From positions 2,529 to 66,528 of the IMG/VR virus record IMGVR_UViG_2859180793_000001: a stretch of DNA of 64,000 bases, one strand, 5' to 3'. This DNA comes from a virus (taxonomy: Duplodnaviria > Heunggongvirae > Uroviricota > Caudoviricetes). This document shows positions 1 through 64,000 of this stretch, in pieces; positions within the stretch are counted from its first letter, which is position 1, and each line of letters starts with the position of its first letter. The notes under the pieces are model-generated. The model saw only the letters and a program-made list of their open reading frames with translations. It made no database searches and was not told where the DNA came from. The translations under genes and the position numbers were made by a program.

Positions 1-1
1 A

Positions 2-26
2 TAAAAAAAAGGCACCCGAAGGTGCC
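2..26 (-). terminator. rho-independent terminator (minus strand) downstream of repressor gene
   Basis: On the minus strand: GGCACC-ttcg-GGTGCC hairpin followed by an 8-T run (plus strand shows AAAAAAAAGGCACCCGAAGGTGCC). Confidence 0.7.
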
Positions 27-72
27 TAGTTTGTAATAGAGGGGAAGTTATATGTCTGATTATGGCTGCGCG

Positions 73-561
73 TTATTTGTGCTTTGGGAGCGCGTTGTCC
101 GAGCCAAAGCCTGCCATAAATTCCTGAAAGCGCTTCTTGTCGGCGTTACTGGCCAACTTTGGGTTGGGCAGCTTCGCGGCGCGCAGCGTGTCAATGATCT
201 CGACTTCGTTCGCCGTCAGCACGTGCTGATTCGCAAACACGCCCTCGATGGCCTCCCACGTCTCCGGCTGATACTCGCGCAGAACCAGTTGCAGGAAGTA
301 GACCGGATCGACGTTGAGAGCTTTGGCGAGCTGACCAACCTTCTGAATGGGCACCTTCGCACGGCCGCTCTTGATCATGGACACCATGTTGGGGGTGGAA
401 AAGCCCAGCTCGTCCGCCAACTCTTTCTGCGTCTTGCCGCTGATAGCCAGCATGTGGCCAACGTAATCAGCGACTCGGGGAATCTCGCCACGCTTGGGCG
501 CCGGAGGAAGCATGGTGCCCGCGCGCGGGCCGCGACGTTTGACGTTGTTGGTCTCGGTCAT
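73..561 (-). CDS. XRE-family helix-turn-helix transcriptional regulator (CI/Cro-like repressor candidate)
   Basis: 162-aa ORF. HTH segment ISGKTQKELADELGFSTPNMVSMIKSGRAKV. Only leftward gene at this end. Faces a divergent intergenic region (562..860) that contains palindromes. Confidence 0.7.
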   Translation of the reverse strand: MTETNNVKRRGPRAGTMLPPAPKRGEIPRVADYVGHMLAISGKTQKELADELGFSTPNMVSMIKSGRAKVPIQKVGQLAKALNVDPVYFLQLVLREYQPETWEAIEGVFANQHVLTANEVEIIDTLRAAKLPNPKLASNADKKRFQEFMAGFGSDNALPKHK

Positions 562-594
562 AGATATCCCTCCTTTCTTATATATCCTGGATTA

Positions 595-612
595 GCATCA
601 GACACCTGATGC
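595..612. promoter_or_regulatory. perfect inverted repeat GCATCAG-acac-CTGATGC (operator candidate)
   Basis: 7-bp arms with a 4-bp spacer, 34 nt upstream of the repressor start codon in the divergent switch region. Confidence 0.45.
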
Positions 613-788
613 AGCGACGGTCTCATTATAGAAACCGGCAAGTAAGAAGTGACTGTAGCAGTCGCTTGGTGTAACAGTTGGGCTCAAGTCAGCACTGATT
701 GAGCACCCCTTGGAGCCCAATTGTATTGAAAGGGCGTGGCCAGTCAATGCCTCGTCGTTGAAAACTTGCGCACAGCCTGCGTAAGATA

Positions 789-807
789 AGTTAACATTGA
801 CTATAAT
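789..807 (+). promoter_or_regulatory. AGTCA-N4-TGACT family palindromic promoter-like element (degenerate copy)
   Basis: AGTTAACATTGACT+ATAAT upstream of the gene at 861. More degenerate copies sit at about 687..700 and 742..750 in the same switch region. Confidence 0.5.
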
Positions 808-860
808 CTGTGTGCGCTGAGCGGTTCAGCGATCAATCTCAATTGGGGAGTAACGGGTTC

Positions 861-1073
861 ATGTGTTCCGGAGCAACTAACAGCAACAATGCGGCAACTC
901 AATCGTTTGCGAAACAAATCGACCTCAGCCGCTATGCGGACTTGGTGGCCGAAGGCGAGGTCATGGAGGAGCTGGACATTGGCTCTGCAATCCTGTGCCG
1001 TGTTTCGCATCCTGTCGTGGGAGTGGTGACGCTGCTCAACACGTCGGCGGGCCACGCCGCGCTGCTGTGCTGA
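861..1073 (+). CDS. hypothetical small protein (70 aa)
   Basis: ATG preceded by a GGGGAG RBS. Bracketed by a promoter-like motif and the terminator at 1093..1116. No recognisable domain. Confidence 0.4.
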   Translation: MCSGATNSNNAATQSFAKQIDLSRYADLVAEGEVMEELDIGSAILCRVSHPVVGVVTLLNTSAGHAALLC

Positions 1074-1092
1074 GACATGGCAGTCATAGAAA

Positions 1093-1116
1093 GGCGGGCA
1101 ATGCCCGCCTTTTTTT
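1093..1116 (+). terminator. rho-independent terminator
   Basis: GGCGGGC-aat-GCCCGCC hairpin followed by TTTTTTT. Confidence 0.7.
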
Positions 1117-1183
1117 GTCTTCGCTGGGAACGTGCGAGCCCCTGTTGCACGCCCTAAAAGTCTCGCGTAGTATTCGAAATGTA

Positions 1184-1204
1184 AGTCAACGTTGACTATA
1201 TAAA
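1184..1204 (+). promoter_or_regulatory. palindromic promoter-like element AGTCAACGTTGACT+ATATAA
   Basis: Perfect 14-bp palindrome, 15 nt upstream of the cobT-like ATG. Confidence 0.55.
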
Positions 1205-1218
1205 ACAAGGGACTGCAC

Positions 1219-3243
1219 ATGAACGATCGTATCCACATCCTTCGCGAAGCTGTTGTCAAAGTCACACAGATGCTGTCGGGAAAGGGCATTCAGGTCACGC
1301 AACGAGGAGTCAGTGCTTATGTTCAGCCCGGCCCCGACGGTGAGCCCGTTCTCGTGAACCTGCCCTACATGCCGGACAACGCCACCGACGAACTGATCCA
1401 CGCCATTCAGGGCTTCCTGGACCACGAAGTCGCGCACATTCTGTTCAGCGACTTCAAGGCGCTCAAGAAGGTCAAGAGCGAGCGCCTGCACGGCATCATG
1501 AACATCATCGAGGACGCGCGCATCGAAAAGCTGATGGCGCAGAAGTTCCAGGGCTCGGCCAGCAACCTGTCCAACACCGCCCACTTCTTCCTCGCCAAAT
1601 ACATCACGCCGCGCATTCAAGAGTGCGCGAAGAAGGGCGACGCGAACGGTGTGGTGGCCGCAATGATGGCCCCGCTGATCCGCTCGATGGCCGGTCAGCA
1701 AATCTTCCGCGAGTTCGTGGACAAGCATAAGCACACGGTCGACCCCATCTACAGCAAGGTCGCCCACCTGGCGCCGCAAATCGAAAACTGCGCTTCCACA
1801 GAAGAAGCGCTACGCCTCGCGGAGCAGTTCATCAAGGCGATCAGCGACGGCAAGGGCGGCGCCGGCGGCGAGTCCGAAGAGGAAGCCAAGTCGTCGAAGA
1901 GCGGCAAGAAGGGCAGCATCGAGAAGAGCGGTAAGTCCAAGAAGTCCCGCCCGAGCGCGCCGCCTGGCGAAGAGGGTGAGGACGAAGATGACGCTGGCGG
2001 CGAGGGCGGCACCGGCGGCGTGGGTGAAGGCGAAAGCAAGAGCAAGGGCGGCGAGGGCGAAGCGTCGGAAGACGAGAGCGACGGCGAGGGCGAAGGCTCT
2101 GCCAGCTCTGGTGAAGGCGACGAGTCCGAAGACGAAAGCGACGCCGAAGGTGAGGGCGAAGAGGAAGGCGAGGACGACGGCGAGGGTGAGGGCGCGGAGG
2201 AGGGCGAGGACGAAGAGAGCAGCGGCGGCGAAATGGAGACCGGCTCGGCATCGGCCCTGATGGATGCGATCGACAAGGAAACCAAGAACGGTTTCGACGA
2301 TGCCGTGTCCACGCTCATCTCCAACGCCGCGACGGACGCCGCACGCGGTTCCGACTACCTCATCTACACGAAGGACTTCGACCTGGTGGAGCCGCTGCAT
2401 GTCGGTCGCGGCTACGACTCCACCATGCTCGCGCGGCTCCAGGACAAGGTGGACCACATGGTCTCCCCGCTCCAGAAGGATCTGGAGCGCGCCATCGCTG
2501 CGCGCTCGCTCGCCACCTGGGAGAACGGTCGCCGCTCTGGCCGGCTGCACGCGGCCAACCTGTCGCGCCTGGCGGTCGGCGATGGCCGTGTGTTCCGCCG
2601 CAAGACGGAAACCACCAGCAAGGACGTGGCGGTGGAACTGGTCGTCGACGCCTCTGGCTCCATGTCGGGCGGCAAGGTCCACACCGCTGCGCAGGCGGCC
2701 TACGCTCTCGCGTCCGTGCTGGACCGCATCGGCATCAAGAACGAGGTGATCTGCTTCACCACTGGCGAGTGCCCGATCGACCATCGCAAGCTCGAAGAGG
2801 AGAAGGCGAAGATCGGCAAGGAGTTCACGCGGGTCGAATCGCTCTACATGCCGATCATCAAAGGCTTCAACGAGCGCATGACCTCCACCGAGACCAAGAG
2901 CCGGTTCGCCTGGCTGCCGAACTCCAACATCTTGCGCAACAACGTCGACGGCGAGTGCGTGGAGATTGCGGCCCGCCGCCTGTTGTCCCGCCGCGAGACC
3001 GGCAAGGTCATGATGGTGCTCTCCGATGGCGCGCCCAGCTGCTACACCAGCAGCCCGCGTGCGCTCCAGAAGCACCTCAAGGACACCGTGCGCAAGGTCG
3101 AGGGCTCGGGCGTCAAGGTCGTCGGCATCGGGATCATGTCGACCGAAGTGGAGCGCTTCTACACGCGCAGCATGGTCCTCAATGACGTGGCAGAACTTCC
3201 CCAGCGCGTCATGAAGGAGCTGCGTCACCTGTTGTTGGGCTGA
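1219..3243 (+). CDS. cobT: CobT-like protein with C-terminal von Willebrand factor A (vWA) domain
   Basis: 674 aa. Long acidic Glu/Gly/Asp/Ser-rich linker (nt about 1860-2230). vWA domain with MIDAS motif VVDASGSMSG. Paired with the downstream CobS-like AAA ATPase, as in aerobic cobaltochelatase CobS/CobT and phage CobST homologues. Confidence 0.7.
   Translation: MNDRIHILREAVVKVTQMLSGKGIQVTQRGVSAYVQPGPDGEPVLVNLPYMPDNATDELIHAIQGFLDHEVAHILFSDFKALKKVKSERLHGIMNIIEDARIEKLMAQKFQGSASNLSNTAHFFLAKYITPRIQECAKKGDANGVVAAMMAPLIRSMAGQQIFREFVDKHKHTVDPIYSKVAHLAPQIENCASTEEALRLAEQFIKAISDGKGGAGGESEEEAKSSKSGKKGSIEKSGKSKKSRPSAPPGEEGEDEDDAGGEGGTGGVGEGESKSKGGEGEASEDESDGEGEGSASSGEGDESEDESDAEGEGEEEGEDDGEGEGAEEGEDEESSGGEMETGSASALMDAIDKETKNGFDDAVSTLISNAATDAARGSDYLIYTKDFDLVEPLHVGRGYDSTMLARLQDKVDHMVSPLQKDLERAIAARSLATWENGRRSGRLHAANLSRLAVGDGRVFRRKTETTSKDVAVELVVDASGSMSGGKVHTAAQAAYALASVLDRIGIKNEVICFTTGECPIDHRKLEEEKAKIGKEFTRVESLYMPIIKGFNERMTSTETKSRFAWLPNSNILRNNVDGECVEIAARRLLSRRETGKVMMVLSDGAPSCYTSSPRALQKHLKDTVRKVEGSGVKVVGIGIMSTEVERFYTRSMVLNDVAELPQRVMKELRHLLLG
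1860..2240 (+). repeat. low-complexity acidic Gly/Glu/Asp/Ser codon repeats inside cobT-like gene
   Basis: Reiterated GGCGAGGGCGAAG/GACGAAGAG units encoding the GEGEDEDDAGGEGG.. linker. Confidence 0.6.
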
Positions 3244-3264
3244 TTCAGGCGACCTGATTGGGAT

Positions 3265-3278
3265 AGTCAAAACTTACT
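3265..3278 (+). promoter_or_regulatory. palindromic element, degenerate copy AGTCAAAACTTACT
   Basis: One mismatch to AGTCAAAACTGACT (compare 21079). Sits just 5' of the 37-bp conserved element. Confidence 0.4.
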
Positions 3279-3280
3279 CA

Positions 3281-3319
3281 CTATCCCCTGGGTCGCGTCT
3301 CTAAATTTACACATGTCGC
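3281..3319 (+). promoter_or_regulatory. 37-bp conserved element, copy 1 (CTATCCCCTGGGTCGCGTCTCTAAATTTACACATGTCG)
   Basis: Near-identical to 39817..39853 (about 31 of 37 positions). Lies upstream of the cobS-like gene. Confidence 0.5.
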
Positions 3320-3366
3320 AGCGCATTGCTGCATCAACTAGCAAACACACTCTGTTGGAGATAACC

Positions 3367-4560
3367 ATGAGCGAGAACTCGGAAAAGATCACCTGCGAAA
3401 TCTGCAACGCGCAAGTCCACTCGATCCAAATCCACCTGCGTAAGGACCACGCTGATTGGACGGTGGAGAGCTACCAAGCTGCCTACCCGGACGCGCCGCT
3501 GCTGTCGGAAACGGCCAAGCGGGCGATCGCCGAGAAGCGCAAGGAATCGACGACTGCGGCGCCGCTGGAAATGGCCGGCACCGCCGCAGTCGCCGCTGCG
3601 CCGAACGTCGCCTCGCTGATGCCAAAGGGCCAGTTGGTGAAGCAGCCGTTCCACGAAGTCTTCGGCTTGGGCAAGGTTGCCGCTGCCCTGTCGAGCAAGA
3701 AAGAGCCGATCCCCATCAGCGTGGTCGCCACGTCGGCGCACCCGAACATGGTGCCCAACAAGTCGGACGACTACGTGTATGACGTGGACGAACTGAAGAA
3801 TGTCATCCTCGCGCTGGAACTGAACATCCCCTGCTACGTCTGGGGCCACAAGGGCTCGGGCAAGTCGGAGCTGTATGAGCAAATCTGCGCCCGCACCAAT
3901 CGCGCGATGATCCGCGTCCAGCACACGGTCAACACCGAAGAGAGCCACATCGTCGGACAGTGGGTCGTCAAAAACGGCCAGACCGAGTTCGAGTTGGGAC
4001 CGCTGCCGCTGGCCATGAAGAACGGCTGGGTCTACGCCGCCGACGAATACGACTTCGCGCTGCCGAGCGTGCTGTCGGTCTACCAGGCAGTGCTCGAAGG
4101 CAAGGCGCTGGTGATCAAGGAGGCCGACGCCGCCAACCGCGTGATCGAGCCGCATCCGAACTTCCGCTTCGTCGCCACCGGCAACACGAACGGCAGCGGC
4201 GACGAAACGGGCCTGTATCAGGGCACCTCGCTCCAGAACAGCGCCAACTACGACCGCTTCGGCATGGTCGTCCACAAGCAATACATGAAGAAACAGTTCG
4301 AGAGCCTGATCCTCCAGAAGCGAGTCGGTCTGGTGAAGGAAGACGCTGACAAGATGGTGGACTTCGCGGCGCTCGTGCGCGAAGCGTATGACGGCGCCAA
4401 GATCAGCGACGTGATTTCGCCTCGCACGCTGATCTACTCGGCCAAGATCGGCGTGAAGCGCGGCTCGTTCCGCCAGGGCATCCAGCTGTCCTTCATCAAC
4501 AAGCTGTCGAAGGTGGACCGCGAAGTGGTGGACGGTCTGGCACAACGCATCTTCGGCTGA
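3367..4560 (+). CDS. cobS: CobS-like MoxR-family AAA+ ATPase
   Basis: Start ATG 3367 with a GGAG RBS (the in-frame upstream ATG at 3313 lacks one). N-terminal C-x2-C/H-x4-H segment. Walker A GHKGSGKS, Walker B-like VYAADEYD. The RFVATGNTNG core is typical of the CobS/MoxR family. Confidence 0.7.
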   Translation: MSENSEKITCEICNAQVHSIQIHLRKDHADWTVESYQAAYPDAPLLSETAKRAIAEKRKESTTAAPLEMAGTAAVAAAPNVASLMPKGQLVKQPFHEVFGLGKVAAALSSKKEPIPISVVATSAHPNMVPNKSDDYVYDVDELKNVILALELNIPCYVWGHKGSGKSELYEQICARTNRAMIRVQHTVNTEESHIVGQWVVKNGQTEFELGPLPLAMKNGWVYAADEYDFALPSVLSVYQAVLEGKALVIKEADAANRVIEPHPNFRFVATGNTNGSGDETGLYQGTSLQNSANYDRFGMVVHKQYMKKQFESLILQKRVGLVKEDADKMVDFAALVREAYDGAKISDVISPRTLIYSAKIGVKRGSFRQGIQLSFINKLSKVDREVVDGLAQRIFG

Positions 4561-4566
4561 TCGACC

Positions 4567-5223
4567 ATGTATAGCACGGACGTTCTTGAGTGCTACCAGG
4601 GGAACCTGGGGCTGGTGCATAAGGTGGCACGCAACTGCCACCGCCGGCTCCAGGCGATCGGTGCAGCGATGGAGTTCGAGGACGTGGTGGGCGAAGTCCG
4701 TCAGTCGCTGATTGTGGCGCACGCGAGCTTCGATCCCAAGCAGGGATTCGAGTTTTGCACCTACTTTGGCCGCGCCGCTTACAACCACATGAACCGGATC
4801 GCCGAGCGCGTCGAGTTGGAGCGCGTGGAGAACGCCACCTACTCGATCGAGGAGATCAACGCGGGGCGGGGTGAGAACGCGACGCCGGTCGAGGAGACCA
4901 TCAGCAGCGACGCCATGACGCCGGACGAGGTGTTGGAAGCGAAGCAGCGCCAGGCGCGCGCACTGCGCATGACCGAGCGCCTGTCACCGGTGGCGCAACT
5001 GATCGTGGAGTGGCTGGTGAACCCGCCGCCCGAGTTGTTGGCGGAGATTACCCGCCACCGTGCGCACGCGGAAGTCGCCCGCAACATGGGCCTCGCTCGC
5101 CGCTCCCATGCCGGTCTCACGATGGACTTCGTGAGCAAGATGATCGGAGCCGCGACGGGCCTTCCCGCCAAAACCATCCTCAACGCCCGCCGCGAAGTGC
5201 AGGACGTGATTGATTCGCTTTAA
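4567..5223 (+). CDS. sigma-70 family sigma factor-like protein
   Basis: GNLGLVHKVARN...FDPKQGFEFCTYFGRAAYNHMNR resembles sigma-70 regions 2.1-2.4. The C-terminus has HTH-like character. Confidence 0.55.
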   Translation: MYSTDVLECYQGNLGLVHKVARNCHRRLQAIGAAMEFEDVVGEVRQSLIVAHASFDPKQGFEFCTYFGRAAYNHMNRIAERVELERVENATYSIEEINAGRGENATPVEETISSDAMTPDEVLEAKQRQARALRMTERLSPVAQLIVEWLVNPPPELLAEITRHRAHAEVARNMGLARRSHAGLTMDFVSKMIGAATGLPAKTILNARREVQDVIDSL

Positions 5224-5233
5224 GAGAGAAGGA

Positions 5234-5950
5234 ATGCAATTGTTCGCCGATGTGACCGCCCCCGCTGGTGCTCCGGCATGCTTCGCCGCCGCGAGCGTGT
5301 TCAGCCACGATTCGATCGTGTGTCAGGCTTGCGCCAGCTTTGGAGAGTGCTCCAGCGCGTCGGTCAAGACGCTGGAAGCCATTCGGCAGACCATCAACGT
5401 GGAAGACCTGCTGCGTCGCCACGAAAACGCACGTCGACGCCTGGCCAAGCAGCCGGCGGCACCCCAGGTGCAGGCTGCCGAGCCGAAGCTGGAGCCCGCC
5501 CAGGCGGTCGAGGCCCAGGACGATGAAGTTGTGCCGGCGCGGCCCGCGAAGCCGGCGCTGCCGCCGCAGGTCGAGCGCAAGACCAAAGTGGAGAAGGTGG
5601 CGCTGGTGGTGACGGCCACCGACGAAGAGATCCTGCGCCAGCTGCCCGTCAAGGCCCGCGAGCACGCGGAGCGCTTCTGTCGTGCCGGCTTGATCGACGC
5701 GATGCGCAAAGACCTTCAGGCCGGTCGCAATACGTTCGCACAGTCGAAGCCAGAGTTCATGCGCGTGATCTGCGACCGTCTGATCGCTGGTGGCGCGAGC
5801 AAGAGCGATCTGCGCGCGTCCCTGATGCAGCAACTGAACTGGTCGGAGGGGACCGCCAGCTCGCACGTGAGCATGGCTGTGCCGATCCTCCTGCGCTTCA
5901 ACATTGCCACCGAATCCGCCGGCAACATCGTGCTCGTTCCCTGCGTCTGA
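5234..5950 (+). CDS. hypothetical protein
   Basis: First ATG with a GAGAAGGA RBS (the ORF track starts at TTG 5210). Cys cluster CQACASFGEC. Pro/Ala-rich linker. Confidence 0.5.
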   Translation: MQLFADVTAPAGAPACFAAASVFSHDSIVCQACASFGECSSASVKTLEAIRQTINVEDLLRRHENARRRLAKQPAAPQVQAAEPKLEPAQAVEAQDDEVVPARPAKPALPPQVERKTKVEKVALVVTATDEEILRQLPVKAREHAERFCRAGLIDAMRKDLQAGRNTFAQSKPEFMRVICDRLIAGGASKSDLRASLMQQLNWSEGTASSHVSMAVPILLRFNIATESAGNIVLVPCV

Positions 5951-5957
5951 AGCGCAC

Positions 5958-5976
5958 AATCAACACTGACTATTTC
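5958..5976 (+). promoter_or_regulatory. palindromic element, degenerate copy AATCAACACTGACT+ATTTCA
   Basis: 16 nt upstream of the dnaE RBS. Confidence 0.45.
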
Positions 5977-5991
5977 AGCTTAGGAGCTGTC

Positions 5992-8900
5992 ATGAATCTT
6001 GGACACGCGCTCTCGGTGCGTTCCGACTTCTCGGTAGGAGAGTCGCTGCTGCAAGTCGGCCACCTCGTCGACAAGGCGAAGGAGCTGGGCTACAGCTCCG
6101 TTGCGCTCACCGACACCATGAGCCTGCACGCGATGGTGGACTTCACCAACCGTGCGAAGAAGGCGGGCATCAAGCCCATCATCGGCTGCCGCGTGCGCGT
6201 GGTTGACGATCCCACCTACCGCAAGCCGCCCAAGTCCAGCGGCGTCGCTGAAGTGCCGAATCTCGGCTACACCCTGAAGCTCTACGCGCAGGACGAGCGC
6301 GGCATCAAGGGCCTCATCAAGCTGCTCTCGAAAGCCAATTCGCCCGAGTATTTCTACTACGTGTCCCGCGTGGGCCTGGACGATGTGTGCGAGCTGGAGG
6401 GCGTCACCGTCACGACGGGCGACATGTTCAACCTGTTCCACCATCCGCAGGCGCAGGACAAGCTGGAGATGCTGATCAACGCGATGGGCCGCGAGAACGT
6501 CTTCGTGGAGCTGGTGCCGATCAATACGCCGCTGTTCGACACGCTCAACGCGAAGGCTCTCCAGGCAGCCGACGCCTTGACCGCCGCCACGCTCGTCACA
6601 TATCCGACCTGCTACCGCGAAGAGGACGACGCATCGAGCCTGGACGTGCTCGGCGCCGTCACCTCGAACACGAAGATGGACGTGCCGTATCGGCCGATCC
6701 AGTTCGTCAAGGACTTCCACTTCCAGGCGCCGAACCATCTGGTCGACCGGATCAAGGCCGCGCACGGTCGCGTGGTGAAGTTCAACGGCGTCAACCTGCC
6801 GTCTCTGTGGCTCGCTGGCCTGAAGAACGTGGAGGAAGTGGCCAAGAAGAGCGGCTACGAGTTCTCCAAGCAGCCGGTCTGCCTGCCCAAGATGGCGGCC
6901 AACGAATTCATGGAGCTGGGCCGCAAGTGCATCGAGGGCTGGAAGCGTCGGTTCTCGCATCCGGTGCTCGGCTACAAGCCTGACCCGTCGCTGATCCCCG
7001 CCTACAAGGACCGGCTGAACTATGAGCTGGCGGTGCTCAAGAAGATGGGCTTCGCTGGCTACTTCCTGCTGGTCGAGGACTTGGTGAACTGGGCCAAAGA
7101 GAACGGCATCATCGTCGGCCCTGGCCGGGGTTCGGTGGGCGGCTCGCTGGTCGCTTACCTGATCGGCATCACTGACGTGGACCCGATCCGCTTCAACCTC
7201 CTGTTCGAGCGCTTCATCAACCCCGAACGTCTGGACTTGCCTGACGCCGACCTGGACTTCATGTCGACACGCCGGCACGAGGTCATCGAATACCTCACCA
7301 AGCGCTACGGCGCCGACCGGGTGGCAGGCATCTCCAACTACTCGACACTCGCCTCCGCTTCGGCGCTGCGCGACACAGGCCGCGTGTATGGCTTGAGCGG
7401 CCTGGAGCTGATGGCGACCAAGCTCGTGCCCAAAGAGCACGGCCAGTCCTTCACGCTCACGGATGCCGCCAAAGCCGTGCCCGAGCTGGAGAAGTTCCGC
7501 GACGAGAACACGGAAATCTGGAGCCACGCGCTCAAGCTGGAAGGGGCCATGCGCTCGTTTGGCCAGCACGCAGCCGGTGTGATCGTGGCGGGCGAGCCGT
7601 TGATTGAGCGCGCCGTCGTGGAGACGCGCGGCGAGTCGCCGGTGGTGAACTGGGACAAGCGTGTCGTCGAGGACTGGGGCCTGGTCAAGATGGATATTCT
7701 GGGCCTGTCCACCCTCGACGTGCTGGAGATCGCCAAGAGCTACATCAAGGAGCGGCACGGCAAGGAAATCAACTACCTCTCCCTGCCGCTGGAGGAGCCC
7801 GACATTATGGCGGCCTTCGCTCGGGGCGATACGACTGGCGTGTTCCAGTTCGAGTCGGGCGGCATGAAGGGCCTGCTGCGCAACCTGGCGATGGGTGGCG
7901 ACCTGACCTTCGAGGACATTACTGCCGCCACTGCACTTTATCGCCCAGGGCCGATGGACTCGGGCCTGATGGACGACTTCATCCAGATCAAGCAGGGGTG
8001 CAAGCTGCCGTTCTACGAGCACCCCGCGATGGAGCCGGCGCTCAAGGACACCTACGGCGTCATCGTCTACCAGGAACAGGTCATGCAGCTGGCCGTCGAC
8101 CTTGCCGGCTTCACCCGCGCCGAAGCAGATCACCTGCGCAAAGCGATGGGCAAGAAGGACAAGGACAAGATGGCGGAGATGCGCCAGAAGTGGGTCGACG
8201 GCTGTCTCGCGACCAACGGCATGGACGAGACGAAAGCGGGCCCGCTGTTCGACAAGATCGAAGCCTTCGCAGGCTACGGTTTCAACCGCTCCCACGCGGT
8301 CGAGTATTCGATCGTGTCCTACTGGACGATGTGGGTGCGCGTGCGCTATCCGGCCGAATACTTCGCCGCGTGCATGTCGATCGTCAAGGAGGAGAAGTTG
8401 CCAGGGCTGGTCAGCGATGCGCGGGAATATGGGATCGAGATCCTGCCGCCGTCGATCAACCAGTCCACGCACCGGTTCACCATCCCTGACGACAAGCACC
8501 TGCTGGCGCCGTTTTCGAGCGTCAAGGGCATCTCCGAGAACACCGCACGCCGGATCGTGGAGCTGCGCAACGCGCAGGGCGGGGCGTTCAGGGACATGGA
8601 CCACTTCCTCGAAGTGACGGAAGCCAAAGGCTCGAAGGTCAACAGCAAGGTCCGAGACGCGCTGGACAAGGTGGGGGCGCTGGTGGAGATCCAGCCTGGC
8701 GCGAAGCCGGCACGAGCGCTGGAGCGTCGCCGCGATCAGACCGAGCTGATGCCTGGCCTCATCATCGACAGCGTGAAGGCCGACCGGCAGACCGACCTGA
8801 CGGAGAAGTTCCTGCGGGCGAAGGTGATCAGCCTCGTGCAGGAATACAAGAAGTGCGATGCGTGCTCGCTGGCGGGCCAGAACCACCCGACCGTGCGCGC

Positions 8901-9360
8901 CAAGAACACCGTCAAGTTCATGGTCGTGACGGACTGTCCGAGCTGGCAGGAAGAAAAGGCGGACAAGATGCTGGAGGGCGACAGCGCCACCTTCATCAAG
9001 GAAGCGCTGAAGGCGGCCGGCCTGGCGCCGGCAGAGGGCTACTACACCTCGCTGGTCAAGGCGAAGAAGGACGACAAGTTCCTGTCCAACGCGCAGATCA
9101 ACGGCTGCTCTGGTTTCCTCAAGCGGGAAATCGAACTCATCAAGCCGCCGGTGATCGTGGCGCTGGGCTCTGCTGCCATCAAGCACTTCATCCCTGGCAT
9201 CAAGGGCGGCACGGCGGAGCTGACTGGCAAGGCGATCTACGACAAGACGCTGGACGCGACCATCGTCTGTGGCTTCAACCCGCAGCAGTTGGTGTTCGAC
9301 GCGTCCAAACAGCCGGTTCTCGAAGCTGTGTTTGCGAAAGTTGCCGAGTGTTTGTCCTGA
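5992..9360 (+). CDS. dnaE: DNA polymerase III alpha subunit (DnaE-type) with C-terminal UDG family-4-like domain
   Basis: 1122 aa. PHP N-terminus. Palm motif [43 protein letters not shown]. HhH segment. The last about 200 aa ([51 protein letters not shown]) align to the family-4 uracil-DNA glycosylase fold. Confidence 0.9.
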   Translation: [1122 protein letters not shown]

Positions 9361-9366
9361 GTAACA

Positions 9367-9386
9367 AGTAACTATTGACTATTAAC
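9367..9386 (+). promoter_or_regulatory. palindromic element, degenerate copy AGTAACTATTGACT+ATTAAC
   Basis: Lies between the dnaE stop and the next gene. Confidence 0.45.
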
Positions 9387-9443
9387 CCCTACGTGCAGAC
9401 CGTAATCTGTGTCTGTTGAACGACATACCGCAAGGAGATCGAC

Positions 9444-10481
9444 ATGTCGCAAAAGGAAATCCCCGTCTCTGATGACGAACTGGCCGCACTGATGGCCGAG
9501 CTGGAGGAAGCAACTGGCGTGTCGGCTGAAGCGCCGGCGCCCACGCCCGTGCCGTCTCGCGTGGCCACGCCCGACCCCGAGCCGGAAGAGGCTCCGCCTG
9601 CCGAAGCCGCAGGGCCGGACGACGAAGAGCTGGCAGCACTTGCGGCCCTGGAAGAGCCGGCAGCCGCGCCTGCACCTGAGCCGGTCGCGGAGACGCCGGT
9701 GGTCGAGTCGGTCGAAGAGGACGACACCGACGCACGGCTGGCGGCCCTCGAAGCGCAGCTGGAGCGCGCCAACCAGGCCGAAGCCGAGAAGGTGGTCGCG
9801 GAACCCGAGCCGGTGCCGGCCCCTGAACCCGAGCCCGCACCCGCGCCCGAGCCCACACCTGAACCGACCCCGCGCCGCGTCGTGGTGAATGCGGACGGCA
9901 CGAAGACGATGCCTTCGTTCGGCACTGCGAGCGCACCTGCGCCGGCCAACGAGGAAGACGACGGCATGCCGGCGCCGAAGGCCAAAGCTCCGGCTCTGGA
10001 CTTCTACGTCGACGTGGATGACTTCCGCCGCACGACTACGCCGACGGAGACAAACCTCGACGAGTGCATGATCCAGCAAAGCGGTTTGCGTGCGTTTTAC
10101 GGTGCACAGGCCGCGCGTGCTGAAGCGCAGCATGCTCGCCTCAAGGTTCGCTTTGAAGTGCTCGAAGCAAAACTGTATGACGAGCACCGCAAGCTGCTTG
10201 CGGCAGGCAGTGAGAAAGTCACGGAAAAAGCAGTCGAGAACGCCGTTCGCTTGGACCCGCGCTACCTTCAGGGCAAGACTCGCGTGATCGAGGCCGAGTC
10301 GATCGCCAACGTGAACCGTGCGATGGTGGACTCGCTGCGCGACCGCGCCAGCATGGTGATCCAGCTGTGCGCCGACCGCCGCGACGAGTTCAAGGGCCAG
10401 GCGCGGATCATGGCGCAGCAGCAGGAGCGCGATGAACTGCGCAACCGTGCGCTGGCAGCAGCAGCCCGTTCTGCCGCTTAA
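9444..10481 (+). CDS. hypothetical acidic protein
   Basis: AAGGAGA RBS. Pro/Glu/Ala-rich N-terminal half and a conserved-looking C-terminal domain. Function unknown. Confidence 0.55.
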   Translation: MSQKEIPVSDDELAALMAELEEATGVSAEAPAPTPVPSRVATPDPEPEEAPPAEAAGPDDEELAALAALEEPAAAPAPEPVAETPVVESVEEDDTDARLAALEAQLERANQAEAEKVVAEPEPVPAPEPEPAPAPEPTPEPTPRRVVVNADGTKTMPSFGTASAPAPANEEDDGMPAPKAKAPALDFYVDVDDFRRTTTPTETNLDECMIQQSGLRAFYGAQAARAEAQHARLKVRFEVLEAKLYDEHRKLLAAGSEKVTEKAVENAVRLDPRYLQGKTRVIEAESIANVNRAMVDSLRDRASMVIQLCADRRDEFKGQARIMAQQQERDELRNRALAAAARSAA

Positions 10482-10497
10482 TTCCGAGTCAGATATA

Positions 10498-10516
10498 AGT
10501 CAACGCTGACTATAAT
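10498..10516 (+). promoter_or_regulatory. palindromic promoter-like element AGTCAACGCTGACT+TATAAT (consensus copy)
   Basis: Perfect palindrome plus perfect TATAAT, about 95 nt upstream of the SSB gene. Confidence 0.6.
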
Positions 10517-10611
10517 TAATTCGCTGAAACGAGGTAAGCGGTCGCCAATTTATCGGCGACTGCCCAACTCAAAAAGGCACCTCTCAACTCGAAACGAAAC
10601 AAGGAAAAGCG

Positions 10612-11451
10612 ATGGATGCAAACAAACTGATGAGCCTGATGAAGCAGAAGAAGGCAGCGCTCAAGACGAAGGAGAAGACTCTCAAGCCGACTCCGGGTTC
10701 GAGCCGCTACGTTCTGCTGCCGGGTTGGCGCAAGGGTGAAGAACACGTGTGGTTCCACGAGTTCGGTCAGCACTACATCAAGAACGCCGCGAAGGAAATC
10801 CAAGCGGTCTACCCGTGCGCCGAGAAGACCTACGGCAAGCCCTGCTCGATCTGCGAAGGTCTGAACAAGGCGATGCGCATGTCGGCCGACGACGAGACGG
10901 TGGAGCTGCTCAAGGAAGCCAACGCTGGTCAGAGCTTCCTGTTCAACGCTCTGGCGCTCGATGGCGACTCCCCGAACGAGCCGGCGATCCTCGAAGTCCG
11001 CAAGTCGGTCTTTGGCCAGATCGTTGACCTGATCGAGGACTGGGGCGGCAAGCTGTTCGACCCGGAAGAGCCGCAGATCATCACCATCAACCGTGAAGGC
11101 AAGGGCCTGAACACCAAATACAGCGTGCAAGTCTCGCCGAAGACCTACCCGCTGCCGAAGGGTGTTCTGTCCAAGCTGCACAACCTGGACGAGTATGTGG
11201 CGCAGGAAAGCGAAGAGCAGCAACGTCGCGCTCTGGCAGCCATCAACTCGGTCGCGGGCCTGCTGCCGCCCCCGACTCCCGCCGACAAGCCCAAGACTGC
11301 TCCGGCAGCCCTGAGCTACGACGATGACGACGCGGCGCTGACGGCCCTCGAAGAGCGTGACCGTGCGCAGGCTGCCAAGCCGGCCGCCGCATCGGCCAAG
11401 CTGGACGAGGAGCTGGACGACCTCCTGGGCGAACTGGAAACCGGCACCTGA
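10612..11451 (+). CDS. single-stranded DNA-binding protein, T4 gp32-like
   Basis: H-x15-C-x8-C-x2-C (HYIKNAAKEIQAVYPCAEKTYGKPCSIC) resembles the gp32 zinc site. Acidic C-terminal tail DEELDDLLGELETGT. Confidence 0.55.
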   Translation: MDANKLMSLMKQKKAALKTKEKTLKPTPGSSRYVLLPGWRKGEEHVWFHEFGQHYIKNAAKEIQAVYPCAEKTYGKPCSICEGLNKAMRMSADDETVELLKEANAGQSFLFNALALDGDSPNEPAILEVRKSVFGQIVDLIEDWGGKLFDPEEPQIITINREGKGLNTKYSVQVSPKTYPLPKGVLSKLHNLDEYVAQESEEQQRRALAAINSVAGLLPPPTPADKPKTAPAALSYDDDDAALTALEERDRAQAAKPAAASAKLDEELDDLLGELETGT

Positions 11452-11474
11452 TCGGTTCCCGCACTGGCCCGCAA

Positions 11475-11506
11475 GGGCCGGCACTTTCGGGTGCTGGCCC
11501 TTTTTT
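11475..11506 (+). terminator. rho-independent terminator after SSB gene
   Basis: GGGCCGGCAC/GTGCTGGCCC stem (one wobble) followed by TTTTTT. Confidence 0.6.
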
Positions 11507-11526
11507 CGTCTCAGGAGAGCAGTTTC

Positions 11527-12429
11527 ATGAGCAAGACCCTTTTGATCGACGGTAACTCCATCGGTTACGCCTGTCACAGCGGCACCAAGCTCACCGCTGG
11601 CGGCATGCAGACGCAGGCGGTCTTCGGCTTTGTCCGAGTCATGCGCGAACTGCGCCGCGAATACCCGAAGCACACGCCGATGGTCCTGTGGGACGGTCGC
11701 GCAGAGTGGCGCTTCCAGCTCCACCCACTCTACAAGTCCAACCGCGACAACGACCCGAAGAAGGTCGCCATGAAGGAAGCGTATGCCCAGCAGCGCCCCT
11801 ACATCGCACGCGCCTTGAAGCATCTGGGCGTGCGGCAGGTGACAGCGCTCAAGCATGAAGCGGACGACATGGCCGGCTACTTCGTCGCGGAGCTGACCAA
11901 GAACCCCGACAACGAGATTGTCCTCATCACCGGCGACGAGGACTGGATTCAGCTGGTGCGCCGCAACGTCACCTGGCGCGACATGCGCAACGACGACAAG
12001 AAGGTCAGCCTCGCCAACCTGTTCGACAAGACCGGCTACAAGACGCCCTATGCCTTCCTCGAAGGCAAGTGCTTGCAGGGCGATACGTCTGACGTGATCA
12101 GCGGCGTGGGCAAGATCGGCGAGAAGGGCGCGCCGGAGTTTCTGGCCGAGTTCGGCAGCGTGCGCGAGTTCTGGCGCCGCGTCGACGCTGGCGAGTTCAA
12201 GCCCAAATACGTGGCGCACAAGAACCTGGCATCGCCAGAGGGCCGCAAGATTTTCGCCCGCAATCTCAAGCTGATGCAGCTCCTCAAGGTTCACAAGCCG
12301 GCCAAAGAGGACATGCGCGTCGAGATTGGCAAGGTCGACGACGACGCCTTCCAGGCGCTGTGCGAAGAGCTGGCCTTCGCCTCGATTCTCAAGAACGTGC
12401 CGCTGTTCACCTCCATCTTCAAGCAATAA
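11527..12429 (+). CDS. 5'-3' exonuclease / flap endonuclease (Pol I N-terminal-like)
   Basis: MSKTLLIDGNSIGYACHS matches the 5'-nuclease N-terminal motif. Acidic clusters (ITGDEDWIQL). RBS CAGGAGAG. Confidence 0.8.
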   Translation: MSKTLLIDGNSIGYACHSGTKLTAGGMQTQAVFGFVRVMRELRREYPKHTPMVLWDGRAEWRFQLHPLYKSNRDNDPKKVAMKEAYAQQRPYIARALKHLGVRQVTALKHEADDMAGYFVAELTKNPDNEIVLITGDEDWIQLVRRNVTWRDMRNDDKKVSLANLFDKTGYKTPYAFLEGKCLQGDTSDVISGVGKIGEKGAPEFLAEFGSVREFWRRVDAGEFKPKYVAHKNLASPEGRKIFARNLKLMQLLKVHKPAKEDMRVEIGKVDDDAFQALCEELAFASILKNVPLFTSIFKQ

Positions 12430-12443
12430 AGGAACACACCACC

Positions 12444-13481
12444 ATGAGCAAGACCCTCGCAGACCTGTGCGATGACCTGGACAAAGCCATCGGCGCGAAC
12501 GCCGACAACCAAGCTGTCACGCAGTGGATCGATACCGGCTCGCCCGAGCTGAACTACGCCATCTCCGGTCGCTACGACGGCGGCTTGCCGTTTGGTCGGA
12601 TGGTCGAAATGTTCGGCGAGTCCTCGACCGGTAAGACCGCGCTGGCGACGAAGTGGATGGCGCAGGCGCAGGGCCTGGGCGGCGTCGCTGGCTTCATCGA
12701 CTGGGAGCGCTCGTTCAGCGTCGACCTGGCCACCGCCGGCTTCGGTCTGAATGACCGTCGTCCGCACTGGATCTACGGCAAGCCGCGCACGTGGGAAGAA
12801 GGCAACGTGCTCGCAGCGAAGGCGATCCAAGCCATTCGCAAGAGCGGCGCCATCGACGACAGCGCCCCGATCCTGTTCGTGTTCGACTCCATCGCAGCGG
12901 CCCTGCCCAAGAGCCAGGCTGAGAAGGAAATCGACGAATACACCATGAACGACACGACGGCGCTGGCGCGGGTCACGTCGACGACCCTCAAGGCAATGGC
13001 GCAGCACGCGGAGGAATACAACGCAACGTTCCTCTACCTGAACCAGATTCGCCTGAAGCCGGGTGTGGTTTACGGTGATCCGCGCACCACCCCTGGCGGT
13101 AAGGCGATGGAGTATTACTCGTCGGCCCGCATCGCGCTCGGCCGTCAGAAGATCATGGAGCAGAAGGGCGGCGAGAAGGAGTTCACCGGCCAGAACATCA
13201 CGGCGCAGGTCACGAAGTCCAAGTTCACCAAGCCGTTCAAGGAGGCCAACCTGCGCATGACGTTCGACGACGCCGGCGTGGCCCACTTCGACATGACGTT
13301 CTCGCTGCTGGAGTTCCTCATCGACAAGGGCGCCGTGCCGTATTCGAAGCCCTACGCAACCTGGGACGACGGCAAGAAGTATCACGTCAAAGCGCTCGCC
13401 AAGCATATTGACGAGACGGGACAGCAAGCAGTGCTGATGGCGAAGCTGCCGCCGCTGCCTGGTGTTGCAGTAGCCGCGTAA
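12444..13481 (+). CDS. RecA/UvsX-family recombinase
   Basis: Walker A GESSTGKTALAT and FIDWERSF resemble RecA GPESSGKTT / AFIDAEHA. About 345 aa. Confidence 0.75.
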   Translation: MSKTLADLCDDLDKAIGANADNQAVTQWIDTGSPELNYAISGRYDGGLPFGRMVEMFGESSTGKTALATKWMAQAQGLGGVAGFIDWERSFSVDLATAGFGLNDRRPHWIYGKPRTWEEGNVLAAKAIQAIRKSGAIDDSAPILFVFDSIAAALPKSQAEKEIDEYTMNDTTALARVTSTTLKAMAQHAEEYNATFLYLNQIRLKPGVVYGDPRTTPGGKAMEYYSSARIALGRQKIMEQKGGEKEFTGQNITAQVTKSKFTKPFKEANLRMTFDDAGVAHFDMTFSLLEFLIDKGAVPYSKPYATWDDGKKYHVKALAKHIDETGQQAVLMAKLPPLPGVAVAA

Positions 13482-13491
13482 TGCTGTAAGC

Positions 13492-13532
13492 AGCCCCTCC
13501 CTACAATCAGAGCATCGATTCTAGGGAGGGCT
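13492..13532 (+). promoter_or_regulatory. long hairpin sequestering the RBS of gene 13535
   Basis: AGCCCCTCCCTA ... TAGGGAGGG-CT arms (11-12 bp, one bulge) with an 18-nt loop. The right arm contains the GGGAGGG Shine-Dalgarno, 3 nt before the ATG. Confidence 0.5.
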
Positions 13533-13534
13533 CT

Positions 13535-13888
13535 ATGAGCACGCGAGTAGTTGGTTTTATCCCGCCAGTGGTGGGGACAGAAGGGGAATTCAACACGTTT
13601 CGTCTTGGCGGTTTCTACGCCAAAAGCCTCTCGGTGGGCGAGGAAGTGTTCCTGCTCAACGAGAAGGAGCGTCTGGTGTTCGGCAAGGCGGTTGTGACGG
13701 GTGTCGAAACCGGAAAGCTCGGCGAAATGTGCGCCATTCACGGCGACAAGAACCACACGGAGCTGGAAGTCTCCGGCGATGGGCGAAGCGCTGAACGTCT
13801 GTTCCACCTCTTGCAAAAGATTCACGGGCCGCACATCGCGACGCCCACCAAGAAGACCACCGTGATTTACATGCGGAGATTGGAATGA
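13535..13888 (+). CDS. hypothetical protein (117 aa)
   Basis: ORF with RBS. No recognisable domain. Confidence 0.5.
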   Translation: MSTRVVGFIPPVVGTEGEFNTFRLGGFYAKSLSVGEEVFLLNEKERLVFGKAVVTGVETGKLGEMCAIHGDKNHTELEVSGDGRSAERLFHLLQKIHGPHIATPTKKTTVIYMRRLE

Positions 13889-14268
13889 GCGACGGCAACA
13901 CACTCGATGACGTTCTGCACTTTGGCAAGCACAAGGGCGCTCCGATCAGGCAAGTCCTGAAGGTAGACCCGACATATCTGGCGTGGCTGCGCGACAAGAC
14001 TGCCGACGACATGCGGCAGTCTTTCTTCGACAAGGAAACCAATGATCTGATCGACGACGCGCTGCGCAAGATGAAGCGCAGCCGTCAGCGCATCTGGTCG
14101 GACAACCCGCCGCCCCACCTTGCGGATGCCCTCAAAGCCCAGGCCGAAGCACTGGAAGCGGCGCGGGAGCGTGAGGAGGAAGAGCAACAGGCGCTCGCCG
14201 CTCAGGCCGCCATGAGAGCCGCCCAGGCGCGCGACATGGCATATGCCCAAGAGTGGGGTGCCTGGTAA
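13885..14268 (+). CDS. hypothetical protein (ends ...EWGAW)
   Basis: ATGA overlap with the upstream gene. C-terminal G-x-W. Confidence 0.5.
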   Translation: MSDGNTLDDVLHFGKHKGAPIRQVLKVDPTYLAWLRDKTADDMRQSFFDKETNDLIDDALRKMKRSRQRIWSDNPPPHLADALKAQAEALEAAREREEEEQQALAAQAAMRAAQARDMAYAQEWGAW

Positions 14269-14561
14269 TGCGCAACGACTACAGCCGCGAGCGTCGCCGC
14301 TGGGACGCCATCTCAAGTCGCCATCGCGATATTGACCAGCGGTTCGAAGATCTGTTTGGCCTCGACGGGCAGTTCATCATCATGGATGAGGAGTGGCCGG
14401 TGGAGAAGCCAGAGCCGCGCCGCGTCGAGAAGGTCGTGACGGAAGCCGCCACCGGCAAGGCCGCACGCCGCGCGCAGAAGCGACAGCGCATGCAGGAGCG
14501 GATTGCAGAGGCCCAGCGCCGCGCCCACAACGAGCAGAACCTGGGCTGGGGAGGGTGGTGA
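14268..14561 (+). CDS. hypothetical basic protein (ends ...GWGGW)
   Basis: TAATG overlap with the upstream gene. Arg/Glu-rich. Confidence 0.45.
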   Translation: MRNDYSRERRRWDAISSRHRDIDQRFEDLFGLDGQFIIMDEEWPVEKPEPRRVEKVVTEAATGKAARRAQKRQRMQERIAEAQRRAHNEQNLGWGGW

Positions 14562-14923
14562 TGCGCTACCCGCACTCGGTGAACGGCCGCTTCTATGGCA
14601 ACTGGCATTACCTGCCGTCTGGCAAGGCACTCTACCTGGCGCACCGCCGCCCGAGCGAAGTATTTCACCGCCGCACGGCCTGGTGCATCGACGTGCGCAC
14701 GTTGGAAGAGGCCAAGACGCGCGGCATCTCCTACATCGGCGTGGTCACGCGCAACGGCAAGAAGCGCAATTTCTGGATCACCCTGGTGGAGGACTTCTTC
14801 ACCGATCCGCATAGCTTCAGCCACTTTGGGGACACACGCCAGCGCGGGCTCCCACTGTCCCGTTTTCGCATCAACCCGTCGGCAACCGCGAGCGCGATTG
14901 CTTCTGCCATGTCGCTTCGATAG
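14561..14923 (+). CDS. hypothetical protein
   Basis: GTGATG overlap with the upstream gene. 120 aa. Confidence 0.45.
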   Translation: MRYPHSVNGRFYGNWHYLPSGKALYLAHRRPSEVFHRRTAWCIDVRTLEEAKTRGISYIGVVTRNGKKRNFWITLVEDFFTDPHSFSHFGDTRQRGLPLSRFRINPSATASAIASAMSLR

Positions 14924-14957
14924 TCGTTCCTGACTGATTCGATTACAATGTAAAAAC

Positions 14958-14977
14958 AGTCAATAGTGACTTACATT
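14958..14977 (+). promoter_or_regulatory. palindromic promoter-like element AGTCAATAGTGACT+TACATT nested in a 7-bp IR
   Basis: Flanked by AATGTAA (14947..14953) and TTACATT (14971..14977). Upstream of the hicA-like gene. Confidence 0.5.
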
Positions 14978-14991
14978 AAGGGGCAATAATC

Positions 14992-15216
14992 ATGGCAACT
15001 AAGCGTTACTCGAAGGACCGCGTTATCGACAATGTTTGCCGGCTACTGATCAAGCAGGGCTGGGTCACGAAATCAAGCAACCGCCACGTGCGGCTGGCCG
15101 ATCCGAGCGGCAAGAAGATCGTAACCGTGCCAGGCTCGCCATCAGACCACCGCGCCGTGCAGAACTGGCTGCACCAGCTGCGCCGCATGGCGGTCATTGA
15201 TGCCATTCCGGCCTGA
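14992..15216 (+). CDS. hicA: HicA-like (YcfA family) mRNA interferase toxin domain protein
   Basis: QGWVTKSSNRHVRLADPSGKKIVTVPGSPSDHRAVQNWLHQL matches the HicA pattern G-W...gsH...p....vTVP.H...l..gt...il.q. No HicB-like partner is adjacent. Confidence 0.45.
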   Translation: MATKRYSKDRVIDNVCRLLIKQGWVTKSSNRHVRLADPSGKKIVTVPGSPSDHRAVQNWLHQLRRMAVIDAIPA

Positions 15217-15227
15217 AGGAGGCGGAC

Positions 15228-15635
15228 ATGGTGCTGACAACCGCGCTGCTGTGCATGGCTCTGAACGTCTACCACGAGGGGCGGGGAGAACCGACCGCCG
15301 GCCAAGTGGCGATCGCTCTGACCACGATGAACCGGGCCAGGCACGACAGTGGCAAGGTCTGCGAGGTCGTGATGGCCGAGAAGCAGTTCTCCTGGACCAA
15401 CCGGCTTGTTGCGCGCCGCAAGGACGGCTGGGAGATCCAGCATGGCGCCATGCCGCGTGACCAGAAAGCATGGCGCAAGGCCCGCGTGATCGCAACGCTC
15501 GCCCTCAAGGGCATGTTGGGCGACTTCACGCGCGGCGCCACCCATTACCACGCCAAGTCGGTCAGTCCGGCCTGGAGCAAGAAAATGCCGCGCACGTTCG
15601 CCTACGGCAACCACGTTTTCTATCGGCACGTCTGA
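15228..15635 (+). CDS. cell wall hydrolase, SleB/CwlJ family (Hydrolase_2)
   Basis: ALNVYHEGRGE, TTMNRARH, CEVVMAEKQFSW match the SleB-family signature. AGGAGG RBS. Confidence 0.65.
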   Translation: MVLTTALLCMALNVYHEGRGEPTAGQVAIALTTMNRARHDSGKVCEVVMAEKQFSWTNRLVARRKDGWEIQHGAMPRDQKAWRKARVIATLALKGMLGDFTRGATHYHAKSVSPAWSKKMPRTFAYGNHVFYRHV

Positions 15636-15664
15636 TAGTCAGCATTTACCATCGGAGATAACCC

Positions 15665-16720
15665 ATGAAGCCATACGGCATCATCAGTGACACGCATCAC
15701 CACTCGTGGTCCGCTTTCTCAACCACTTTGCCTTCCGGTGTGAACAGCCGGCTCCAGCAGACCCTGGACGAGACCAAGCGCTGCGCAGAGGAAGTCCGCA
15801 AGGCAGGCGGCAACTACATCGCCCACGCCGGCGACCTGTTCCACGTGCGCGGCTCGATCGCGCCGAGCGTCCTGAACCCGACGCTGGACTGCTACGGCGA
15901 AATCATCAAGAGCGGCATCAACATCGTCATCTTGGCCGGCAACCACGACCTCGAAGGCAAGGAAGCGCTGCGCGTGTCGAGCGCTATCACCGCGCTGGAG
16001 GGCGTCGGCTGCAAGATCATCAACAGCTGGGAGGCGGGCCTTGCCGCGACCGACCACGTGGCCATGATCCCCTGGAACCCCTCGATCGAAGGCTTGAAGA
16101 AGCAGATCGAGGACATTGACCCGGCTGACCGCCCGGGCTGCGACCTGATCCTGCATGCGCCGGTCGATGGCGTGATCCCCGGTCTGCCTGACCACGGTCT
16201 GAGCGCCGAATACCTGGCCAAGCTGGGCTTTCGCCGCGTCTTCTCTGGCCACTACCACCACCACAAGGAGTTCGAGGGCGGCGTCTACAGCATCGGCAGC
16301 CTGACGCCGCAGACCTGGAGCGACGTGGACAAGAAGTCCGGCTTCCTGATCGTCTACGAGGACCGCGTGCGCTGGATGAAGTCGCACGCACCGGAGTTCG
16401 TGGAGATCGACAGCGCGACCGACCCCGCCGACATTCCCACGATCGTGGACGGCAACTACGTGAAGGCGACCATCCGCACCGCCAACGTGGCCGAAGTCGA
16501 GTCGCTGCGCGCATACCTGATCGACAGCGGCGCGAAGGGCGTCGTGCTCAACGTCCAGAAGGATGCGACCGCACCGACGCGCAGCGGCACCGTGATCCGC
16601 TCGGGCGTGACGCTGGACCAGAGCGTGCAGGACTACATCGCCGCCAGCTCCATCCCCGAAGCGGCCGCCGTTGCGAAGGCGTGCCAGGACGTTCTCACCA
16701 CCGTGCGGAGCGTGGCATGA
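15665..16720 (+). CDS. sbcD: SbcD/Mre11-like metallophosphoesterase nuclease
   Basis: GIISDTHHH, HAGDLFH, LAGNHD and SGHYHH phosphoesterase motifs. Confidence 0.8.
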   Translation: MKPYGIISDTHHHSWSAFSTTLPSGVNSRLQQTLDETKRCAEEVRKAGGNYIAHAGDLFHVRGSIAPSVLNPTLDCYGEIIKSGINIVILAGNHDLEGKEALRVSSAITALEGVGCKIINSWEAGLAATDHVAMIPWNPSIEGLKKQIEDIDPADRPGCDLILHAPVDGVIPGLPDHGLSAEYLAKLGFRRVFSGHYHHHKEFEGGVYSIGSLTPQTWSDVDKKSGFLIVYEDRVRWMKSHAPEFVEIDSATDPADIPTIVDGNYVKATIRTANVAEVESLRAYLIDSGAKGVVLNVQKDATAPTRSGTVIRSGVTLDQSVQDYIAASSIPEAAAVAKACQDVLTTVRSVA

Positions 16721-17097
16721 CCGAACAGGAAGCCAGCGAACTGACGGGTGTCCATCTGGACATGGCAGTCGCCAAAGCGATGAAGCTGGAGAACGTCAGC
16801 GTGCATGGCGGCCGGCTCTGGATCGGCGGAAAGCGCCCGTTTGATCCGTCGACTCATTGGGGTGATGGCGGTCCGATCATCGAGCGCGAGAAGATCAATC
16901 TCATTGCGGTGGACGAGAGCATCGGCAAGATCGTGTGGGCGGCGGAACAAGGCAGCACGTCTTTTTCCGCCAGCTCCTTCTCGTATGACGGCGAGCCTGT
17001 AATCAACTTCGCCAAGATCAGCGTGGTGTTTGGGCCAACCCCGCTCATCGCAGCCATGCGCTGCTTCGTCATCGCCAAACTTGGCCGGGAGGCATAA
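16717..17097 (+). CDS. hypothetical protein
   Basis: ATGA overlap with sbcD. 126 aa. Sits between sbcD and sbcC. Confidence 0.45.
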   Translation: MTEQEASELTGVHLDMAVAKAMKLENVSVHGGRLWIGGKRPFDPSTHWGDGGPIIEREKINLIAVDESIGKIVWAAEQGSTSFSASSFSYDGEPVINFAKISVVFGPTPLIAAMRCFVIAKLGREA

Positions 17098-19041
17098 ATG
17101 GACTTCAAGACACTGCACATTCGCAACTTCCTCACCATCGGGGAAGCCAAGCTGGACCTGGATAATCGTGGCCTGCTGCTGATCCAGGGTGTGAACAATG
17201 ACGACCCGTCCGCATCTAGCAACGGCGCCGGCAAGTCGTCCATCGTAGACGCGCTGTGTTGGGTGCTCTACGGTGTGACGGCGCGTGACGTGACGGGCGA
17301 CGCCGTGATCAACGAGACGGCCGGCAAGGACTGCCGTGTGACGGTCGTGATCGAAGACGGCGCTGACACCTACGAAATCACGCGCGGCCGCAAGGACAAG
17401 GCGATCAAGAACGCCCTGATCGTCAAGAACCTGACCAGCGGCGCCGACCTCTCGAAGGGCACGGACAAAGAGACGCAGGAGGTGGTGAACACCATCATGG
17501 GCTGCTCGCTGGACGTGTTCTCCGCTGCCGTCTACGCGGGCCAGGAGAAGATGCCGGACTTGCCCGGCATGACCGACAAGCAGTTGAAGCTCCTGATCGA
17601 GGAGGCCGCCGGCGTGGAGGTGCTCTCTGACGCCTACGCCGAAGCCCGAGCCCGCGCGACAGCCGCAGACAATCTGCTCAAGATCGCCAGCTCGGCGGTG
17701 AACGCCCGCAAAGCGCACCTCGCCAACTGCGAGACCGAGCTGGCGAACGCTGAAAGCTCCAAGACGACGTTCGAGAACGAGCGCAAGGACCGCGCTCGCG
17801 CGGAGCTTGAGAAGATCAAGCCGATCGAGGCGGAACTCGTGCGGTTCAAGGCGCTGCTGGACAGCCACCCGCCCCGTGCAGATGTGGAGGCGGGGATTGC
17901 GGAAGTCGACAAGAGTCTTGGCGCCCTGAAGGCCGAGCAGGATCGCGTAATCGCCCTGAATGCGGCTGCGGCTGCCGAGCAGACCGCGCTCACCCGCAAG
18001 AGCGCCGAATTCGCTGCCGTCAAGCGCCGTCTGGACCAGGCAAATGCCGCCCTGGCGGACATTGAGTCGCAGGTGGGCAAGCCATGCGGCGAGTGCGGCA
18101 AGCCGTATTGCGAGCACGACCTCGAAACCGCCAAGCAGGCGCGCGCCAAGAGCATCGAGGAAATCAAGCGCGAACTGTTGCCGATTGCGACCGACCTGCG
18201 CGCATTGCAGGAAAGCGCAAAGCAGCGCGCAGAAGAAGCCGAAACGTTCAAGCAGTCGATGACCGACCCGAGCGCACTGGCTGCAAAGCGACGTGATCTG
18301 ACGACTGTCCTGAACGCGATCGAGTCGACGACGCGGGCCATCGAGAGCAAAGAAGCGGAGCGGCAGCGCATTCGTGACGCGGCGAAAGCCCACCTGACCG
18401 CGCCGAACCCCTGGGACAAGATCGTCTCCGACCGGCGCGATGCCCGCCAGCACTACGAGAACCTCCTGAAGAAGGAAGAGGAGGAGCTGGCCCAGGCCGA
18501 GAAGGCGAAGTCGATCGCCGAATCGGTGGTGCAGGTGTTCGGGCCGGCGGGCGTGCGTGCGCACATCCTCGACACGGTGACGCCGTTCCTGAACGACCAG
18601 ACCGCCGACTACCTGGGCATCCTCTCCGACGGCGTGCTGCACGCCACCTGGAACACGCTGGCCAAGACGGCGAAGGGCGACCTGAAGGAGAAGTTCAACA
18701 TCGAAGTCACCAACGACAAGGGCGGCAAGAGCTTCGCCGGCCAGTCGGGCGGTCAGAAGCGCAAGGTCCGTCTGGCGACGGCGATGGCGCTGCAAGACAT
18801 GGTGGCCAGCCGCGCATCCAAGCCGATCAACCTGTTCGTGGCAGACGAAGTGGACCACGCGCTCGACGAGGCGGGCCTGGAGCGCCTGATGACCGTCATG
18901 GAGCGCAAGGCGCGCGAGCGGGGCACGGTGCTTGTCATCAGCCACAACTCGCTCTCGGACTGGATCGACAACGTGATTACCGCCGAACTGAATGGTGGCA
19001 TCACGACCGTGACAGGAGCAACCGAGCGTGGCGCAGTTTAA
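17098..19041 (+). CDS. sbcC: SbcC/Rad50-like SMC-family ATPase
   Basis: N-terminal Walker A NGAGKSSIVDALCWVLYG. Long coiled-coil with a central CGECGKPYC zinc hook. C-terminal signature QSGGQKRKVRLATAMAL and Walker B LFVADEVD. Confidence 0.75.
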   Translation: MDFKTLHIRNFLTIGEAKLDLDNRGLLLIQGVNNDDPSASSNGAGKSSIVDALCWVLYGVTARDVTGDAVINETAGKDCRVTVVIEDGADTYEITRGRKDKAIKNALIVKNLTSGADLSKGTDKETQEVVNTIMGCSLDVFSAAVYAGQEKMPDLPGMTDKQLKLLIEEAAGVEVLSDAYAEARARATAADNLLKIASSAVNARKAHLANCETELANAESSKTTFENERKDRARAELEKIKPIEAELVRFKALLDSHPPRADVEAGIAEVDKSLGALKAEQDRVIALNAAAAAEQTALTRKSAEFAAVKRRLDQANAALADIESQVGKPCGECGKPYCEHDLETAKQARAKSIEEIKRELLPIATDLRALQESAKQRAEEAETFKQSMTDPSALAAKRRDLTTVLNAIESTTRAIESKEAERQRIRDAAKAHLTAPNPWDKIVSDRRDARQHYENLLKKEEEELAQAEKAKSIAESVVQVFGPAGVRAHILDTVTPFLNDQTADYLGILSDGVLHATWNTLAKTAKGDLKEKFNIEVTNDKGGKSFAGQSGGQKRKVRLATAMALQDMVASRASKPINLFVADEVDHALDEAGLERLMTVMERKARERGTVLVISHNSLSDWIDNVITAELNGGITTVTGATERGAV

Positions 19042-19726
19042 GTCTGGGACGCCGCTGGACCTCATCGGCGACCTGATGAAGCAGCCTTTCGCTGCGCCGA
19101 TGGTGCCGGTCCTGAGCATCAAGCGGCCGACGCGGACCTCGTTCAACGAGGCCATGAATGATTTTCTCAACACGCCTGGCTACAACAGCGCCGACGCCAG
19201 CGCCGCAGGTGGGCACGACGCCTACATGCGGTCGCTGCGCGCCGGGAAAGTGGCCAAGCACTCCACTGAAGAGGACACCATGAAGGAAAAGAAGGAGGTT
19301 GCTGCGCTTGTCAGCGACCTTGAGAAAGAGGCAGTTCAAGGCTACGAGGAGGCGTTCCGCGAGAAGCTGGTGAACTTTGAACTGCCCGAGCCCCTGAAGC
19401 TGACCGTGCGCAATGGCAGCGACTTCAACGTTAAGCCGTTCATTGGCGGGGAGGAGTTCACCCCGGTGCGGGGCTACGTGGGCAAGCGCGGCAAGACCAT
19501 CATCGTCTTCAAGCCTGTCGGAGTGGCCGACTTCGAGGAGATGGAGATGACGGAGGCGGACGCGAAGGCGACGTTCCCCGGTTTCAACCGCTACCTCAAC
19601 GACGCGCTGGGCGAGGTGATGGACAAGATCCAGGAGGCCCGCGAGGAGGTCAAGGCACAGGAGCGGGCGGAGGAGATCCGCTCGAAGGCAGAAACCTACG
19701 CCGAACAAGGCTTTGGGAGCTGGTGA
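19028..19726 (+). CDS. hypothetical protein (ends ...GFGSW)
   Basis: GTG start overlaps the sbcC end by 14 nt. Start is uncertain. Confidence 0.45.
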   Translation: MAQFKSGTPLDLIGDLMKQPFAAPMVPVLSIKRPTRTSFNEAMNDFLNTPGYNSADASAAGGHDAYMRSLRAGKVAKHSTEEDTMKEKKEVAALVSDLEKEAVQGYEEAFREKLVNFELPEPLKLTVRNGSDFNVKPFIGGEEFTPVRGYVGKRGKTIIVFKPVGVADFEEMEMTEADAKATFPGFNRYLNDALGEVMDKIQEAREEVKAQERAEEIRSKAETYAEQGFGSW

Positions 19727-19917
19727 TGCAAGCGCTCAAGAAGTGGTGGGGCGGTGCCCCGACGTGGCAGAAGCTGCTGACAGGCTGCCTGGTCTGCGTC
19801 TGGACCGGCGGCGCGCTCATCACGCTGGACTGTAAGGGCGGCCTGCTGTTCTCGACGCTCTGCACCGCCGTTGTGCTGGGCTTTGCGGCGCTCATGAACG
19901 CAGTAAGCAACTCGTAG
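19723..19917 (+). CDS. small membrane protein
   Basis: TGATG overlap with the upstream gene. Two hydrophobic segments. Confidence 0.4.
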   Translation: MMQALKKWWGGAPTWQKLLTGCLVCVWTGGALITLDCKGGLLFSTLCTAVVLGFAALMNAVSNS

Positions 19918-19928
19918 GAACGACAACC

Positions 19929-20507
19929 ATGAAACTGAAGCTGCTGGGGCTCGACCCCTCGCTGTCCAACTTCGGCATCGCCAAGATGACGTTGGACCTG
20001 ACCGACATGTCTTTGGACCTGGACGACTTGGTGCTGGTGAAGACCGAGCCCGAGCAGGACAAAAAGAAGAAGAAGGCTGTGCGCCAGAACTCGCTGGACC
20101 TGGAGAGGGGCCGCATCCTGCACGACGCGCTCATCGTGCACGCGCAAGGCTTCCAGATCGCGGTGGCCGAAGTGCCGGTCGGATCGCAGTCGGCGCGGGC
20201 TATGGCGTCCTACGGTGTCTGCATCGGCGTGCTCGCGGCGTGTCCCATCCCGATGATTCAGGTGACGCCCTCCGAAGTGAAGATGGCCGGCTTCGGGGTA
20301 AAGACCGCCACGAAGGACGAAATGATCGAGTGGGCCTTGCAGACTTACCCGGCTGGCCCTTGGCTGACCCGCAAGACGCAGGGCCAACTGGTGCCGATCG
20401 CCGCGAACGAGCACCTGGCTGACGCGGTGGCGGCCGTCCACGCCGGCATTCTGACCGACCAGTTCCGTCAAGCCACTGCGCTCATGCGCGGGCTGAAGGC
20501 CGCGTAA
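19929..20507 (+). CDS. ruvC: RuvC-like Holliday junction resolvase
   Basis: LLGLDPSLSNFGIAKM resembles RuvC ILGIDPGSRxTGyGV. Acidic catalytic residues present. 192 aa. Confidence 0.6.
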   Translation: MKLKLLGLDPSLSNFGIAKMTLDLTDMSLDLDDLVLVKTEPEQDKKKKKAVRQNSLDLERGRILHDALIVHAQGFQIAVAEVPVGSQSARAMASYGVCIGVLAACPIPMIQVTPSEVKMAGFGVKTATKDEMIEWALQTYPAGPWLTRKTQGQLVPIAANEHLADAVAAVHAGILTDQFRQATALMRGLKAA

Positions 20508-20532
20508 GCGGTTTTCCTGACCGGTCAATATA

Positions 20533-20551
20533 AGTCAGCACTGACAATAAT
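20533..20551 (+). promoter_or_regulatory. palindromic promoter-like element AGTCAGCACTGACA+ATAAT
   Basis: Flanked by the 10-mers TGACCGGTCA (20518..20527) and TGACTGGTCA (20552..20561). Confidence 0.5.
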
Positions 20552-20587
20552 TGACTGGTCAGCAATGCAAACAAACGGGAAGCAGTT

Positions 20588-21061
20588 ATGGCGAAGTCGC
20601 GCCTCCTTGAGCGTGTCAAGGAATACACCTTCACGGATGACTTCCATTTTTTCGGGGAGCGCTCTGCGCGTGAGCATCGCGAGTTGGAAAGGGCTAGAGT
20701 CGCCATCCGTCAGGACACGGCAGATGAGTGCCTGCACTGCACGCATGCCAAGTGGAATGTTGAGAAGCACCACCGAGCGTCCGACTTGACGCTCATTACC
20801 CGCGTGAGCGCCCGCTGTGGTGTTGCGCGGTGTGTCGAGGACATTCCGGCCATGCCGCCTACGCTTTCCCCCGCCTACCCCGAAACGTTCACTTTGGCGT
20901 CGGTCGCCAAAGAGACATGCTGGAAAGAGGTGGAGCTGAAGGGCGACCACTACGAGTCATGGGCCAACCAGAAGCGCGAGGCAATGTCGCTGATGAAGGA
21001 ATACAAAGCCCACGTCGCAAGCAAGGATACGCCGAAGACCATGCAGGAGGATGCCTGGTAG
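20588..21061 (+). CDS. hypothetical protein (ends ...QEDAW)
   Basis: 157 aa. Cys/His-rich segment CLHCTHAKW..C..C. Confidence 0.45.
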   Translation: MAKSRLLERVKEYTFTDDFHFFGERSAREHRELERARVAIRQDTADECLHCTHAKWNVEKHHRASDLTLITRVSARCGVARCVEDIPAMPPTLSPAYPETFTLASVAKETCWKEVELKGDHYESWANQKREAMSLMKEYKAHVASKDTPKTMQEDAW

Positions 21062-21078
21062 CTTTCATATAGAACAAC

Positions 21079-21098
21079 AGTCAAAACTGACTTACACT
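21079..21098 (+). promoter_or_regulatory. palindromic promoter-like element AGTCAAAACTGACT+TACACT
   Basis: Upstream of nrdA. Confidence 0.55.
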
Positions 21099-21141
21099 CC
21101 GTTCCCCCTATTTCACCCCACCCAACTTTGCAAGGAATGCA

Positions 21142-23478
21142 ATGCAAGTAATCAAGCGAGACGGCACCAGTGAGCCGTTCGACGCCACCAAGATTGACCG
21201 CTTGACCGAATACGCCACGCGCGGCCTGAAGGTCGACGTTGCCGCCCTCAAGCGCGAGACGAAGCTCCTGATTTTCGACGGCATGTCCACGAAGGACATT
21301 TTCGATGCCCAGGTGAAGGCTGCCGCCGGCCGTATCTCCGTTGAAGAGCAGGACGCGACCTTTGTGGCCGCTCGCTTCCTCCTGTCGCGCCTGTATAAGG
21401 ACGTGACCGGCGGCATCCACTACCCGACGCTGCGTGACTACCTGTTGGAAGCCGTGTCGGAAGAGCGCGTCAGCCCGCTGCTGATGGGCGGGACCGCCTT
21501 CGACTTGGACGTGCTCAACTCGATGATCCGCCCCGAGCGCGACCTCCAGTTCACCTACTTGGGCCTGCAAACGGTGGTGGACCGCTACCTCATCCGTCGT
21601 CAGGAGAAGGCCGGTGTGGCGGTGGCCCCGATCATCGAGCTGCCGCAGCATTTCTTCATGCGTGTGGCGATGGGCCTGGCGCTGGCCGAGAAGCCCGAAA
21701 TGCGCACCTACTGGGCGTGCCAGTTCTACGAAGTCCTGTCGTCGTTCGACTTCATGTCCTCGACGCCCACGCTGTTCAACTCCGGCACGCTGCACTCGCA
21801 GCTGTCCTCGTGCTACCTGAACACGGTGGCCGACCAAATCGCTGCCGACCCCGACGAGCATCCGTTCGCCTCGATCTACGGCACGATCCAGGAGTGCGCG
21901 CTGCTGTCGAAGTTCGCCGGCGGCATCGGCACCGACTGGACCCGCGTGCGCAGCGAGGGCGACCCGATCAAGAGCACCAACGGCAAGTCGAGCGGCATCG
22001 TCCCCTACATCAAGGTCTGGAACGACACGGCCGTGGCGGTCAACCAGGGCGGCAAGCGCAACGGCGCCTTTGCAGCCTACTTGGAAAGCTGGCACCCCGA
22101 CCTGTATGCCTTCCTGGAGCTGAAGAAGAACTCGGGCGACGACCGCCGCCGCGCACACGACATTTTCCCCGCCAACTGGATTCCCGACCTGCTGATGGAG
22201 CGCGTGGAGCAGGGCGGCATGTGGAGCTTCTTCTCGCCGGCCGAATACCCGGAACTGCACGACCTGTATGGCGATGCCTTCAAGGTCCGCTATGAGACGC
22301 TGGAGGCGGAGGGCAAGTATCGCTTCCAGGAACCGGCCATCGAGGTTTGGAAGAAGATGCTCGGCTTCCTGTTCGAGACGGGCCACCCCTGGATCACCTT
22401 CAAGGACGAGTGCAACCGCCGCAACCCGCAGCAGCACGTCGGCGTGATCCACAACTCGAACCTCTGCACGGAAATCACCCTGAACACGTCCGACGATGAG
22501 ACGGCGGTGTGCAACCTGGGCTCTATCAACCTGGCCCGCCACGTTGACGCCTCGCACCCGAGCGGCCTGAACGTGGACAAGCTGTTCAACACGGTGACGG
22601 TGGCCATGCGCATGCTGGACAACGTGATCGACATTAACTTCTACCCGTCCGATCGGGCGCGCAATGCCAACCTGCGCCACCGTCCGGTGGGCCTGGGCAT
22701 CATGGGCTACGCAGAGTGGCTGGTGGCGCAGGGCATCGCCTGGGAGTCGACCGAGCACCTGCTCAAGGCCGACCGCATGATGGAAACGGTGTCCTACTTC
22801 GCCATCGGCGCGTCGGTGAAGCTGGCTGCCGAGCGTGGTGCCTACGAGTCGTTCAAGGGCAGCCTGTGGGATCAGGGCATTCTGCCGATCGACACGGCCC
22901 GCAAGATCGGCACGCTGCTGCACGGCGAAGCTGAGTCCACGCTGGACTGGGACAAGATGGCTGCGCTGATCGCCAAGCACGGCATGCGCAACAGCAACTG
23001 CATGGCGATCGCACCGACCGCGACCATCTCGAACATCGTGGGCACGACGCCGACCATCGAGCCGGTCTTCCAGCGCGAGTATGAGGAGGGCAACCTGTCG
23101 GGCTCCTTCAAGGTGATCGACCCGTGCCTCAAGTATGGCCGGCCGGAACTGTGCGTCGAGTCCTACGACATTGACCAGACGTGGCTCGTCAAGGCGGCCG
23201 CGCTGCGCCAGAAGTGGATCGACCAGGCGCAGTCCCTGAACCTGTTCGCGAAGGAAGGCACGAAGGGCCGCCAGCTGTCGGAGCTGTATCTGATGGCCTG
23301 GCGCCTGGGCTGCAAGACGACCTACTACCTGCGCAGCCAGTCTTCGGACCTGGCCAAGCAGCGAGCGAAGTCGGCCAAGAAGGCGGCAGCCGCAGCAGCG
23401 GCTGCACCCGTCGATGCGATGGAGTCGGAAGTGAACCTGTGCTCCATCGACAACCCGAACTGCGAAAGCTGCCAGTAA
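21142..23478 (+). CDS. nrdA: ribonucleoside-diphosphate reductase class I alpha subunit
   Basis: 778 aa. ATP-cone N-terminus. Catalytic NLCTEI segment. C-terminal redox tail CESCQ. Confidence 0.9.
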   Translation: MQVIKRDGTSEPFDATKIDRLTEYATRGLKVDVAALKRETKLLIFDGMSTKDIFDAQVKAAAGRISVEEQDATFVAARFLLSRLYKDVTGGIHYPTLRDYLLEAVSEERVSPLLMGGTAFDLDVLNSMIRPERDLQFTYLGLQTVVDRYLIRRQEKAGVAVAPIIELPQHFFMRVAMGLALAEKPEMRTYWACQFYEVLSSFDFMSSTPTLFNSGTLHSQLSSCYLNTVADQIAADPDEHPFASIYGTIQECALLSKFAGGIGTDWTRVRSEGDPIKSTNGKSSGIVPYIKVWNDTAVAVNQGGKRNGAFAAYLESWHPDLYAFLELKKNSGDDRRRAHDIFPANWIPDLLMERVEQGGMWSFFSPAEYPELHDLYGDAFKVRYETLEAEGKYRFQEPAIEVWKKMLGFLFETGHPWITFKDECNRRNPQQHVGVIHNSNLCTEITLNTSDDETAVCNLGSINLARHVDASHPSGLNVDKLFNTVTVAMRMLDNVIDINFYPSDRARNANLRHRPVGLGIMGYAEWLVAQGIAWESTEHLLKADRMMETVSYFAIGASVKLAAERGAYESFKGSLWDQGILPIDTARKIGTLLHGEAESTLDWDKMAALIAKHGMRNSNCMAIAPTATISNIVGTTPTIEPVFQREYEEGNLSGSFKVIDPCLKYGRPELCVESYDIDQTWLVKAAALRQKWIDQAQSLNLFAKEGTKGRQLSELYLMAWRLGCKTTYYLRSQSSDLAKQRAKSAKKAAAAAAAAPVDAMESEVNLCSIDNPNCESCQ

Positions 23479-23483
23479 TCAAC

Positions 23484-23497
23484 AGTCAACATTGACA
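23484..23497 (+). promoter_or_regulatory. palindromic element AGTCAACATTGACA
   Basis: Immediately after the nrdA stop, followed by a GNRA hairpin. Confidence 0.45.
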
Positions 23498-23500
23498 ATC

Positions 23501-23520
23501 GACGGGGCGAAAGCCCCGTC
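23501..23520 (+). other. 8-bp stem GAAA-tetraloop hairpin (GACGGGGC-gaaa-GCCCCGTC)
   Basis: No trailing U-tract. Lies between nrdA and the next ORF. Confidence 0.5.
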
Positions 23521-23534
23521 ACTGGAGACCTGAC

Positions 23535-23819
23535 GTGAGCAACGTCCTTGCTTTTCCCAACCGCCGCGTGGCGCCCGTCGAGTCGATCGAGGAGCCAGAA
23601 GCCACCTCTGTCGAACCGATCGAAGCCTTGCCGGTAAGGGAGCCCGACGCAGAGCAGGCGACCAGCCCTGTGCCGAAGGTCTTGCTCCCGCTGCCAGTCT
23701 TCGAGCGCATGCTCGGCGCGCTCACCTTCTATGCCCGGGCTGGATTCGATCATGGCCGCGAAGCACGCAGCGCGCTGGGCGAGTTCACCCCGCATCACCA
23801 ACCGCAGGAATCCGCATGA
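23535..23819 (+). CDS. hypothetical protein
   Basis: GTG start with a GGAGA RBS. Overlaps the nrdB start. Confidence 0.4.
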   Translation: MSNVLAFPNRRVAPVESIEEPEATSVEPIEALPVREPDAEQATSPVPKVLLPLPVFERMLGALTFYARAGFDHGREARSALGEFTPHHQPQESA

Positions 23820-24823
23820 CAACCACCGCAGAACGAGTCAACAGCCGGCGCCTCATCGAAGGGCCGTCCGACAAACTGATGGCAATCTCCCCGCTCAAGC
23901 ACGCATGGGCGCGGGACATCCTTCAGGTCATGGAGAACAACACGTGGTTCACGAAGGACGTGGATCTGTCCCGTGACGTGAAGCAATACAAGCAGGGCGT
24001 GCTGACGCCGCGCGAGAAGGAAGCCTATGACGGTGCGCTGGCCTTCCTCTCGAACCTGGACGGCTTCCAGCTGCACAACATCACGGACAACATCGCCAAG
24101 CACGTCACCTCGCCCGAAGTGAAAATGTGTCTGGTGCGCCAGGCGTGGGAAGAAGCGCTGCACGTTGAAGCCTATTCGACGCTTGCAGAAGCAATCTGCG
24201 CTGACCCGATGGAGGTCTACATGCGCTTTGAGCGCGACGGTGTGCTCGCGGCCAAGAACGAGCACGTGCTGCGCCAGAACGCGATCTTGGACCAGACCTA
24301 CAGTCCGCGCACCTTCGCGTTGTCCACCGTCACCAACGTGGCCCTGGAAGGCATTTACTTCTTCTCGGGCTTCCTGATTTTCTACACGCTCGCCAAGAAC
24401 GGGAAGATGCTCGGCTCGGCGGACATGATCGCCTACATCCAGCGAGACGAAGAGGGCACGCACCTGGAGCTGTTCAAGCACATGTTGCAGACCCTGCAAG
24501 TCGAGAACCCTGAAATCTTTGATGCTGGCTTCTACGAGGATGCGCGCGAGTTGCTGCGTGGCGCAGTGGAGCTGGAGACCACGTGGGGCAAGCACCTGAT
24601 CGGCGGCGGCATTCTGGGTCTCACCGACCCGATCATGGAAGGCTTTGTGCAGTGGCGGGCCAACGAGTGCTGCGCGCAGTTGGGCTTCGAGCCGCTCTAT
24701 CCCGGTGTGAAGAACCCGGTGCCCTGGTTCCAGGACATTTCGCGGGTGAATGGACGAAAGAAGAACTTCTTCGAAAGCAAGGTGACGGACTACTCCGTCG
24801 GTGGCGCTCTCGAATGGGAATGA
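23816..24823 (+). CDS. nrdB: ribonucleoside-diphosphate reductase class I beta subunit
   Basis: 335 aa. Ferritin-like diiron ligands (EEALHVEAYS; EGIYFFSGF; DEEGTHLE). Confidence 0.9.
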   Translation: MTTTAERVNSRRLIEGPSDKLMAISPLKHAWARDILQVMENNTWFTKDVDLSRDVKQYKQGVLTPREKEAYDGALAFLSNLDGFQLHNITDNIAKHVTSPEVKMCLVRQAWEEALHVEAYSTLAEAICADPMEVYMRFERDGVLAAKNEHVLRQNAILDQTYSPRTFALSTVTNVALEGIYFFSGFLIFYTLAKNGKMLGSADMIAYIQRDEEGTHLELFKHMLQTLQVENPEIFDAGFYEDARELLRGAVELETTWGKHLIGGGILGLTDPIMEGFVQWRANECCAQLGFEPLYPGVKNPVPWFQDISRVNGRKKNFFESKVTDYSVGGALEWE

Positions 24824-24854
24824 TTTTGTTCCCGCTCTAATATAAGTCACAACT

Positions 24855-24873
24855 GACTATAATTAGACTGTCG
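24855..24873 (+). promoter_or_regulatory. palindromic promoter-like element AGTCACAACTGACT+TATAAT
   Basis: Perfect -10-like box, about 50 nt upstream of the lipoprotein gene. Confidence 0.55.
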
Positions 24874-24924
24874 AAAGTGATGCAATCCCCGGTCGAAGTT
24901 GACCGGGGCTCAACAGGAGAATCC

Positions 24925-25500
24925 ATGAAAAAGCACAAACGAATCTTCACAGTTGGCCTGGCCATTGGCGTTGCGCTCGCGTTCGCAGGCTGCGGCCGCA
25001 CCGAGCAGGTCGCACAGATTCCGCAGCCGCAGGTCGTGCAGCAAGCCGCACCGGCAGCCGCTGGCCAACCAGTCATCGTCAACGCCGCGCCTGCGCAGAG
25101 CGGTGGCGGCATGGGCGACATGCTGATGGGTGGCGCGATCGGCTATCTGCTGGGCTCCAGCGGCAACCGCAGCGCCCCGGTCCACGAAGAGCGCCGCGTC
25201 ACCAATGTGACGAACGTGACCAAGCACTACCACGTCACCGAAGCGCCGAAGCCGGCTGCACCGGCAGCGCAAGCGGCCACGCCAGCAGCAACGCCCGCAC
25301 CGGCGCCGGCCAAGCCCGCCTACGCGCCGACCTACGCGAACAAGCCGGCAGCGCCGACCGCCAGCTACAGCCCGAGCTACGCGAGCAAGTCGAGCACCAG
25401 CTCCAGTTCGTCCAGCTCCTCTTGGAGTCGCCCGAGCAGTTCGTCCTACTCGTCGATGAGTCGCAGCAGTTCCAGCAGTTTCAGCAGCGGTCGCCGATGA
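24925..25500 (+). CDS. lipoprotein (Pro/Ala/Ser-rich)
   Basis: Start ATG with a CAGGAGA RBS. Signal peptide plus lipobox LAFAGC. Low-complexity C-terminal half. Confidence 0.55.
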   Translation: MKKHKRIFTVGLAIGVALAFAGCGRTEQVAQIPQPQVVQQAAPAAAGQPVIVNAAPAQSGGGMGDMLMGGAIGYLLGSSGNRSAPVHEERRVTNVTNVTKHYHVTEAPKPAAPAAQAATPAATPAPAPAKPAYAPTYANKPAAPTASYSPSYASKSSTSSSSSSSSWSRPSSSSYSSMSRSSSSSFSSGRR

Positions 25501-25706
25501 GCGAAGGAGGGCGCAAGCCCTTCCTGACAGAAAAGCCGGTTGGCGACAGCCGTTTTCTCTGTCAGTGCAGTGTGGAGAGGTCACATACGCTCCTGCGCAG
25601 ATAAAGCAGGGTCGGGGCAGCGCGACGGCACGGCAACAGGGTGCGCGGTCGTAGACCAGCCGGTATCGAAGCCGGCCACTGACGCTAATTCCAAAAGGGA
25701 GATCAC

Positions 25707-26543
25707 ATGATCCAAGCCAAAGTCATTGAGGACAGCATTGCCGCGCACGGCAAGCGCCTGACCACCCTCCAGCTCGTCTACCCGCGCTTCATCCATGCGG
25801 AATTCATGACGCACCGGGTGTTCAGCCGCAACGCCAGCAGCAGCCGCGCCATTCCGATCGCCAAGATGATCGAGCAGGTGCTCAACAGCCCCGCCATGCC
25901 GGTGCATTGGGGCAAGAACCAGCCAGGCATGCAGGCTAAAGAGCAGGTGAGCGACGAAACGGCCACCACCGCAGCGGCCAACTGGGTTCGAGCCGCGCAC
26001 GATGCAGCCCAACGCGCCTACGTTCTGATGGACCTGGGCATTCACAAGCAGGTCGTCAATCGCATCCTGGAACCGTTTCAGCACATCCATGTGGTCGTCA
26101 CCGCGAGCGAGTGGGACAACTTCATGGAGCTGCGCGCCCACGAGGATGCCCAGCCGGAGATCCACGAGCTGGCGGTCCAGATTCGCGCCGCGATGACCTC
26201 CTCGACCCCTGTCCTGCGCCTTCGCAACCGTCAAAGCGCCTACAACTGGCACCTGCCGTATGTGAGTGCGGAGGAGCGACATGCTCGACGGGATGAGCCG
26301 TATCTGCTGGCGAAGTTGTCGACGGCACGCTGCGCGCGCGTGTCCTACCTTACGCACGACGGCGCAGAGCCTTCGATTGTGAAGGATCTGGAACTGTTTG
26401 ACCGCCTGGTCGGCGCGCGCCCGCTCCATGCATCGCCCACCGAGCACCAAGCCTATCCGCTGCCGCTGAGCACGCAGTCCTCCAAGAACTTCTTCGGCTG
26501 GCGGCAACACCGCGAGCTGATCGAATCCACCGTGCTGGCCTGA
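25707..26543 (+). CDS. thyX: ThyX-family flavin-dependent thymidylate synthase homologue (variant motif)
   Basis: HAEFMTHRVFSRNASSSRAI fits the ThyX HxExxRHRxFSxxxxSxR motif, but the first Arg is replaced by Thr. 278 aa. Confidence 0.7.
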   Translation: MIQAKVIEDSIAAHGKRLTTLQLVYPRFIHAEFMTHRVFSRNASSSRAIPIAKMIEQVLNSPAMPVHWGKNQPGMQAKEQVSDETATTAAANWVRAAHDAAQRAYVLMDLGIHKQVVNRILEPFQHIHVVVTASEWDNFMELRAHEDAQPEIHELAVQIRAAMTSSTPVLRLRNRQSAYNWHLPYVSAEERHARRDEPYLLAKLSTARCARVSYLTHDGAEPSIVKDLELFDRLVGARPLHASPTEHQAYPLPLSTQSSKNFFGWRQHRELIESTVLA

Positions 26544-26559
26544 TATGGCCACTCAACGT

Positions 26560-26580
26560 AGTCAACCCTGACTTTTTATA
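26560..26580 (+). promoter_or_regulatory. palindromic promoter-like element AGTCAACCCTGACT+TTTTATA
   Basis: Upstream of 26591. Confidence 0.5.
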
Positions 26581-26590
26581 GGAGTAGGAA

Positions 26591-26857
26591 ATGATGAAAG
26601 CGTTTGGCAAGAAGTCCGTCGATTCAGTCCTCGCCGCCTTCAACCAGACCATCACGGACCTGGAGCTGGTCGGCCAAGAAAGCCTGGCGCAGGCCGACCG
26701 TGCTGAACAGGACCGCATCGAGGCCGAAGCGCGTCGCAACGCCGCGATGACGGAAGCCTCCCGCGCAGCTGCCGTCGCTGACCGCCTGAAGACCCTCGTT
26801 GCGTCGGACGCAATGGGCGGCGTCGGTCTGGGCTTTGGCCTGGCCGCAGCGGAGTGA
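26591..26857 (+). CDS. hypothetical protein (88 aa)
   Basis: GGAGTAGGAA RBS. Confidence 0.4.
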   Translation: MMKAFGKKSVDSVLAAFNQTITDLELVGQESLAQADRAEQDRIEAEARRNAAMTEASRAAAVADRLKTLVASDAMGGVGLGFGLAAAE

Positions 26858-26889
26858 ACCCCATCCCCACCGAAAGGAGCAATCACCAC

Positions 26890-27567
26890 ATGAACTTCAA
26901 GGAATACCAACAGCAGGCGATCCTGACGGAGAGCGTGCCGGCGACCATCAACTTCGGCACCGTCAGCCTGCATGCGGCGCTGTCGCTGGCCATCGCCAAT
27001 GCCAAGATGATGGACCTCGTGAAGCGCGCCATCTTCTACGGCAAGCCCATCGACAAAGAGGACATGCTCAAGAGCCTGTCGGCGCAGGTCGAGATCCTGG
27101 ACTTCCTGGGCACGCACAACAACGAAGGCAACCTGGCCGACACGAACGACAAGGCGCTGTTCCCGGACCTGCCGCCGGCACTGGCGGGCGCCAAGCTGTC
27201 GAACATCAACGTCCGCCTGTTGCACGCGGCGGTGGGCATCTTCACCGAAGGCGGTGAAGCGCTGGAAGTCATCCTCAAGCAGATGGAGACTGGCGAGTTC
27301 GACGCGGTGAACTGGGGCGAGGAGATTGGCGGCGACGTGTCCTGGTATCAAGCCATCGGGCACCATGAAGCCGGCACCGACGAAGATGTGGAGCGCGAGA
27401 AGAACATCGCCAAGCTGCGCAAGCGCTACCCCGACAAGTTCAACCACCACGACGCCGTGAATCGCGATCTGGCGGGTGAGCGCGCCATCCTGGAAGGCAA
27501 GGTCTTGCCAGGCGGGGGTGCAACGCCGTTCGCTCCGGTCACTTCGACGGAAGCGGTGGCGGCTTGA
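26890..27567 (+). CDS. mazG: MazG-like nucleoside triphosphate pyrophosphohydrolase
   Basis: Start ATG with an AGGAGC RBS. LLHAAVGIFTEGGEALEVI matches the MazG/HisE EExxE helix. Confidence 0.6.
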   Translation: MNFKEYQQQAILTESVPATINFGTVSLHAALSLAIANAKMMDLVKRAIFYGKPIDKEDMLKSLSAQVEILDFLGTHNNEGNLADTNDKALFPDLPPALAGAKLSNINVRLLHAAVGIFTEGGEALEVILKQMETGEFDAVNWGEEIGGDVSWYQAIGHHEAGTDEDVEREKNIAKLRKRYPDKFNHHDAVNRDLAGERAILEGKVLPGGGATPFAPVTSTEAVAA

Positions 27568-28199
27568 TGATCGGTCTGTGCGGCGCACATCGCACCGGCA
27601 AGACCTCGCTGGCGCGGGCGGTCGCGGAGAAGCACGAGGACGTGCTTTTCCTCGAAACGCCGGTCAGCGGGATTTGCAAGGAGCTTGGCTTCGATCCGGC
27701 GCGCACCCATGACTTCAAGACCCGCCTGGAAGTGCAGGGCGAAATCTTGAAGCGAGTGGACGCCATCTACGCCAAGCACGCGGGAGAGCGAGCCATTACC
27801 GACCGCACGCCGCTCGACATGATCGCCTACACGATGGCCGACGCAATCGGCGATCGCGTGGCACAGGAAGACCAGCAGCGCTTCGCCGGCTACGTCCAGC
27901 AGTGCATCGACGTGACCAACAAGCGCTTTGGTGTCCTGATCGTGGTGCAGCCAGGCATTCCACTGGTGGCGGCAGAGGGCAAGGCAGCGCTCAATGCGGC
28001 CTACATCGAGCACCTGAGCGCGATCATCCTGGGCCTGTCTGTCGACGAGCGGGTGAAGCCACTGCACTTCTACCTGCCCCGGTCGATGACCGACATGGTG
28101 GAGCGCGTTGGGGCTGTCGAGTTCGCAATGGGGCGCGCTGAGAAGCGAGCCGAAGAGCAGATCGAGCGGGAAGTGGCCGGCGGTTATCGGCTGATGTAG
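27567..28199 (+). CDS. P-loop NTPase, putative nucleotide/nucleoside kinase
   Basis: TGATG overlap with mazG. Walker A GAHRTGKTS. About 210 aa. Confidence 0.55.
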   Translation: MIGLCGAHRTGKTSLARAVAEKHEDVLFLETPVSGICKELGFDPARTHDFKTRLEVQGEILKRVDAIYAKHAGERAITDRTPLDMIAYTMADAIGDRVAQEDQQRFAGYVQQCIDVTNKRFGVLIVVQPGIPLVAAEGKAALNAAYIEHLSAIILGLSVDERVKPLHFYLPRSMTDMVERVGAVEFAMGRAEKRAEEQIEREVAGGYRLM

Positions 28200-28226
28200 C
28201 AAACCGGTAGGGAATGCGCGTTGTAT

Positions 28227-28240
28227 AGTCAGCAGTGACT
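28227..28240 (+). promoter_or_regulatory. palindromic element AGTCAGCAGTGACT nested in a 10-bp IR
   Basis: Flanked by CGGTAGGGAA (28205..28214) and TTCCCTACCG (28245..28254). Confidence 0.5.
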
Positions 28241-28316
28241 TGTGTTCCCTACCGCGCTTCTATAAGATTCTGTGTGTGCGCAGTGTTGCGCGAGTGCATG
28301 AAAGAGGGGCTTTCCA

Positions 28317-28757
28317 GTGCCAGCCGTCAAAGTCAATGCTGACTTACATATGCCGACCGTTCAGGAAGAACTAGATCGCAAGACGTTCGAGACCCTGGAG
28401 TGGCTGTTCGGGGCGGTGCGGCGCGGCAACCTCACGCAAGACCAATTTTCGACGGGCGTGGACACGTTGTTCATGGCTGTCAGCGGGCTGCTCGGCAAGG
28501 ACTTCATCGACCTGATTACGGCAGCCCAGGCGGAATGCTCGAACGAGGCGCCGGTGCTGAAGCGGGTGTTCGTGAATGGAAAAAAGATCCTCGTCATTAA
28601 GTGGACGGTGGGGTCGACGAGGGTGACGGTGGGCAAGCGGGTCAATGGCCTGGCTACCGGCGGCCATATCAAGGATTTCGACAGCGCGCTGGATGCCAAG
28701 AATACGTTCGAGCATCTGTGCCACGTTGTCACCAGCAAGGGATTTGAGGAGATTTGA
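28317..28757 (+). CDS. hypothetical protein
   Basis: GTG 28317 or ATG 28350. A second motif copy (28331..28344, AGTCAATGCTGACT+TACATA) abuts ATG 28350. Confidence 0.45.
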   Translation: MPAVKVNADLHMPTVQEELDRKTFETLEWLFGAVRRGNLTQDQFSTGVDTLFMAVSGLLGKDFIDLITAAQAECSNEAPVLKRVFVNGKKILVIKWTVGSTRVTVGKRVNGLATGGHIKDFDSALDAKNTFEHLCHVVTSKGFEEI

Positions 28758-28758
28758 C

Positions 28759-29229
28759 ATGAAGCCGAATTTTGAACTGTTGAAGGACGCCTACGCGATC
28801 ATCGACGGTATCCCTGGTCGGGTAATCGACCTGGACATGTGGACGGCGGAAACCGGTGACTCGCAATTCTGCGGGACCATTGCCTGCGCCGCCGGCTGGC
28901 TTGCGCGACACCCGAAATTCAACGCGCAGGGGTTGAAATTGGAGTTTGGTGACGATGGGCCGCCGATGCACGAACCGTCCGGCACTTACGGCTTCACGGC
29001 GCTCGCCAAAATGTTCAATCTGGACGAGAGCAAGTCGGAGCACGACCTCTTTAATGCTCGCATCGGCGGCTACCGCGATGAGGAGCTGACGGATGCCCAG
29101 TTTGTCCGCATGTCCGACAAGCAACTGTTCAAGCGTCGAGTTCTCCGCCTGTTCCAGGAATACAGCGAGCCGTTCAACGAGAAGTTGGGGCGCGGCCTGA
29201 ACCTCGATGCTCGGCAGCGGGCCATCTAA
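28759..29229 (+). CDS. hypothetical protein
   Basis: Start ATG 2 nt after the upstream stop. 156 aa. Confidence 0.45.
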   Translation: MKPNFELLKDAYAIIDGIPGRVIDLDMWTAETGDSQFCGTIACAAGWLARHPKFNAQGLKLEFGDDGPPMHEPSGTYGFTALAKMFNLDESKSEHDLFNARIGGYRDEELTDAQFVRMSDKQLFKRRVLRLFQEYSEPFNEKLGRGLNLDARQRAI

Positions 29230-29231
29230 CT

Positions 29232-29732
29232 ATGGCTTCGATCGGCGATTCGGTCGAGCTGTCCTGGTTCGTCGGCAAAGAGTTCGAGCTTTCGGGCGTT
29301 CACGAGGGGCAGGTGCGGAACCCGCGCGTTGACGACTTCGCCACGCACTTTACGTTCGTTCTGGACGGGCGCGCCTACACGGCGGCGGAAGACCCGGACG
29401 ACGGCTACCGGTCGTCTTTGGAACGAGTTTTCTGCTCGTCAGTAGAGGATGTCACCAACCGGTTCCCGCCTGTGCGAGTGCGCGGCACTTGGTCCGACGA
29501 CATGGATGGAGCGAGCGGCGAGGTCATCCAGTTCAAAGATTGCGTGACGGGGCGAGTGGTCATCACGGTCGGCACACACAACCACGACGACTATTACCCG
29601 TGCTTTGTGGGCTCCTTCATTCCGGACAACATGGTGATCAACCGCTCGGAAGAAGAGCGCCAGTTGGCGCTGCAAGAGAACATGGCCGCGATCAAGGCGA
29701 AAGACGGTCAACGTGAATGGGGGACGTGGTGA
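29232..29732 (+). CDS. hypothetical protein (ends ...EWGTW)
   Basis: 166 aa. Confidence 0.45.
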   Translation: MASIGDSVELSWFVGKEFELSGVHEGQVRNPRVDDFATHFTFVLDGRAYTAAEDPDDGYRSSLERVFCSSVEDVTNRFPPVRVRGTWSDDMDGASGEVIQFKDCVTGRVVITVGTHNHDDYYPCFVGSFIPDNMVINRSEEERQLALQENMAAIKAKDGQREWGTW

Positions 29733-30205
29733 TGGCAAACGTCGGAAAGCTCAAGGAAGGCAGCTTGTTTGGAGCCACAGATGGAGTGAGCTGGCTCTAC
29801 TGCAAGGTGGCGAAGTTCGACGGCAGCGTCATCTACGCCCGCGTGATCAACGGCGCTTGGACCGCGCGCTTCAACACCGACGGCACCGTTGACGCAATCG
29901 GCTCTTGGGACCGGATCATGAACGAGGGCATCAAGGGCCTACGCATCGCCTTCACGGACGAGCTTCCAGAGGACGTGCGCGACGACTACAACGCCTCCAT
30001 CGATTACATGGATGCTCAGATGGCCAAGAACCCGGTTTCGCGCTACATGGCCGGCCGACTTTTGGGCATGCGGTTGCGCGTTGCGCGCTTGATGCGAGCC
30101 AGCCGAGCCGCCAAGAACGCATTCGCGCAAGCGTGGAGTCCGAAGCCGGCTGCACTGCACGCGGACGCGGACGAGGAAGAAGACGAGGATTCGATTCCCT
30201 TTTAG
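29732..30205 (+). CDS. hypothetical protein with SSB-like acidic C-terminal tail (...DEEEDEDSIPF)
   Basis: TGATG overlap with the upstream gene. The C-terminus ADADEEEDEDSIPF mimics the bacterial SSB tail DDDIPF. Confidence 0.5.
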   Translation: MANVGKLKEGSLFGATDGVSWLYCKVAKFDGSVIYARVINGAWTARFNTDGTVDAIGSWDRIMNEGIKGLRIAFTDELPEDVRDDYNASIDYMDAQMAKNPVSRYMAGRLLGMRLRVARLMRASRAAKNAFAQAWSPKPAALHADADEEEDEDSIPF

Positions 30206-30214
30206 GAGAGTGAA

Positions 30215-30520
30215 GTGGCAAAGAAAGTCGGGACTTACGAGATTCCCTTCGACAAGGAAGGCAACCAGTTGGACTACGGCGGCTGGGCGCATGAAATGGT
30301 GCCCAACCATGAGTTCGAGGACACGCTGACCTACCAATCGTGCGGGCGCGGCCGCAGCTCCGTTGGCTTCACCTTCACGCGCACGGACGGCCGCACCGTC
30401 AACGTGTTCCTGACGGACATGGACAAATGGATTCCGCAGATGGCGGGCGGGAAGATCACCGGCAAGTTCACTTTCGTCAAGCACGGCCAGAACTACGGCT
30501 GCACGCAGGTGCAAGCATGA
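30215..30520 (+). CDS. hypothetical protein
   Basis: GTG start with an AGGAGAG RBS. Confidence 0.45.
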   Translation: MAKKVGTYEIPFDKEGNQLDYGGWAHEMVPNHEFEDTLTYQSCGRGRSSVGFTFTRTDGRTVNVFLTDMDKWIPQMAGGKITGKFTFVKHGQNYGCTQVQA

Positions 30521-30762
30521 AGAAGCACCCGGCGCCAAAGGTCGGCGATACGGTCGTGCTGAACGACAACGGCCTGGCGCAGGTGTTTGGGCGCAGCCTG
30601 GGCCTGTCCCACATGAAAACGCTGCGGATGAAGGTGACGCAGGTGGACAAGACCTCGCTGACGTTCCCCGAGCCGACGTTTGCGGTGGAGGTGGACGACC
30701 CCGAAATCAACCAATACCTGATCGATCACCGCTGTTTTGACATCGTGGAGAGCACGAAATGA
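30517..30762 (+). CDS. hypothetical protein (81 aa)
   Basis: ATGA overlap with the upstream gene. Confidence 0.45.
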   Translation: MKKHPAPKVGDTVVLNDNGLAQVFGRSLGLSHMKTLRMKVTQVDKTSLTFPEPTFAVEVDDPEINQYLIDHRCFDIVESTK

Positions 30763-31016
30763 AAGTCTTTAAGGTGCGCGACAAGACAACCGGCCTGTTT
30801 TCGAAAGGCGGCATCTCCAAGCGCTTCGACGAGAAGGGCAAGATTTGGCACACGGTCGGCACGGTGCGCGGCCACCTGGCGATGTTCCAGGACAAGGATT
30901 ACCGCACGCGCACGTCCGTGTATCCGCCTCGTGTCAAGAACCTGGAAGTGGTGGAGTTTGAGCTTGTCGAAGTTGCCAAGCATGAAGTCGAAGACTTCCA
31001 TCCTCCCAAGTATTAA
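30759..31016 (+). CDS. hypothetical protein (85 aa)
   Basis: ATGA overlap with the upstream gene. Confidence 0.45.
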   Translation: MKVFKVRDKTTGLFSKGGISKRFDEKGKIWHTVGTVRGHLAMFQDKDYRTRTSVYPPRVKNLEVVEFELVEVAKHEVEDFHPPKY

Positions 31017-31044
31017 CCCCTGTTTTTGTTTGTCATCATCATAC

Positions 31045-31058
31045 AGTCAATACTGACT
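31045..31058 (+). promoter_or_regulatory. palindromic promoter-like element AGTCAATACTGACT
   Basis: 21 nt upstream of ATG 31079. Confidence 0.5.
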
Positions 31059-31078
31059 TAACGCAGAGAGAAAGCACC

Positions 31079-31405
31079 ATGAAAGTGAAGCGCATCGCAT
31101 CCTACGAAACCACCGACGGTCAGCTGTTCACCGACAAGAACGCCGCCAAGAACCACCAGCGCGAACTGGACCGCCGCGCGAACTTGGCCAAGCTCGTGAC
31201 GGACACGCTGAAGGACGAAATGATCGCCGGGGAGGTGATCTTCCACCCTGAGTCGCTGGCCGACTGGCTGCTGGCCAATCAGGAAGCTATCCGCAATCTG
31301 CTGCCGCAGCGCAAGCCGAAGGGCGAGGGCAAGCAGGAGCAGGCTGCCGACGCCGGCACGGATGAGCAGCCCGCCGCGAACGACGGCGCTCTGGCTGCCG
31401 CCTGA
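31079..31405 (+). CDS. hypothetical protein
   Basis: 108 aa. Charged, predicted coiled-coil. Confidence 0.45.
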   Translation: MKVKRIASYETTDGQLFTDKNAAKNHQRELDRRANLAKLVTDTLKDEMIAGEVIFHPESLADWLLANQEAIRNLLPQRKPKGEGKQEQAADAGTDEQPAANDGALAAA

Positions 31406-31407
31406 TC

Positions 31408-31608
31408 ATGATCTTCCGTGCCGTCTTCCTCGCGCTGTTGTTGATGGCACTGATCTACGGGGTCTTGTGGCTCGCCACCTGCACCCCGTTCTTCAGCGAC
31501 AAAGCGCGCATCCGTCGAATCATTCGCCGGACCTTCCTTACCGCCGCCTCCGCGTGTCTGACCGTGCTCGCGATGGCCTTCCTCATTTCGGTCGACCACA
31601 TCTTCTAA
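31408..31608 (+). CDS. small membrane protein
   Basis: Two TM helices. Directly precedes the SPFH lipoprotein gene. Confidence 0.4.
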   Translation: MIFRAVFLALLLMALIYGVLWLATCTPFFSDKARIRRIIRRTFLTAASACLTVLAMAFLISVDHIF

Positions 31609-31618
31609 GGACAAACGC

Positions 31619-32443
31619 ATGAAGAAACTGTTCATTGGCTTGGCGCTGCTGTTCAGCCTTGCGCTCACCGGCTGCGGTGGCACCATCAACACCGGCAACG
31701 TCGGCGTGCGCACGAGCTTCGGCAAGGTGGACCCGCAGGAGGTTCACGAGGGCATCTACCTGGCGCTGTTCTCCCACGTGGACGAATACACGGCGAAGGA
31801 GACCAGCATCGAGCTGGAGAACCTCCAGCCGCGCGCCCGTGACAACCTGACGCTGAAAGACCTGGACGCCACGGTCTACTACAAGACCAACCCGTCCAAG
31901 ATCGCCGAGTTCGTCAGCACCCATTCGGGTCAGTCGGCGCAGTTGAAAGGCGAGCACTTCTATCGCGCCGGCTACTTCCTGGTCCAGAACATCGCCAAAG
32001 GCCAGCTCTCCGATGAGGTCTCCAAGCTCGACAGCCTGACGCTCCACCAGAACCGACAGAAGCTGGAAGACGCCGTGCGTGTGTCGGTGCAGGCCGAACT
32101 GGACAAAGACCCGTCCGTGCGCGGCACGTTCGAAATCACGCGGGTGGTGGTGCGCACCGTCATGACCGACCCGACGATCGAGGACGCCATCCGCCAGGCC
32201 GTGTCTGCCCAAAAGCAGCTGGAGGCGAAGGAGAAGCAGATCGAGATCGCCAAGAAGGACGCCGAGATCGAAAAGACCCGCGCCAGCGGTAAGGCCGCCG
32301 CCAACGCCGCCTTGAACCAGACCCTGACGAAGGACTACCTCCAGCACGAATACAACGAAGCCTTGCTGGCATGCGCCCAACGCGCGGGCTGCACGATGAT
32401 CGTTGGCAGTGCAGGGAACACGCTGCTGAATGTCGGGAAGTAA
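31619..32443 (+). CDS. SPFH/band-7 domain lipoprotein
   Basis: Lipobox LALTGC. GNVGVRTSFGKV is typical of band-7/prohibitin-like domains. Confidence 0.6.
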   Translation: MKKLFIGLALLFSLALTGCGGTINTGNVGVRTSFGKVDPQEVHEGIYLALFSHVDEYTAKETSIELENLQPRARDNLTLKDLDATVYYKTNPSKIAEFVSTHSGQSAQLKGEHFYRAGYFLVQNIAKGQLSDEVSKLDSLTLHQNRQKLEDAVRVSVQAELDKDPSVRGTFEITRVVVRTVMTDPTIEDAIRQAVSAQKQLEAKEKQIEIAKKDAEIEKTRASGKAAANAALNQTLTKDYLQHEYNEALLACAQRAGCTMIVGSAGNTLLNVGK

Positions 32444-32481
32444 CACGTCCCCGCTGTAAGCCCTGAGCTGACTTTTTATCA

Positions 32482-32513
32482 TTGACCGGTAGTCAGCAAT
32501 GACTATCGGTCAA
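32482..32513 (+). promoter_or_regulatory. 32-bp near-perfect palindrome centred on motif AGTCAGCAATGACT
   Basis: TTGACCGGTAGTCA-gcaa-TGACTATCGGTCAA (one mismatch). Upstream of 32544. Confidence 0.5.
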
Positions 32514-32543
32514 GAGTAAGACGTTAGGAAAGGAGAAACCGCG

Positions 32544-33128
32544 ATGTTGGATCGCAAGTTTTTCGCGCAGATGTTGCGCGAGGTATCACCGGCAGAGGCA
32601 ATGCCGCACTCTGTCATCAACCACCACGTCAATGGCATGGATTACCTGTGCCTGCACCGCTCGGACAAGCTGACCGTCAAGCTCTATCTGGTGGAGAAGC
32701 CTACGAACCCACACAGCGGCTACCTGGTGCATCCGCACAGTCACCGCTATGCGTTCGGCAGCATCGTTCTGTGCGGGTCGTTGGAGCATATCCGCTTTAA
32801 GCGCTCGAAGGATGGCGACCTTTGGCGCGAGCACTACTACAACCCCGATCGCAAGACATTGACTCCGATGGACTGGGTTGCTCTCGAAGAGCGAGCGGAG
32901 CATCACGCCACCGGCAGCTCCTACTGGGTCGAGCCGGAAGAGATTCACACGCTGCGCATGCAAAGCCTCACCACGCTGATTGGCCTCGTGCAGTTCGGCG
33001 ACGCCAAGCGCGAGTCGGAACTGTTCCTGCCGGCCGGCCAACCGATGAATCGCTCGGAGGAGCGCAGGCCGACCTGGGAGGAGACGTATGCCCTCATTCA
33101 ACGCTGCCGCGCTCTGATTGGAGTCTGA
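32544..33128 (+). CDS. cupin-like protein (His-rich putative metal site)
   Basis: YLVHPHSHRYAFGSIVLCGSLEH resembles a cupin H-x-H...E...H metal-binding motif. Confidence 0.35.
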   Translation: MLDRKFFAQMLREVSPAEAMPHSVINHHVNGMDYLCLHRSDKLTVKLYLVEKPTNPHSGYLVHPHSHRYAFGSIVLCGSLEHIRFKRSKDGDLWREHYYNPDRKTLTPMDWVALEERAEHHATGSSYWVEPEEIHTLRMQSLTTLIGLVQFGDAKRESELFLPAGQPMNRSEERRPTWEETYALIQRCRALIGV

Positions 33129-33129
33129 T

Positions 33130-33705
33130 ATGAGCCTGATCATCACCGGCCTCGATACCGAAACCACCGGTCTGGAGCAAGCAGACGGCCACCGCATCAT
33201 CGAAATTGCGCTCCTCGAATACGACTTCGACAGCCGCAAGCTCGTGGACAAGTTCGTGCAGCGCATCGACCCCGAGCGCTCCATCAGCGCCGGCAGCCAA
33301 GCGGTTCACGGCATCACCTACGAAGAGCTGGTCGGATGCCCCAAGTGGCAAGACGTGGCGGGTGAGGTGCATGCGCGCATGCAGCGCTCGGACCTCGTGA
33401 TCGCACACAACATGGGATTCGATGGGCCGTTCGTGGGTGGCGAGTTGCTGCGGGTGGGCGTCGGGCTGCCCGAGATTGAGCCGTTCTGCACGATGGAGAA
33501 CGCGCGCTGGGCCTGCCCCGATGGCAAGTTCCCCAAGCTGATGGAGCTGTGCTTCGCCCTGGGCATCGAATACGACCCCGCTGCTGCGCACGCGGCCGAA
33601 TACGACGTGGACAGGATGATGCGGTGCTTTTTCGCGGGCCTGGATCGCGGCTTTTACCAACTGCCGGCCGACGTGCAGGCGAAGCTTCTGAAGGTGGCCG
33701 CATGA
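33130..33705 (+). CDS. DnaQ-like DEDDh 3'-5' exonuclease
   Basis: Exo I GLDTETTG, Exo II LVIAHNMGFD, Exo III HAAEYDVDRM. Confidence 0.75.
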   Translation: MSLIITGLDTETTGLEQADGHRIIEIALLEYDFDSRKLVDKFVQRIDPERSISAGSQAVHGITYEELVGCPKWQDVAGEVHARMQRSDLVIAHNMGFDGPFVGGELLRVGVGLPEIEPFCTMENARWACPDGKFPKLMELCFALGIEYDPAAAHAAEYDVDRMMRCFFAGLDRGFYQLPADVQAKLLKVAA

Positions 33706-33935
33706 CAGCCAAAGCACAGCGATACAGGGCCGGCCACGATTCGGACGGGAAGCTCTTCGTGAGCGGAGGCCACTCCATCGAGTGTGGCTACTACGGCGGC
33801 ACGCTGTCGCCTGATTCGCGATTCGAGAGCGAAAAGGACTGCGAACGCGCCGCCCGCATCGCAAACATCGCATTTGAGGAAGGGCGTCGGCACGCGAAGG
33901 CGGAAATCCGCGCGGCGCTGGGCCTCAACATCTGA
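33702..33935 (+). CDS. hypothetical protein (77 aa)
   Basis: ATGA overlap with the upstream gene. Confidence 0.4.
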   Translation: MTAKAQRYRAGHDSDGKLFVSGGHSIECGYYGGTLSPDSRFESEKDCERAARIANIAFEEGRRHAKAEIRAALGLNI

Positions 33936-33947
33936 GGGGAGGCAGAC

Positions 33948-34289
33948 ATGACGATGCGCCTTGACGCCTGGCTTAGCAAGTCGCGCTATCTGCCGCCATT
34001 CATGCGCGACTTTCACGCCCAAAAGGATTTGTTTAAGGCGATCCATGAGGCCGTGAAAGTGAACGGCTACGAGACCACCAAGAATGTCGATTGGGTCGCC
34101 GGCATGTGCTACGTCATCGACGTTTTCCTCTGGTTCATGGCCCTTCACGGCTACACATTGCAGCGCACACGAACCAACGTGGACGCTGAATTTCGAGACA
34201 TCCAAACAACCGTCAGAGAAGCGGCAGACCGACGTTCCGCACTCTCGACAAAAGCGCTGATCGGCGCCTTCAAAGGGGAAAAAGCATGA
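33948..34289 (+). CDS. hypothetical membrane-associated protein
   Basis: 113 aa with a hydrophobic central helix. Confidence 0.4.
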   Translation: MTMRLDAWLSKSRYLPPFMRDFHAQKDLFKAIHEAVKVNGYETTKNVDWVAGMCYVIDVFLWFMALHGYTLQRTRTNVDAEFRDIQTTVREAADRRSALSTKALIGAFKGEKA

Positions 34290-34726
34290 CCTACCACTGT
34301 CCCCATTGTGGCTCCGAAGGCCGCATCCAGGTCCAGGCCGTCATCAGCGCGCCCGCCGCGCTGGCGCACCAGTTCTCCAAGCAGAACCTGCGGCGCGCTG
34401 ACGTGCATCTGATGGGCGTCCTGTGGGAGACGATGGACTTCATCTGCGGCAGCGAGAAGTGCGGCCGCGTGACTGATGGCTACGGCAACTACGTGACCAA
34501 CCTGGCCAAGCGCGTCAAGGAGCTGGAGGCACAGGTGGCGCAGGCGCCTTCTATGACAGACGCCATGCGCGCCTTCATCGAGGGAATGTCCGTTTCGGTG
34601 GATGTGAGCACGTGCGAGGCTGACGCCGGCCATCGCTACTTCGGCACCGTAATAGAGGTGATGGACGACGAGGCAGACAAACATGGCGTGACGCTGCTGG
34701 TGCAGGACGCCAAGCCAAATTTCTAA
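34286..34726 (+). CDS. hypothetical zinc-ribbon protein
   Basis: HCPHCGS ... CGSEKCG. Confidence 0.45.
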   Translation: MTYHCPHCGSEGRIQVQAVISAPAALAHQFSKQNLRRADVHLMGVLWETMDFICGSEKCGRVTDGYGNYVTNLAKRVKELEAQVAQAPSMTDAMRAFIEGMSVSVDVSTCEADAGHRYFGTVIEVMDDEADKHGVTLLVQDAKPNF

Positions 34727-34757
34727 CAAAGCGAACCCATTTCTGCGAGGGGGATCG

Positions 34758-35789
34758 ATGGACAACACGACAAAAAAGGAATGCCGCAGCAGCTACTGCG
34801 AATGCGAGCCAGGCAAGTGCGGCAGTGGCCGTATCGACAAGCGGGGAGAAGCTGCCGCGCAATCGCAGGCCCTGGCGATCACGAAGGGCGAGCGCGATGG
34901 CAATTGGCAAGAGTTCGACGTGAACGGGCATGGTGGCCTGATTCGCGTGGTGGCGCGCATCGAGGGCGATGACGCGGACCTTCCTCTCGGGAAGCTGGTG
35001 GAAGACCTCCTTGTCGGCGCAGGCGAGCCGCGCACCCAGCCCGCACAGCGTCCCATGCCGGAGCCGACGCTGGCAGACGCCATCGCCTTCATGCGGCGCC
35101 TGAAACAGAACTTGATGCACGCCCGCCGGTTCGGCAGCGACACGTTGCAGGCATACAGGAACGCATGCGTGCGCGCAGAGGGCGATGTGGAGGAGTGGCT
35201 CATCGAGCATCGCGAAGCAGCCCGCGCCACCAGCGCCGCGACTGTGGCCGAGCCGAGCAAGATTGAACGAGTATGCGTTGGTCAGTTTGCAAAGAAGGCG
35301 GACGAAAAGAATTGGTTTTGCATCCCACCAAATCGCGCCAGTGAGTTCCGCGAAGCCGGTTATGAAGTGCGCTCAGCTTTCCTAGAAGCCGCCCAGCAGC
35401 AAGCCGAGCCGAGCCATGCAGACTCGTTCGCAAGCAAAGCTGCGTATGCCGCAGCTATCGCTGATGCACAGCAGGCCGAGCCCGGGGCGGATGAGCGGGC
35501 GGCTAGCGATGCTTATGACAAGGTGGATCGCTTCCTGCGAAACAACCTTGACGACGTTGACTACGCCGAATATTCCGAAGCGCTGGAAAGCGTTCGTGTC
35601 GCCCAGTCCGCCCAGCACGCGGGCGACGATCACAACCCGGTCGAGGCGATCGGCGCAGAGTTCGTCAAGGCGAAGGCCAGCCGCGATCCGCGCGCCGTCG
35701 ACACGCTGGTGGACGCTCTGGGCTGCACCCTGCGCGAACAGGGCTTCGCGCTGATCCCTCTCGACGAGGAAGAGGTCAGCGAGTCCTGA
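34758..35789 (+). CDS. hypothetical protein (343 aa)
   Basis: N-terminal Cys cluster CECEPGKCGSG. Acidic C-terminus. Confidence 0.5.
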   Translation: MDNTTKKECRSSYCECEPGKCGSGRIDKRGEAAAQSQALAITKGERDGNWQEFDVNGHGGLIRVVARIEGDDADLPLGKLVEDLLVGAGEPRTQPAQRPMPEPTLADAIAFMRRLKQNLMHARRFGSDTLQAYRNACVRAEGDVEEWLIEHREAARATSAATVAEPSKIERVCVGQFAKKADEKNWFCIPPNRASEFREAGYEVRSAFLEAAQQQAEPSHADSFASKAAYAAAIADAQQAEPGADERAASDAYDKVDRFLRNNLDDVDYAEYSEALESVRVAQSAQHAGDDHNPVEAIGAEFVKAKASRDPRAVDTLVDALGCTLREQGFALIPLDEEEVSES

Positions 35790-35831
35790 TACACTCCAGC
35801 CACCTTTCATGTGTGAGAAATCACCCATGTT

Positions 35832-35868
35832 CAGCCCCTCCGCCTCACGGTCGAGGGGCTTTTTCTTT
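35832..35868 (+). terminator. rho-independent terminator
   Basis: AGCCCCTC ... GAGGGGCT stem followed by TTTTTCTTT. Confidence 0.65.
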
Positions 35869-35994
35869 GTGCGCTGCGCACGCGCAAGACGCGATCAGGA
35901 CACGGCTCAGATCGCGCTACAGCGCAGCCATTCGCGTGCGCGCATGCACAGACATGCGGTCAATGCAGAGGCAATTTTTGATGCGGTGGAGATA

Positions 35995-36013
35995 AGTCAA
36001 CGCTGACTATAAT
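35995..36013 (+). promoter_or_regulatory. palindromic promoter-like element AGTCAACGCTGACT+TATAAT
   Basis: Consensus copy, 55 nt upstream of the kinase-like gene. Confidence 0.6.
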
Positions 36014-36067
36014 TCCCAGCGTCTGCGCATCAGAATTGATGCATCGAAACACACAAGAAGGGGCCTC

Positions 36068-36691
36068 ATGGGATTCCGCATTCTGCATCTGAACGATCCG
36101 ACTGTTCGCAAACTGCGCCAAGAATCGCCGCTGCGAAACAAGCCTCTCATCGGGCGCGGCATGTTCGGCGCGGCTTTCGACAACGGCGACACCATTCTCA
36201 AGCTCACGGTGGACGAGGCCGCCTACATGCTGGCGACCGACTGGGTGGTGCGGCCTGACGGTGAGCACTTCCCCAAGACCGTCCACAACTACGGGTGGAT
36301 GGGCGAGCACGCCGGTGGTTACTCCATCTACCTCTACGAGGTCGAGAAGCTGGCCAAGCTCGAAGCCGGTAGCGAGCAGCGGAAGTTGGCTCGCCGCCTG
36401 GTGACGCAAGTCGGCGGCAGCGTGAGGAACAGCTGGCACCGCGCACGCGCCGCGCAGGAGGCGCTGGATCTGCACGGCAAGGACAAGACGCTGCCGGAGT
36501 CCATCCGCGACACGTTGCTGCGCCTCTCGGCGTTCCTCGACAACGTGGGCGAGCACTGTGGCTTGGACCTGCACCTGGGCAACTTCATGGTCAGGCCGAG
36601 CAGCGGCACGCTGATCTTCAACGATCCAGTGTGCGACTACCGCACCTGGAATCGCCGCATCCAGCTGAACAAGCGCCGATTCGGCTTCTGA
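36068..36691 (+). CDS. protein kinase-like / aminoglycoside-phosphotransferase-fold protein
   Basis: Gly-rich loop LIGRGMFGAAF followed by ILKL (Lys). Catalytic-loop-like GLDLHLGNFMV (compare HGDLHPGN of the APH/ChoK family). Confidence 0.45.
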   Translation: MGFRILHLNDPTVRKLRQESPLRNKPLIGRGMFGAAFDNGDTILKLTVDEAAYMLATDWVVRPDGEHFPKTVHNYGWMGEHAGGYSIYLYEVEKLAKLEAGSEQRKLARRLVTQVGGSVRNSWHRARAAQEALDLHGKDKTLPESIRDTLLRLSAFLDNVGEHCGLDLHLGNFMVRPSSGTLIFNDPVCDYRTWNRRIQLNKRRFGF

Positions 36692-36755
36692 GCGGTTCCC
36701 ACCCACACCCCTTCGTCGGGTTCAGACAATCAAAGCACGACAAACAATCACAGAG

Positions 36756-37166
36756 GTGACACACATGGACGAATCGACCCCGGTCTACCGATACACCCGC
36801 GCGATGGCCATCGCCGACGGCGTGCTGGTGGACGTGACACCGGACGCGAAGAATCTCGGCTTCGTGTTTCCGGTGGCCATCTCGCAGGCCGCGTATGGCG
36901 CGGTGGTGGCCTGGACAGAGGAAGACAGCAAGCGCAAGCCCAACTTGGGCCAGAGCGACGCCGGCCGCCTGCACGACGTGCTCTTCATGCTGCACGCGGC
37001 CATTGTCACCGCGCAGGTCACGGACACCCTGATGTTCTACGTCCTGGCCGTGCCGCGTGACCAGTCGCGCCAGACGGACCCGGTGCGCCACAAGCTGAAG
37101 GCGGTGGTTGGACCTGGCGACAACGGCGAGGGCGTCATCACCATCATGCTGCCGGACGAGGACTGA
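36756..37166 (+). CDS. hypothetical protein
   Basis: 136 aa. Confidence 0.45.
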   Translation: MTHMDESTPVYRYTRAMAIADGVLVDVTPDAKNLGFVFPVAISQAAYGAVVAWTEEDSKRKPNLGQSDAGRLHDVLFMLHAAIVTAQVTDTLMFYVLAVPRDQSRQTDPVRHKLKAVVGPGDNGEGVITIMLPDED

Positions 37167-37168
37167 TC

Positions 37169-37423
37169 GTGCTCACACAGGCGCAACTGGACACGGTGGC
37201 CGAGCTTCACAAGAAGCTGGAGGCCACAAAGCGATCGGCCCGGGGTCCGATCTTCGATCAACTGGACAAGATCCTCACGCCGGTTCTCAAGGCGGCGCAG
37301 ACGGCCAAGCAGGAGCAGATTGAGGGGTGGATCGCCTCGCTGCCGCTCGGCTTCTACCGCGCCGAACTGCGTGTGGTGGCCATCCACAGATTTAGCAAAA
37401 AGGAAGAGGAGCAAGCGGCATGA
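37169..37423 (+). CDS. hypothetical protein
   Basis: GTG start. 84 aa. Confidence 0.4.
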   Translation: MLTQAQLDTVAELHKKLEATKRSARGPIFDQLDKILTPVLKAAQTAKQEQIEGWIASLPLGFYRAELRVVAIHRFSKKEEEQAA

Positions 37424-37884
37424 GTCGAAGCATGTATGGCTATTTCGACAAGCAGGGCGACGGCATTTCGCACGGCGAGTGGCTCGCCCTGACCAAAGAC
37501 CCCGCGTATGTCCTGCTGCGGCAATACGACAACGGCCAGGTGCGCGCCACTGTGACCTGGGAGGGCAAGGTGCTCAACCCGCAGAACATGCTGCCGGACT
37601 ACTATCCGGTCCTGCGCCTGTCGGTGAGCAACTACGCCAGCGACGGCAGCCGCCGGCCGGACCCGGTGGAGGATGGCAAGACGTTCCCCAACGAGACGGC
37701 TGCGGTAGCCGCCTACGAGGAGTTCCTGGAGCGCTGGACAGCCAGCCACCGCGTCGAAGACGGGCAGACCGGCGAGTCCGAGTTCGTGGAGGTAGACAAC
37801 GACCTCGCGCCGCCTCCGCCGCCCGACAAGGATGCGCCCATGTCGACGGTGCCTGACGACGATGATGGCGTCGGCGCCTGGTAG
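37420..37884 (+). CDS. hypothetical protein (ends ...DDDDGVGAW)
   Basis: 154 aa. Confidence 0.45.
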   Translation: MSRSMYGYFDKQGDGISHGEWLALTKDPAYVLLRQYDNGQVRATVTWEGKVLNPQNMLPDYYPVLRLSVSNYASDGSRRPDPVEDGKTFPNETAAVAAYEEFLERWTASHRVEDGQTGESEFVEVDNDLAPPPPPDKDAPMSTVPDDDDGVGAW

Positions 37885-37902
37885 CAAAGCACGCCTTCAC
37901 AA

Positions 37903-37925
37903 AGCCGGCCAAGCTCCGGCTTTTT
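37903..37925 (+). terminator. rho-independent terminator
   Basis: AGCCGG-ccaagct-CCGGCT hairpin followed by TTTTT. Confidence 0.6.
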
Positions 37926-37993
37926 AACGGCCTGATCGCAATAATTGGATGCGTCCGCAGCGATGTGCCTGCGTTCATTTTGCGAGGCCAATC

Positions 37994-38965
37994 ATGACAG
38001 TCACAGCGGCGCTTCCGCGTCCGACAATCGCCATCGTCAACCACGACGATCTACCCACCGGCGGCACCAAACTGAGCAGCAAGCGGCTGCCGTCCGACAT
38101 TGAAATCATCCTCATGCGCCCGAGCGAATGGGCGGCCGTGCCGTGCATCGACGTGCAGCGGGACACCACCCGTCACGCGGCCAGGATCGAGCCCCACATG
38201 CGCGAGTTCCTGAGCCCACATCGGGAGGTGCAGGCCGCGCGGCTGCCTGACGGCTCGATGGTCAAGCTCAATGGCCACAGCCGCGACCTGCTGTGGCAAG
38301 AGGGGCGCATCCCCGTGCCTGACACCCTGCTGGTGACGGTTCACTCGGTCGCCGACATGGCGCACGCCCGTCGCCTTTACTGGGCCTACGACAATGCCTC
38401 GGCAGTCGAGACACCCACGGACAAGGTGTTCGGGGCGTGCCGGCGCCTGGGTATGGAGTTCACTTCGTCTTACTGCAAGGAGATGCGGTTCAGCGCCGCG
38501 CTGGCCGCCATTTCACCCAAGCACCTGAAGGAGAAGGACCAGCGCATCGAGTATTGGCAGGAGGAACTGAAGGCGCTCGACAGCCTTGGCGTGAACCGCT
38601 CCACCTTCATCAACCCGGTCACGTCGATCTTCCTGCTGACCATGCGCAAGTATGGCGACGGCGCCTTGGTGTTCTGGATGACGTTCTCGGAGCGGGGCGG
38701 GGTGAAGGACGAGGCCGGCTATGACGCCATTGAGGGCCTGGGTGCCTGGCTCGACGCCAGGAAGAAGGACGGGTGGGGCAACGGCACCAGCCAGAAGCAG
38801 ATCCGCAACGTGGTGCTCGGCGCGTTCATGGCCTGGCACAAGAACAACGGTGTGCGATTCGTCAATCCGAAGGCGCTGGAGAAGCGCGCCTTGGAGCTGA
38901 CCCGGTTCGTCAAGCTGCACGTGTTCACGCAGGCGCGGGATACGGCAGCGGAGCCAGATCAGTAA
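37994..38965 (+). CDS. hypothetical protein (323 aa)
   Basis: ORF with conserved-looking Trp/Tyr-rich core. Function unknown. Confidence 0.5.
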   Translation: MTVTAALPRPTIAIVNHDDLPTGGTKLSSKRLPSDIEIILMRPSEWAAVPCIDVQRDTTRHAARIEPHMREFLSPHREVQAARLPDGSMVKLNGHSRDLLWQEGRIPVPDTLLVTVHSVADMAHARRLYWAYDNASAVETPTDKVFGACRRLGMEFTSSYCKEMRFSAALAAISPKHLKEKDQRIEYWQEELKALDSLGVNRSTFINPVTSIFLLTMRKYGDGALVFWMTFSERGGVKDEAGYDAIEGLGAWLDARKKDGWGNGTSQKQIRNVVLGAFMAWHKNNGVRFVNPKALEKRALELTRFVKLHVFTQARDTAAEPDQ

Positions 38966-38973
38966 GTTGGAAG

Positions 38974-39000
38974 AGAGCCGCGTGGCAGTCGCGCGGCTCT
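38974..39000. terminator. bidirectional hairpin between convergent genes
   Basis: AGAGCCGCG ... CGCGGCTCT 9-bp stem with a 9-nt loop and no U-tract. Separates the plus gene (ends 38965) from the minus gene (ends 39016). Confidence 0.45.
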
Positions 39001-39015
39001 ATCAAGGCTCACGCC

Positions 39016-39294
39016 TTAGTCAAACACGTTCCGAGGCGTGCATAGGACGCGCGTAATTTGTCCCGTGAACTCCCAGGCATCGTTGAAAACAGGAATCACG
39101 CAGATGTGGGTGATTGTCCAGGTTTCCGTGATGCCGAGGGTCTTGTTTGCACGCGCCGGCAGCTTCGCGACACCGCCAATTTGCAGATGGGCCAACGGAG
39201 CATTGGTCGAGTAGGAGAAGAATGCCTCATGCTTTCCAACATCGTTCAGTCCGTAGAATTCGTAGGTGTAATTTTGACGGCTATTGTCGCTCAC
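39016..39294 (-). CDS. hypothetical protein (92 aa) in lower-GC island
   Basis: Minus-strand ORF in a region where GC drops to roughly 52-55%. Confidence 0.4.
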   Translation of the reverse strand: MSDNSRQNYTYEFYGLNDVGKHEAFFSYSTNAPLAHLQIGGVAKLPARANKTLGITETWTITHICVIPVFNDAWEFTGQITRVLCTPRNVFD

Positions 39295-39343
39295 AGATTC
39301 TCCTATTGAGGTGGGGTTGTGCTGAGTATAGGCGCGCTACCAA

Positions 39344-39658
39344 TTACGCCTTATTGCTTGGGTCGGTGAGTTGTTTGGGGTGTGACAGGAGAACGCGGGT
39401 AACTTCGCTGGCGAAGCCGCCGCTTAATCGGGCTCCCGATAGGACTTCCTGAATGCGATATTTTGTGGCCACAGTTTCTGTGCGGGCGCGCAGGGCATCT
39501 CTGTCGACTGCCCCTAGATGAATCACCTTTTCGAGGACAAAATCCTTGCCCTCTTCAATGCCCGATAGGCTGTTCTCTGCCTTGATCTCGGCGACGATCA
39601 CCGGCTCCCCATCAGGCCCGTTTTGGCCAACTTCCAAGAAGTAGTAGTAATGCGGCAC
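39344..39658 (-). CDS. hypothetical protein (104 aa) in lower-GC island
   Basis: Minus-strand ORF with a GGAGG RBS. Upstream partner of 39016..39294. Confidence 0.4.
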   Translation of the reverse strand: MPHYYYFLEVGQNGPDGEPVIVAEIKAENSLSGIEEGKDFVLEKVIHLGAVDRDALRARTETVATKYRIQEVLSGARLSGGFASEVTRVLLSHPKQLTDPSNKA

Positions 39659-39816
39659 GTTGCCTCCATAATCGAACGTGCAAGCCTAGCCGTTTGCCAG
39701 CCTATTTTCCACCCGCCTCATACCCCTTCCTAGTGGGGTGTGATATTCGCGCGCGCACGCACTCTGATCTAGTCGGTCAGCCCGCCACCCCAACCACGTC
39801 TCCAGCCTCCCACCGG

Positions 39817-39853
39817 CTATCCCCTGGGGTGCGTCTCTACTATTCACACATCG
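39817..39853 (+). promoter_or_regulatory. 37-bp conserved element, copy 2 (CTATCCCCTGGGGTGCGTCTCTACTATTCACACATCG)
   Basis: Matches 3281..3319. About 140 nt upstream of ATG 39996. Confidence 0.5.
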
Positions 39854-39995
39854 ACTGACGCAACGCAGAAACAGCGCAGCGATGCGGTGAAAAAAGGTCT
39901 CCAGCAAACGCGATTGAGACTCCATAAGCCGGTTTTTAAAGTAACAACTGTCAACGCAATAACGCAGAGACAGACACACATGAAAGGTGAAAATT

Positions 39996-40913
39996 ATGGC
40001 AAAGCGCAACAACAAGAACGCTCAACTGAACATGTCGATGGGCGAAAACCTGGGTGCAATCATCGACGGCGCCAACGTCGATGAAAGCGCGATCCTCGAC
40101 TCGCTTCTGGAGGAAGTGTCGGGCGAGTCGAGCGCACCAGTGGAAGCCGCTGACGAGATCGTGGAAGCTGCCGATGACACGCCAGTGATCCCCGAAACCG
40201 AAATCGAGCCCGCCGTCGCGGCTGCCGACGACACGCCGGCCGATGCCGAAGCTCCGGCAGTGGATGCAGCGGCAGTGCCCGAAGAGGATCTGGAAGCCGC
40301 GCTGATCGGCATCGAGATCCAGGAAGCCACGCAAGCCGCCTACGCCGAAGCGGGCGATGCGGCCGACGAGGGCAGCGACGCTGACAAGCCCAAGACCGAC
40401 GAAGCGGCCGCAGCCGACACGAGCGCAGCGCCCAAGAAGGAAAAGGTCCGTCACGGCCCGCCGCTCACCAAGTCGCAGAAGGTCGTGGCCAAGCTGGGCG
40501 AGCGTGCGTCGGAGTTCCTTCTGCTGGAAATCAACGACGCCAGCCTGGACGAGGAGGCGCTCAAGCTGCGCCAGGAAGAGGTGCTGGCCGAAGTGGACGG
40601 CCTCGCCAAGAAGGTCGCCGAGAAGGCCACGATGCTCTTCGGTTGGCTCAAGAACGGGGGCAAGCTCAACGAGGTGATGCAGCGGACCTTCAAGGTGCTG
40701 ATCGAGGAGGGCGAAATCACGTCGGGCGTGAAGGGCAACCTCCAGTCGAACCTGTTGGCCAAGCCGTATAGCGCAGGCACCGCTGCCAGCCAGGCGAACC
40801 AGATGTTCATGCTGCTGCCGGCCCTCAAGGTCACGAAGAAAGAGAAGGGCCGCATGGTCGCCAATCCCGACTCGCTGATCTTGGCGAAGGCGAAGGCCGA
40901 GCTGGGCCTGTGA
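39996..40913 (+). CDS. hypothetical acidic protein
   Basis: ATG 39996 (GTG at 39987 is also in frame). Asp/Glu/Ala-rich N-terminal half. Conserved C-terminal about 120 aa. Confidence 0.5.
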   Translation: MAKRNNKNAQLNMSMGENLGAIIDGANVDESAILDSLLEEVSGESSAPVEAADEIVEAADDTPVIPETEIEPAVAAADDTPADAEAPAVDAAAVPEEDLEAALIGIEIQEATQAAYAEAGDAADEGSDADKPKTDEAAAADTSAAPKKEKVRHGPPLTKSQKVVAKLGERASEFLLLEINDASLDEEALKLRQEEVLAEVDGLAKKVAEKATMLFGWLKNGGKLNEVMQRTFKVLIEEGEITSGVKGNLQSNLLAKPYSAGTAASQANQMFMLLPALKVTKKEKGRMVANPDSLILAKAKAELGL

Positions 40914-41326
40914 TGGGCGAGGGGAGGGGCGACCCTCCCTCGATACGCAAGCCGCTTGCTTGCCAGGCGGCTTTCGCATCGACACCGGAGAACATCGTGG
41001 ACTTTTCCAAGCTCAATTCGCTATCAACCGACACCCTGCGCGCCATGAACTCGCACATCGTTGGCCTGATTCGTCAGCGACAGGCGATGGAACAGATGCA
41101 GGCCGGCTCAAAGCTGCGCATCGGCGGCAAGGCCATGTTCACGCATAGCAGGACCGGCGCACGTCACGCCATCGTGATCGACAAGATCAACACCAAGACG
41201 GTCGTGGGTAGGGAGCTGAACCCGGACGGCACCACGCGCATGACGTGGAAGGTCAGCCCGACGCTTCTCACCCTGGTGGACGATCGGCCCAAGACAACCG
41301 GCGCAGGGGTTGGCGCCTCCTGGTAG
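40913..41326 (+). CDS. hypothetical protein (ends ...GVGASW)
   Basis: Start uncertain (GTG 40910, ATG 40913, or downstream). Confidence 0.35.
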   Translation: MGEGRGDPPSIRKPLACQAAFASTPENIVDFSKLNSLSTDTLRAMNSHIVGLIRQRQAMEQMQAGSKLRIGGKAMFTHSRTGARHAIVIDKINTKTVVGRELNPDGTTRMTWKVSPTLLTLVDDRPKTTGAGVGASW

Positions 41327-41558
41327 GGAAAACTTTCAACCTCGCAGTGTGTGTGTTTTTGAGGAGTCTGACCGTCCCGTCGGACTCCTTCTTTTTGCAG
41401 CGCTCACGCCTTGGGCTCGCAGAACGCCCGCCCACCAGAAACGTTGGTGTGACGCGAATCGAAAGCGGTTGATGCTCGACCATGTGCGAAAGCGAAACGC
41501 GCTGGCCTGTGCGTCAGAACGCGCGGCCAATCAGGGGCGCTTTTTGCTTGCAAAACAC

Positions 41559-41577
41559 AGTCAACGCTGACTATACT
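41559..41577 (+). promoter_or_regulatory. palindromic promoter-like element AGTCAACGCTGACT+TATACT
   Basis: Plus-oriented. The downstream region is antisense to the hxlR-like gene. Confidence 0.5.
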
Positions 41578-41670
41578 TCGCGCCGTTGGTGATGATGATG
41601 ATGCCGCTGACGTTCCTGGTGCGGGTTGCGATGATCTTTCTTTGAGCAGTGACGTGCGGCAGGCGTCGGT

Positions 41671-42129
41671 TTAGACCGAGCGCTCGGTAGGGCGCATCAG
41701 CATGTCGGAAGGGGCCGTGAGGTTGCCGTCCTCGTCGACGAGCGCAGCGCGCACCTTCAGGCCGGTCATGCGGCTGCGAACTTCGGCGGGACCGATTCCG
41801 GTTTCGGTAAGGTGAGCATCGCCCCACTGCATGAGCCCCACCAGCACCGGTAGAAGCTCCACTGCGGCGCGCGTGGGCCGGTATTCGAAGCGTTCGCGGT
41901 CGCCAGGGTCTCGGTAGGGAGTTCGCCGCAGCAGACCGGCGCTCACCAGTGCCTTGAGGCGATTGGAGAGAACCGCAGTCGAGCATTGAAGACGCTCCTG
42001 GAAATCATCGAAGCGACGAACGCCGGAAAACACGTCTCGGAGGACGAGCAAGGTCCACTTCTCGCCGACCAGTTTGAGGGCGGCAGCGATGGAGCAGTTT
42101 TCGAGGTCTACGGGGAGCCGATCGGACAT
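41671..42129 (-). CDS. HxlR-family winged-helix transcriptional regulator
   Basis: CSIAAALKLVGEKWTLLVLRDVFSGVRRFDDFQERL matches the HxlR/MarR-type HTH signature. Confidence 0.7.
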   Translation of the reverse strand: MSDRLPVDLENCSIAAALKLVGEKWTLLVLRDVFSGVRRFDDFQERLQCSTAVLSNRLKALVSAGLLRRTPYRDPGDRERFEYRPTRAAVELLPVLVGLMQWGDAHLTETGIGPAEVRSRMTGLKVRAALVDEDGNLTAPSDMLMRPTERSV

Positions 42130-42172
42130 GGTTTCTTAACGATAGCACCCTGACTTTAACAACGAAAGGCAT

Positions 42173-42358
42173 ATGAACAAAGCAGCACTGCGTCAATTGG
42201 CCGTCGCCATCGTGCGGATGCAGGACGACATGCGTAAGGCGGGCGGAATCAAGCCAAAGAAGCCCCGCGCGCCGATCCCGCCTGTGGTCCGCCAGCGTGA
42301 CCGAAAGAACGACTTCCAGCGCAGGCCGAAGCACAGCAGGGACTCCGAACTATTCTGA
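42173..42358 (+). CDS. hypothetical small basic protein (61 aa)
   Basis: Preceded by a half-motif CCCTGACTTTAACAA. Confidence 0.4.
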   Translation: MNKAALRQLAVAIVRMQDDMRKAGGIKPKKPRAPIPPVVRQRDRKNDFQRRPKHSRDSELF

Positions 42359-42395
42359 TTGGGGCGGCGCAGGCGGCCTTTTTCTGGAGTTAGAA

Positions 42396-42599
42396 ATGGC
42401 ACTGTCCTCCGACGACTGGAAGCAGAAAGTGGTGGAGCAAGGGCTGACGATCTGCCCGGTTTGCGAGTCCTCCAAGATCACCTATGGCGCCTGTGGTGTA
42501 GGAGCTTTCTTGGTGAGGCAGGAATACGTGTGCGAGGCGTGTGGCCATGAATTCGAGGCGCTGTTCACGCTTCTCGGATGCTACGCGGCAAGAGAGTAG
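42396..42599 (+). CDS. hypothetical zinc-ribbon protein (67 aa)
   Basis: CPVCES ... CEACGH. Confidence 0.4.
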   Translation: MALSSDDWKQKVVEQGLTICPVCESSKITYGACGVGAFLVRQEYVCEACGHEFEALFTLLGCYAARE

Positions 42600-42682
42600 G
42601 GAACCGGCTTCCCGCGCTCTATCCCCTCGCTCGCATCAGCACAATGCATCTATCGAAACAACGCGCAGACAGCGAGCCAAAA

Positions 42683-42889
42683 ATGATTACCGAACAGCGA
42701 AAGTCCGAACTGCAACAGAAGGGCTTCTTCGTCGAGGACATGGAGAAGGTCTGGGGTCCGGGTTGGTGGTCGGGAAATTTCCGCTGGATGCGCAAAGACA
42801 GCGACGAGTTCCAGGACGGTGACACCTCCGACAGCGAGGACGCGGCCTGGGTCGATGCTGACCGCTACGCAAAGGAGCTTTGCCTATGA
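42683..42889 (+). CDS. hypothetical protein (68 aa)
   Basis: Small ORF in a compact array. Confidence 0.35.
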   Translation: MITEQRKSELQQKGFFVEDMEKVWGPGWWSGNFRWMRKDSDEFQDGDTSDSEDAAWVDADRYAKELCL

Positions 42890-43302
42890 CCACTGCAACC
42901 CAACAAGTCAGCACTGTGGAAGTGCTGGATACCGTTCTCAAAGCCGCGCGCGGCGTCCTGGAAAGCTGGGAGAGCGGCGACCTGGCCGGCGCCGTGACCC
43001 AACTCGGCATCAGCATCGAGGAAGCCGACTCGCATCTGGATGCTCTGGGCGGCATGGAGTGGCACTTCCCCTACGACACGCCCATTGCGGCCGTGCTGTC
43101 AGCCGCGAAAGCCAACGGTCTGCACAAGGAAGCGCTGGAGCGGCTCGCCTTCGTGATGAGCACGCGCAGCGGCAAGGACGACATTGTGGACGAGATCCTC
43201 ACCGACTTCTTCGAGGAGTTCGACATAAAGGTCAAGCAGCGCGCCCTTGACGGCCTGTGGGGCTGGGCCCTTGAACCCACGCCGGCCGCCGTCACCAACT
43301 GA
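42886..43302 (+). CDS. hypothetical protein (138 aa)
   Basis: ATGA overlap with the upstream gene. Confidence 0.45.
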   Translation: MTTATQQVSTVEVLDTVLKAARGVLESWESGDLAGAVTQLGISIEEADSHLDALGGMEWHFPYDTPIAAVLSAAKANGLHKEALERLAFVMSTRSGKDDIVDEILTDFFEEFDIKVKQRALDGLWGWALEPTPAAVTN

Positions 43303-43330
43303 ATTCCCAACCCAACGAGGAGATCCACTC

Positions 43331-43678
43331 ATGCAACTCCAGCAAGTCGAAACCTTCATCGACAACCTCAACGTCCTGCAAGCCAACGTGCGCGAACTGC
43401 GTCGCATGGCCCAGGCCACCGGAGCGCTCGGTCTGGGCGGCATGTCCGACAAGATCGCCGCCGTCTGCGCGTCCGTCGAGTCGGTCGAGGCCAACATGCG
43501 CGCCCATGCAGCCCATCAGGCCGCTGCCGCGCTGCCCGCCATCATCGAAACGCTGACGGCCGCCACCGCAATGGCCGCACAACAGCCCCAGCCCGTCCGT
43601 CATCCGGCCAGTCTGCCGGAAGTGGCTGTGATGGCCGTCTTCTCCACTGATTTGATGGGCAACGCAAGTCAGCACTGA
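43331..43678 (+). CDS. hypothetical protein (115 aa)
   Basis: GGAG RBS. Confidence 0.45.
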   Translation: MQLQQVETFIDNLNVLQANVRELRRMAQATGALGLGGMSDKIAAVCASVESVEANMRAHAAHQAAAALPAIIETLTAATAMAAQQPQPVRHPASLPEVAVMAVFSTDLMGNASQH

Positions 43679-43685
43679 CTATAAT
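43667..43685 (+). promoter_or_regulatory. palindromic promoter-like element AGTCAGCACTGACT+TATAAT
   Basis: Overlaps the end of gene 43331..43678. Followed 37 nt later by a terminator. Confidence 0.55.
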
Positions 43686-43721
43686 AGAGTCGTAAAGCTG
43701 ATTGTCTCCAATCCTCCAAAC

Positions 43722-43749
43722 GCCAGGGCACCCTCCCTGGCTTTTTTTT
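43722..43749 (+). terminator. rho-independent terminator
   Basis: GCCAGGG-caccct-CCCTGGC hairpin followed by TTTTTTTT. Confidence 0.7.
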
Positions 43750-43910
43750 GCCCTGAGGGCCTAGACGATCACGTATCGCCAATGTTGATACTCCTGTCGT
43801 TCGTTGCTACACTGTATCAACGCTGACGAGTGGCGCTCTCCCGATCTCGCTGGCGGTCTGCGATATGAACAACAAGGCTGCTTCCATAGGCAGCATGAAT
43901 GGAGAAAGTT

Positions 43911-44180
43911 ATGGAGCAAACAGTGAAGCGTTGGGGCAATAGCCTCGCGCTTCGTATCCCCAGCACATTGGCCGACGAGATTCACATCGCCGAAAATTCG
44001 GTGGTGGAACTTAACGTCCGTGATGGGCTGCTCGTGGCAGAAGTGAAGCCTTCGTTCTCCCTCGACGCAGCCCTTAATCTCCTTGAGACCAATCAGGAAC
44101 GACTCGATCCGATGATGGAATGGGGCGCGCCGGTAGGGAGCGAGTGGGGTGGACCGGACGAGGCCGCAAATTCCAAATAA
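43911..44180 (+). CDS. mazE: MazE/AbrB-SpoVT family antitoxin
   Basis: VKRWGNSLALRIPSTLADEIHIAENSVVELNVRDGLLVAEV matches the MazE/ChpS swapped-hairpin domain. ATG 43911 has a GGAGA RBS (ATG 43899 is also in frame). Confidence 0.7.
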   Translation: MEQTVKRWGNSLALRIPSTLADEIHIAENSVVELNVRDGLLVAEVKPSFSLDAALNLLETNQERLDPMMEWGAPVGSEWGGPDEAANSK

Positions 44181-44183
44181 CCA

Positions 44184-44582
44184 ATGCGAAACCTCAAAAC
44201 TTTCAACGTAGAAGTGGATGTGAAGTGGGCCAACGTTCGCAGTCCAGCGGAAGGCGAAATTTGGTGGGTCGATCTGGACCCCACAAAGGGTCACGAACAA
44301 GCAGGCCACCGGCCCGTCGTAGTGTTGTCGCTTCAGCGATTCAATGGCGTCACCAAGCGTTTAATCGGTGTGCCTGTAACGACCAGCATTGCACCGCCAG
44401 GCTCTGGGCGCGCCGCCTTTCAGGTGCCCTTGTCCGGTTGCGAGAAACCTAGCGCAGCGCTGCCCGACCAGATCACGACTCTGGATTGGGAAGCCCGGAA
44501 AGCAACGTTCACCGGGTGGAAGGCAACCGAAGCCGAGATGGACGAAATCTGGCTTCGCATTCGCGGCATTTGTGGCCGATAA
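44184..44582 (+). CDS. mazF: MazF/PemK family endoribonuclease toxin
   Basis: GEIWWVDLDPTKGHEQAGHRPVVVLS...GVPVTTS aligns to MazF DLIWVDFDPTKGSEQAGHRPAVVLS...CVPCTTQ. The start may be GTG at about 44214-44220. Confidence 0.75.
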   Translation: MRNLKTFNVEVDVKWANVRSPAEGEIWWVDLDPTKGHEQAGHRPVVVLSLQRFNGVTKRLIGVPVTTSIAPPGSGRAAFQVPLSGCEKPSAALPDQITTLDWEARKATFTGWKATEAEMDEIWLRIRGICGR

Positions 44583-44603
44583 GCGGTCAAGATTCACCCT
44601 TCA

Positions 44604-44630
44604 AAGCGCCTGAAAAGGCGCTTTTTCTTT
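44604..44630 (+). terminator. rho-independent terminator after mazF
   Basis: AAGCGCC-tgaaaa-GGCGCTT hairpin followed by TTTTCTTT. Confidence 0.7.
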
Positions 44631-44698
44631 GTGTGCTCGCCTTGTGATGCGTAAGCCACTGATTTTAAAGGGAAAAATCGCTCTGTAAGACGTTCCGG

Positions 44699-44713
44699 CA
44701 CTCTTATAGAACC
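44699..44713 (+). promoter_or_regulatory. class-B motif CACTCTTATAGAACC
   Basis: CCTTATA(G/C)AG family. Plus-oriented and antisense to the DUF4145-like gene. Confidence 0.4.
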
Positions 44714-44869
44714 CTGCCGCAACTCGCACCCCGTGGGAGCAAAACGCAACAGCGCAGAGAGCGACCGCAGACACGCACACACCGACCGACGAGAACGCGC
44801 GCAGAAGCGATCCAAACGACCGGTTGACCGTCTGACACGTCTAGACCGCAGAAGCGATTACAGCGCGTT

Positions 44870-45559
44870 TTAACGAGTCGGTTTGAGCGAAGCAATGGCT
44901 GCGTCTACGGTCCTAGCAAGTTCCTCGGCTTGCGGGTCTGGCTTCGCAGGTTCAGAAGGCGCGGCCTTGCGCCGGCCACGAGCAACACGAGCAGGCAGCT
45001 CAAACAGAAGCTCGGCCAACGCCTCGGCGAACTTCAGGACACGCCGGGCATCCTCCAGGGTCGGCTTGGGAAGTTCATCGTCGGCATGCCGCTCATTGTT
45101 GGCCTCCAGACGAACCTCGTGCGCCCAGTCCTTCATGTCAGGAGTAATGAGGTGATCGGCAGCAGCCTGTTCGATTCGCTTGTGAAGGTTCCCGGTCTTG
45201 TAGCCCTTCTCCTTGAGCATCCAGTCCACAGCAGTCGCAGAACCAATGATGCTAAGGCGCGGCGTCGCCAAGGCAGCATGAGCATCCGCAAGGCTCTCAC
45301 GCGCACGCTCGGGAATGTCCATCGAGTAAGTCTTCGGCTTAGGCCAGGTGTTCACGACGGTCAGGAACTTGGAAGCCTGCACGACCGTAAGCAGGCCACA
45401 AGTGCCGCACTGAAGGGCAAACACCCAACCGCCGTCATCGGCCGCAACTATGTCCTTGTAGACCATCGAGAGGTTCGGCTTGGCGATCAGACAATGCGGA
45501 CACCGATGAAGTTGAAGATAGTTCGGCAGCGAGTTTTCAAAGGCCATAGCAGGGAGCAC
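44870..45559 (-). CDS. zinc-ribbon + DUF4145-like domain protein
   Basis: N-terminal C-x2-C...C-x2-C. C-terminal GNLHKRIEQAAADHLITPDMKDWAHEVRLEANNERH resembles the DUF4145 signature (K..L..RI..L.....I.......H.lR..GN.aAH). Confidence 0.5.
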   Translation of the reverse strand: MLPAMAFENSLPNYLQLHRCPHCLIAKPNLSMVYKDIVAADDGGWVFALQCGTCGLLTVVQASKFLTVVNTWPKPKTYSMDIPERARESLADAHAALATPRLSIIGSATAVDWMLKEKGYKTGNLHKRIEQAAADHLITPDMKDWAHEVRLEANNERHADDELPKPTLEDARRVLKFAEALAELLFELPARVARGRRKAAPSEPAKPDPQAEELARTVDAAIASLKPTR

Positions 45560-45743
45560 TCATGGTTCGACGCGCCAAGGATACGACACACGGAGGAGAC
45601 AACAGAAGACAGAGAGTGAGTGAGGAGTGTGCGGGCAGGTGTGGTAGGCGGCAGTTGGTGTCTGGTGGGGCGGGGGAAAGTAATACGTCGACGAAAAGCC
45701 AACGCGCTCGGGGAAACCTTACACATTGCCGATTGACAACAAC

Positions 45744-45763
45744 AGTCACCACTGACTATAGTT
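45744..45763 (+). promoter_or_regulatory. palindromic promoter-like element AGTCACCACTGACT+ATAGTT
   Basis: Preceded by TTGACA. Followed by an about 500-bp non-coding stretch. Confidence 0.5.
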
Positions 45764-46111
45764 TCGCTCAAATGGTTGCCTGCAAGCAGTAAGTCGTTTT
45801 CGGCGCTTGAGTGCAGGGAGTCGCTTCTTTTCTCGGGGGCTTGTTCTTGCCTGTCGGGTTGTCATACGCGGAGATGCCTCCGATGTGGCCCAACGGTGGA
45901 ATGGCTTCCCTACCTCTCACTACCAGGCTGCAAAGGCTGTGGGGGGGTAGGGGGGCTTATTCTTCCGCTAGGGTTCCTCATCGGAGGGGTATCAAAACAA
46001 TAACAACCCCTCACTGTGTTTGTTCATTGTAGAGATCACGGACCAAAGCTCGCCGCGCGGGATACGGGTGCGAAGCCAGACAGGCGACCCCGTGGAGAGC
46101 CCAAGTCCGGT

Positions 46112-46142
46112 CCCCTATAAGAACGTCGGAGAGTCCCTATAA
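46112..46142 (-). promoter_or_regulatory. two class-B motif copies (CCCTATAAG x2; minus orientation CTTATAGGG)
   Basis: Copies at 46112..46121 and 46134..46142, 22 nt apart. Confidence 0.4.
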
Positions 46143-46194
46143 GTTTCCAAGGCCGCGTGCCTTCTTCCTAGGAGAAAAACAGCCCCTGCCGCTC

Positions 46195-46203
46195 TTATAG
46201 GGC
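46195..46203 (+). promoter_or_regulatory. class-B motif CTTATAGGG (plus orientation)
   Basis: About 75 nt upstream of gene 46278. Confidence 0.4.
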
Positions 46204-46277
46204 GATTGCATGTTCCCACCCTCACTCCTGCGTCAGCTTGCGAAGCTGAGAGCTTCCTACTGACGCACGGAGGCGAC

Positions 46278-46472
46278 ATGCCGGTTCCCACCACACGTCC
46301 TGACTTGGCTTGTGACACTGCATCTATCGAAACAACAGTCACGGAGCAAGGGATGTTCGGTATCACGCATGAGGGGTGCAACGTTCTCTACAAGGGTCGC
46401 GTTATTGAAGAGTGCAAGAGCGAGGCCGAAGCCATCGCCCGTCGCGACGAAATCATCAACGTCTACATGTAA
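46278..46472 (+). CDS. hypothetical protein (64 aa)
   Basis: ACGGAGG RBS. Confidence 0.45.
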   Translation: MPVPTTRPDLACDTASIETTVTEQGMFGITHEGCNVLYKGRVIEECKSEAEAIARRDEIINVYM

Positions 46473-46482
46473 GGAGCTGGTG

Positions 46483-46626
46483 ATGAGCGCGCAAACCGTT
46501 CAGATGTATCGCAACAAACTTCGTCGCATGGGGCAGTGGGCCGGCGTGCGACACCTGCGCAATCAAGGCATCGCCTTCGAGGACGCTTACTTCATCGTGT
46601 TTGACCGGGCACCGCGCCTGGTGTGA
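46483..46626 (+). CDS. hypothetical protein (47 aa)
   Basis: AAGGAG RBS. Confidence 0.4.
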   Translation: MSAQTVQMYRNKLRRMGQWAGVRHLRNQGIAFEDAYFIVFDRAPRLV

Positions 46627-46639
46627 GAGGAGAGCCGCA

Positions 46640-46813
46640 ATGGCAATGGAACAACTGATCGAGCGCATGAAGGCGCATGGCTTCCGCGAGGAAGGAAACG
46701 TGATCGTGCATGACGGCGAACTGGTGCCGGTCTACGCCACATGGGTGGACGCCATCCTGGGCTGCATCGACGTGGCGGCCGAAGACATTCTGCTGCCGGA
46801 AGAGGAGAACTGA
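46640..46813 (+). CDS. hypothetical protein (57 aa)
   Basis: GAGAGGAGAG RBS. Confidence 0.4.
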   Translation: MAMEQLIERMKAHGFREEGNVIVHDGELVPVYATWVDAILGCIDVAAEDILLPEEEN

Positions 46814-46814
46814 A

Positions 46815-46982
46815 ATGGACATGGGAATCACGCTGTTGGCTTACATGCTCGCCGGCTGCGCAATCGCTGCGACGGCCTGGGGTATTGCCAAGACGGTGGA
46901 TGCCGCGCTGTGGGCGCAGGACAAGCTGACGCGGATGTGGCTGCGCCGGATGCCGGCCCGTTTGCGTGCCATCAATCGGTAG
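46815..46982 (+). CDS. small membrane protein (55 aa)
   Basis: Single TM helix, basic C-terminus. Start 2 nt after the upstream stop. Confidence 0.4.
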   Translation: MDMGITLLAYMLAGCAIAATAWGIAKTVDAALWAQDKLTRMWLRRMPARLRAINR

Positions 46983-46994
46983 TCAATGCTGACT
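46981..46994 (+). promoter_or_regulatory. palindromic element AGTCAATGCTGACT
   Basis: Begins an about 260-bp non-coding stretch. Confidence 0.45.
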
Positions 46995-47257
46995 CTACGC
47001 GGCCACACCAGGCCGCCTGGAGTCTCCCAACCAGCGGCCTAGGCCAGGCGCCTCGGCCAGGCCAGTTGGCCAACCCAACCATGTTCGCCCGATCCACGCG
47101 CCCCAGGGAACTGCCATGGGCACGCCTTGGAAGAGTGCCACGGGTGGACATTTCTAGCGCAGCACGCAGGGACAGATAGCGCTCCTGCCTGCGCCCCAAC
47201 CACGTTCCCATGTTGCCGGTGACGAACCCCAATGCGGGTAACGCATACTGCACATGT

Positions 47258-47277
47258 AGTCAGCACTGACTGATAAA
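47258..47277 (+). promoter_or_regulatory. palindromic promoter-like element AGTCAGCACTGACT+GATAAA
   Basis: 27 nt upstream of ATG 47304. Confidence 0.5.
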
Positions 47278-47303
47278 ACGCAAAACAACTTCAGAGGATC
47301 GCT

Positions 47304-47543
47304 ATGCACCGTTTCCCCAAAGCCAAAGCCATTGAATCCACTATCGAGCGCGCGGAACCGACCGACGTGCCGGACATGCAGAACGATCAGGAGCGCGAAC
47401 CGCTGCCGCAGCGTCTGTATCAAGGCATGAGCGACTATACGCTCGCTGCCTATCTGGAAGACATGCAGGAGCGGGCTGAGATCGAGCAACTGCGCCGCAC
47501 GATTCGCACCAATGGCAAGCTGACCGCCACCGACCTCTACTAA
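47304..47543 (+). CDS. hypothetical protein (79 aa)
   Basis: AGAGGA RBS. Confidence 0.45.
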   Translation: MHRFPKAKAIESTIERAEPTDVPDMQNDQEREPLPQRLYQGMSDYTLAAYLEDMQERAEIEQLRRTIRTNGKLTATDLY

Positions 47544-47907
47544 GCACGAGGGCGGTATGCCAAGACAGTGAACCGCTGCGCAGGCTGTGATGCGCAGCAG
47601 GGCTTCGCAACAGCGAAGCGGGTGGCAAGTCACCAAGGAGCGCGTCCACGGGCGTGATGTGTCAATGTGGGCCGCATGCTGCCGGTCTTTGGTGCTCACG
47701 GGATACGGCGCGCCAGCTGACTGGGCGGCCCGAGGGATACGGCGAGCAAGCCAGATTGGACAGAGCCAGGCGGTTGCCTGCCCGTCTCCTTGGCCAGACG
47801 TAGGGGCCCGCCTGCGTGACGCCTGGGTGCGCCTGAGCGCACGCGAGTATCACGCCCCGCGCCTCCCTACAAGCGAAACCCCATGATCCTCGCCGATACA
47901 ACATCGA

Positions 47908-47966
47908 TGCTTAAAAACATTTTGCTTAAAAAAGTGCTTGCTTGTCCCTGTGGTGTCTGTAGAATT
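47908..47966 (+). promoter_or_regulatory. sigma-70-like promoter with A-tract UP element for low-GC moron
   Basis: GCTTAAAAA repeats. -35 TTGCTT (47938..47943), 16-bp spacer ending in TG, then -10 TAGAAT (47960..47965). Confidence 0.45.
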
Positions 47967-48021
47967 GTCTCTGTTGCGAGTGCAACAACACACAAACAAA
48001 CACACACGAAAGGTAAACATC

Positions 48022-48624
48022 ATGACCAACGCAAAGCGCACCGTTAAGGCAGAAACGATCCAGGCAAACATCGTGAAGGCACTGCAAGCACGTATCGACG
48101 CCGCACCGAATGCGAATCAAGCCGACAACCTGACGCGCGAACGTCAATGCTTTGAAGGTTCAAGCGCGCTCGCAATGATCGAAAAATGCAAAGCGCTGGA
48201 AGTCGATTTTCAAGCGCTCGCACGCAAGTTCGAGATTGCAGACAAGTCGAATGCTGATTTTGTCGCAGTGTATGCACTGCAAAAGATTCGCAAAGCATTG
48301 TTCGCGCTTGCGCTGAACTCGCGTGCGTCTTTCGACAAATACAGCAATTCGATTATTCAGAACCTTTGCGACCTGCAAGACCTGAATACCAAGCATACGC
48401 GCATGTCCATCTGCAACGCGATCGAGTTTGACGAACTCGAACAAGTGCGCACGATCAAGCGCTATCACAATTGCAGCGAATCGACCGCTTCCACGCAATC
48501 GTCGTCCACTCGCATGATGCTTAACTATCTGAACATCTGCGCTGTTGCGAAGGGTCGCAAAAACGACGTTATGACGTTTGCTGACACGCTCGCAGCAAAG
48601 CAAGTGCAAACGATGTTTGCATAA
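48022..48624 (+). CDS. hypothetical protein (200 aa) in low-GC compositional island
   Basis: GC about 50% against a 65% backbone. Atypical codon usage (GCA, AAA, TTT and TCG are frequent). Confidence 0.55.
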   Translation: MTNAKRTVKAETIQANIVKALQARIDAAPNANQADNLTRERQCFEGSSALAMIEKCKALEVDFQALARKFEIADKSNADFVAVYALQKIRKALFALALNSRASFDKYSNSIIQNLCDLQDLNTKHTRMSICNAIEFDELEQVRTIKRYHNCSESTASTQSSSTRMMLNYLNICAVAKGRKNDVMTFADTLAAKQVQTMFA

Positions 48625-48631
48625 TAACAAC

Positions 48632-48645
48632 AGTCAGCGCTGACT
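48632..48645 (+). promoter_or_regulatory. palindromic element AGTCAGCGCTGACT (extended AACAGTCAGCGCTGACTGTT)
   Basis: Followed by TTGACA and a half copy AGTCAGCGC at 48661..48669. Confidence 0.5.
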
Positions 48646-48763
48646 GTTGACAAGCGAGACAGTCAGCGCCCTAGCGCAGGGGTTCAACGACCGGTCAGAC
48701 CGAGACCGATGTCCTAGAACTCCTGCGCGCCCGCCTATACCCAGCCTTCCTCGTTCCGGTCCC

Positions 48764-48810
48764 CAAAATGCGCTTCCTTATAGAGCCAGGGGCGGGAAAA
48801 GTGACGTTCC
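48764..48810 (+). promoter_or_regulatory. tandem class-B motifs TTCCTTATAGAGCC / TTCCTTATACAGCC
   Basis: 14-bp direct repeat at 48764..48777 and 48797..48810, upstream of gene 48911. Confidence 0.45.
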
Positions 48811-48910
48811 TTATACAGCCGTGCGCGGGTGAGACAACCGGGCGGATGGGAGCTTGCACACCACAGCGTCACAGCCTACAGTCGGCCGCTCACATTGAAC
48901 GGGGGAACCT

Positions 48911-49108
48911 ATGGCAGTCACCATTACCAAGAGCCAGCTGGAGACGCTGGCAATCGCCGTATTCAGCGAGCGCAACCGCATCGAGAGGGAGCTGGGCACC
49001 GACCGAGCCATCACCAACAAGGAGTGGTTGGAGCTGGACACGATTCGGGGGATTTTGCACTCCGCGATCGAGGAAGGAGGGAGGGACTACGAGATTCGCA
49101 AAAAGTAG
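48911..49108 (+). CDS. hypothetical protein (65 aa)
   Basis: GGGGGAA RBS. Confidence 0.45.
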   Translation: MAVTITKSQLETLAIAVFSERNRIERELGTDRAITNKEWLELDTIRGILHSAIEEGGRDYEIRKK

Positions 49109-49127
49109 GGTATGTCCGTTCGCCCGA

Positions 49128-49141
49128 TCCTTATACAATCC
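49128..49141 (+). promoter_or_regulatory. class-B motif TCCTTATACAATCC
   Basis: 43 nt upstream of the lipoprotein gene 49184. Confidence 0.4.
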
Positions 49142-49183
49142 CCCGCGCCGGCCGCTGCGCGGCCTAAAAGAACGGGGAACATA

Positions 49184-49633
49184 ATGGGCATGAGGACTTG
49201 GACGGGGGTCAACCTGGTGGTGCTGCTGGCAGGATGCGCAAGCGTCTCGCCGGCGCAAGACCCCGATTATCTGAAAGCCGAAGCGATGATGGCCCAGCAG
49301 CGTCAGGATGCCGTCGTCACGTGCGTGGGCAAGACCCAGTGCGACAAGGCATGGGCGCTGACGCGCGTCTACGTGTCGGAGCGCTCCGCCACCAAGGTGC
49401 AGCTCTCGACCGACACCCTCATCGAGACCTACGGGCCCGTGGACCGCGTGACCGTGAGCCTGCGCGCCGTGCGCACGCCAGGACCGGGTGACACGCAGAC
49501 CATCGAGATTGGAGCGAACTGCCGAGGGATGTATGCGCCTGGCGGCGGCCCGGGCTCCTTCTACATCCCCTGCATCAAGCAGGTGGTGCCGCACGTCGTG
49601 CAGTTCCGGCCGTTCGTCCAGGCGCGTCTGTAG
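49184..49633 (+). CDS. lipoprotein (149 aa)
   Basis: Signal peptide plus lipobox LLAGCAS. Confidence 0.5.
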   Translation: MGMRTWTGVNLVVLLAGCASVSPAQDPDYLKAEAMMAQQRQDAVVTCVGKTQCDKAWALTRVYVSERSATKVQLSTDTLIETYGPVDRVTVSLRAVRTPGPGDTQTIEIGANCRGMYAPGGGPGSFYIPCIKQVVPHVVQFRPFVQARL

Positions 49634-49635
49634 GT

Positions 49636-49917
49636 TCAGGCTGGCTTGGCCAGCTTCTCCAGGTAGGCGAGCTGCTCAGGGGTGAGGCTCTTGAACTGCT
49701 CAAGCAGCTTGGCCTGCTTGCCGCGACTCGATTCCTTGGCCTGGCGACGCGCTTCGAGGTGTGGACGGAAGTCTTCGACGTTGGCGTTCAACGCCAGCAC
49801 TTCCATGACCGCGCCTTGGCTGATTTTGAACTGTTTGGCGATTTCCCCGATCCGCGTCGCCGCGTCTTTGTTCACCACGACGGTGTGACGCGGGTTCTCA
49901 TTCTTTTCTTCTGCCAT
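49636..49917 (-). CDS. hypothetical protein with HTH-like segment (93 aa)
   Basis: TRIGEIAKQFKISQGAVMEVL is HTH-like. Distal gene of the SOS-box cassette. Confidence 0.4.
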   Translation of the reverse strand: MAEEKNENPRHTVVVNKDAATRIGEIAKQFKISQGAVMEVLALNANVEDFRPHLEARRQAKESSRGKQAKLLEQFKSLTPEQLAYLEKLAKPA

Positions 49918-50001
49918 CGAGCATTTTCCTCAAGTTTCATGCACACATGCGCATTTGCTTGAGAATTATAGTGCTTGAGAAGTTGTTTCTGACAGCGCCA
50001 C

Positions 50002-50397
50002 TCAAACGCCGGCTTCAACCAGCGCATTTTCGATCTGTTCTTCCGTCGGCGGGGCGGCTTCTGAGTGCTCCGGGGCAGGGCCACCAATATCGCCAGGCGC
50101 AGGAAAACGGACCAGCCACGTCTGCGCGTAGTCCGTGATGGTGTCGATGCCCGACACGCGGCGCTCGTAACCCTTGAGCAGCAGCTGGGAGCCGTTGGCC
50201 CAAACCAGTTCGGCGTCGAACAGCATCCACTCGCGCTTGTCCTCGGTCTGGATCAACTCCGCCACCCGCGTGCTCAGGCGGTCGATGGTGTCCCGTTTGG
50301 TGTTCAGGCGCAGCACGCCGCGTGTGCCTCCCATCGCCCGCATCCACTTCTGCTTCATGATGCCGCCCAACTTGAGCGGCGTGACATGCACTTTCAT
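50002..50397 (-). CDS. hypothetical protein (132 aa), LexA-box-associated
   Basis: ATG at 50397 with an AGGTG RBS. A LexA-like box lies immediately upstream. Confidence 0.45.
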   Translation of the reverse strand: MKVHVTPLKLGGIMKQKWMRAMGGTRGVLRLNTKRDTIDRLSTRVAELIQTEDKREWMLFDAELVWANGSQLLLKGYERRVSGIDTITDYAQTWLVRFPAPGDIGGPAPEHSEAAPPTEEQIENALVEAGV

Positions 50398-50409
50398 CGC
50401 TGCACCTAA

Positions 50410-50429
50410 TACTGTATGGATATACAGTA
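50410..50429 (-). promoter_or_regulatory. LexA/SOS box TACTGTATGGATATACAGTA (CTGT-N8-ACAG)
   Basis: 17 of 20 matches to the TACTGTATATATATACAGTA consensus. 13-32 nt upstream of the minus-strand start at 50397. Confidence 0.6.
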
Positions 50430-50435
50430 TAGCGC

Positions 50436-50462
50436 CCAAAAAGAAGCCCGCCGAAGCGGGCT
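50436..50462 (-). terminator. rho-independent terminator (minus strand)
   Basis: On the minus strand: AGCCCGC-uucg-GCGGGCU followed by UCUUUUU. Confidence 0.6.
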
Positions 50463-50466
50463 GAGT

Positions 50467-50646
50467 CTAGACAGTAAAGCCAATGCGCGGCGAGTCGTCC
50501 GGCTCGGGTTCGCTCGGGGCGAGCAGTCCGTAAGGCATCTCACGCAGCGTGAGGAGGCCCGCCAGGCAAAGCGGATTGTGGGTGATGACCGTCATGATGA
50601 CGATCGTGGCCAGAATCGCGAGGTTCAGCAGCAGTGCGTGGTTCAT
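50467..50646 (-). CDS. small membrane protein (about 60 aa)
   Basis: Start at 50646 with an AGAGG RBS (the longer ORF runs to 50679). Two hydrophobic helices. Confidence 0.4.
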   Translation of the reverse strand: MNHALLLNLAILATIVIMTVITHNPLCLAGLLTLREMPYGLLAPSEPEPDDSPRIGFTV

Positions 50647-50697
50647 GGGGCCTCTGATGTAAGTTGGAACTGACATCATACGCAGGCCCGCTCGGCA

Positions 50698-50710
50698 GCT
50701 CTATAAGGGC
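50698..50710 (-). promoter_or_regulatory. class-B motif (minus orientation GCCCTTATAGAGC)
   Basis: Between the helicase stop and the small membrane gene. Confidence 0.4.
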
Positions 50711-52282
50711 TCAGGCGGCCAGCTTCGTGAGGCCAAGCCCCTCGAAGTCGAAGTCCGCGCCGGCGGGCAGGATGTTCTCGGCGAACCCCGGCGTGCCCTC
50801 AATGATGGCGCGGCGCTGCTGCGCGTGCGCCTTCAGGTGGCCGTTGTAGGCGTCCTCGAAGTCGACCACGAGGCAGACGTTGGGTCCGAACTTCTTCGCA
50901 CGCAGGCCGCGACCGATGCGCTGGCGCAGCGACACTTCAGCCTTGCCGCCGCCCGCGAGAATCACCATGCCGACCGCCGGCACGTCCACGCCCACGTCGA
51001 GGATGGTGGTGCCGATGAGCACGTCGAGCTGACCCTTGGCCAGGCGGGAGAGCGCGGCCTTGCGCTCCTTCTGGTCGTTCTCACCCCGGATGAACGCGGC
51101 ACGCACGCCGGCGGCCTTGAGCATCTCGACGAGCTTCTCGCCATGCTTGGTCTGCTGGACCAGCACCATGACCGTCATGCCGAGCTTGGTGCCGCGCGTG
51201 GCCTCGTAGACGATCGCCGCATTGCGCTCAATCGCATCCACGATGCCCAGACGATAGGCAGCCTGCCACGCGGTGCCACGGTAGAGCTTGGGCGGCTGCT
51301 GTGTGAGCGGGATGATCTTGAAGTAGGGCTTGGCCAGGATGCCGCGCTCGATCAGCATCTGCTCGCTCACCTTGATGCCGATCGGACCGAACGCAGCCAT
51401 CAGCCGCATGTTCGACTCTTCGTCGTCCTTCATGAACGGCGTCGCCGTCAGCGCAAGGCGGTAGTGGGCGTTTTTGCAGTGCTGGAGGATCTCGTAGTAG
51501 CTGTTGCCGCCAGCCTCGTGCGCCTCTTCGCCGATCACCAGCTCGAACTTGGAGAGCAGGTCGATCGTCTGCTGCCGTCGGCGGGCCTGCGCATTCTGCT
51601 TCTCCACGTCATCGTCCGGGTCGGGCAGCGCGAGCCGTGCGACCAAGGTCTGCACCATCCCCACGCACACCTTCTTGACCGCTTGGCGCTCGTTACCGTG
51701 CGCGTCGACGATCGTGTGACCGAACTGACCGTCACCGAGCACCGAGACCGGGATGCCCATGTCGCGCTCGATCGCGTCCTTCATCTGATACATGAGGATC
51801 GAGCGGGTGGTCAGGAACAGGGTGGGGCGACCGATGCGGGCGATGGCCAGCTTGGCCACCTTCGACTTGCCCGCGCCCGTGGCCAGGCGCGCGATGATCT
51901 GGCCGTGCCGCAGCAGTCGCTCGATCGTGTCGGGCTGATAGTCGTAGCGCGGATCGTCCGGGAAGTCGTCGACCTTGGGGTTCTCCGGCCCCAGCGGCCC
52001 TGGCAGCGGCCGACGCACGGTGTTCACCGTGTAGCCCTTGCGGCGCAGCGCTGCGGCCACGAACTGCGTGAAGCCGGCGGGGAATGTGCTCTTGCGGAAG
52101 TCGTAAAAGGACGAGCGGCCATCCCACCCGCCGGACTTGAACGCCATCGTGTTCTCGGCGCCGTCCACGCGGTAGGAGAGCACCCGCTGCACCTCTAGCG
52201 CGACAGCTCGCGAAGGCTGATGCAGCTTGGCGATGACCGCGTTGCTGGCGATGGTTACGACTTCACTCATTGGCCTTGCCAT
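50711..52282 (-). CDS. SF2 DEAD/DEAH-box DNA helicase (UvsW/RecG-like candidate)
   Basis: Walker A ATGAGKSKVA. DEAH-like VIGEEAHEAG. Motif III LTATP. Motif VI QRIGRGLR. 523 aa. Confidence 0.75.
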   Translation of the reverse strand: MARPMSEVVTIASNAVIAKLHQPSRAVALEVQRVLSYRVDGAENTMAFKSGGWDGRSSFYDFRKSTFPAGFTQFVAAALRRKGYTVNTVRRPLPGPLGPENPKVDDFPDDPRYDYQPDTIERLLRHGQIIARLATGAGKSKVAKLAIARIGRPTLFLTTRSILMYQMKDAIERDMGIPVSVLGDGQFGHTIVDAHGNERQAVKKVCVGMVQTLVARLALPDPDDDVEKQNAQARRRQQTIDLLSKFELVIGEEAHEAGGNSYYEILQHCKNAHYRLALTATPFMKDDEESNMRLMAAFGPIGIKVSEQMLIERGILAKPYFKIIPLTQQPPKLYRGTAWQAAYRLGIVDAIERNAAIVYEATRGTKLGMTVMVLVQQTKHGEKLVEMLKAAGVRAAFIRGENDQKERKAALSRLAKGQLDVLIGTTILDVGVDVPAVGMVILAGGGKAEVSLRQRIGRGLRAKKFGPNVCLVVDFEDAYNGHLKAHAQQRRAIIEGTPGFAENILPAGADFDFEGLGLTKLAA

Positions 52283-52307
52283 CCTATAGTTGGAAGAGTA
52301 AAGTATA

Positions 52308-52321
52308 AGTCAATATTGACT
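52308..52321. promoter_or_regulatory. palindromic element AGTCAATATTGACT in divergent region
   Basis: TATACT -10-like box on the minus side (facing the helicase). ATTCCT on the plus side (facing ParB-like 52345). Confidence 0.5.
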
Positions 52322-52344
52322 ATTCCTAAACTGGGATACCCACA

Positions 52345-52986
52345 ATGTCGCAATTCCCGACGGTGGACCCGAAGCTGTTGCGCCACAACCCGTGGAACAC
52401 CAACGTCGTGTCGCCGGACAACGAGGCCAAGCTGGACGAATCGGTCGAGCGGCTGGGCATGTTCAAGCCGATCATCGTGCGCGAGCTGCCCGACGGCACG
52501 CTGGAAATCCTGGGCGGGGCACACCGCCGCGATGCTGCGATTCGCAAGAAGTTGGCCTCTGTTCCGATCATGAATCTGGGTCGCATCTCTGACCAGCGGG
52601 CCAAAGAAATCAGCCTCGTGGACAACGGCCGCTACGGCGCGGACGACACGCTGCGCCTGGCAGAGCTGCTGGATGGTTTGGGCAATCCCGACGAGCTGTC
52701 GAAGTTCATGCCCTACACCGACGCCGACTTCGCGTCGATCTTCTCGTCAGTGAGTATTGCGCTGGACGAGCTAGACATACCCGATGACGACGAGCCCGCG
52801 ACGCATTTGCCCACCGAAAAGAAGGTGCAGACGCACCAGATCATGCGGTTCAAGGTGCCGGTGGAGGACGTGGGTCGGGTGACAGACGTGATCGAACGGA
52901 TCATGAAGACCCAGCGCTTCACAGAAGAGGACAGCCTCACCAATGCCGGCAACGCGCTGGTCCACCTCTGCACCAGGGGAGCGTGA
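52345..52986 (+). CDS. ParB-like nuclease domain protein
   Basis: LEILGGAHRRDAA is a ParB/sulfiredoxin-fold motif. 213 aa. Confidence 0.6.
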   Translation: MSQFPTVDPKLLRHNPWNTNVVSPDNEAKLDESVERLGMFKPIIVRELPDGTLEILGGAHRRDAAIRKKLASVPIMNLGRISDQRAKEISLVDNGRYGADDTLRLAELLDGLGNPDELSKFMPYTDADFASIFSSVSIALDELDIPDDDEPATHLPTEKKVQTHQIMRFKVPVEDVGRVTDVIERIMKTQRFTEEDSLTNAGNALVHLCTRGA

Positions 52987-53161
52987 GTTGGCTCGCTGTG
53001 ACCACCCCTTTCCCGAGTGCCAGACCTGTGCGAACCGCGAGTTCGATCCGCAGCAGTGCGACAGCTGTGTGGACGGCTCCAATTACGAGTTCGACGACGA
53101 GGATTACCTGACCATTCAGCATTTCCTGCAACCCTTCATGAAGCTCAAGGAAGCTGCATGA
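52943..53161 (+). CDS. small Cys4 zinc-finger protein
   Basis: CDHPFPECQTC...CDSC. The true start may be TTG at about 52988, after the upstream stop. Confidence 0.35.
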   Translation: MPATRWSTSAPGERELARCDHPFPECQTCANREFDPQQCDSCVDGSNYEFDDEDYLTIQHFLQPFMKLKEAA

Positions 53162-53805
53162 CCGAGACCAAGCCCAACATCCAGTCGTGGGACATTGCGC
53201 GGCTGACCCCCTACGACAAAAACGTCAAGAAGCACGACGCCGCGCAGGTGTCGAAGATCGCCGAGTCGATCCGCCGCTTCAAGTGGACGCAACCGATCGT
53301 GGTCGACCGCAATGGCGTGATTATCAATGGCCACGGCCGGCGCCTGGCCGCCATCGAGCTGGGGCTCACGCAGGTGCCAGTGTGGGTGCGCGATGACCTG
53401 ACCGACGAGGAAGTGCGTGCCGCGCGCCTGGCGGACAACCGGGTCGCGCTGTCGGACATTGACGCCGACATGCTCCAGGAGGAGCTGGCCGCCTTGAATC
53501 TGGATCTCACCGGGATCTTCGACGACAAGGAGCTGAACTTCCTGACCGCCGATCTGGGCGAGATGAACGAAAGCGCGTTCGTGGACGACCTTGAAGCGGA
53601 GATTGCCGAGCAGGTGGCGGAGACCAAGCGCGAGATCGAGGCCACCGACGTGCGCGACGTGAAGATCGCCAAGGCGCTGGGCTTTTCCTCGATCCGAGGC
53701 AAGGACGAGCGCGTCGTCGCACGCTTCATGGCTGCCGCCGAGGCCGAGACTGGTCTCATGGGTGCGGACGCCTTCATCGCACACCTCAAAACGCTGGCCG
53801 GCTGA
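53158..53805 (+). CDS. ParB-like N-terminal domain protein
   Basis: ATGA overlap with the upstream gene. IVVDRNGVIINGHGRRLAAIELGL is a ParB-Nterm motif. Confidence 0.6.
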   Translation: MTETKPNIQSWDIARLTPYDKNVKKHDAAQVSKIAESIRRFKWTQPIVVDRNGVIINGHGRRLAAIELGLTQVPVWVRDDLTDEEVRAARLADNRVALSDIDADMLQEELAALNLDLTGIFDDKELNFLTADLGEMNESAFVDDLEAEIAEQVAETKREIEATDVRDVKIAKALGFSSIRGKDERVVARFMAAAEAETGLMGADAFIAHLKTLAG

Positions 53806-53809
53806 TACC

Positions 53810-53828
53810 AGTCAGCATTGACTATCAA
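53810..53828 (+). promoter_or_regulatory. palindromic promoter-like element AGTCAGCATTGACT+ATCAAC
   Basis: 5 nt before ATG 53833. Confidence 0.5.
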
Positions 53829-53832
53829 CGCC

Positions 53833-53943
53833 ATGACGACTTTTCTCGTGATCGCCTTCGTCGCGCTGATTGCGCTGCTGCTGGCGATTGCTGGGGTGAG
53901 CACCTGGGCCTTCTTCAACATCGACAAGTTCACGATCGGATGA
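53833..53943 (+). CDS. tiny membrane protein (36 aa)
   Basis: MTTFLVIAFVALIALLLAIAGVSTWAFFNIDKFTIG. ATGA overlap with the next gene. Below the ORF-track length cutoff. Confidence 0.3.
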   Translation: MTTFLVIAFVALIALLLAIAGVSTWAFFNIDKFTIG

Positions 53944-54590
53944 TTTATACCGTCAACAAGCGCTTTACATCGAGCGTAGAGCGCACAGAGCGCGTCCTTG
54001 AAGTCGCAGAGGGGTTCGGGCTCGGGCTCGACGACAAGGAGTTCGTCGTGTTCGACAACCAGCCCATCGAGGTCAACCAGGGTGACGTGTGCTACGTGAC
54101 CGGCCAGTCCGGCTCGGGCAAGTCCACCGTGCTGCGCGAACTGAAGGCTCAAATGGAAGCCGAGGGCCTGAAGGTCGCCGACATTGACGCCGTGCAGCTT
54201 CTGGACAGGCCGCTGATCGACCAGATCGGCACGAGCACCCAGGAGGCGCTGGGCCTGCTGTCGATCGCGGGCTTGAATGACGCCTACCTCTTCATCCGCA
54301 AGCCGTCGGAGCTATCTGACGGCCAGCGCTACCGCTTCCGCCTGGCCAAGCTCATCGAGAGCGGGGCGGGCGTGTGGGTCGCTGACGAATTTCTGGCCGT
54401 GGTCGATCGCATCACAGCCAAGGTGATCGCCTTCAACCTGCAAAAGGTGGCCCGCCAGCGCGGCGCCACGCTCATCGTTGCCACGACGCACCGTGACCTG
54501 CGGGACGACCTGGCACCCAACCTCTACATCGAAAAGCGCTACCGGGAAAAGATCGAGACCGTCCGCGCGCCTGAAGGATTCAAGGAATGA
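53940..54590 (+). CDS. ABC-type ATPase domain protein
   Basis: Walker A GQSGSGKST. Signature-like LSDGQRYRFRLA. Walker B VWVADEF. Confidence 0.6.
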   Translation: MIYTVNKRFTSSVERTERVLEVAEGFGLGLDDKEFVVFDNQPIEVNQGDVCYVTGQSGSGKSTVLRELKAQMEAEGLKVADIDAVQLLDRPLIDQIGTSTQEALGLLSIAGLNDAYLFIRKPSELSDGQRYRFRLAKLIESGAGVWVADEFLAVVDRITAKVIAFNLQKVARQRGATLIVATTHRDLRDDLAPNLYIEKRYREKIETVRAPEGFKE

Positions 54591-54931
54591 CCACCATCAA
54601 CACCTCCGCAGCAACCTTTGAGCAAGACGTGATCGAGCCGGCCAAGGACGGCCCTGTCGTGGTTGCGTTCACCGCCGACTGGTGCGGTCCCTGCAAGCTG
54701 CTCAAGCCCAAGCTGATCGAGCTGGCCACGGCCTGGGAATTCCGCCTGGCCGTCGTCAATGCTGGCGTGGACCGTGAGCTTGCCGCTGCCTATGGTGTGC
54801 GCGGCGTGCCCACGGTGCTCGTGCTTGAGAGCGGCGCCGAGCGTCTGCGCTTCAGCGGCGACCGCGCCGAAAGCGAGCTGAAGAAGTTGCTCCGCGCTGA
54901 AGGACTCGCCCAAACCGAACTGGAGTTCTGA
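54587..54931 (+). CDS. thioredoxin
   Basis: WCGPCK active site. 114 aa. Confidence 0.8.
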   Translation: MTTINTSAATFEQDVIEPAKDGPVVVAFTADWCGPCKLLKPKLIELATAWEFRLAVVNAGVDRELAAAYGVRGVPTVLVLESGAERLRFSGDRAESELKKLLRAEGLAQTELEF

Positions 54932-55049
54932 CATGCCGCTCGCGCTCTACTTGCCGATCTTCCTCACCGTCGTGCTGAGTGCCTGGGCCAATGGCCACCG
55001 CAAGCGCCGCGATGACGACGACTGGCCGAGCGGGGCAGCGAGCGCATGA
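54932..55049 (+). CDS. tiny membrane protein (38 aa)
   Basis: MPLALYLPIFLTVVLSAWANGHRKRRDDDDWPSGAASA. ATGA overlap with the next gene. Confidence 0.3.
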
Positions 55050-55423
55050 GCTGGCTGGAACTGGCGGCGCTGGCAGGCGCCACCTTCTTTTCGGTGTTCC
55101 TGATGGGCATCCAGTCCCGGAACGTCAACCAGGGCCGCTACCTCGCATCCGTGGTCACTTCCTTCGGCATCAGCGCGGGCAACTTCACGTTCGCGCGCTA
55201 CGCCTCGACTGGAAGCATGACCGCATTCCTCACGAGCGCCGCCGGCGGCATGGCCGGCATCGCGTTCGCAATCTGGTTTTACCAACGATTTATGGAGAAG
55301 CGTCATGGCCGCCAACCCAAAGACCAAGCCGCCGGTCAACCCGATCAAGACCGTCGCCGACAAGCTGAACAAGGCCAACGGCAAGCCGCTGGACATTTCG
55401 AAAACCAAGGCGCCGCTGCGTGA
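55046..55423 (+). CDS. membrane protein (3 TM helices); 3' end ambiguous
   Basis: The hydrophobic part ends near 55300. The tail overlaps the alternative-frame ORF 55306..55464 (MAANPKTKPPVNPIKTVADKLNKANGKPLDISK..., with a GGAG RBS). Confidence 0.35.
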   Translation: MSWLELAALAGATFFSVFLMGIQSRNVNQGRYLASVVTSFGISAGNFTFARYASTGSMTAFLTSAAGGMAGIAFAIWFYQRFMEKRHGRQPKDQAAGQPDQDRRRQAEQGQRQAAGHFENQGAAA

Positions 55424-55459
55424 TTCGGGCACGACGCTGCCGCCGCTCGTGAAGGGGAA

Positions 55460-55723
55460 GTGATGCTGACATTCGGAGCCGCAATTGAGGCCCTCAAGCA
55501 GGGCAAGCGCACGTGCCGCACAGGCTGGAACGGCAAGGGCATGTGGCTCGCGCTCGTGCTCGGCTACGACTACAACCCGCAGGCTGATCGCGGCACCGTG
55601 CATGCGCTCGGCTGCGAGAAGCTGCCCTGGATCGGCATGAAGACGGCCGACAACAAGTTCGTGCCGTGGCTTGCCTCGCAGACCGACGTGCTCGCCGAAG
55701 ACTGGCAAATCCTGGAGCCCTGA
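55460..55723 (+). CDS. DUF2829-like protein (Tad2-like Thoeris anti-defence candidate)
   Basis: FGAAIEALKQGKRTCRTGWNGKGMWLALV ... PWLASQTDVLAEDWQIL recalls the DUF2829 pattern (ea.kalk.GkkvrR.GWngkg ... W.psq.D.la.DW). 87 aa. Confidence 0.5.
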   Translation: MMLTFGAAIEALKQGKRTCRTGWNGKGMWLALVLGYDYNPQADRGTVHALGCEKLPWIGMKTADNKFVPWLASQTDVLAEDWQILEP

Positions 55724-55724
55724 C

Positions 55725-56636
55725 ATGGTTGTCGCTGACAGCGAGGACGTGCTCATCGAGCGGCATCCCACGCCCAAGCGGCACATGCTGTCGCTGCTGC
55801 CGGACATTTACGTCGAGGCGGGCACCAAGGCGGACTGGGATCTGCTCCATGAGCTGCACTACAAGGCCGAGAGCCTACCCATCGGACCGCGTTTCTTCCG
55901 CTGCGTCATGCATGGTCAGACGATCGGGGTGGGCGTCATGTCCATCACGACGATGCTGTCCGCCGGCCGCAACGAAGCATTCACCTACCTGCGTCCCAAC
56001 GTAGGCGGCAAGGACAGCCGCATGATCAATCAGCACCGCGCCAACTGGATGAACGAGTTCGCCTGCTGCAACTCGCGCCTGGTGCTGGACACTATGTTCC
56101 GTGGCGCTGGGATCTCCTACCGCATGCAGAACCTGATGATGCGCATGTCGGGCAAGCGGGTGATCGAATTCCAGTCGTCGATGAGCAAGTTCAACCCATT
56201 CGCGGCCAAGGCGGGCATTCGCTTCACGAAGCCGCGCAAAGCGGCCAAGTATGGGGCGGGCCTGGCGTTCTTCCGCCGTTGGTTCGAGTGTGTGCCGTCG
56301 GACTACGTGGGCGTGATGGAAGAGCTGGAGGCCATGCCGGCGGCTGTGCGCGACAAGTGCGTGACCGAGATGCGGGCCTTCTACTACGCCAATTCGAGCC
56401 GCGAGAAGTCCGGCAACCAGCGCTTTGACGCTCGTGAGCGGGTGGCCACGATGGAAGTGGGCCGCCTGCTGAAGAAGCTCCAGCAGCTCGTGTTCGCCAG
56501 CCCGCTCTACGGCACTTACGAGAACCCTGACTACGACCTCCAAAGCGGCCCACGCGAGCTGCCCCCTCGATTGCCCCTGTTGGCGTTCGACAATCAGCCC
56601 GTAGACGCGCCGCTCGACCTTTCCAAGATCAGCTGA
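55725..56636 (+). CDS. GNAT-like acetyltransferase-fold protein
   Basis: FRGAGISYRMQNLMM matches the GNAT motif-A core R-x-x-G-x-[GA]. FNPFAAKAGIRF also fits. Start 2 nt after the upstream stop. Confidence 0.4.
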   Translation: MVVADSEDVLIERHPTPKRHMLSLLPDIYVEAGTKADWDLLHELHYKAESLPIGPRFFRCVMHGQTIGVGVMSITTMLSAGRNEAFTYLRPNVGGKDSRMINQHRANWMNEFACCNSRLVLDTMFRGAGISYRMQNLMMRMSGKRVIEFQSSMSKFNPFAAKAGIRFTKPRKAAKYGAGLAFFRRWFECVPSDYVGVMEELEAMPAAVRDKCVTEMRAFYYANSSREKSGNQRFDARERVATMEVGRLLKKLQQLVFASPLYGTYENPDYDLQSGPRELPPRLPLLAFDNQPVDAPLDLSKIS

Positions 56637-56638
56637 CC

Positions 56639-57010
56639 ATGCACCTGACCGTCAAACAGATCGAACTGATGCGCGTAATCGGCGCGGGCAACCCCGACGG
56701 GTCGCCGGCGGACCTGGATCAAGTCCTGGAGCGCCTGAGCTACGAGACGACCAAGGCATCGCTCCAATTCTCGATCCGCGCGCTCATCAAGCACGGGTTG
56801 ATTGAGAAGGGCACACGCGAGAAGCGGCGGGGCCGCCAGCGGGTGCTCCTGCTCATTACGCCGGCCGGAAGCATGCACGTGCGCCCGACGGGGACTGTTG
56901 GGGCCGCCGCTGTCGTTGTCTCGGAAGAGCAGGACCGAGCCGAACAGACTCTTTCCGCGCTTGCTGGAGAAGAGTATGTCGATGCGGCCGACGAGTTTCT
57001 TGAGCCGTGA
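56639..57010 (+). CDS. winged-helix DNA-binding protein
   Basis: LSYETTKASLQFSIRALIKHGLIEKGTREKRRGRQRVLLLITPAG is PadR/MarR-like wHTH. Confidence 0.45.
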   Translation: MHLTVKQIELMRVIGAGNPDGSPADLDQVLERLSYETTKASLQFSIRALIKHGLIEKGTREKRRGRQRVLLLITPAGSMHVRPTGTVGAAAVVVSEEQDRAEQTLSALAGEEYVDAADEFLEP

Positions 57011-57079
57011 GCCCAACTTGGGCCGTCTTGGGCTTTCCGTGCGTTCCCGTCAAAGAATAAAACAACAAAGAAAGAAGTT

Positions 57080-57460
57080 ATGAGTATTGAAGATATTGAC
57101 GGGAACGCGGCTCCGACCCAAGTAGGGCCCAACTTCATTCCTGGAACCCGGGCGGATGCGGAAATCGCGCGGCGCTTGGGCTTCAAGGTGGAGATCCAGG
57201 ACGGCCTCGTGAAGATCTGGGAGCGCGGCGCTCCGTGCCTGCACGACAACTGGAGCGTCGGCCCCACCTACTGCGAGCACGACGACCTCACCACCGAGCT
57301 GCTGGAAGAGCGCGGTATCACGCCCCAGGTGCTCGCCGACGATGCGGGGTGCTGGTTCTGCGTGTTCGAGCGCAATGGCGAGCTTCTGCGCACGCCCTCG
57401 TTCGAAACCGACGCATTCGCAATCGCGTGCGCGCTCGACTTCGTTCTTTCCAGTGAATGA
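57080..57460 (+). CDS. hypothetical protein (126 aa)
   Basis: ORF only. No recognisable domain. Confidence 0.45.
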   Translation: MSIEDIDGNAAPTQVGPNFIPGTRADAEIARRLGFKVEIQDGLVKIWERGAPCLHDNWSVGPTYCEHDDLTTELLEERGITPQVLADDAGCWFCVFERNGELLRTPSFETDAFAIACALDFVLSSE

Positions 57461-57462
57461 AT

Positions 57463-57481
57463 AGTCAGCACTGACTTGACA
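57463..57481 (+). promoter_or_regulatory. palindromic element AGTCAGCACTGACT followed by TTGACA ... TACAGT
   Basis: Possible sigma-70-like -35/-10 pair (17-bp spacer) just before the terminator. Confidence 0.45.
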
Positions 57482-57531
57482 TAGGATGCCGGGGCGGATA
57501 CAGTGGCGCCACAACTCCGGTTATCTCCAAT

Positions 57532-57562
57532 AGGGCGCTCACCTTTCGCGCCCTTTTTTTTT
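57532..57562 (+). terminator. rho-independent terminator before the packaging genes
   Basis: GGGCGC-tcaccttt-CGCGCCC hairpin followed by TTTTTTTTT. Confidence 0.7.
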
Positions 57563-57591
57563 AACCGCAGAACCCAACCAGGCAAACAGCA

Positions 57592-58239
57592 GTGAGCAAG
57601 GCAACCAAGACAACCACCGCTCCGAAGAGCAAGTATGCGCGCCTCACGCCGAAGCAGTGGGCCGAGGCGGAAGCTCTGTGGGAGTCCGGCGAGGTCACGC
57701 TCGACGACCTGGCTGCCCGCTTCGGGAAAAACCGCTCCGTCTTCTCCAACCACTTCGCCAAGACCGGCATCACCAAGGGGGCCAAGAGCGAGGCGAACAA
57801 GCGCCGTGTCGCCGAAGAGGTCGCCAAGGCGGCTATCTCCGACTCGACGGTGCTGGCCGCGCGGATCAAGGAGACCAAGGAGGAGCACTACAAGATGGCC
57901 ACCGCGCTGGCCAAGCTCACCTGGAACGAGATCCTCCAGGCGAAGAACGACGCGCGGCCGTTCTCCACGGCGATGAACAACCTCAAGGCGCTGGACAACG
58001 CCATGACCGTGCTGAAGAAAGCGCGGGAGGAGCGTTATGCCGTGCTGGGCCTGGACCGCGATGACCACGTGGACGAGAACGGGTTGCCGGAGCTGGTGAT
58101 CTCCGAACTGACCGCCGAGCAGGTCGAGGCGCTGCGCTCGCGCGATGAGGACGAGATCGACACTGACGTGGAGCTGACGGACGGTCCACCGCCGGCAGAG
58201 ACCACAGGCGAGGACGACATTGTGCAGGAGGGTGACTGA
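57592..58239 (+). CDS. terminase small subunit
   Basis: GTG start. N-terminal HTH ARLTPKQWAEAEALWESGEVTLDDLAARFG. Acidic C-terminus. Directly upstream of the large terminase. Confidence 0.6.
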   Translation: MSKATKTTTAPKSKYARLTPKQWAEAEALWESGEVTLDDLAARFGKNRSVFSNHFAKTGITKGAKSEANKRRVAEEVAKAAISDSTVLAARIKETKEEHYKMATALAKLTWNEILQAKNDARPFSTAMNNLKALDNAMTVLKKAREERYAVLGLDRDDHVDENGLPELVISELTAEQVEALRSRDEDEIDTDVELTDGPPPAETTGEDDIVQEGD

Positions 58240-59507
58240 TGGCTGCGCCAGCCAAGTCGCTCTCGCTGCACAAGAAGCAGATGGAGGTCTACAGCTCGAA
58301 GCACCGCTTCCGGGTTGTGGTGGCCGGCCGCCGCTGGGGCAAGACGGCGCTCTCGCGCGTGCTCATCATCAAGATGGCACAGGTGAAGAAGCGCAAGATT
58401 TGGTATGTGGCGCCGACCTACCGGATGGCCAAGCAGATCATGTGGATCGACCTGCTCGACGCCATTCCGAAGGCATGGATTCGCAAAGTCAACGAGACCA
58501 CGCTGACCATCACCCTGGTGAACCAGACCCGCATCGAGCTGAAAGGCGCTGACAAGCCTGACTCGCTGCGCGGCGTCGGTATCCACTTCCTCGTGCTGGA
58601 CGAGTTCCAGGACATGAACGAGGAGACCTGGACCCAGGTGCTGCGCCCGACGCTGGCCGACACCGGCGGCCATGCCATCTTCATCGGCACGCCCAAGGCA
58701 TACAACTACCTGCACACGGTCTACCAGTTGGGCCAGCGCGGCGCGACCTACGTGGATGCGCGCGGGCGCACGCGGGTGAACGAGTGGATGAGCTGGCAGT
58801 TCCCCACCATCACCTCGCCGTTCATCCCCGTCAGCGAACTGGAAGCCGCGCGCCGCGACATGGACGAGAAGTCGTTCAAGCAGGAGTTCGAGGCGTCCTT
58901 CGAGACCATGAGCGGCCGGGTCTACTACCCTTTCGACCGCGCCGTGCATGTCGGCAAGTATCCGTTCAACCCGAAGCTGCCCATCTGGATCGGCATGGAC
59001 TTCAACATCGACCCCATGTCGACGGTGATTTTCCAGCCGCAGCCCAGCGGCGAGCTGTGGGCGGTCGACGAGATCGTCCAGTTCGGCTCGAATACCGAGG
59101 AGATCTGCGAGGCGATCGACGCGAAGTATTGGCGCCACCAGAACCAGATCGTCATTTACCCCGATCCGGCGGGCGGTCAGCGCCAGCACGCGCGGGGCGA
59201 GACCGACCTGGACATTCTGCGAGAGAAGGGCTTCCGGCGCATCAAATACCGCCGCAAGCACCCGCTGGTGGCCGACCGGGTGAACGCGGTCAACCGGATG
59301 CTGCGCTCGGCCGACAACACCGTGCGCCTGCGCATCGACGAGGGCTGCAAGCACTTCATCAAGAGCCTGGAGCAGACCATCTACAAGCCTGGCTCGCGCG
59401 ACGTGGACAAAGCCGCCGGCACCGAGCACTCGGCTGACGCCGCTGGCTATTGCATCGACCTGGAATTCCCGGTGCGCCGCATCGAGGTTGGTGGCCTGTC
59501 CGTTTAA
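58239..59507 (+). CDS. terminase large subunit
   Basis: Walker A AGRRWGKT. Walker B LVLDEF. C-terminal RNase-H-like nuclease region. Confidence 0.85.
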   Translation: MAAPAKSLSLHKKQMEVYSSKHRFRVVVAGRRWGKTALSRVLIIKMAQVKKRKIWYVAPTYRMAKQIMWIDLLDAIPKAWIRKVNETTLTITLVNQTRIELKGADKPDSLRGVGIHFLVLDEFQDMNEETWTQVLRPTLADTGGHAIFIGTPKAYNYLHTVYQLGQRGATYVDARGRTRVNEWMSWQFPTITSPFIPVSELEAARRDMDEKSFKQEFEASFETMSGRVYYPFDRAVHVGKYPFNPKLPIWIGMDFNIDPMSTVIFQPQPSGELWAVDEIVQFGSNTEEICEAIDAKYWRHQNQIVIYPDPAGGQRQHARGETDLDILREKGFRRIKYRRKHPLVADRVNAVNRMLRSADNTVRLRIDEGCKHFIKSLEQTIYKPGSRDVDKAAGTEHSADAAGYCIDLEFPVRRIEVGGLSV

Positions 59508-59518
59508 CTTGTCATTAA

Positions 59519-59537
59519 AGTCAATACTGACTATCAT
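59519..59537 (+). promoter_or_regulatory. palindromic promoter-like element AGTCAATACTGACT+ATCATT
   Basis: 9 nt before the portal ATG at 59546. Confidence 0.5.
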
Positions 59538-59545
59538 TGCCCGCC

Positions 59546-61168
59546 ATGAACACACTCCAGCCTGGCACCGTCGGAACCTTCGATCCGGTCGAAGCCACCA
59601 ACTCGACGCCCGTCGCCCCGCAAGGGGACGACCAGAAGCGCCTGCGCCGGCTGGTGAGCCGCCGGCACCCCGAATACGACGAAATGCTGCTCCACTGGGA
59701 ATTCCTGGAGGAGACGTATTCGGGCGGGCGTGAGTGGTTTGACTCGAACATCTTCCGCTACATCAAGGAAGGCGATAAGGAATACAACGATCGCCTGCGT
59801 CGCTGCTACCGGTTCAACCACACCCGCGAGGTGGTGGACCTGGTGGACAAATACCTGTTCAAGCAGAACATCACCCGCAACGAGGACGACGCGCCGCAGT
59901 GCGTGAAGGACTTCTGGAAGCGATCGACTCGCAACGGCCTGTCGATCGAGGAGTTCATGCGCCAGAACTCCAAGAAGGCGTCCATCGGCGGGCGCATCGG
60001 CATCGTGGTCGACACTACGGCCAGCCCGATCGTGATCAGCAAGGCAGAAGAGCGCGCCGCCGGCGTGCAGACCTATGCCTACGCGGTCGGCCCCGAGCAG
60101 TTGCTGGACTACTCCTTTGACAGCAAGGGCAACCTGAACTGGATTCTCATCAAGGAGTGCAAGCGCGACGACGAAGATCCCTTCGAGTCTTCGGGCGACG
60201 AGATCGAGCGCTTCCGCCTGTGGACCCAGAACGACTGGAAGCTCTACGAGGAGCAAGGCACCGGTCGCCGCAAGAAGATCGTGCTGGTCGACTCGGGCGC
60301 GCACAACCTTGGCGAAGTGCCGGTCATCCTGGCAGACAACATCATCAGCGACGAGCCGTATTGCTCGCCCGCGATGATCGACGACATTGCCTACCTGGAC
60401 CGCGCCGTTGCCAACTACCTGAGCAACCTGGACGCGATCATTCAGGACCAGACCTTTTCGCAGTTGGCCATGCCGGCGCAGAACATGCTGCCTGGTGAGG
60501 ACAACTACACGAAGCTGTTGGAGATGGGCACCAAGCGCGTGTTCCTCTACGACGGCGAGGGCGGCGCGCAGCCGTTCTACCTCTCCCCGGACCCCAAGCA
60601 GGCCGAGCTGATCCTCGCGGCGATCCACAAGATCATCAACGAGATCTACCACACGGTCGGCCTGGCCGGGGAGCGCACCAAGTCGGACAACTCGCTCGGG
60701 ATCGACAACTCTTCCGGCGTTGCCAAGGCTTACGACTTCGAGCGAGTGAATGCTCTGTTGGCGGCCAAGGCAGACAGCCTGGAGGTGGTCGAGAACAAGA
60801 TCGCCCGTCTGGTGGCGCTCTGGAACGGCGAAGAGAGCCGCGTGACGGACGAGCTGGTCTCCTACCCGGATGACTTCGACACGCGCGGGCTCTACGACGA
60901 GTTCGACATTGCGGCACGCTTGTCGCTCATCGGTGCGCCGGACGCGATCCAGCAGCAACAGATGCGCGCAGTGCTCGACAAGCTGTTCCCGCAGCTGGCC
61001 AAGGATCTGCGTGCCGAGATGGAGAAGCAGCTCAAGAAGTGGCCGGCGGACCCCGCCCAGACCACGGACGGCGGCAACTCCGCAGGCACGCCGCCCAAAC
61101 AGGACTCGACGCCGAAGCAGCCTGGCGACAACCGCCAGGGGCAGGTGACGAAATCCACCCCGCAGTAA
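59546..61168 (+). CDS. portal protein
   Basis: About 540 aa, directly after the terminase. ATG 59546 is used; the ORF track begins at TTG 59537. Confidence 0.7.
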   Translation: MNTLQPGTVGTFDPVEATNSTPVAPQGDDQKRLRRLVSRRHPEYDEMLLHWEFLEETYSGGREWFDSNIFRYIKEGDKEYNDRLRRCYRFNHTREVVDLVDKYLFKQNITRNEDDAPQCVKDFWKRSTRNGLSIEEFMRQNSKKASIGGRIGIVVDTTASPIVISKAEERAAGVQTYAYAVGPEQLLDYSFDSKGNLNWILIKECKRDDEDPFESSGDEIERFRLWTQNDWKLYEEQGTGRRKKIVLVDSGAHNLGEVPVILADNIISDEPYCSPAMIDDIAYLDRAVANYLSNLDAIIQDQTFSQLAMPAQNMLPGEDNYTKLLEMGTKRVFLYDGEGGAQPFYLSPDPKQAELILAAIHKIINEIYHTVGLAGERTKSDNSLGIDNSSGVAKAYDFERVNALLAAKADSLEVVENKIARLVALWNGEESRVTDELVSYPDDFDTRGLYDEFDIAARLSLIGAPDAIQQQQMRAVLDKLFPQLAKDLRAEMEKQLKKWPADPAQTTDGGNSAGTPPKQDSTPKQPGDNRQGQVTKSTPQ

Positions 61169-61177
61169 TCCCAACCC

Positions 61178-61202
61178 GCCGGCAAGAGACTGCCGGCTTT
61201 TT
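61178..61202 (+). terminator. rho-independent terminator after portal
   Basis: GCCGGCA-agagac-TGCCGGC hairpin followed by TTTTTC. Confidence 0.65.
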
Positions 61203-61239
61203 CACACGACCCAGAGACCGGTCGAAAGGCAAATAACCC

Positions 61240-62127
61240 ATGAAATACCTTTTTCTGAAACTCCAGGCACAGCGCTTCCGCGAACAGGCAGGTGAGGGCG
61301 GTGATCCGGGTGCAGGCGCAGGTGGTGCTGGCGGCGGTGCAGGTGGCGATGACGCTGCCAAGGCAGCAGCTGACGCAGCCGCGAAGGCCGCAGCTGATGC
61401 CGCAGCAGCCAAGGCAGCTGCCGAGGCCGGCAAGAAGCCCAGCGACGAAGAAGCAAAGCTCCTGAAGGAGGTCATGCAGAAGAAGGAAGCCTTGCAGAAG
61501 ACGCAGGCTGACCTGGCCGCCGCTCAAGAGCGCCTGAAGAAGTTCGACGGCATCGACCCGGAAGCCGTGCGCGCCATGCTGGCCGAGCGTGCTCAGGCAG
61601 AAGAGAAGGCTCTCGAAGCCAAGGGCGACTACGAGCGCCTGAAGCAGCGCATGGCCGAAGCGCACGCGGGCGAAACGCAGTCGTTGAAGGAGCAGATCGC
61701 CCAGCTGCAAGCCACGCTGGCCCAGCGCGAAGGCGCCATCAACGAGCTGTCGATCGGCGGCCTGTTCAGCCAGTCGCAGTTCATCGGTCAAGAGTTGGTG
61801 CTGACGCCGGCCAAGGCTCGCGTGATCTATGGCGACCACTTCGAGCTGGTGGACGGCAAGGTAGTCGGCTACGACAAGCCCAAGGGCGCACAGAACCGCA
61901 CCGCGATCGTGGACAGCATGGGCAACGCCGTGAGCTTCGACGAAGCCCTGCGCAAGATCGTCGAGGCGGACCCCGAGAAGGACGCAATGCTCAAGAGCAA
62001 GATCAAGCCTGGGGCGGGCTCCGAGTCGGGCAAGGTGGGCAAGCAAGCCGGCTCGCAGAAGGATGCGCCGGTTGACGGCGTTTCGAAGATCGCCGCCGGT
62101 CTGAAAGGGCTGAAAGTGATCGGCTGA
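61240..62127 (+). CDS. scaffolding protein
   Basis: Gly/Ala-rich N-terminus then coiled-coil Ala/Lys/Glu-rich region. Sits between the portal and the major capsid. Confidence 0.6.
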   Translation: MKYLFLKLQAQRFREQAGEGGDPGAGAGGAGGGAGGDDAAKAAADAAAKAAADAAAAKAAAEAGKKPSDEEAKLLKEVMQKKEALQKTQADLAAAQERLKKFDGIDPEAVRAMLAERAQAEEKALEAKGDYERLKQRMAEAHAGETQSLKEQIAQLQATLAQREGAINELSIGGLFSQSQFIGQELVLTPAKARVIYGDHFELVDGKVVGYDKPKGAQNRTAIVDSMGNAVSFDEALRKIVEADPEKDAMLKSKIKPGAGSESGKVGKQAGSQKDAPVDGVSKIAAGLKGLKVIG

Positions 62128-62131
62128 AGCC

Positions 62132-62235
62132 AAAACCTTCGGGGTCATTAAACAGTCAGTATTGACTGTTTAAAGGATCAGTGGTATTGTCCGGTCCTAC
62201 TCGGTGACTAGAGCGACTTAGACCCCGAAGGTTTT
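62132..62235 (+). other. 15-bp perfect inverted repeat AAAACCTTCGGGGTC / GACCCCGAAGGTTTT enclosing palindromic motif
   Basis: Arms at 62132..62146 and 62221..62235 with a 74-bp spacer. The spacer holds the 26-bp palindrome 62148..62173 (TTAAACAGTCA-gtat-TGACTGTTTAA). Confidence 0.55.
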
Positions 62236-62246
62236 CATTCAACAAT

Positions 62247-62260
62247 AGTCAACACTGACT
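62247..62260 (+). promoter_or_regulatory. palindromic promoter-like element AGTCAACACTGACT
   Basis: 27 nt upstream of the capsid ATG. Confidence 0.5.
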
Positions 62261-62286
62261 GGTAGCCTTTAAGGAAAAGAAGCAAT

Positions 62287-63198
62287 ATGCCTCTGTTGCG
62301 ACAAGAAGCCGAGACGCTGAGTAACAACCAGCTCGTCGCCGGCGTGATTGACCAGATCATCGACCGCGATGACCTGTTCGCCATCCTGCCGTTCGAGCGC
62401 GTCAACGGCAAAGCCTACGTCTACAACCGCGAAGACACGCTGGGCGGCGCCGACTGGCTCGACCCGAACGATCCGGTGAACGAGAGCGCTGCAACGTTCA
62501 CCGAGGTCGTGGCCAAGCTGCGTATCCTGGCTGGTGACGTGGACGTGGACAAGTTCCTGCAATCCACGATGGGCGACACCAACGACCAGATGGCGATCCA
62601 GATCGCGAAGAAGGCCAAGGCCGTCGCTCGCGAATTCCATCGCACGCTGGCCAAGGGCAACGCCACTGCCAACCCGAAGGAGTTCGACGGTCTGCCGCAA
62701 CTGGCTGCCGCTGCTCCGAACTCGCAGCAAGTGGTCGCCGGCGCGAACGGTGGCGCTCTGACGCTCTCGATGCTGGACGAGCTGTGCGACGCTGTGCCGA
62801 ACGGCGCCGACGTGATCGTGATGCGTCGTGGCACGATCCGCGCATTCCGTGGTCTGCTGCGCGCAACCTACGGCACCGACGCTGTGATGCAGCAGCTGGA
62901 AAACTTCGGCCGCCCGATGCTGACCCACAACGGCATCCCGGTGATCATGAACGAATTCCTGGCCGCTGACGAAGCCCAGGGTTCGGCCAACGCAACCACC
63001 TCGGTCTACGCTCTGCGCCTGAACGAGCTGGATGGCCTGCACGGCATCTACGGTGGCAGCGACGCCGGTATCGTGGTCGAGAACATCGGCACGGTGCAGA
63101 ACAAGGACGCGACCCGCATCCGTCTGAAGTGGTATACGGGCCTGGCCCTGAAGTCCACGCGGAGCATCGCGCGTCTGAAGGGTGTGACCAACATCTGA
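62287..63198 (+). CDS. major capsid protein
   Basis: 303 aa, directly after the scaffold gene with an AAGGAAAAGAAG RBS. High expression signals on both flanks (motif upstream, terminator downstream). Confidence 0.65.
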   Translation: MPLLRQEAETLSNNQLVAGVIDQIIDRDDLFAILPFERVNGKAYVYNREDTLGGADWLDPNDPVNESAATFTEVVAKLRILAGDVDVDKFLQSTMGDTNDQMAIQIAKKAKAVAREFHRTLAKGNATANPKEFDGLPQLAAAAPNSQQVVAGANGGALTLSMLDELCDAVPNGADVIVMRRGTIRAFRGLLRATYGTDAVMQQLENFGRPMLTHNGIPVIMNEFLAADEAQGSANATTSVYALRLNELDGLHGIYGGSDAGIVVENIGTVQNKDATRIRLKWYTGLALKSTRSIARLKGVTNI

Positions 63199-63210
63199 CG
63201 CACACGTAAT

Positions 63211-63229
63211 AGTCAATATTGACTATCAT
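63211..63229 (+). promoter_or_regulatory. palindromic element AGTCAATATTGACT+ATCATA
   Basis: Between the capsid stop and the terminator hairpin. Confidence 0.5.
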
Positions 63230-63230
63230 A

Positions 63231-63259
63231 GGGGCGAGCCGAGAGGCCCGCCCCTTTTT
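63231..63259 (+). terminator. rho-independent terminator after major capsid gene
   Basis: GGGGCGAGCC-gaga-GGCCCGCCCC stem (one mismatch) followed by TTTTTC. Confidence 0.65.
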
Positions 63260-63275
63260 CACATCAGGAGTATTC

Positions 63276-63731
63276 ATGAAAGTTCGACTGACTCAGCCTG
63301 GCTTCGAGACCTACACGGGCCAGATGGGTGTGATCTTCTTCCAAGACGGACTGTCCACCGAAGACGTGCTGCCGATTGACGCCATCCGTCTGTGCGCCGT
63401 GTTCGGCGCAGAGTGGGAAGACGGCACTCCGGCCAACATCGCACAGCGTCTGCTCGACGAGGCCGACACGCCCGCGCAGGACGTGAACGGTGCCGCCGAA
63501 GCAGCCGCCGCGCAGCCCGCCACTGAAGCGCCCGCAGGTGAGCCGTTGGCCACGTCCACCGAGCAGCCCGCCAAGACCTACACGGAAGAAGAGCTGGCTG
63601 CCATCGCGGACAAGGACGGCATCGCTGGGCTGCGCGCAATCTCTGACGGTCTGGGCGTCAAGGGCAACTCTATCCGTGGCCTCATCGACGCGATCCTGAA
63701 GATCGCCGGCACGCCGAAGGCAACTGCGTAA
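63276..63731 (+). CDS. hypothetical head-associated protein (151 aa)
   Basis: CAGGAG RBS. Ala/Pro/Glu-rich linker. Position suggests a decoration or head-completion protein. Confidence 0.45.
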   Translation: MKVRLTQPGFETYTGQMGVIFFQDGLSTEDVLPIDAIRLCAVFGAEWEDGTPANIAQRLLDEADTPAQDVNGAAEAAAAQPATEAPAGEPLATSTEQPAKTYTEEELAAIADKDGIAGLRAISDGLGVKGNSIRGLIDAILKIAGTPKATA

Positions 63732-64000
63732 TGGATGCCTTTCTCGCCGGAACCCCCGTCGAGGTCGTGATCCCGCTGCAAGACCGCAGCGGGAATCAGC
63801 TCGACGTGACCACGGTGGACTACCGGGTGGTCGATCATGCAGGCGTCGAACTGGTGCCGCGCACCACGCTGGATTCGTTCGTGGCGGGCACCGACGAGGC
63901 GGTCATCATCGTGCCGGCGGAGCTGAACGTGCTGCCGGCGGGTCAGACGCGCGCCGTGCGCAACGTGGAGCTGTTCTGCCGCGTGGGCAACAACACGGTG
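63731..64000 (+). CDS. hypothetical protein, 5' partial (runs off window end)
   Basis: TAATG overlap with the upstream gene. Open to 64000 (MDAFLAGTPVEVVIPLQDRSGNQLDVTTVDY...). Confidence 0.4.
   Translation, partial: MDAFLAGTPVEVVIPLQDRSGNQLDVTTVDYRVVDHAGVELVPRTTLDSFVAGTDEAVIIVPAELNVLPAGQTRAVRNVELFCRVGNNTV

What the first reader, a model, noticed from the sequence alone, without database searches (positions are those of the whole stretch)
55460..55723. DUF2829/Tad2-like small protein next to GNAT-like and thioredoxin genes, just upstream of the packaging module
The 87-aa protein shows the GW..kG motif and the C-terminal PWxxSQxDxLAEDW signature I associate with DUF2829. That is the family of Tad2, which sequesters Thoeris gcADPR signals. 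It would make this a phage anti-defence locus.
Basis: partly seen in the sequence, partly recalled or inferred. Interest (0 to 1): 0.55.

Follow-up and report, generated by a model that had tools for sequence, protein, structure and literature searches.

The report
Prophage Tad2-family immune-signal sponge gene
A small gene in a large Ralstonia pickettii prophage is a clear member of the Tad2 (DUF2829) family, whose proteins soak up the alarm molecules bacteria make during phage infection; it is a well-supported but ordinary new member of a known anti-defence family, and its activity has not been tested.

Summary
An 86/87-aa ORF at 55463(55460)-55723 (+) carries the GWNGKG and PWLASQTDVLAEDW motifs. 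It matches Pfam PF11195 "Tad2-like" over the whole profile (E=1.2e-25, 90 bits, cutoff 25).

An AlphaFold model (pLDDT 86) matches only Tad2-family crystal structures (24 hits, TM 0.68-0.81). Eight of ten SPO1 Tad2 gcADPR-contact residues are identical. All five mutationally validated HgmTad2 gcADPR-pocket residues are identical. None of the nine HgmTad2 cGG-pocket residues is.

The neighbours are as stated: a thioredoxin two genes upstream, a GNAT-fold gene immediately downstream, and the packaging genes about 1.9 kb downstream.

The window is a ~110-kb-class Nickievirus-like prophage. The exact protein is already in NCBI as "DUF2829 domain-containing protein".

Among 45 non-redundant relatives of this phage family, 8 carry a Tad2-like gene and 9 carry an Acb2-like sponge gene in the same 4-kb module. 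None carries both. This marks an anti-defence hotspot.

Ligand specificity cannot be read from family membership, because tested Tad2 proteins block Thoeris I/II/IV, CBASS or Pycsar. The SQTD motif is shared with all five tested proteins that have it. All five inhibit type I Thoeris, so 3'cADPR (1''-3' gcADPR) is the most likely ligand. Nothing was tested experimentally.

The parts
55463..55723 (+). Tad2-like (DUF2829) CDS, 86 aa. An alternative GTG start at 55460 gives 87 aa. Stop is TGA 55721-55723.
   Evidence: ORF. PF11195 E=1.2e-25. Identical NCBI protein P0001. AF2 model pLDDT 86.3. Foldseek hits only Tad2 structures.
55452..55459 (+). Purine-rich Shine-Dalgarno-like AAGGGGAA just upstream of the ATG.
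   Evidence: Read from the sequence. Inference only.
55305..55463 (+). 52-aa Lys/Pro-rich ORF. Its TGA stop overlaps the Tad2 ATG (TGATG), suggesting translational coupling. No family hit.
   Evidence: Called as a gene in both R. pickettii genomes. Conserved in relatives together with the TM protein.
55046..55423 (+). Small membrane protein, holin-like by PHROG 7045. It is 125 aa here and 89 aa in the sister prophage, where a stop follows ...EKRHGR; here that codon reads Gln.
   Evidence: phrog_7045 E=1e-12. Sequence comparison. Present in 26 of 59 related loci.
54587..54931 (+). Thioredoxin, a backbone gene of this phage family.
   Evidence: PF00085 E=1.1e-20. Conserved in relatives.
53940..54590 (+). 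ABC-type ATPase, a backbone gene. Probable partner of the GNAT-fold protein.
   Evidence: PF00005 and AAA hits. phrog_293 E=1.2e-44. NCBIfam ABC ATPase hits, all below cutoff.
55725..56636 (+). 303-aa GNAT-fold protein, a backbone gene. Its start lies 1 nt after the Tad2 stop.
   Evidence: No Pfam or NCBIfam hit. AF2 pLDDT 83. Foldseek top hits all GNAT acetyltransferases, including TmcA and NAT10. JGI name. dN/dS 0.06.
52262..52304 (+). Two overlapping sigma-70-like promoter matches in the divergent region between the helicase (-) and ParB (+). Candidate promoter of the ParB-to-126-aa gene string that contains the Tad2-like gene.
   Evidence: Consensus matches only: 3 found against 1.2 expected.
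57592..59507 (+). Packaging genes: TerS-like DNA-binding protein (57592-58239) and large terminase (58239-59507). A promoter-like site at 57476-57504 precedes them.
   Evidence: phrog_867 E=2.3e-59. Terminase_6C/6N and phrog_2. Promoter-like site.

Best explanation
The gene encodes a stand-alone Tad2-family 'sponge'. By analogy with SPO1 Tad2 it is expected to form a homotetramer. Pockets at the protomer interfaces would bind and sequester a TIR-derived ADP-ribose signal, most likely 3'cADPR (1''-3' gcADPR) made by ThsB of type I Thoeris. ThsA would then never be activated and the phage would escape abortive infection.

The gene is an accessory insertion into a conserved ParB-ParB-ATPase-thioredoxin-GNAT module of a ~110-kb-class Nickievirus-like temperate phage integrated in Ralstonia pickettii.

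Shown here: family membership, fold, conservation of the gcADPR-pocket residues, and accessory/hotspot status. Inferred: tetramer formation, ligand identity, inhibition of Thoeris, and expression timing.
For: (1) Family: PF11195 over the full length, E=1.2e-25. PDB sequence hits are only Tad2 proteins: ModTad2 7e-19, SPO1 Tad2 1.6e-15, then SptTad2 and HgmTad2/AcrIIA7.

(2) Fold: the AF2 model (pLDDT 86, pTM 0.75) gives 24 significant Foldseek hits, all Tad2 structures, with TM 0.68-0.81. The next hit has E=0.5.

(3) Pocket: the SPO1 contacts W25 N26 I63 T65 D67 H71 W73 S76 T78 D79 (10.1101/2023.05.01.538930) map to W22 N23 M59 T61 D63 V67 W69 S72 T74 D75, so 8 of 10 are identical. The five HgmTad2 residues whose mutation was used to disable the gcADPR site (W21 N22 S90 T92 D93; PMC10680739) are all identical. 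These positions are invariant or at least 90% conserved in 76 homologs.

(4) Phenotype correlation: all 6 tested proteins with GWNGK plus W[LV][AP]SQ[TA]D inhibit type I Thoeris (SPO1, HgmTad2, Tad2_70, _71, _82, _83). The type II-only inhibitors have S at the T78 position. The closest tested relative is Tad2_70 (49% identity), which inhibits type I Thoeris and Pycsar (Table S2 of 10.1101/2025.08.24.671296).

(5) Context: ZY21 and several metagenomic relatives lack the gene at this position. In 45 non-redundant lineages, 8 have Tad2-like, 9 have Acb2-like and none has both, all within the same 4-kb module. The L009 Acb2 homolog matches PaMx33 Acb2 at E=2e-23.

(6) Selection: dN/dS is 0.33.

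(7) Host genus: SIR2-ThsA/TIR-ThsB Thoeris is reported in the genus, in R. solanacearum GMI1000 and IBSBF1503 and on ICEs (PMC7251935 and PMC13540745).
Against: - There is no experiment.
- Specificity in this family is not predictable from the SPO1 contact set alone. ModTad2 keeps 7 of 10 of these residues yet does not inhibit type I Thoeris (10.1101/2024.01.03.573942).
- 5 of 18 tested Tad2 proteins inhibited nothing.
- The motif-phenotype correlation rests on only 6 proteins.
- The beta2-beta3 loop (about residues 33-53) forms the dimer interface or second pocket in solved homologs. Here it is clade-specific and modelled with low confidence (pLDDT 59-73).
- Oligomeric state could not be modelled.
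- Whether R. pickettii strains carry Thoeris was not determined.
- The gene lies in a string that ends near the late packaging genes, so early expression is not established.
Confidence: 0.7

Rival explanations
1. It is a dual or multi-signal sponge. Besides a Thoeris signal, it binds Pycsar cyclic mononucleotides (cUMP/cCMP) in a second pocket at the V-shaped dimer interface, as Tad2_70 and MoTad2 do.
For: The two closest tested relatives by sequence, Tad2_70 (49% identity) and MoTad2 (45%), are the only two Tad2 proteins found to inhibit Pycsar. The loop that builds that interface is conserved within this protein's own clade (LG.xKLPW).
Against: The residues lining the MoTad2 cUMP pocket are not given in the text I could read. 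The loop sequence here resembles neither Tad2_70 nor MoTad2, and its model confidence is low. Tad2_82 is almost as close (47%) and inhibits only type I Thoeris.
Confidence: 0.25
2. It is a type II Thoeris (His-ADPR) sponge like ModTad2, and not a gcADPR sponge.
For: ModTad2 is the best PDB sequence match (E=7e-19, against 1.6e-15 for SPO1 Tad2). His-ADPR is bound in the same interface pocket as gcADPR.
Against: At the position of SPO1 T78, the type II-only inhibitors (MoTad2, Tad2_76) have Ser within a PS[VS]SD motif. This protein has the ASQTD form found in type I inhibitors. Structurally, SPO1 Tad2 chains match at least as well as ModTad2 (TM up to 0.81 against 0.76).
Confidence: 0.12
3. It is a CBASS cyclic-dinucleotide (cGG/cGAMP) sponge of the HgmTad2/SptTad2 type.
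For: Same family. HgmTad2 and SptTad2 are significant sequence and fold matches.
Against: None of the 9 HgmTad2 cGG-contact residues is conserved, and 3 fall in alignment gaps. The W-to-W spacing of 47 residues is that of the short forms (SPO1 and Mo, 48) and not HgmTad2 (66), so the insertion domain that builds the CDN cavity is missing (PMC10680739).
Confidence: 0.05
4. It is an anti-CRISPR (AcrIIA7-like), as some phage records annotate homologs.
For: DUF2829 includes AcrIIA7. Two E. coli phage records label homologs 'anti-CRISPR protein'.
Against: Li et al. could not reproduce any Cas9 inhibition by HgmTad2/AcrIIA7 or other Tad2 homologs, either in vitro or in vivo (PMC10680739).
Confidence: 0.02
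5. It has the Tad2 fold but no sponge activity against any known signalling system. It may be inactive, or it may bind an uncharacterised molecule.
For: 5 of 18 tested Tad2 proteins were inactive against all seven systems.
Against: Four of the five inactive proteins lack the WN or SxxD pocket residues or are truncated. The fifth (Tad2_78) keeps WN, S and D but has Q at the T78 position. This protein keeps the pocket and is under purifying selection.
Confidence: 0.1

Closest known systems
SPO1 Tad2 (Gp34.65; PDB 8SME/8SMF/8SMG)
   Same: Same Pfam family and about the same size (86 against 89 aa). 41% identity. Model TM 0.69-0.81. 8 of 10 gcADPR-contact residues identical, including W25, N26, W73, S76, T78 and D79. 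Same W..SQTDVLAEDW C-terminal motif.
   Different: The beta2-beta3 loop is unrelated and lacks the stacking F44. H71 becomes V and I63 becomes M. The host is a Gram-negative betaproteobacterium. It is encoded in a temperate prophage, not a lytic Bacillus myovirus.
Tad2_70 (IMG/VR metagenomic; Hadary et al. 2025)
   Same: Closest experimentally tested relative: 49% identity, 82 bits. Identical GWNGKGMWLAL and WLASQTD segments.
   Different: Tad2_70 is 97 aa with a longer, unrelated loop. Its Pycsar inhibition cannot be transferred to this protein.
ModTad2 / MoTad2 (Myroides odoratus prophage; PDB 8V3E, 9EIB)
   Same: Best PDB sequence hit (E=7e-19). Prophage-encoded and about the same length. 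45% identity.
   Different: ModTad2 has TWTPSVSD where this protein has PWLASQTD. ModTad2 inhibits type II Thoeris and Pycsar but not type I.
HgmTad2 / AcrIIA7 (PDB 8KBI-8KBM)
   Same: The gcADPR pocket residues W21, N22, S90, T92 and D93 are all identical.
   Different: This protein lacks the long insertion domain and all cGG-contact residues. HgmTad2 also has an N-terminal extension (151 aa native).
Acb2 (PaMx33 / T4)
   Same: Functionally analogous small oligomeric sponge. Homologs occupy the same genome module in sister lineages of this phage family.
   Different: Unrelated fold and sequence. No Acb2 homolog is present in this window.

Membership tests
Tad2 / DUF2829 (Pfam PF11195) | Significant full-length match to the family profile, above the curated cutoff | tested here: met
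   E=1.2e-25, 90.2 bits against a cutoff of 25, profile positions 2-73 of 73.
Tad2 / DUF2829 (Pfam PF11195) | [quoted passage not shown] | tested here: met
   AF2 model elements are H4-12, E16-19, E28-32, E56-60, E66-68, H73-77, E81-84. All 24 significant Foldseek PDB hits are Tad2 structures, TM 0.68-0.81.
Tad2 / DUF2829 (Pfam PF11195) | Conserved gcADPR-pocket residues (SPO1 W25, N26, W73, S76, T78, D79; HgmTad2 W21, N22, S90, T92, D93) | tested here: met
   8 of 10 SPO1 contacts and 5 of 5 HgmTad2 residues are identical. They are invariant or at least 90% conserved in 76 homologs.
Tad2 / DUF2829 (Pfam PF11195) | Short protein encoded by a phage or prophage | tested here: met
   86 aa. It lies in a prophage with DNA polymerase, RNR, terminase, portal and capsid genes, syntenic with Pseudomonas phage ZY21.
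Tad2 / DUF2829 (Pfam PF11195) | Homotetramer with ligand pockets at protomer interfaces | not testable with these tools
   Only monomer prediction was available. Needs AF-multimer/AF3 or SEC-MALS.
Tad2 / DUF2829 (Pfam PF11195) | Binds a TIR-derived signal and inhibits Thoeris defence | not testable with these tools
   Requires binding and plaque assays.
HgmTad2-type dual gcADPR + cyclic-dinucleotide sponge | Long beta2-beta5 insertion domain and cGG contacts (R31, P32, D34, L36, K46, S47, F70, T71, N85) | tested here: not met
   0 of 9 residues conserved, with 3 in gaps. W-to-W spacing is 47 residues against 66 in HgmTad2.
ModTad2-type type II Thoeris (His-ADPR) / Pycsar sponge | His-ADPR pocket and cUMP pocket residues | tested here: inconclusive
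   The published contact residues are only in figures or in a paper that is not held. The only usable discriminator is T74, where ModTad2 and Tad2_76 have Ser. That points away from this subgroup.
AcrIIA7 anti-CRISPR | Inhibition of Cas9 | not testable with these tools
   The activity could not be reproduced for family members in PMC10680739.
GNAT acetyltransferase (the 303-aa neighbour at 55725-56636) | GNAT fold | tested here: met
   Foldseek top hits are all GNAT enzymes (E about 2e-4, probability 1.0, target TM 0.4-0.6). There is no Pfam or NCBIfam sequence hit, so this is fold-level only. The acetyl-CoA site was not examined.

The most novel reading that the evidence does not exclude
The clade-specific loop between beta2 and beta3 (YDYNP...LGCxKLPW, with near-invariant L54, P55 and W56) may build a second pocket at the V-shaped dimer interface. 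That is the site other Tad2 proteins use for cGG or cUMP. The pocket would bind a signal not yet assigned to any Tad2, for example from an uncharacterised Burkholderiales signalling defence system. The protein would then be a dual sponge with a new specificity.
Probability: 0.12. Interest if true: 0.55.

Novelty: new member of a known kind. Interest (0 to 1): 0.27.

Why it matters
Practically, this gives a confident functional label, a Tad2-family immune-signal sponge most likely directed against type I Thoeris, to a gene that NCBI lists only as "DUF2829 domain-containing protein". It also places a counter-defence gene in a large temperate phage of Ralstonia, a genus in which Thoeris occurs on mobile elements.

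The more useful by-product is the context. In this Nickievirus-like phage family, the ParB-ATPase-thioredoxin-GNAT module is a hotspot where Tad2 and Acb2 sponge genes alternate and never co-occur. The other small unknown genes in those slots are therefore reasonable candidates for new counter-defence genes. None of this changes what is known about how Tad2 works.

Tried and rejected
- NCBIfam gave no hit for the Tad2-like or the 303-aa protein.
- PADLOC gave no hit for the Tad2-like protein. This is expected, because that library covers defence systems and not anti-defence genes. The helicase and ATPase hits there are generic domain matches to backbone genes.
- Megablast against cultured phages found only 74-80% identical fragments of TerL and portal in Pseudomonas Nickievirus phages. 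No cultured phage has a Tad2 homolog above 60% identity.
- I tried to obtain the ModTad2 His-ADPR and cUMP contact residues. They are not in the text or supplements I could read, a search of that preprint for the citation found nothing, and the DOI I recalled for the published Nature paper is not held. Type I and type II specificity could therefore only be compared through the T78-position residue.
- I tested whether the ~50-aa N-terminal extension of the closest fused homologs is Acb4 or Sequestin. There was no Pfam hit at E<=0.1 and no PDB hit.
- I looked for other sponge genes (Acb2, Tad1) in the window by tblastn and found none.
- HgmTad2-like cGG binding is rejected on residues and loop length.
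- Anti-CRISPR function is rejected on published negative data.
- The minus-strand ORFs overlapping the gene (54947..55807 and 55494..55859) were not tested separately. I treated them as high-GC shadow ORFs because the plus-strand frame carries the profile hit and is the one conserved in relatives.

Full report
**Observation**

The ORF is real and sits at the stated coordinates. It runs 55460..55723 on the + strand and gives 87 aa from GTG. The second codon, ATG at 55463, is the start used in the public annotation. The 86-aa product is 100% identical to NCBI "DUF2829 domain-containing protein [Ralstonia pickettii]" (P0001). The window is identical, with 0 mismatches over the 20,261-bp locus, to contig PKQE01000001.1 (1.7 Mb) of assembly GCA_002849525.1.

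Several features support a translated gene:
- A purine-rich AAGGGGAA precedes the ATG.
- The stop codon of the upstream 52-aa ORF overlaps the ATG (TGATG).
- The next gene starts one base after the stop.
- Against the sister prophage in R. pickettii CP104381 (83% protein identity), dN/dS is 0.33. The substitutions fall in the N-terminal helix and the variable loop, and none falls at a ligand-contact position.

**Family and fold**

- Pfam PF11195 ("Tad2-like, Thoeris anti-defense 2-like domain") matches over the whole profile with E=1.2e-25 and 90.2 bits, against a curated cutoff of 25.
- The only solved structures with sequence similarity are Tad2 proteins: ModTad2 (8V3E/9EIB, E=7e-19), SPO1 Gp34.65, which is the original Tad2 (8SME, 1.6e-15), SptTad2, and HgmTad2/AcrIIA7.
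- An AlphaFold2 model built on 76 homologs has mean pLDDT 86.3 and pTM 0.75. Only the loop at residues ~33-53 has low confidence.
- Foldseek against the PDB gives 24 significant hits. All are Tad2-family chains (TM 0.68-0.81). The next hit has E=0.5.

**Ligand pocket**

Yirmiya et al. (10.1101/2023.05.01.538930) list the SPO1 Tad2 residues that hold 1''-3' gcADPR:
- W25 and W73 (van der Waals contacts);
- N26 and D79 (phosphates and hydroxyls);
- T78, I63 and T65 (adenine);
- D67, H71 and S76 (water-mediated contacts).

In the alignment these map to W22, W69, N23, D75, T74, M59, T61, D63, V67 and S72. Eight of ten are identical. The two changes are I to M and the water-coordinating H to V.

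Li et al. (PMC10680739) used W21A/N22A and S90A/T92A/D93A mutants of HgmTad2 as the gcADPR-site mutants. All five residues are identical here. These positions are invariant or at least 90% conserved in the 76-sequence alignment, while the loop is variable.

The HgmTad2 cyclic-di-GMP pocket is different. None of its nine residues (R31, P32, D34, L36, K46, S47, F70, T71, N85) is matched, and the long insertion that builds the pocket is absent.

**What membership does and does not tell us**

The family is now known to be functionally diverse. ModTad2 binds His-ADPR and blocks type II Thoeris but not type I (10.1101/2024.01.03.573942). In an 84-protein screen (10.1101/2025.08.24.671296), Tad2 homologs inhibited type I, II or IV Thoeris, CBASS or Pycsar. 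Five of the 18 Tad2 proteins tested inhibited nothing (Table S2).

I aligned all tested proteins with the window protein. The closest are:
- Tad2_70, 49% identity (type I Thoeris plus both Pycsar systems);
- MoTad2, 45% (type II plus Pycsar);
- Tad2_82, 47% (type I);
- Tad2_83, 42% (type I);
- SPO1 Tad2, 41% (type I).

All six tested proteins that combine GWNGK with W-[LV]-[AP]-S-Q-[TA]-D inhibit type I Thoeris. The five with the exact SQTD form, which this protein has, all do. The two type II-only inhibitors have Ser at the T78 position. Two proteins with V or Q there do not inhibit type I.

This is a correlation over few proteins. It makes 3'cADPR (1''-3' gcADPR) the most likely ligand and leaves a second specificity open.

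**Genomic context**

The window is part of a large phage-type genome. It carries CobS/CobT-like proteins, a 1122-aa DNA polymerase, SbcC and both RNR subunits, then terminase, portal and capsid. It is integrated in a 1.7-Mb R. pickettii contig.

The local gene order is: helicase (-), ParB, a 57-aa gene, ParB, ABC-type ATPase, thioredoxin, TM protein, 52-aa ORF, Tad2-like, 303-aa protein, wHTH, a 126-aa gene, TerS-like, TerL, portal.

The same backbone is found in Pseudomonas phage ZY21 (genus Nickievirus, 112 kb), where nothing lies between the thioredoxin-position gene and the 293-aa gene. It is also found in metagenomic contigs of 72-157 kb, in which that interval holds 0 to 4 small genes.

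The Tad2-like gene occupies this slot only in the window, in the sister R. pickettii prophage, and in one 110-kb contig.

I used the 303-aa protein as an anchor to fetch 80 IMG/VR loci. Of these, 67 loci (counting the window) cover ParB1 to GNAT, and they collapse to 45 lineages at 95% identity of the GNAT-like protein. Eight lineages, including this one, carry a Tad2-like gene. Nine carry an Acb2-like gene. None carries both, and 28 carry neither. The sponge genes sit in at least four different intergenic slots of the same ~4-kb module. One metagenomic relative outside that IMG/VR set (L009) carries an Acb2 homolog that is 41% identical to PaMx33 Acb2 (E=2e-23).

The gene is therefore an accessory insertion in a module that repeatedly acquires immune-signal sponges. 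This is independent support for an anti-defence role.

Consensus scans place promoter-like sites at 52262-52304 and at 57476-57504, so the gene may be transcribed with the ParB-to-GNAT string rather than with the packaging genes. These are pattern matches only.

- Thioredoxin is confirmed (PF00085, E=1.1e-20), but it is two genes away.
- The "GNAT-like" gene is the 303-aa protein immediately downstream. It has no Pfam, NCBIfam or PDB sequence hit. Its AF2 model (pLDDT 83) has GNAT acetyltransferases as all of its top Foldseek hits, including TmcA and NAT10. JGI labels homologs "ABC-type ATPase with predicted acetyltransferase domain".
- Both genes belong to the conserved backbone. The GNAT-like gene has dN/dS 0.06. 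Neither is part of the variable anti-defence cargo.

**Host plausibility**

Thoeris with a SIR2-type ThsA and a TIR ThsB has been reported in R. solanacearum GMI1000 and IBSBF1503 (PMC7251935) and on integrative conjugative elements (PMC13540745). I could not determine whether R. pickettii strains carry it.

**Verdict**

This is a new, sequence-divergent member of the Tad2 sponge family. It is at most 60% identical to anything in cultured phages and 49% identical to the closest tested protein. It most likely sequesters the type I Thoeris signal.

It is not a new kind of system. Pfam already names the family and NCBI already annotates the domain. Oligomeric state, ligand and phenotype remain untested.

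Noticed in passing
window 52345-56636; related loci L014-L093, L005-L013: The ParB-ParB-ATPase-thioredoxin-GNAT module of this Nickievirus-like phage family is a hotspot for sponge genes. In 45 non-redundant lineages, 8 carry Tad2-like, 9 carry Acb2-like and none carries both. The genes sit in at least four different slots. Other small unknown genes share those slots.
   Followed up: partly
L001:10263-10691 and L006:3525-4004: In the sister R. pickettii prophage and in one 110-kb contig, a 142/159-aa protein with an HELAH (HExxH metalloprotease-like) motif is inserted directly after the Tad2-like gene. It is absent from the window and from all 80 IMG/VR loci. It has no Pfam or NCBIfam hit. It is a candidate further accessory or counter-defence gene.
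   Followed up: partly
Homologs P0003, P0005, P0010, P0014, P0021, P0053; L007:480-866: The closest homologs (66-81% identical in the Tad2 domain) carry a ~50-60-aa N-terminal extension with a conserved GY.V.Y.DGY.SWSP..F..AYR core. It has no Pfam or PDB match. Tad2 is known to be fused to other sponge domains (Acb4, Sequestin), so this could be an undescribed sponge domain.
   Followed up: partly
window 53940-54590 and 55725-56636: An ABC-type ATPase and a GNAT-fold protein are conserved as a split pair across the phage family. Together they resemble the fused 'ABC-type ATPase with acetyltransferase domain' proteins. The GNAT model also hits TmcA and NAT10, which are ATPase-coupled cytidine acetyltransferases. 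Their function in the phage is unknown.
   Followed up: partly
window 55046-55423 versus L001:9584-9853: The small membrane protein (PHROG 'holin') is 89 aa in the sister prophage. Here it reads on for 36 more codons because the stop position is a Gln codon, so it overlaps the 52-aa ORF. The public gene calls for this genome call no gene there. In L009 the TM protein and the 52-aa ORF are called as a single 142-aa product.
   Followed up: partly
window 1-64000: The whole window is phage-like and almost entirely on the + strand: CobT-like 1219-3243, CobS/MoxR-like 3313-4560, DNA polymerase 5992-9360, SbcC-like 17098-19041, RNR large and small subunits 21142-24823. It is a ~110-kb-class Nickievirus-like prophage in a Ralstonia chromosome-sized contig. 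I did not see this family described as temperate.
   Followed up: partly
window 25243-25329 (-): ARAGORN calls an 87-nt tRNA-Arg(GCG) on the minus strand in a plus-strand gene block. It is unusually long for tRNA-Arg and may be a false positive or an atypical tRNA.
   Followed up: no
window 44870-45559 (-): A minus-strand 228-aa ORF with DUF4145 (PF13643, E=4e-11) lies in a lower-GC stretch (0.57) of the prophage. It has no PADLOC hit. It may be a moron gene.
   Followed up: partly
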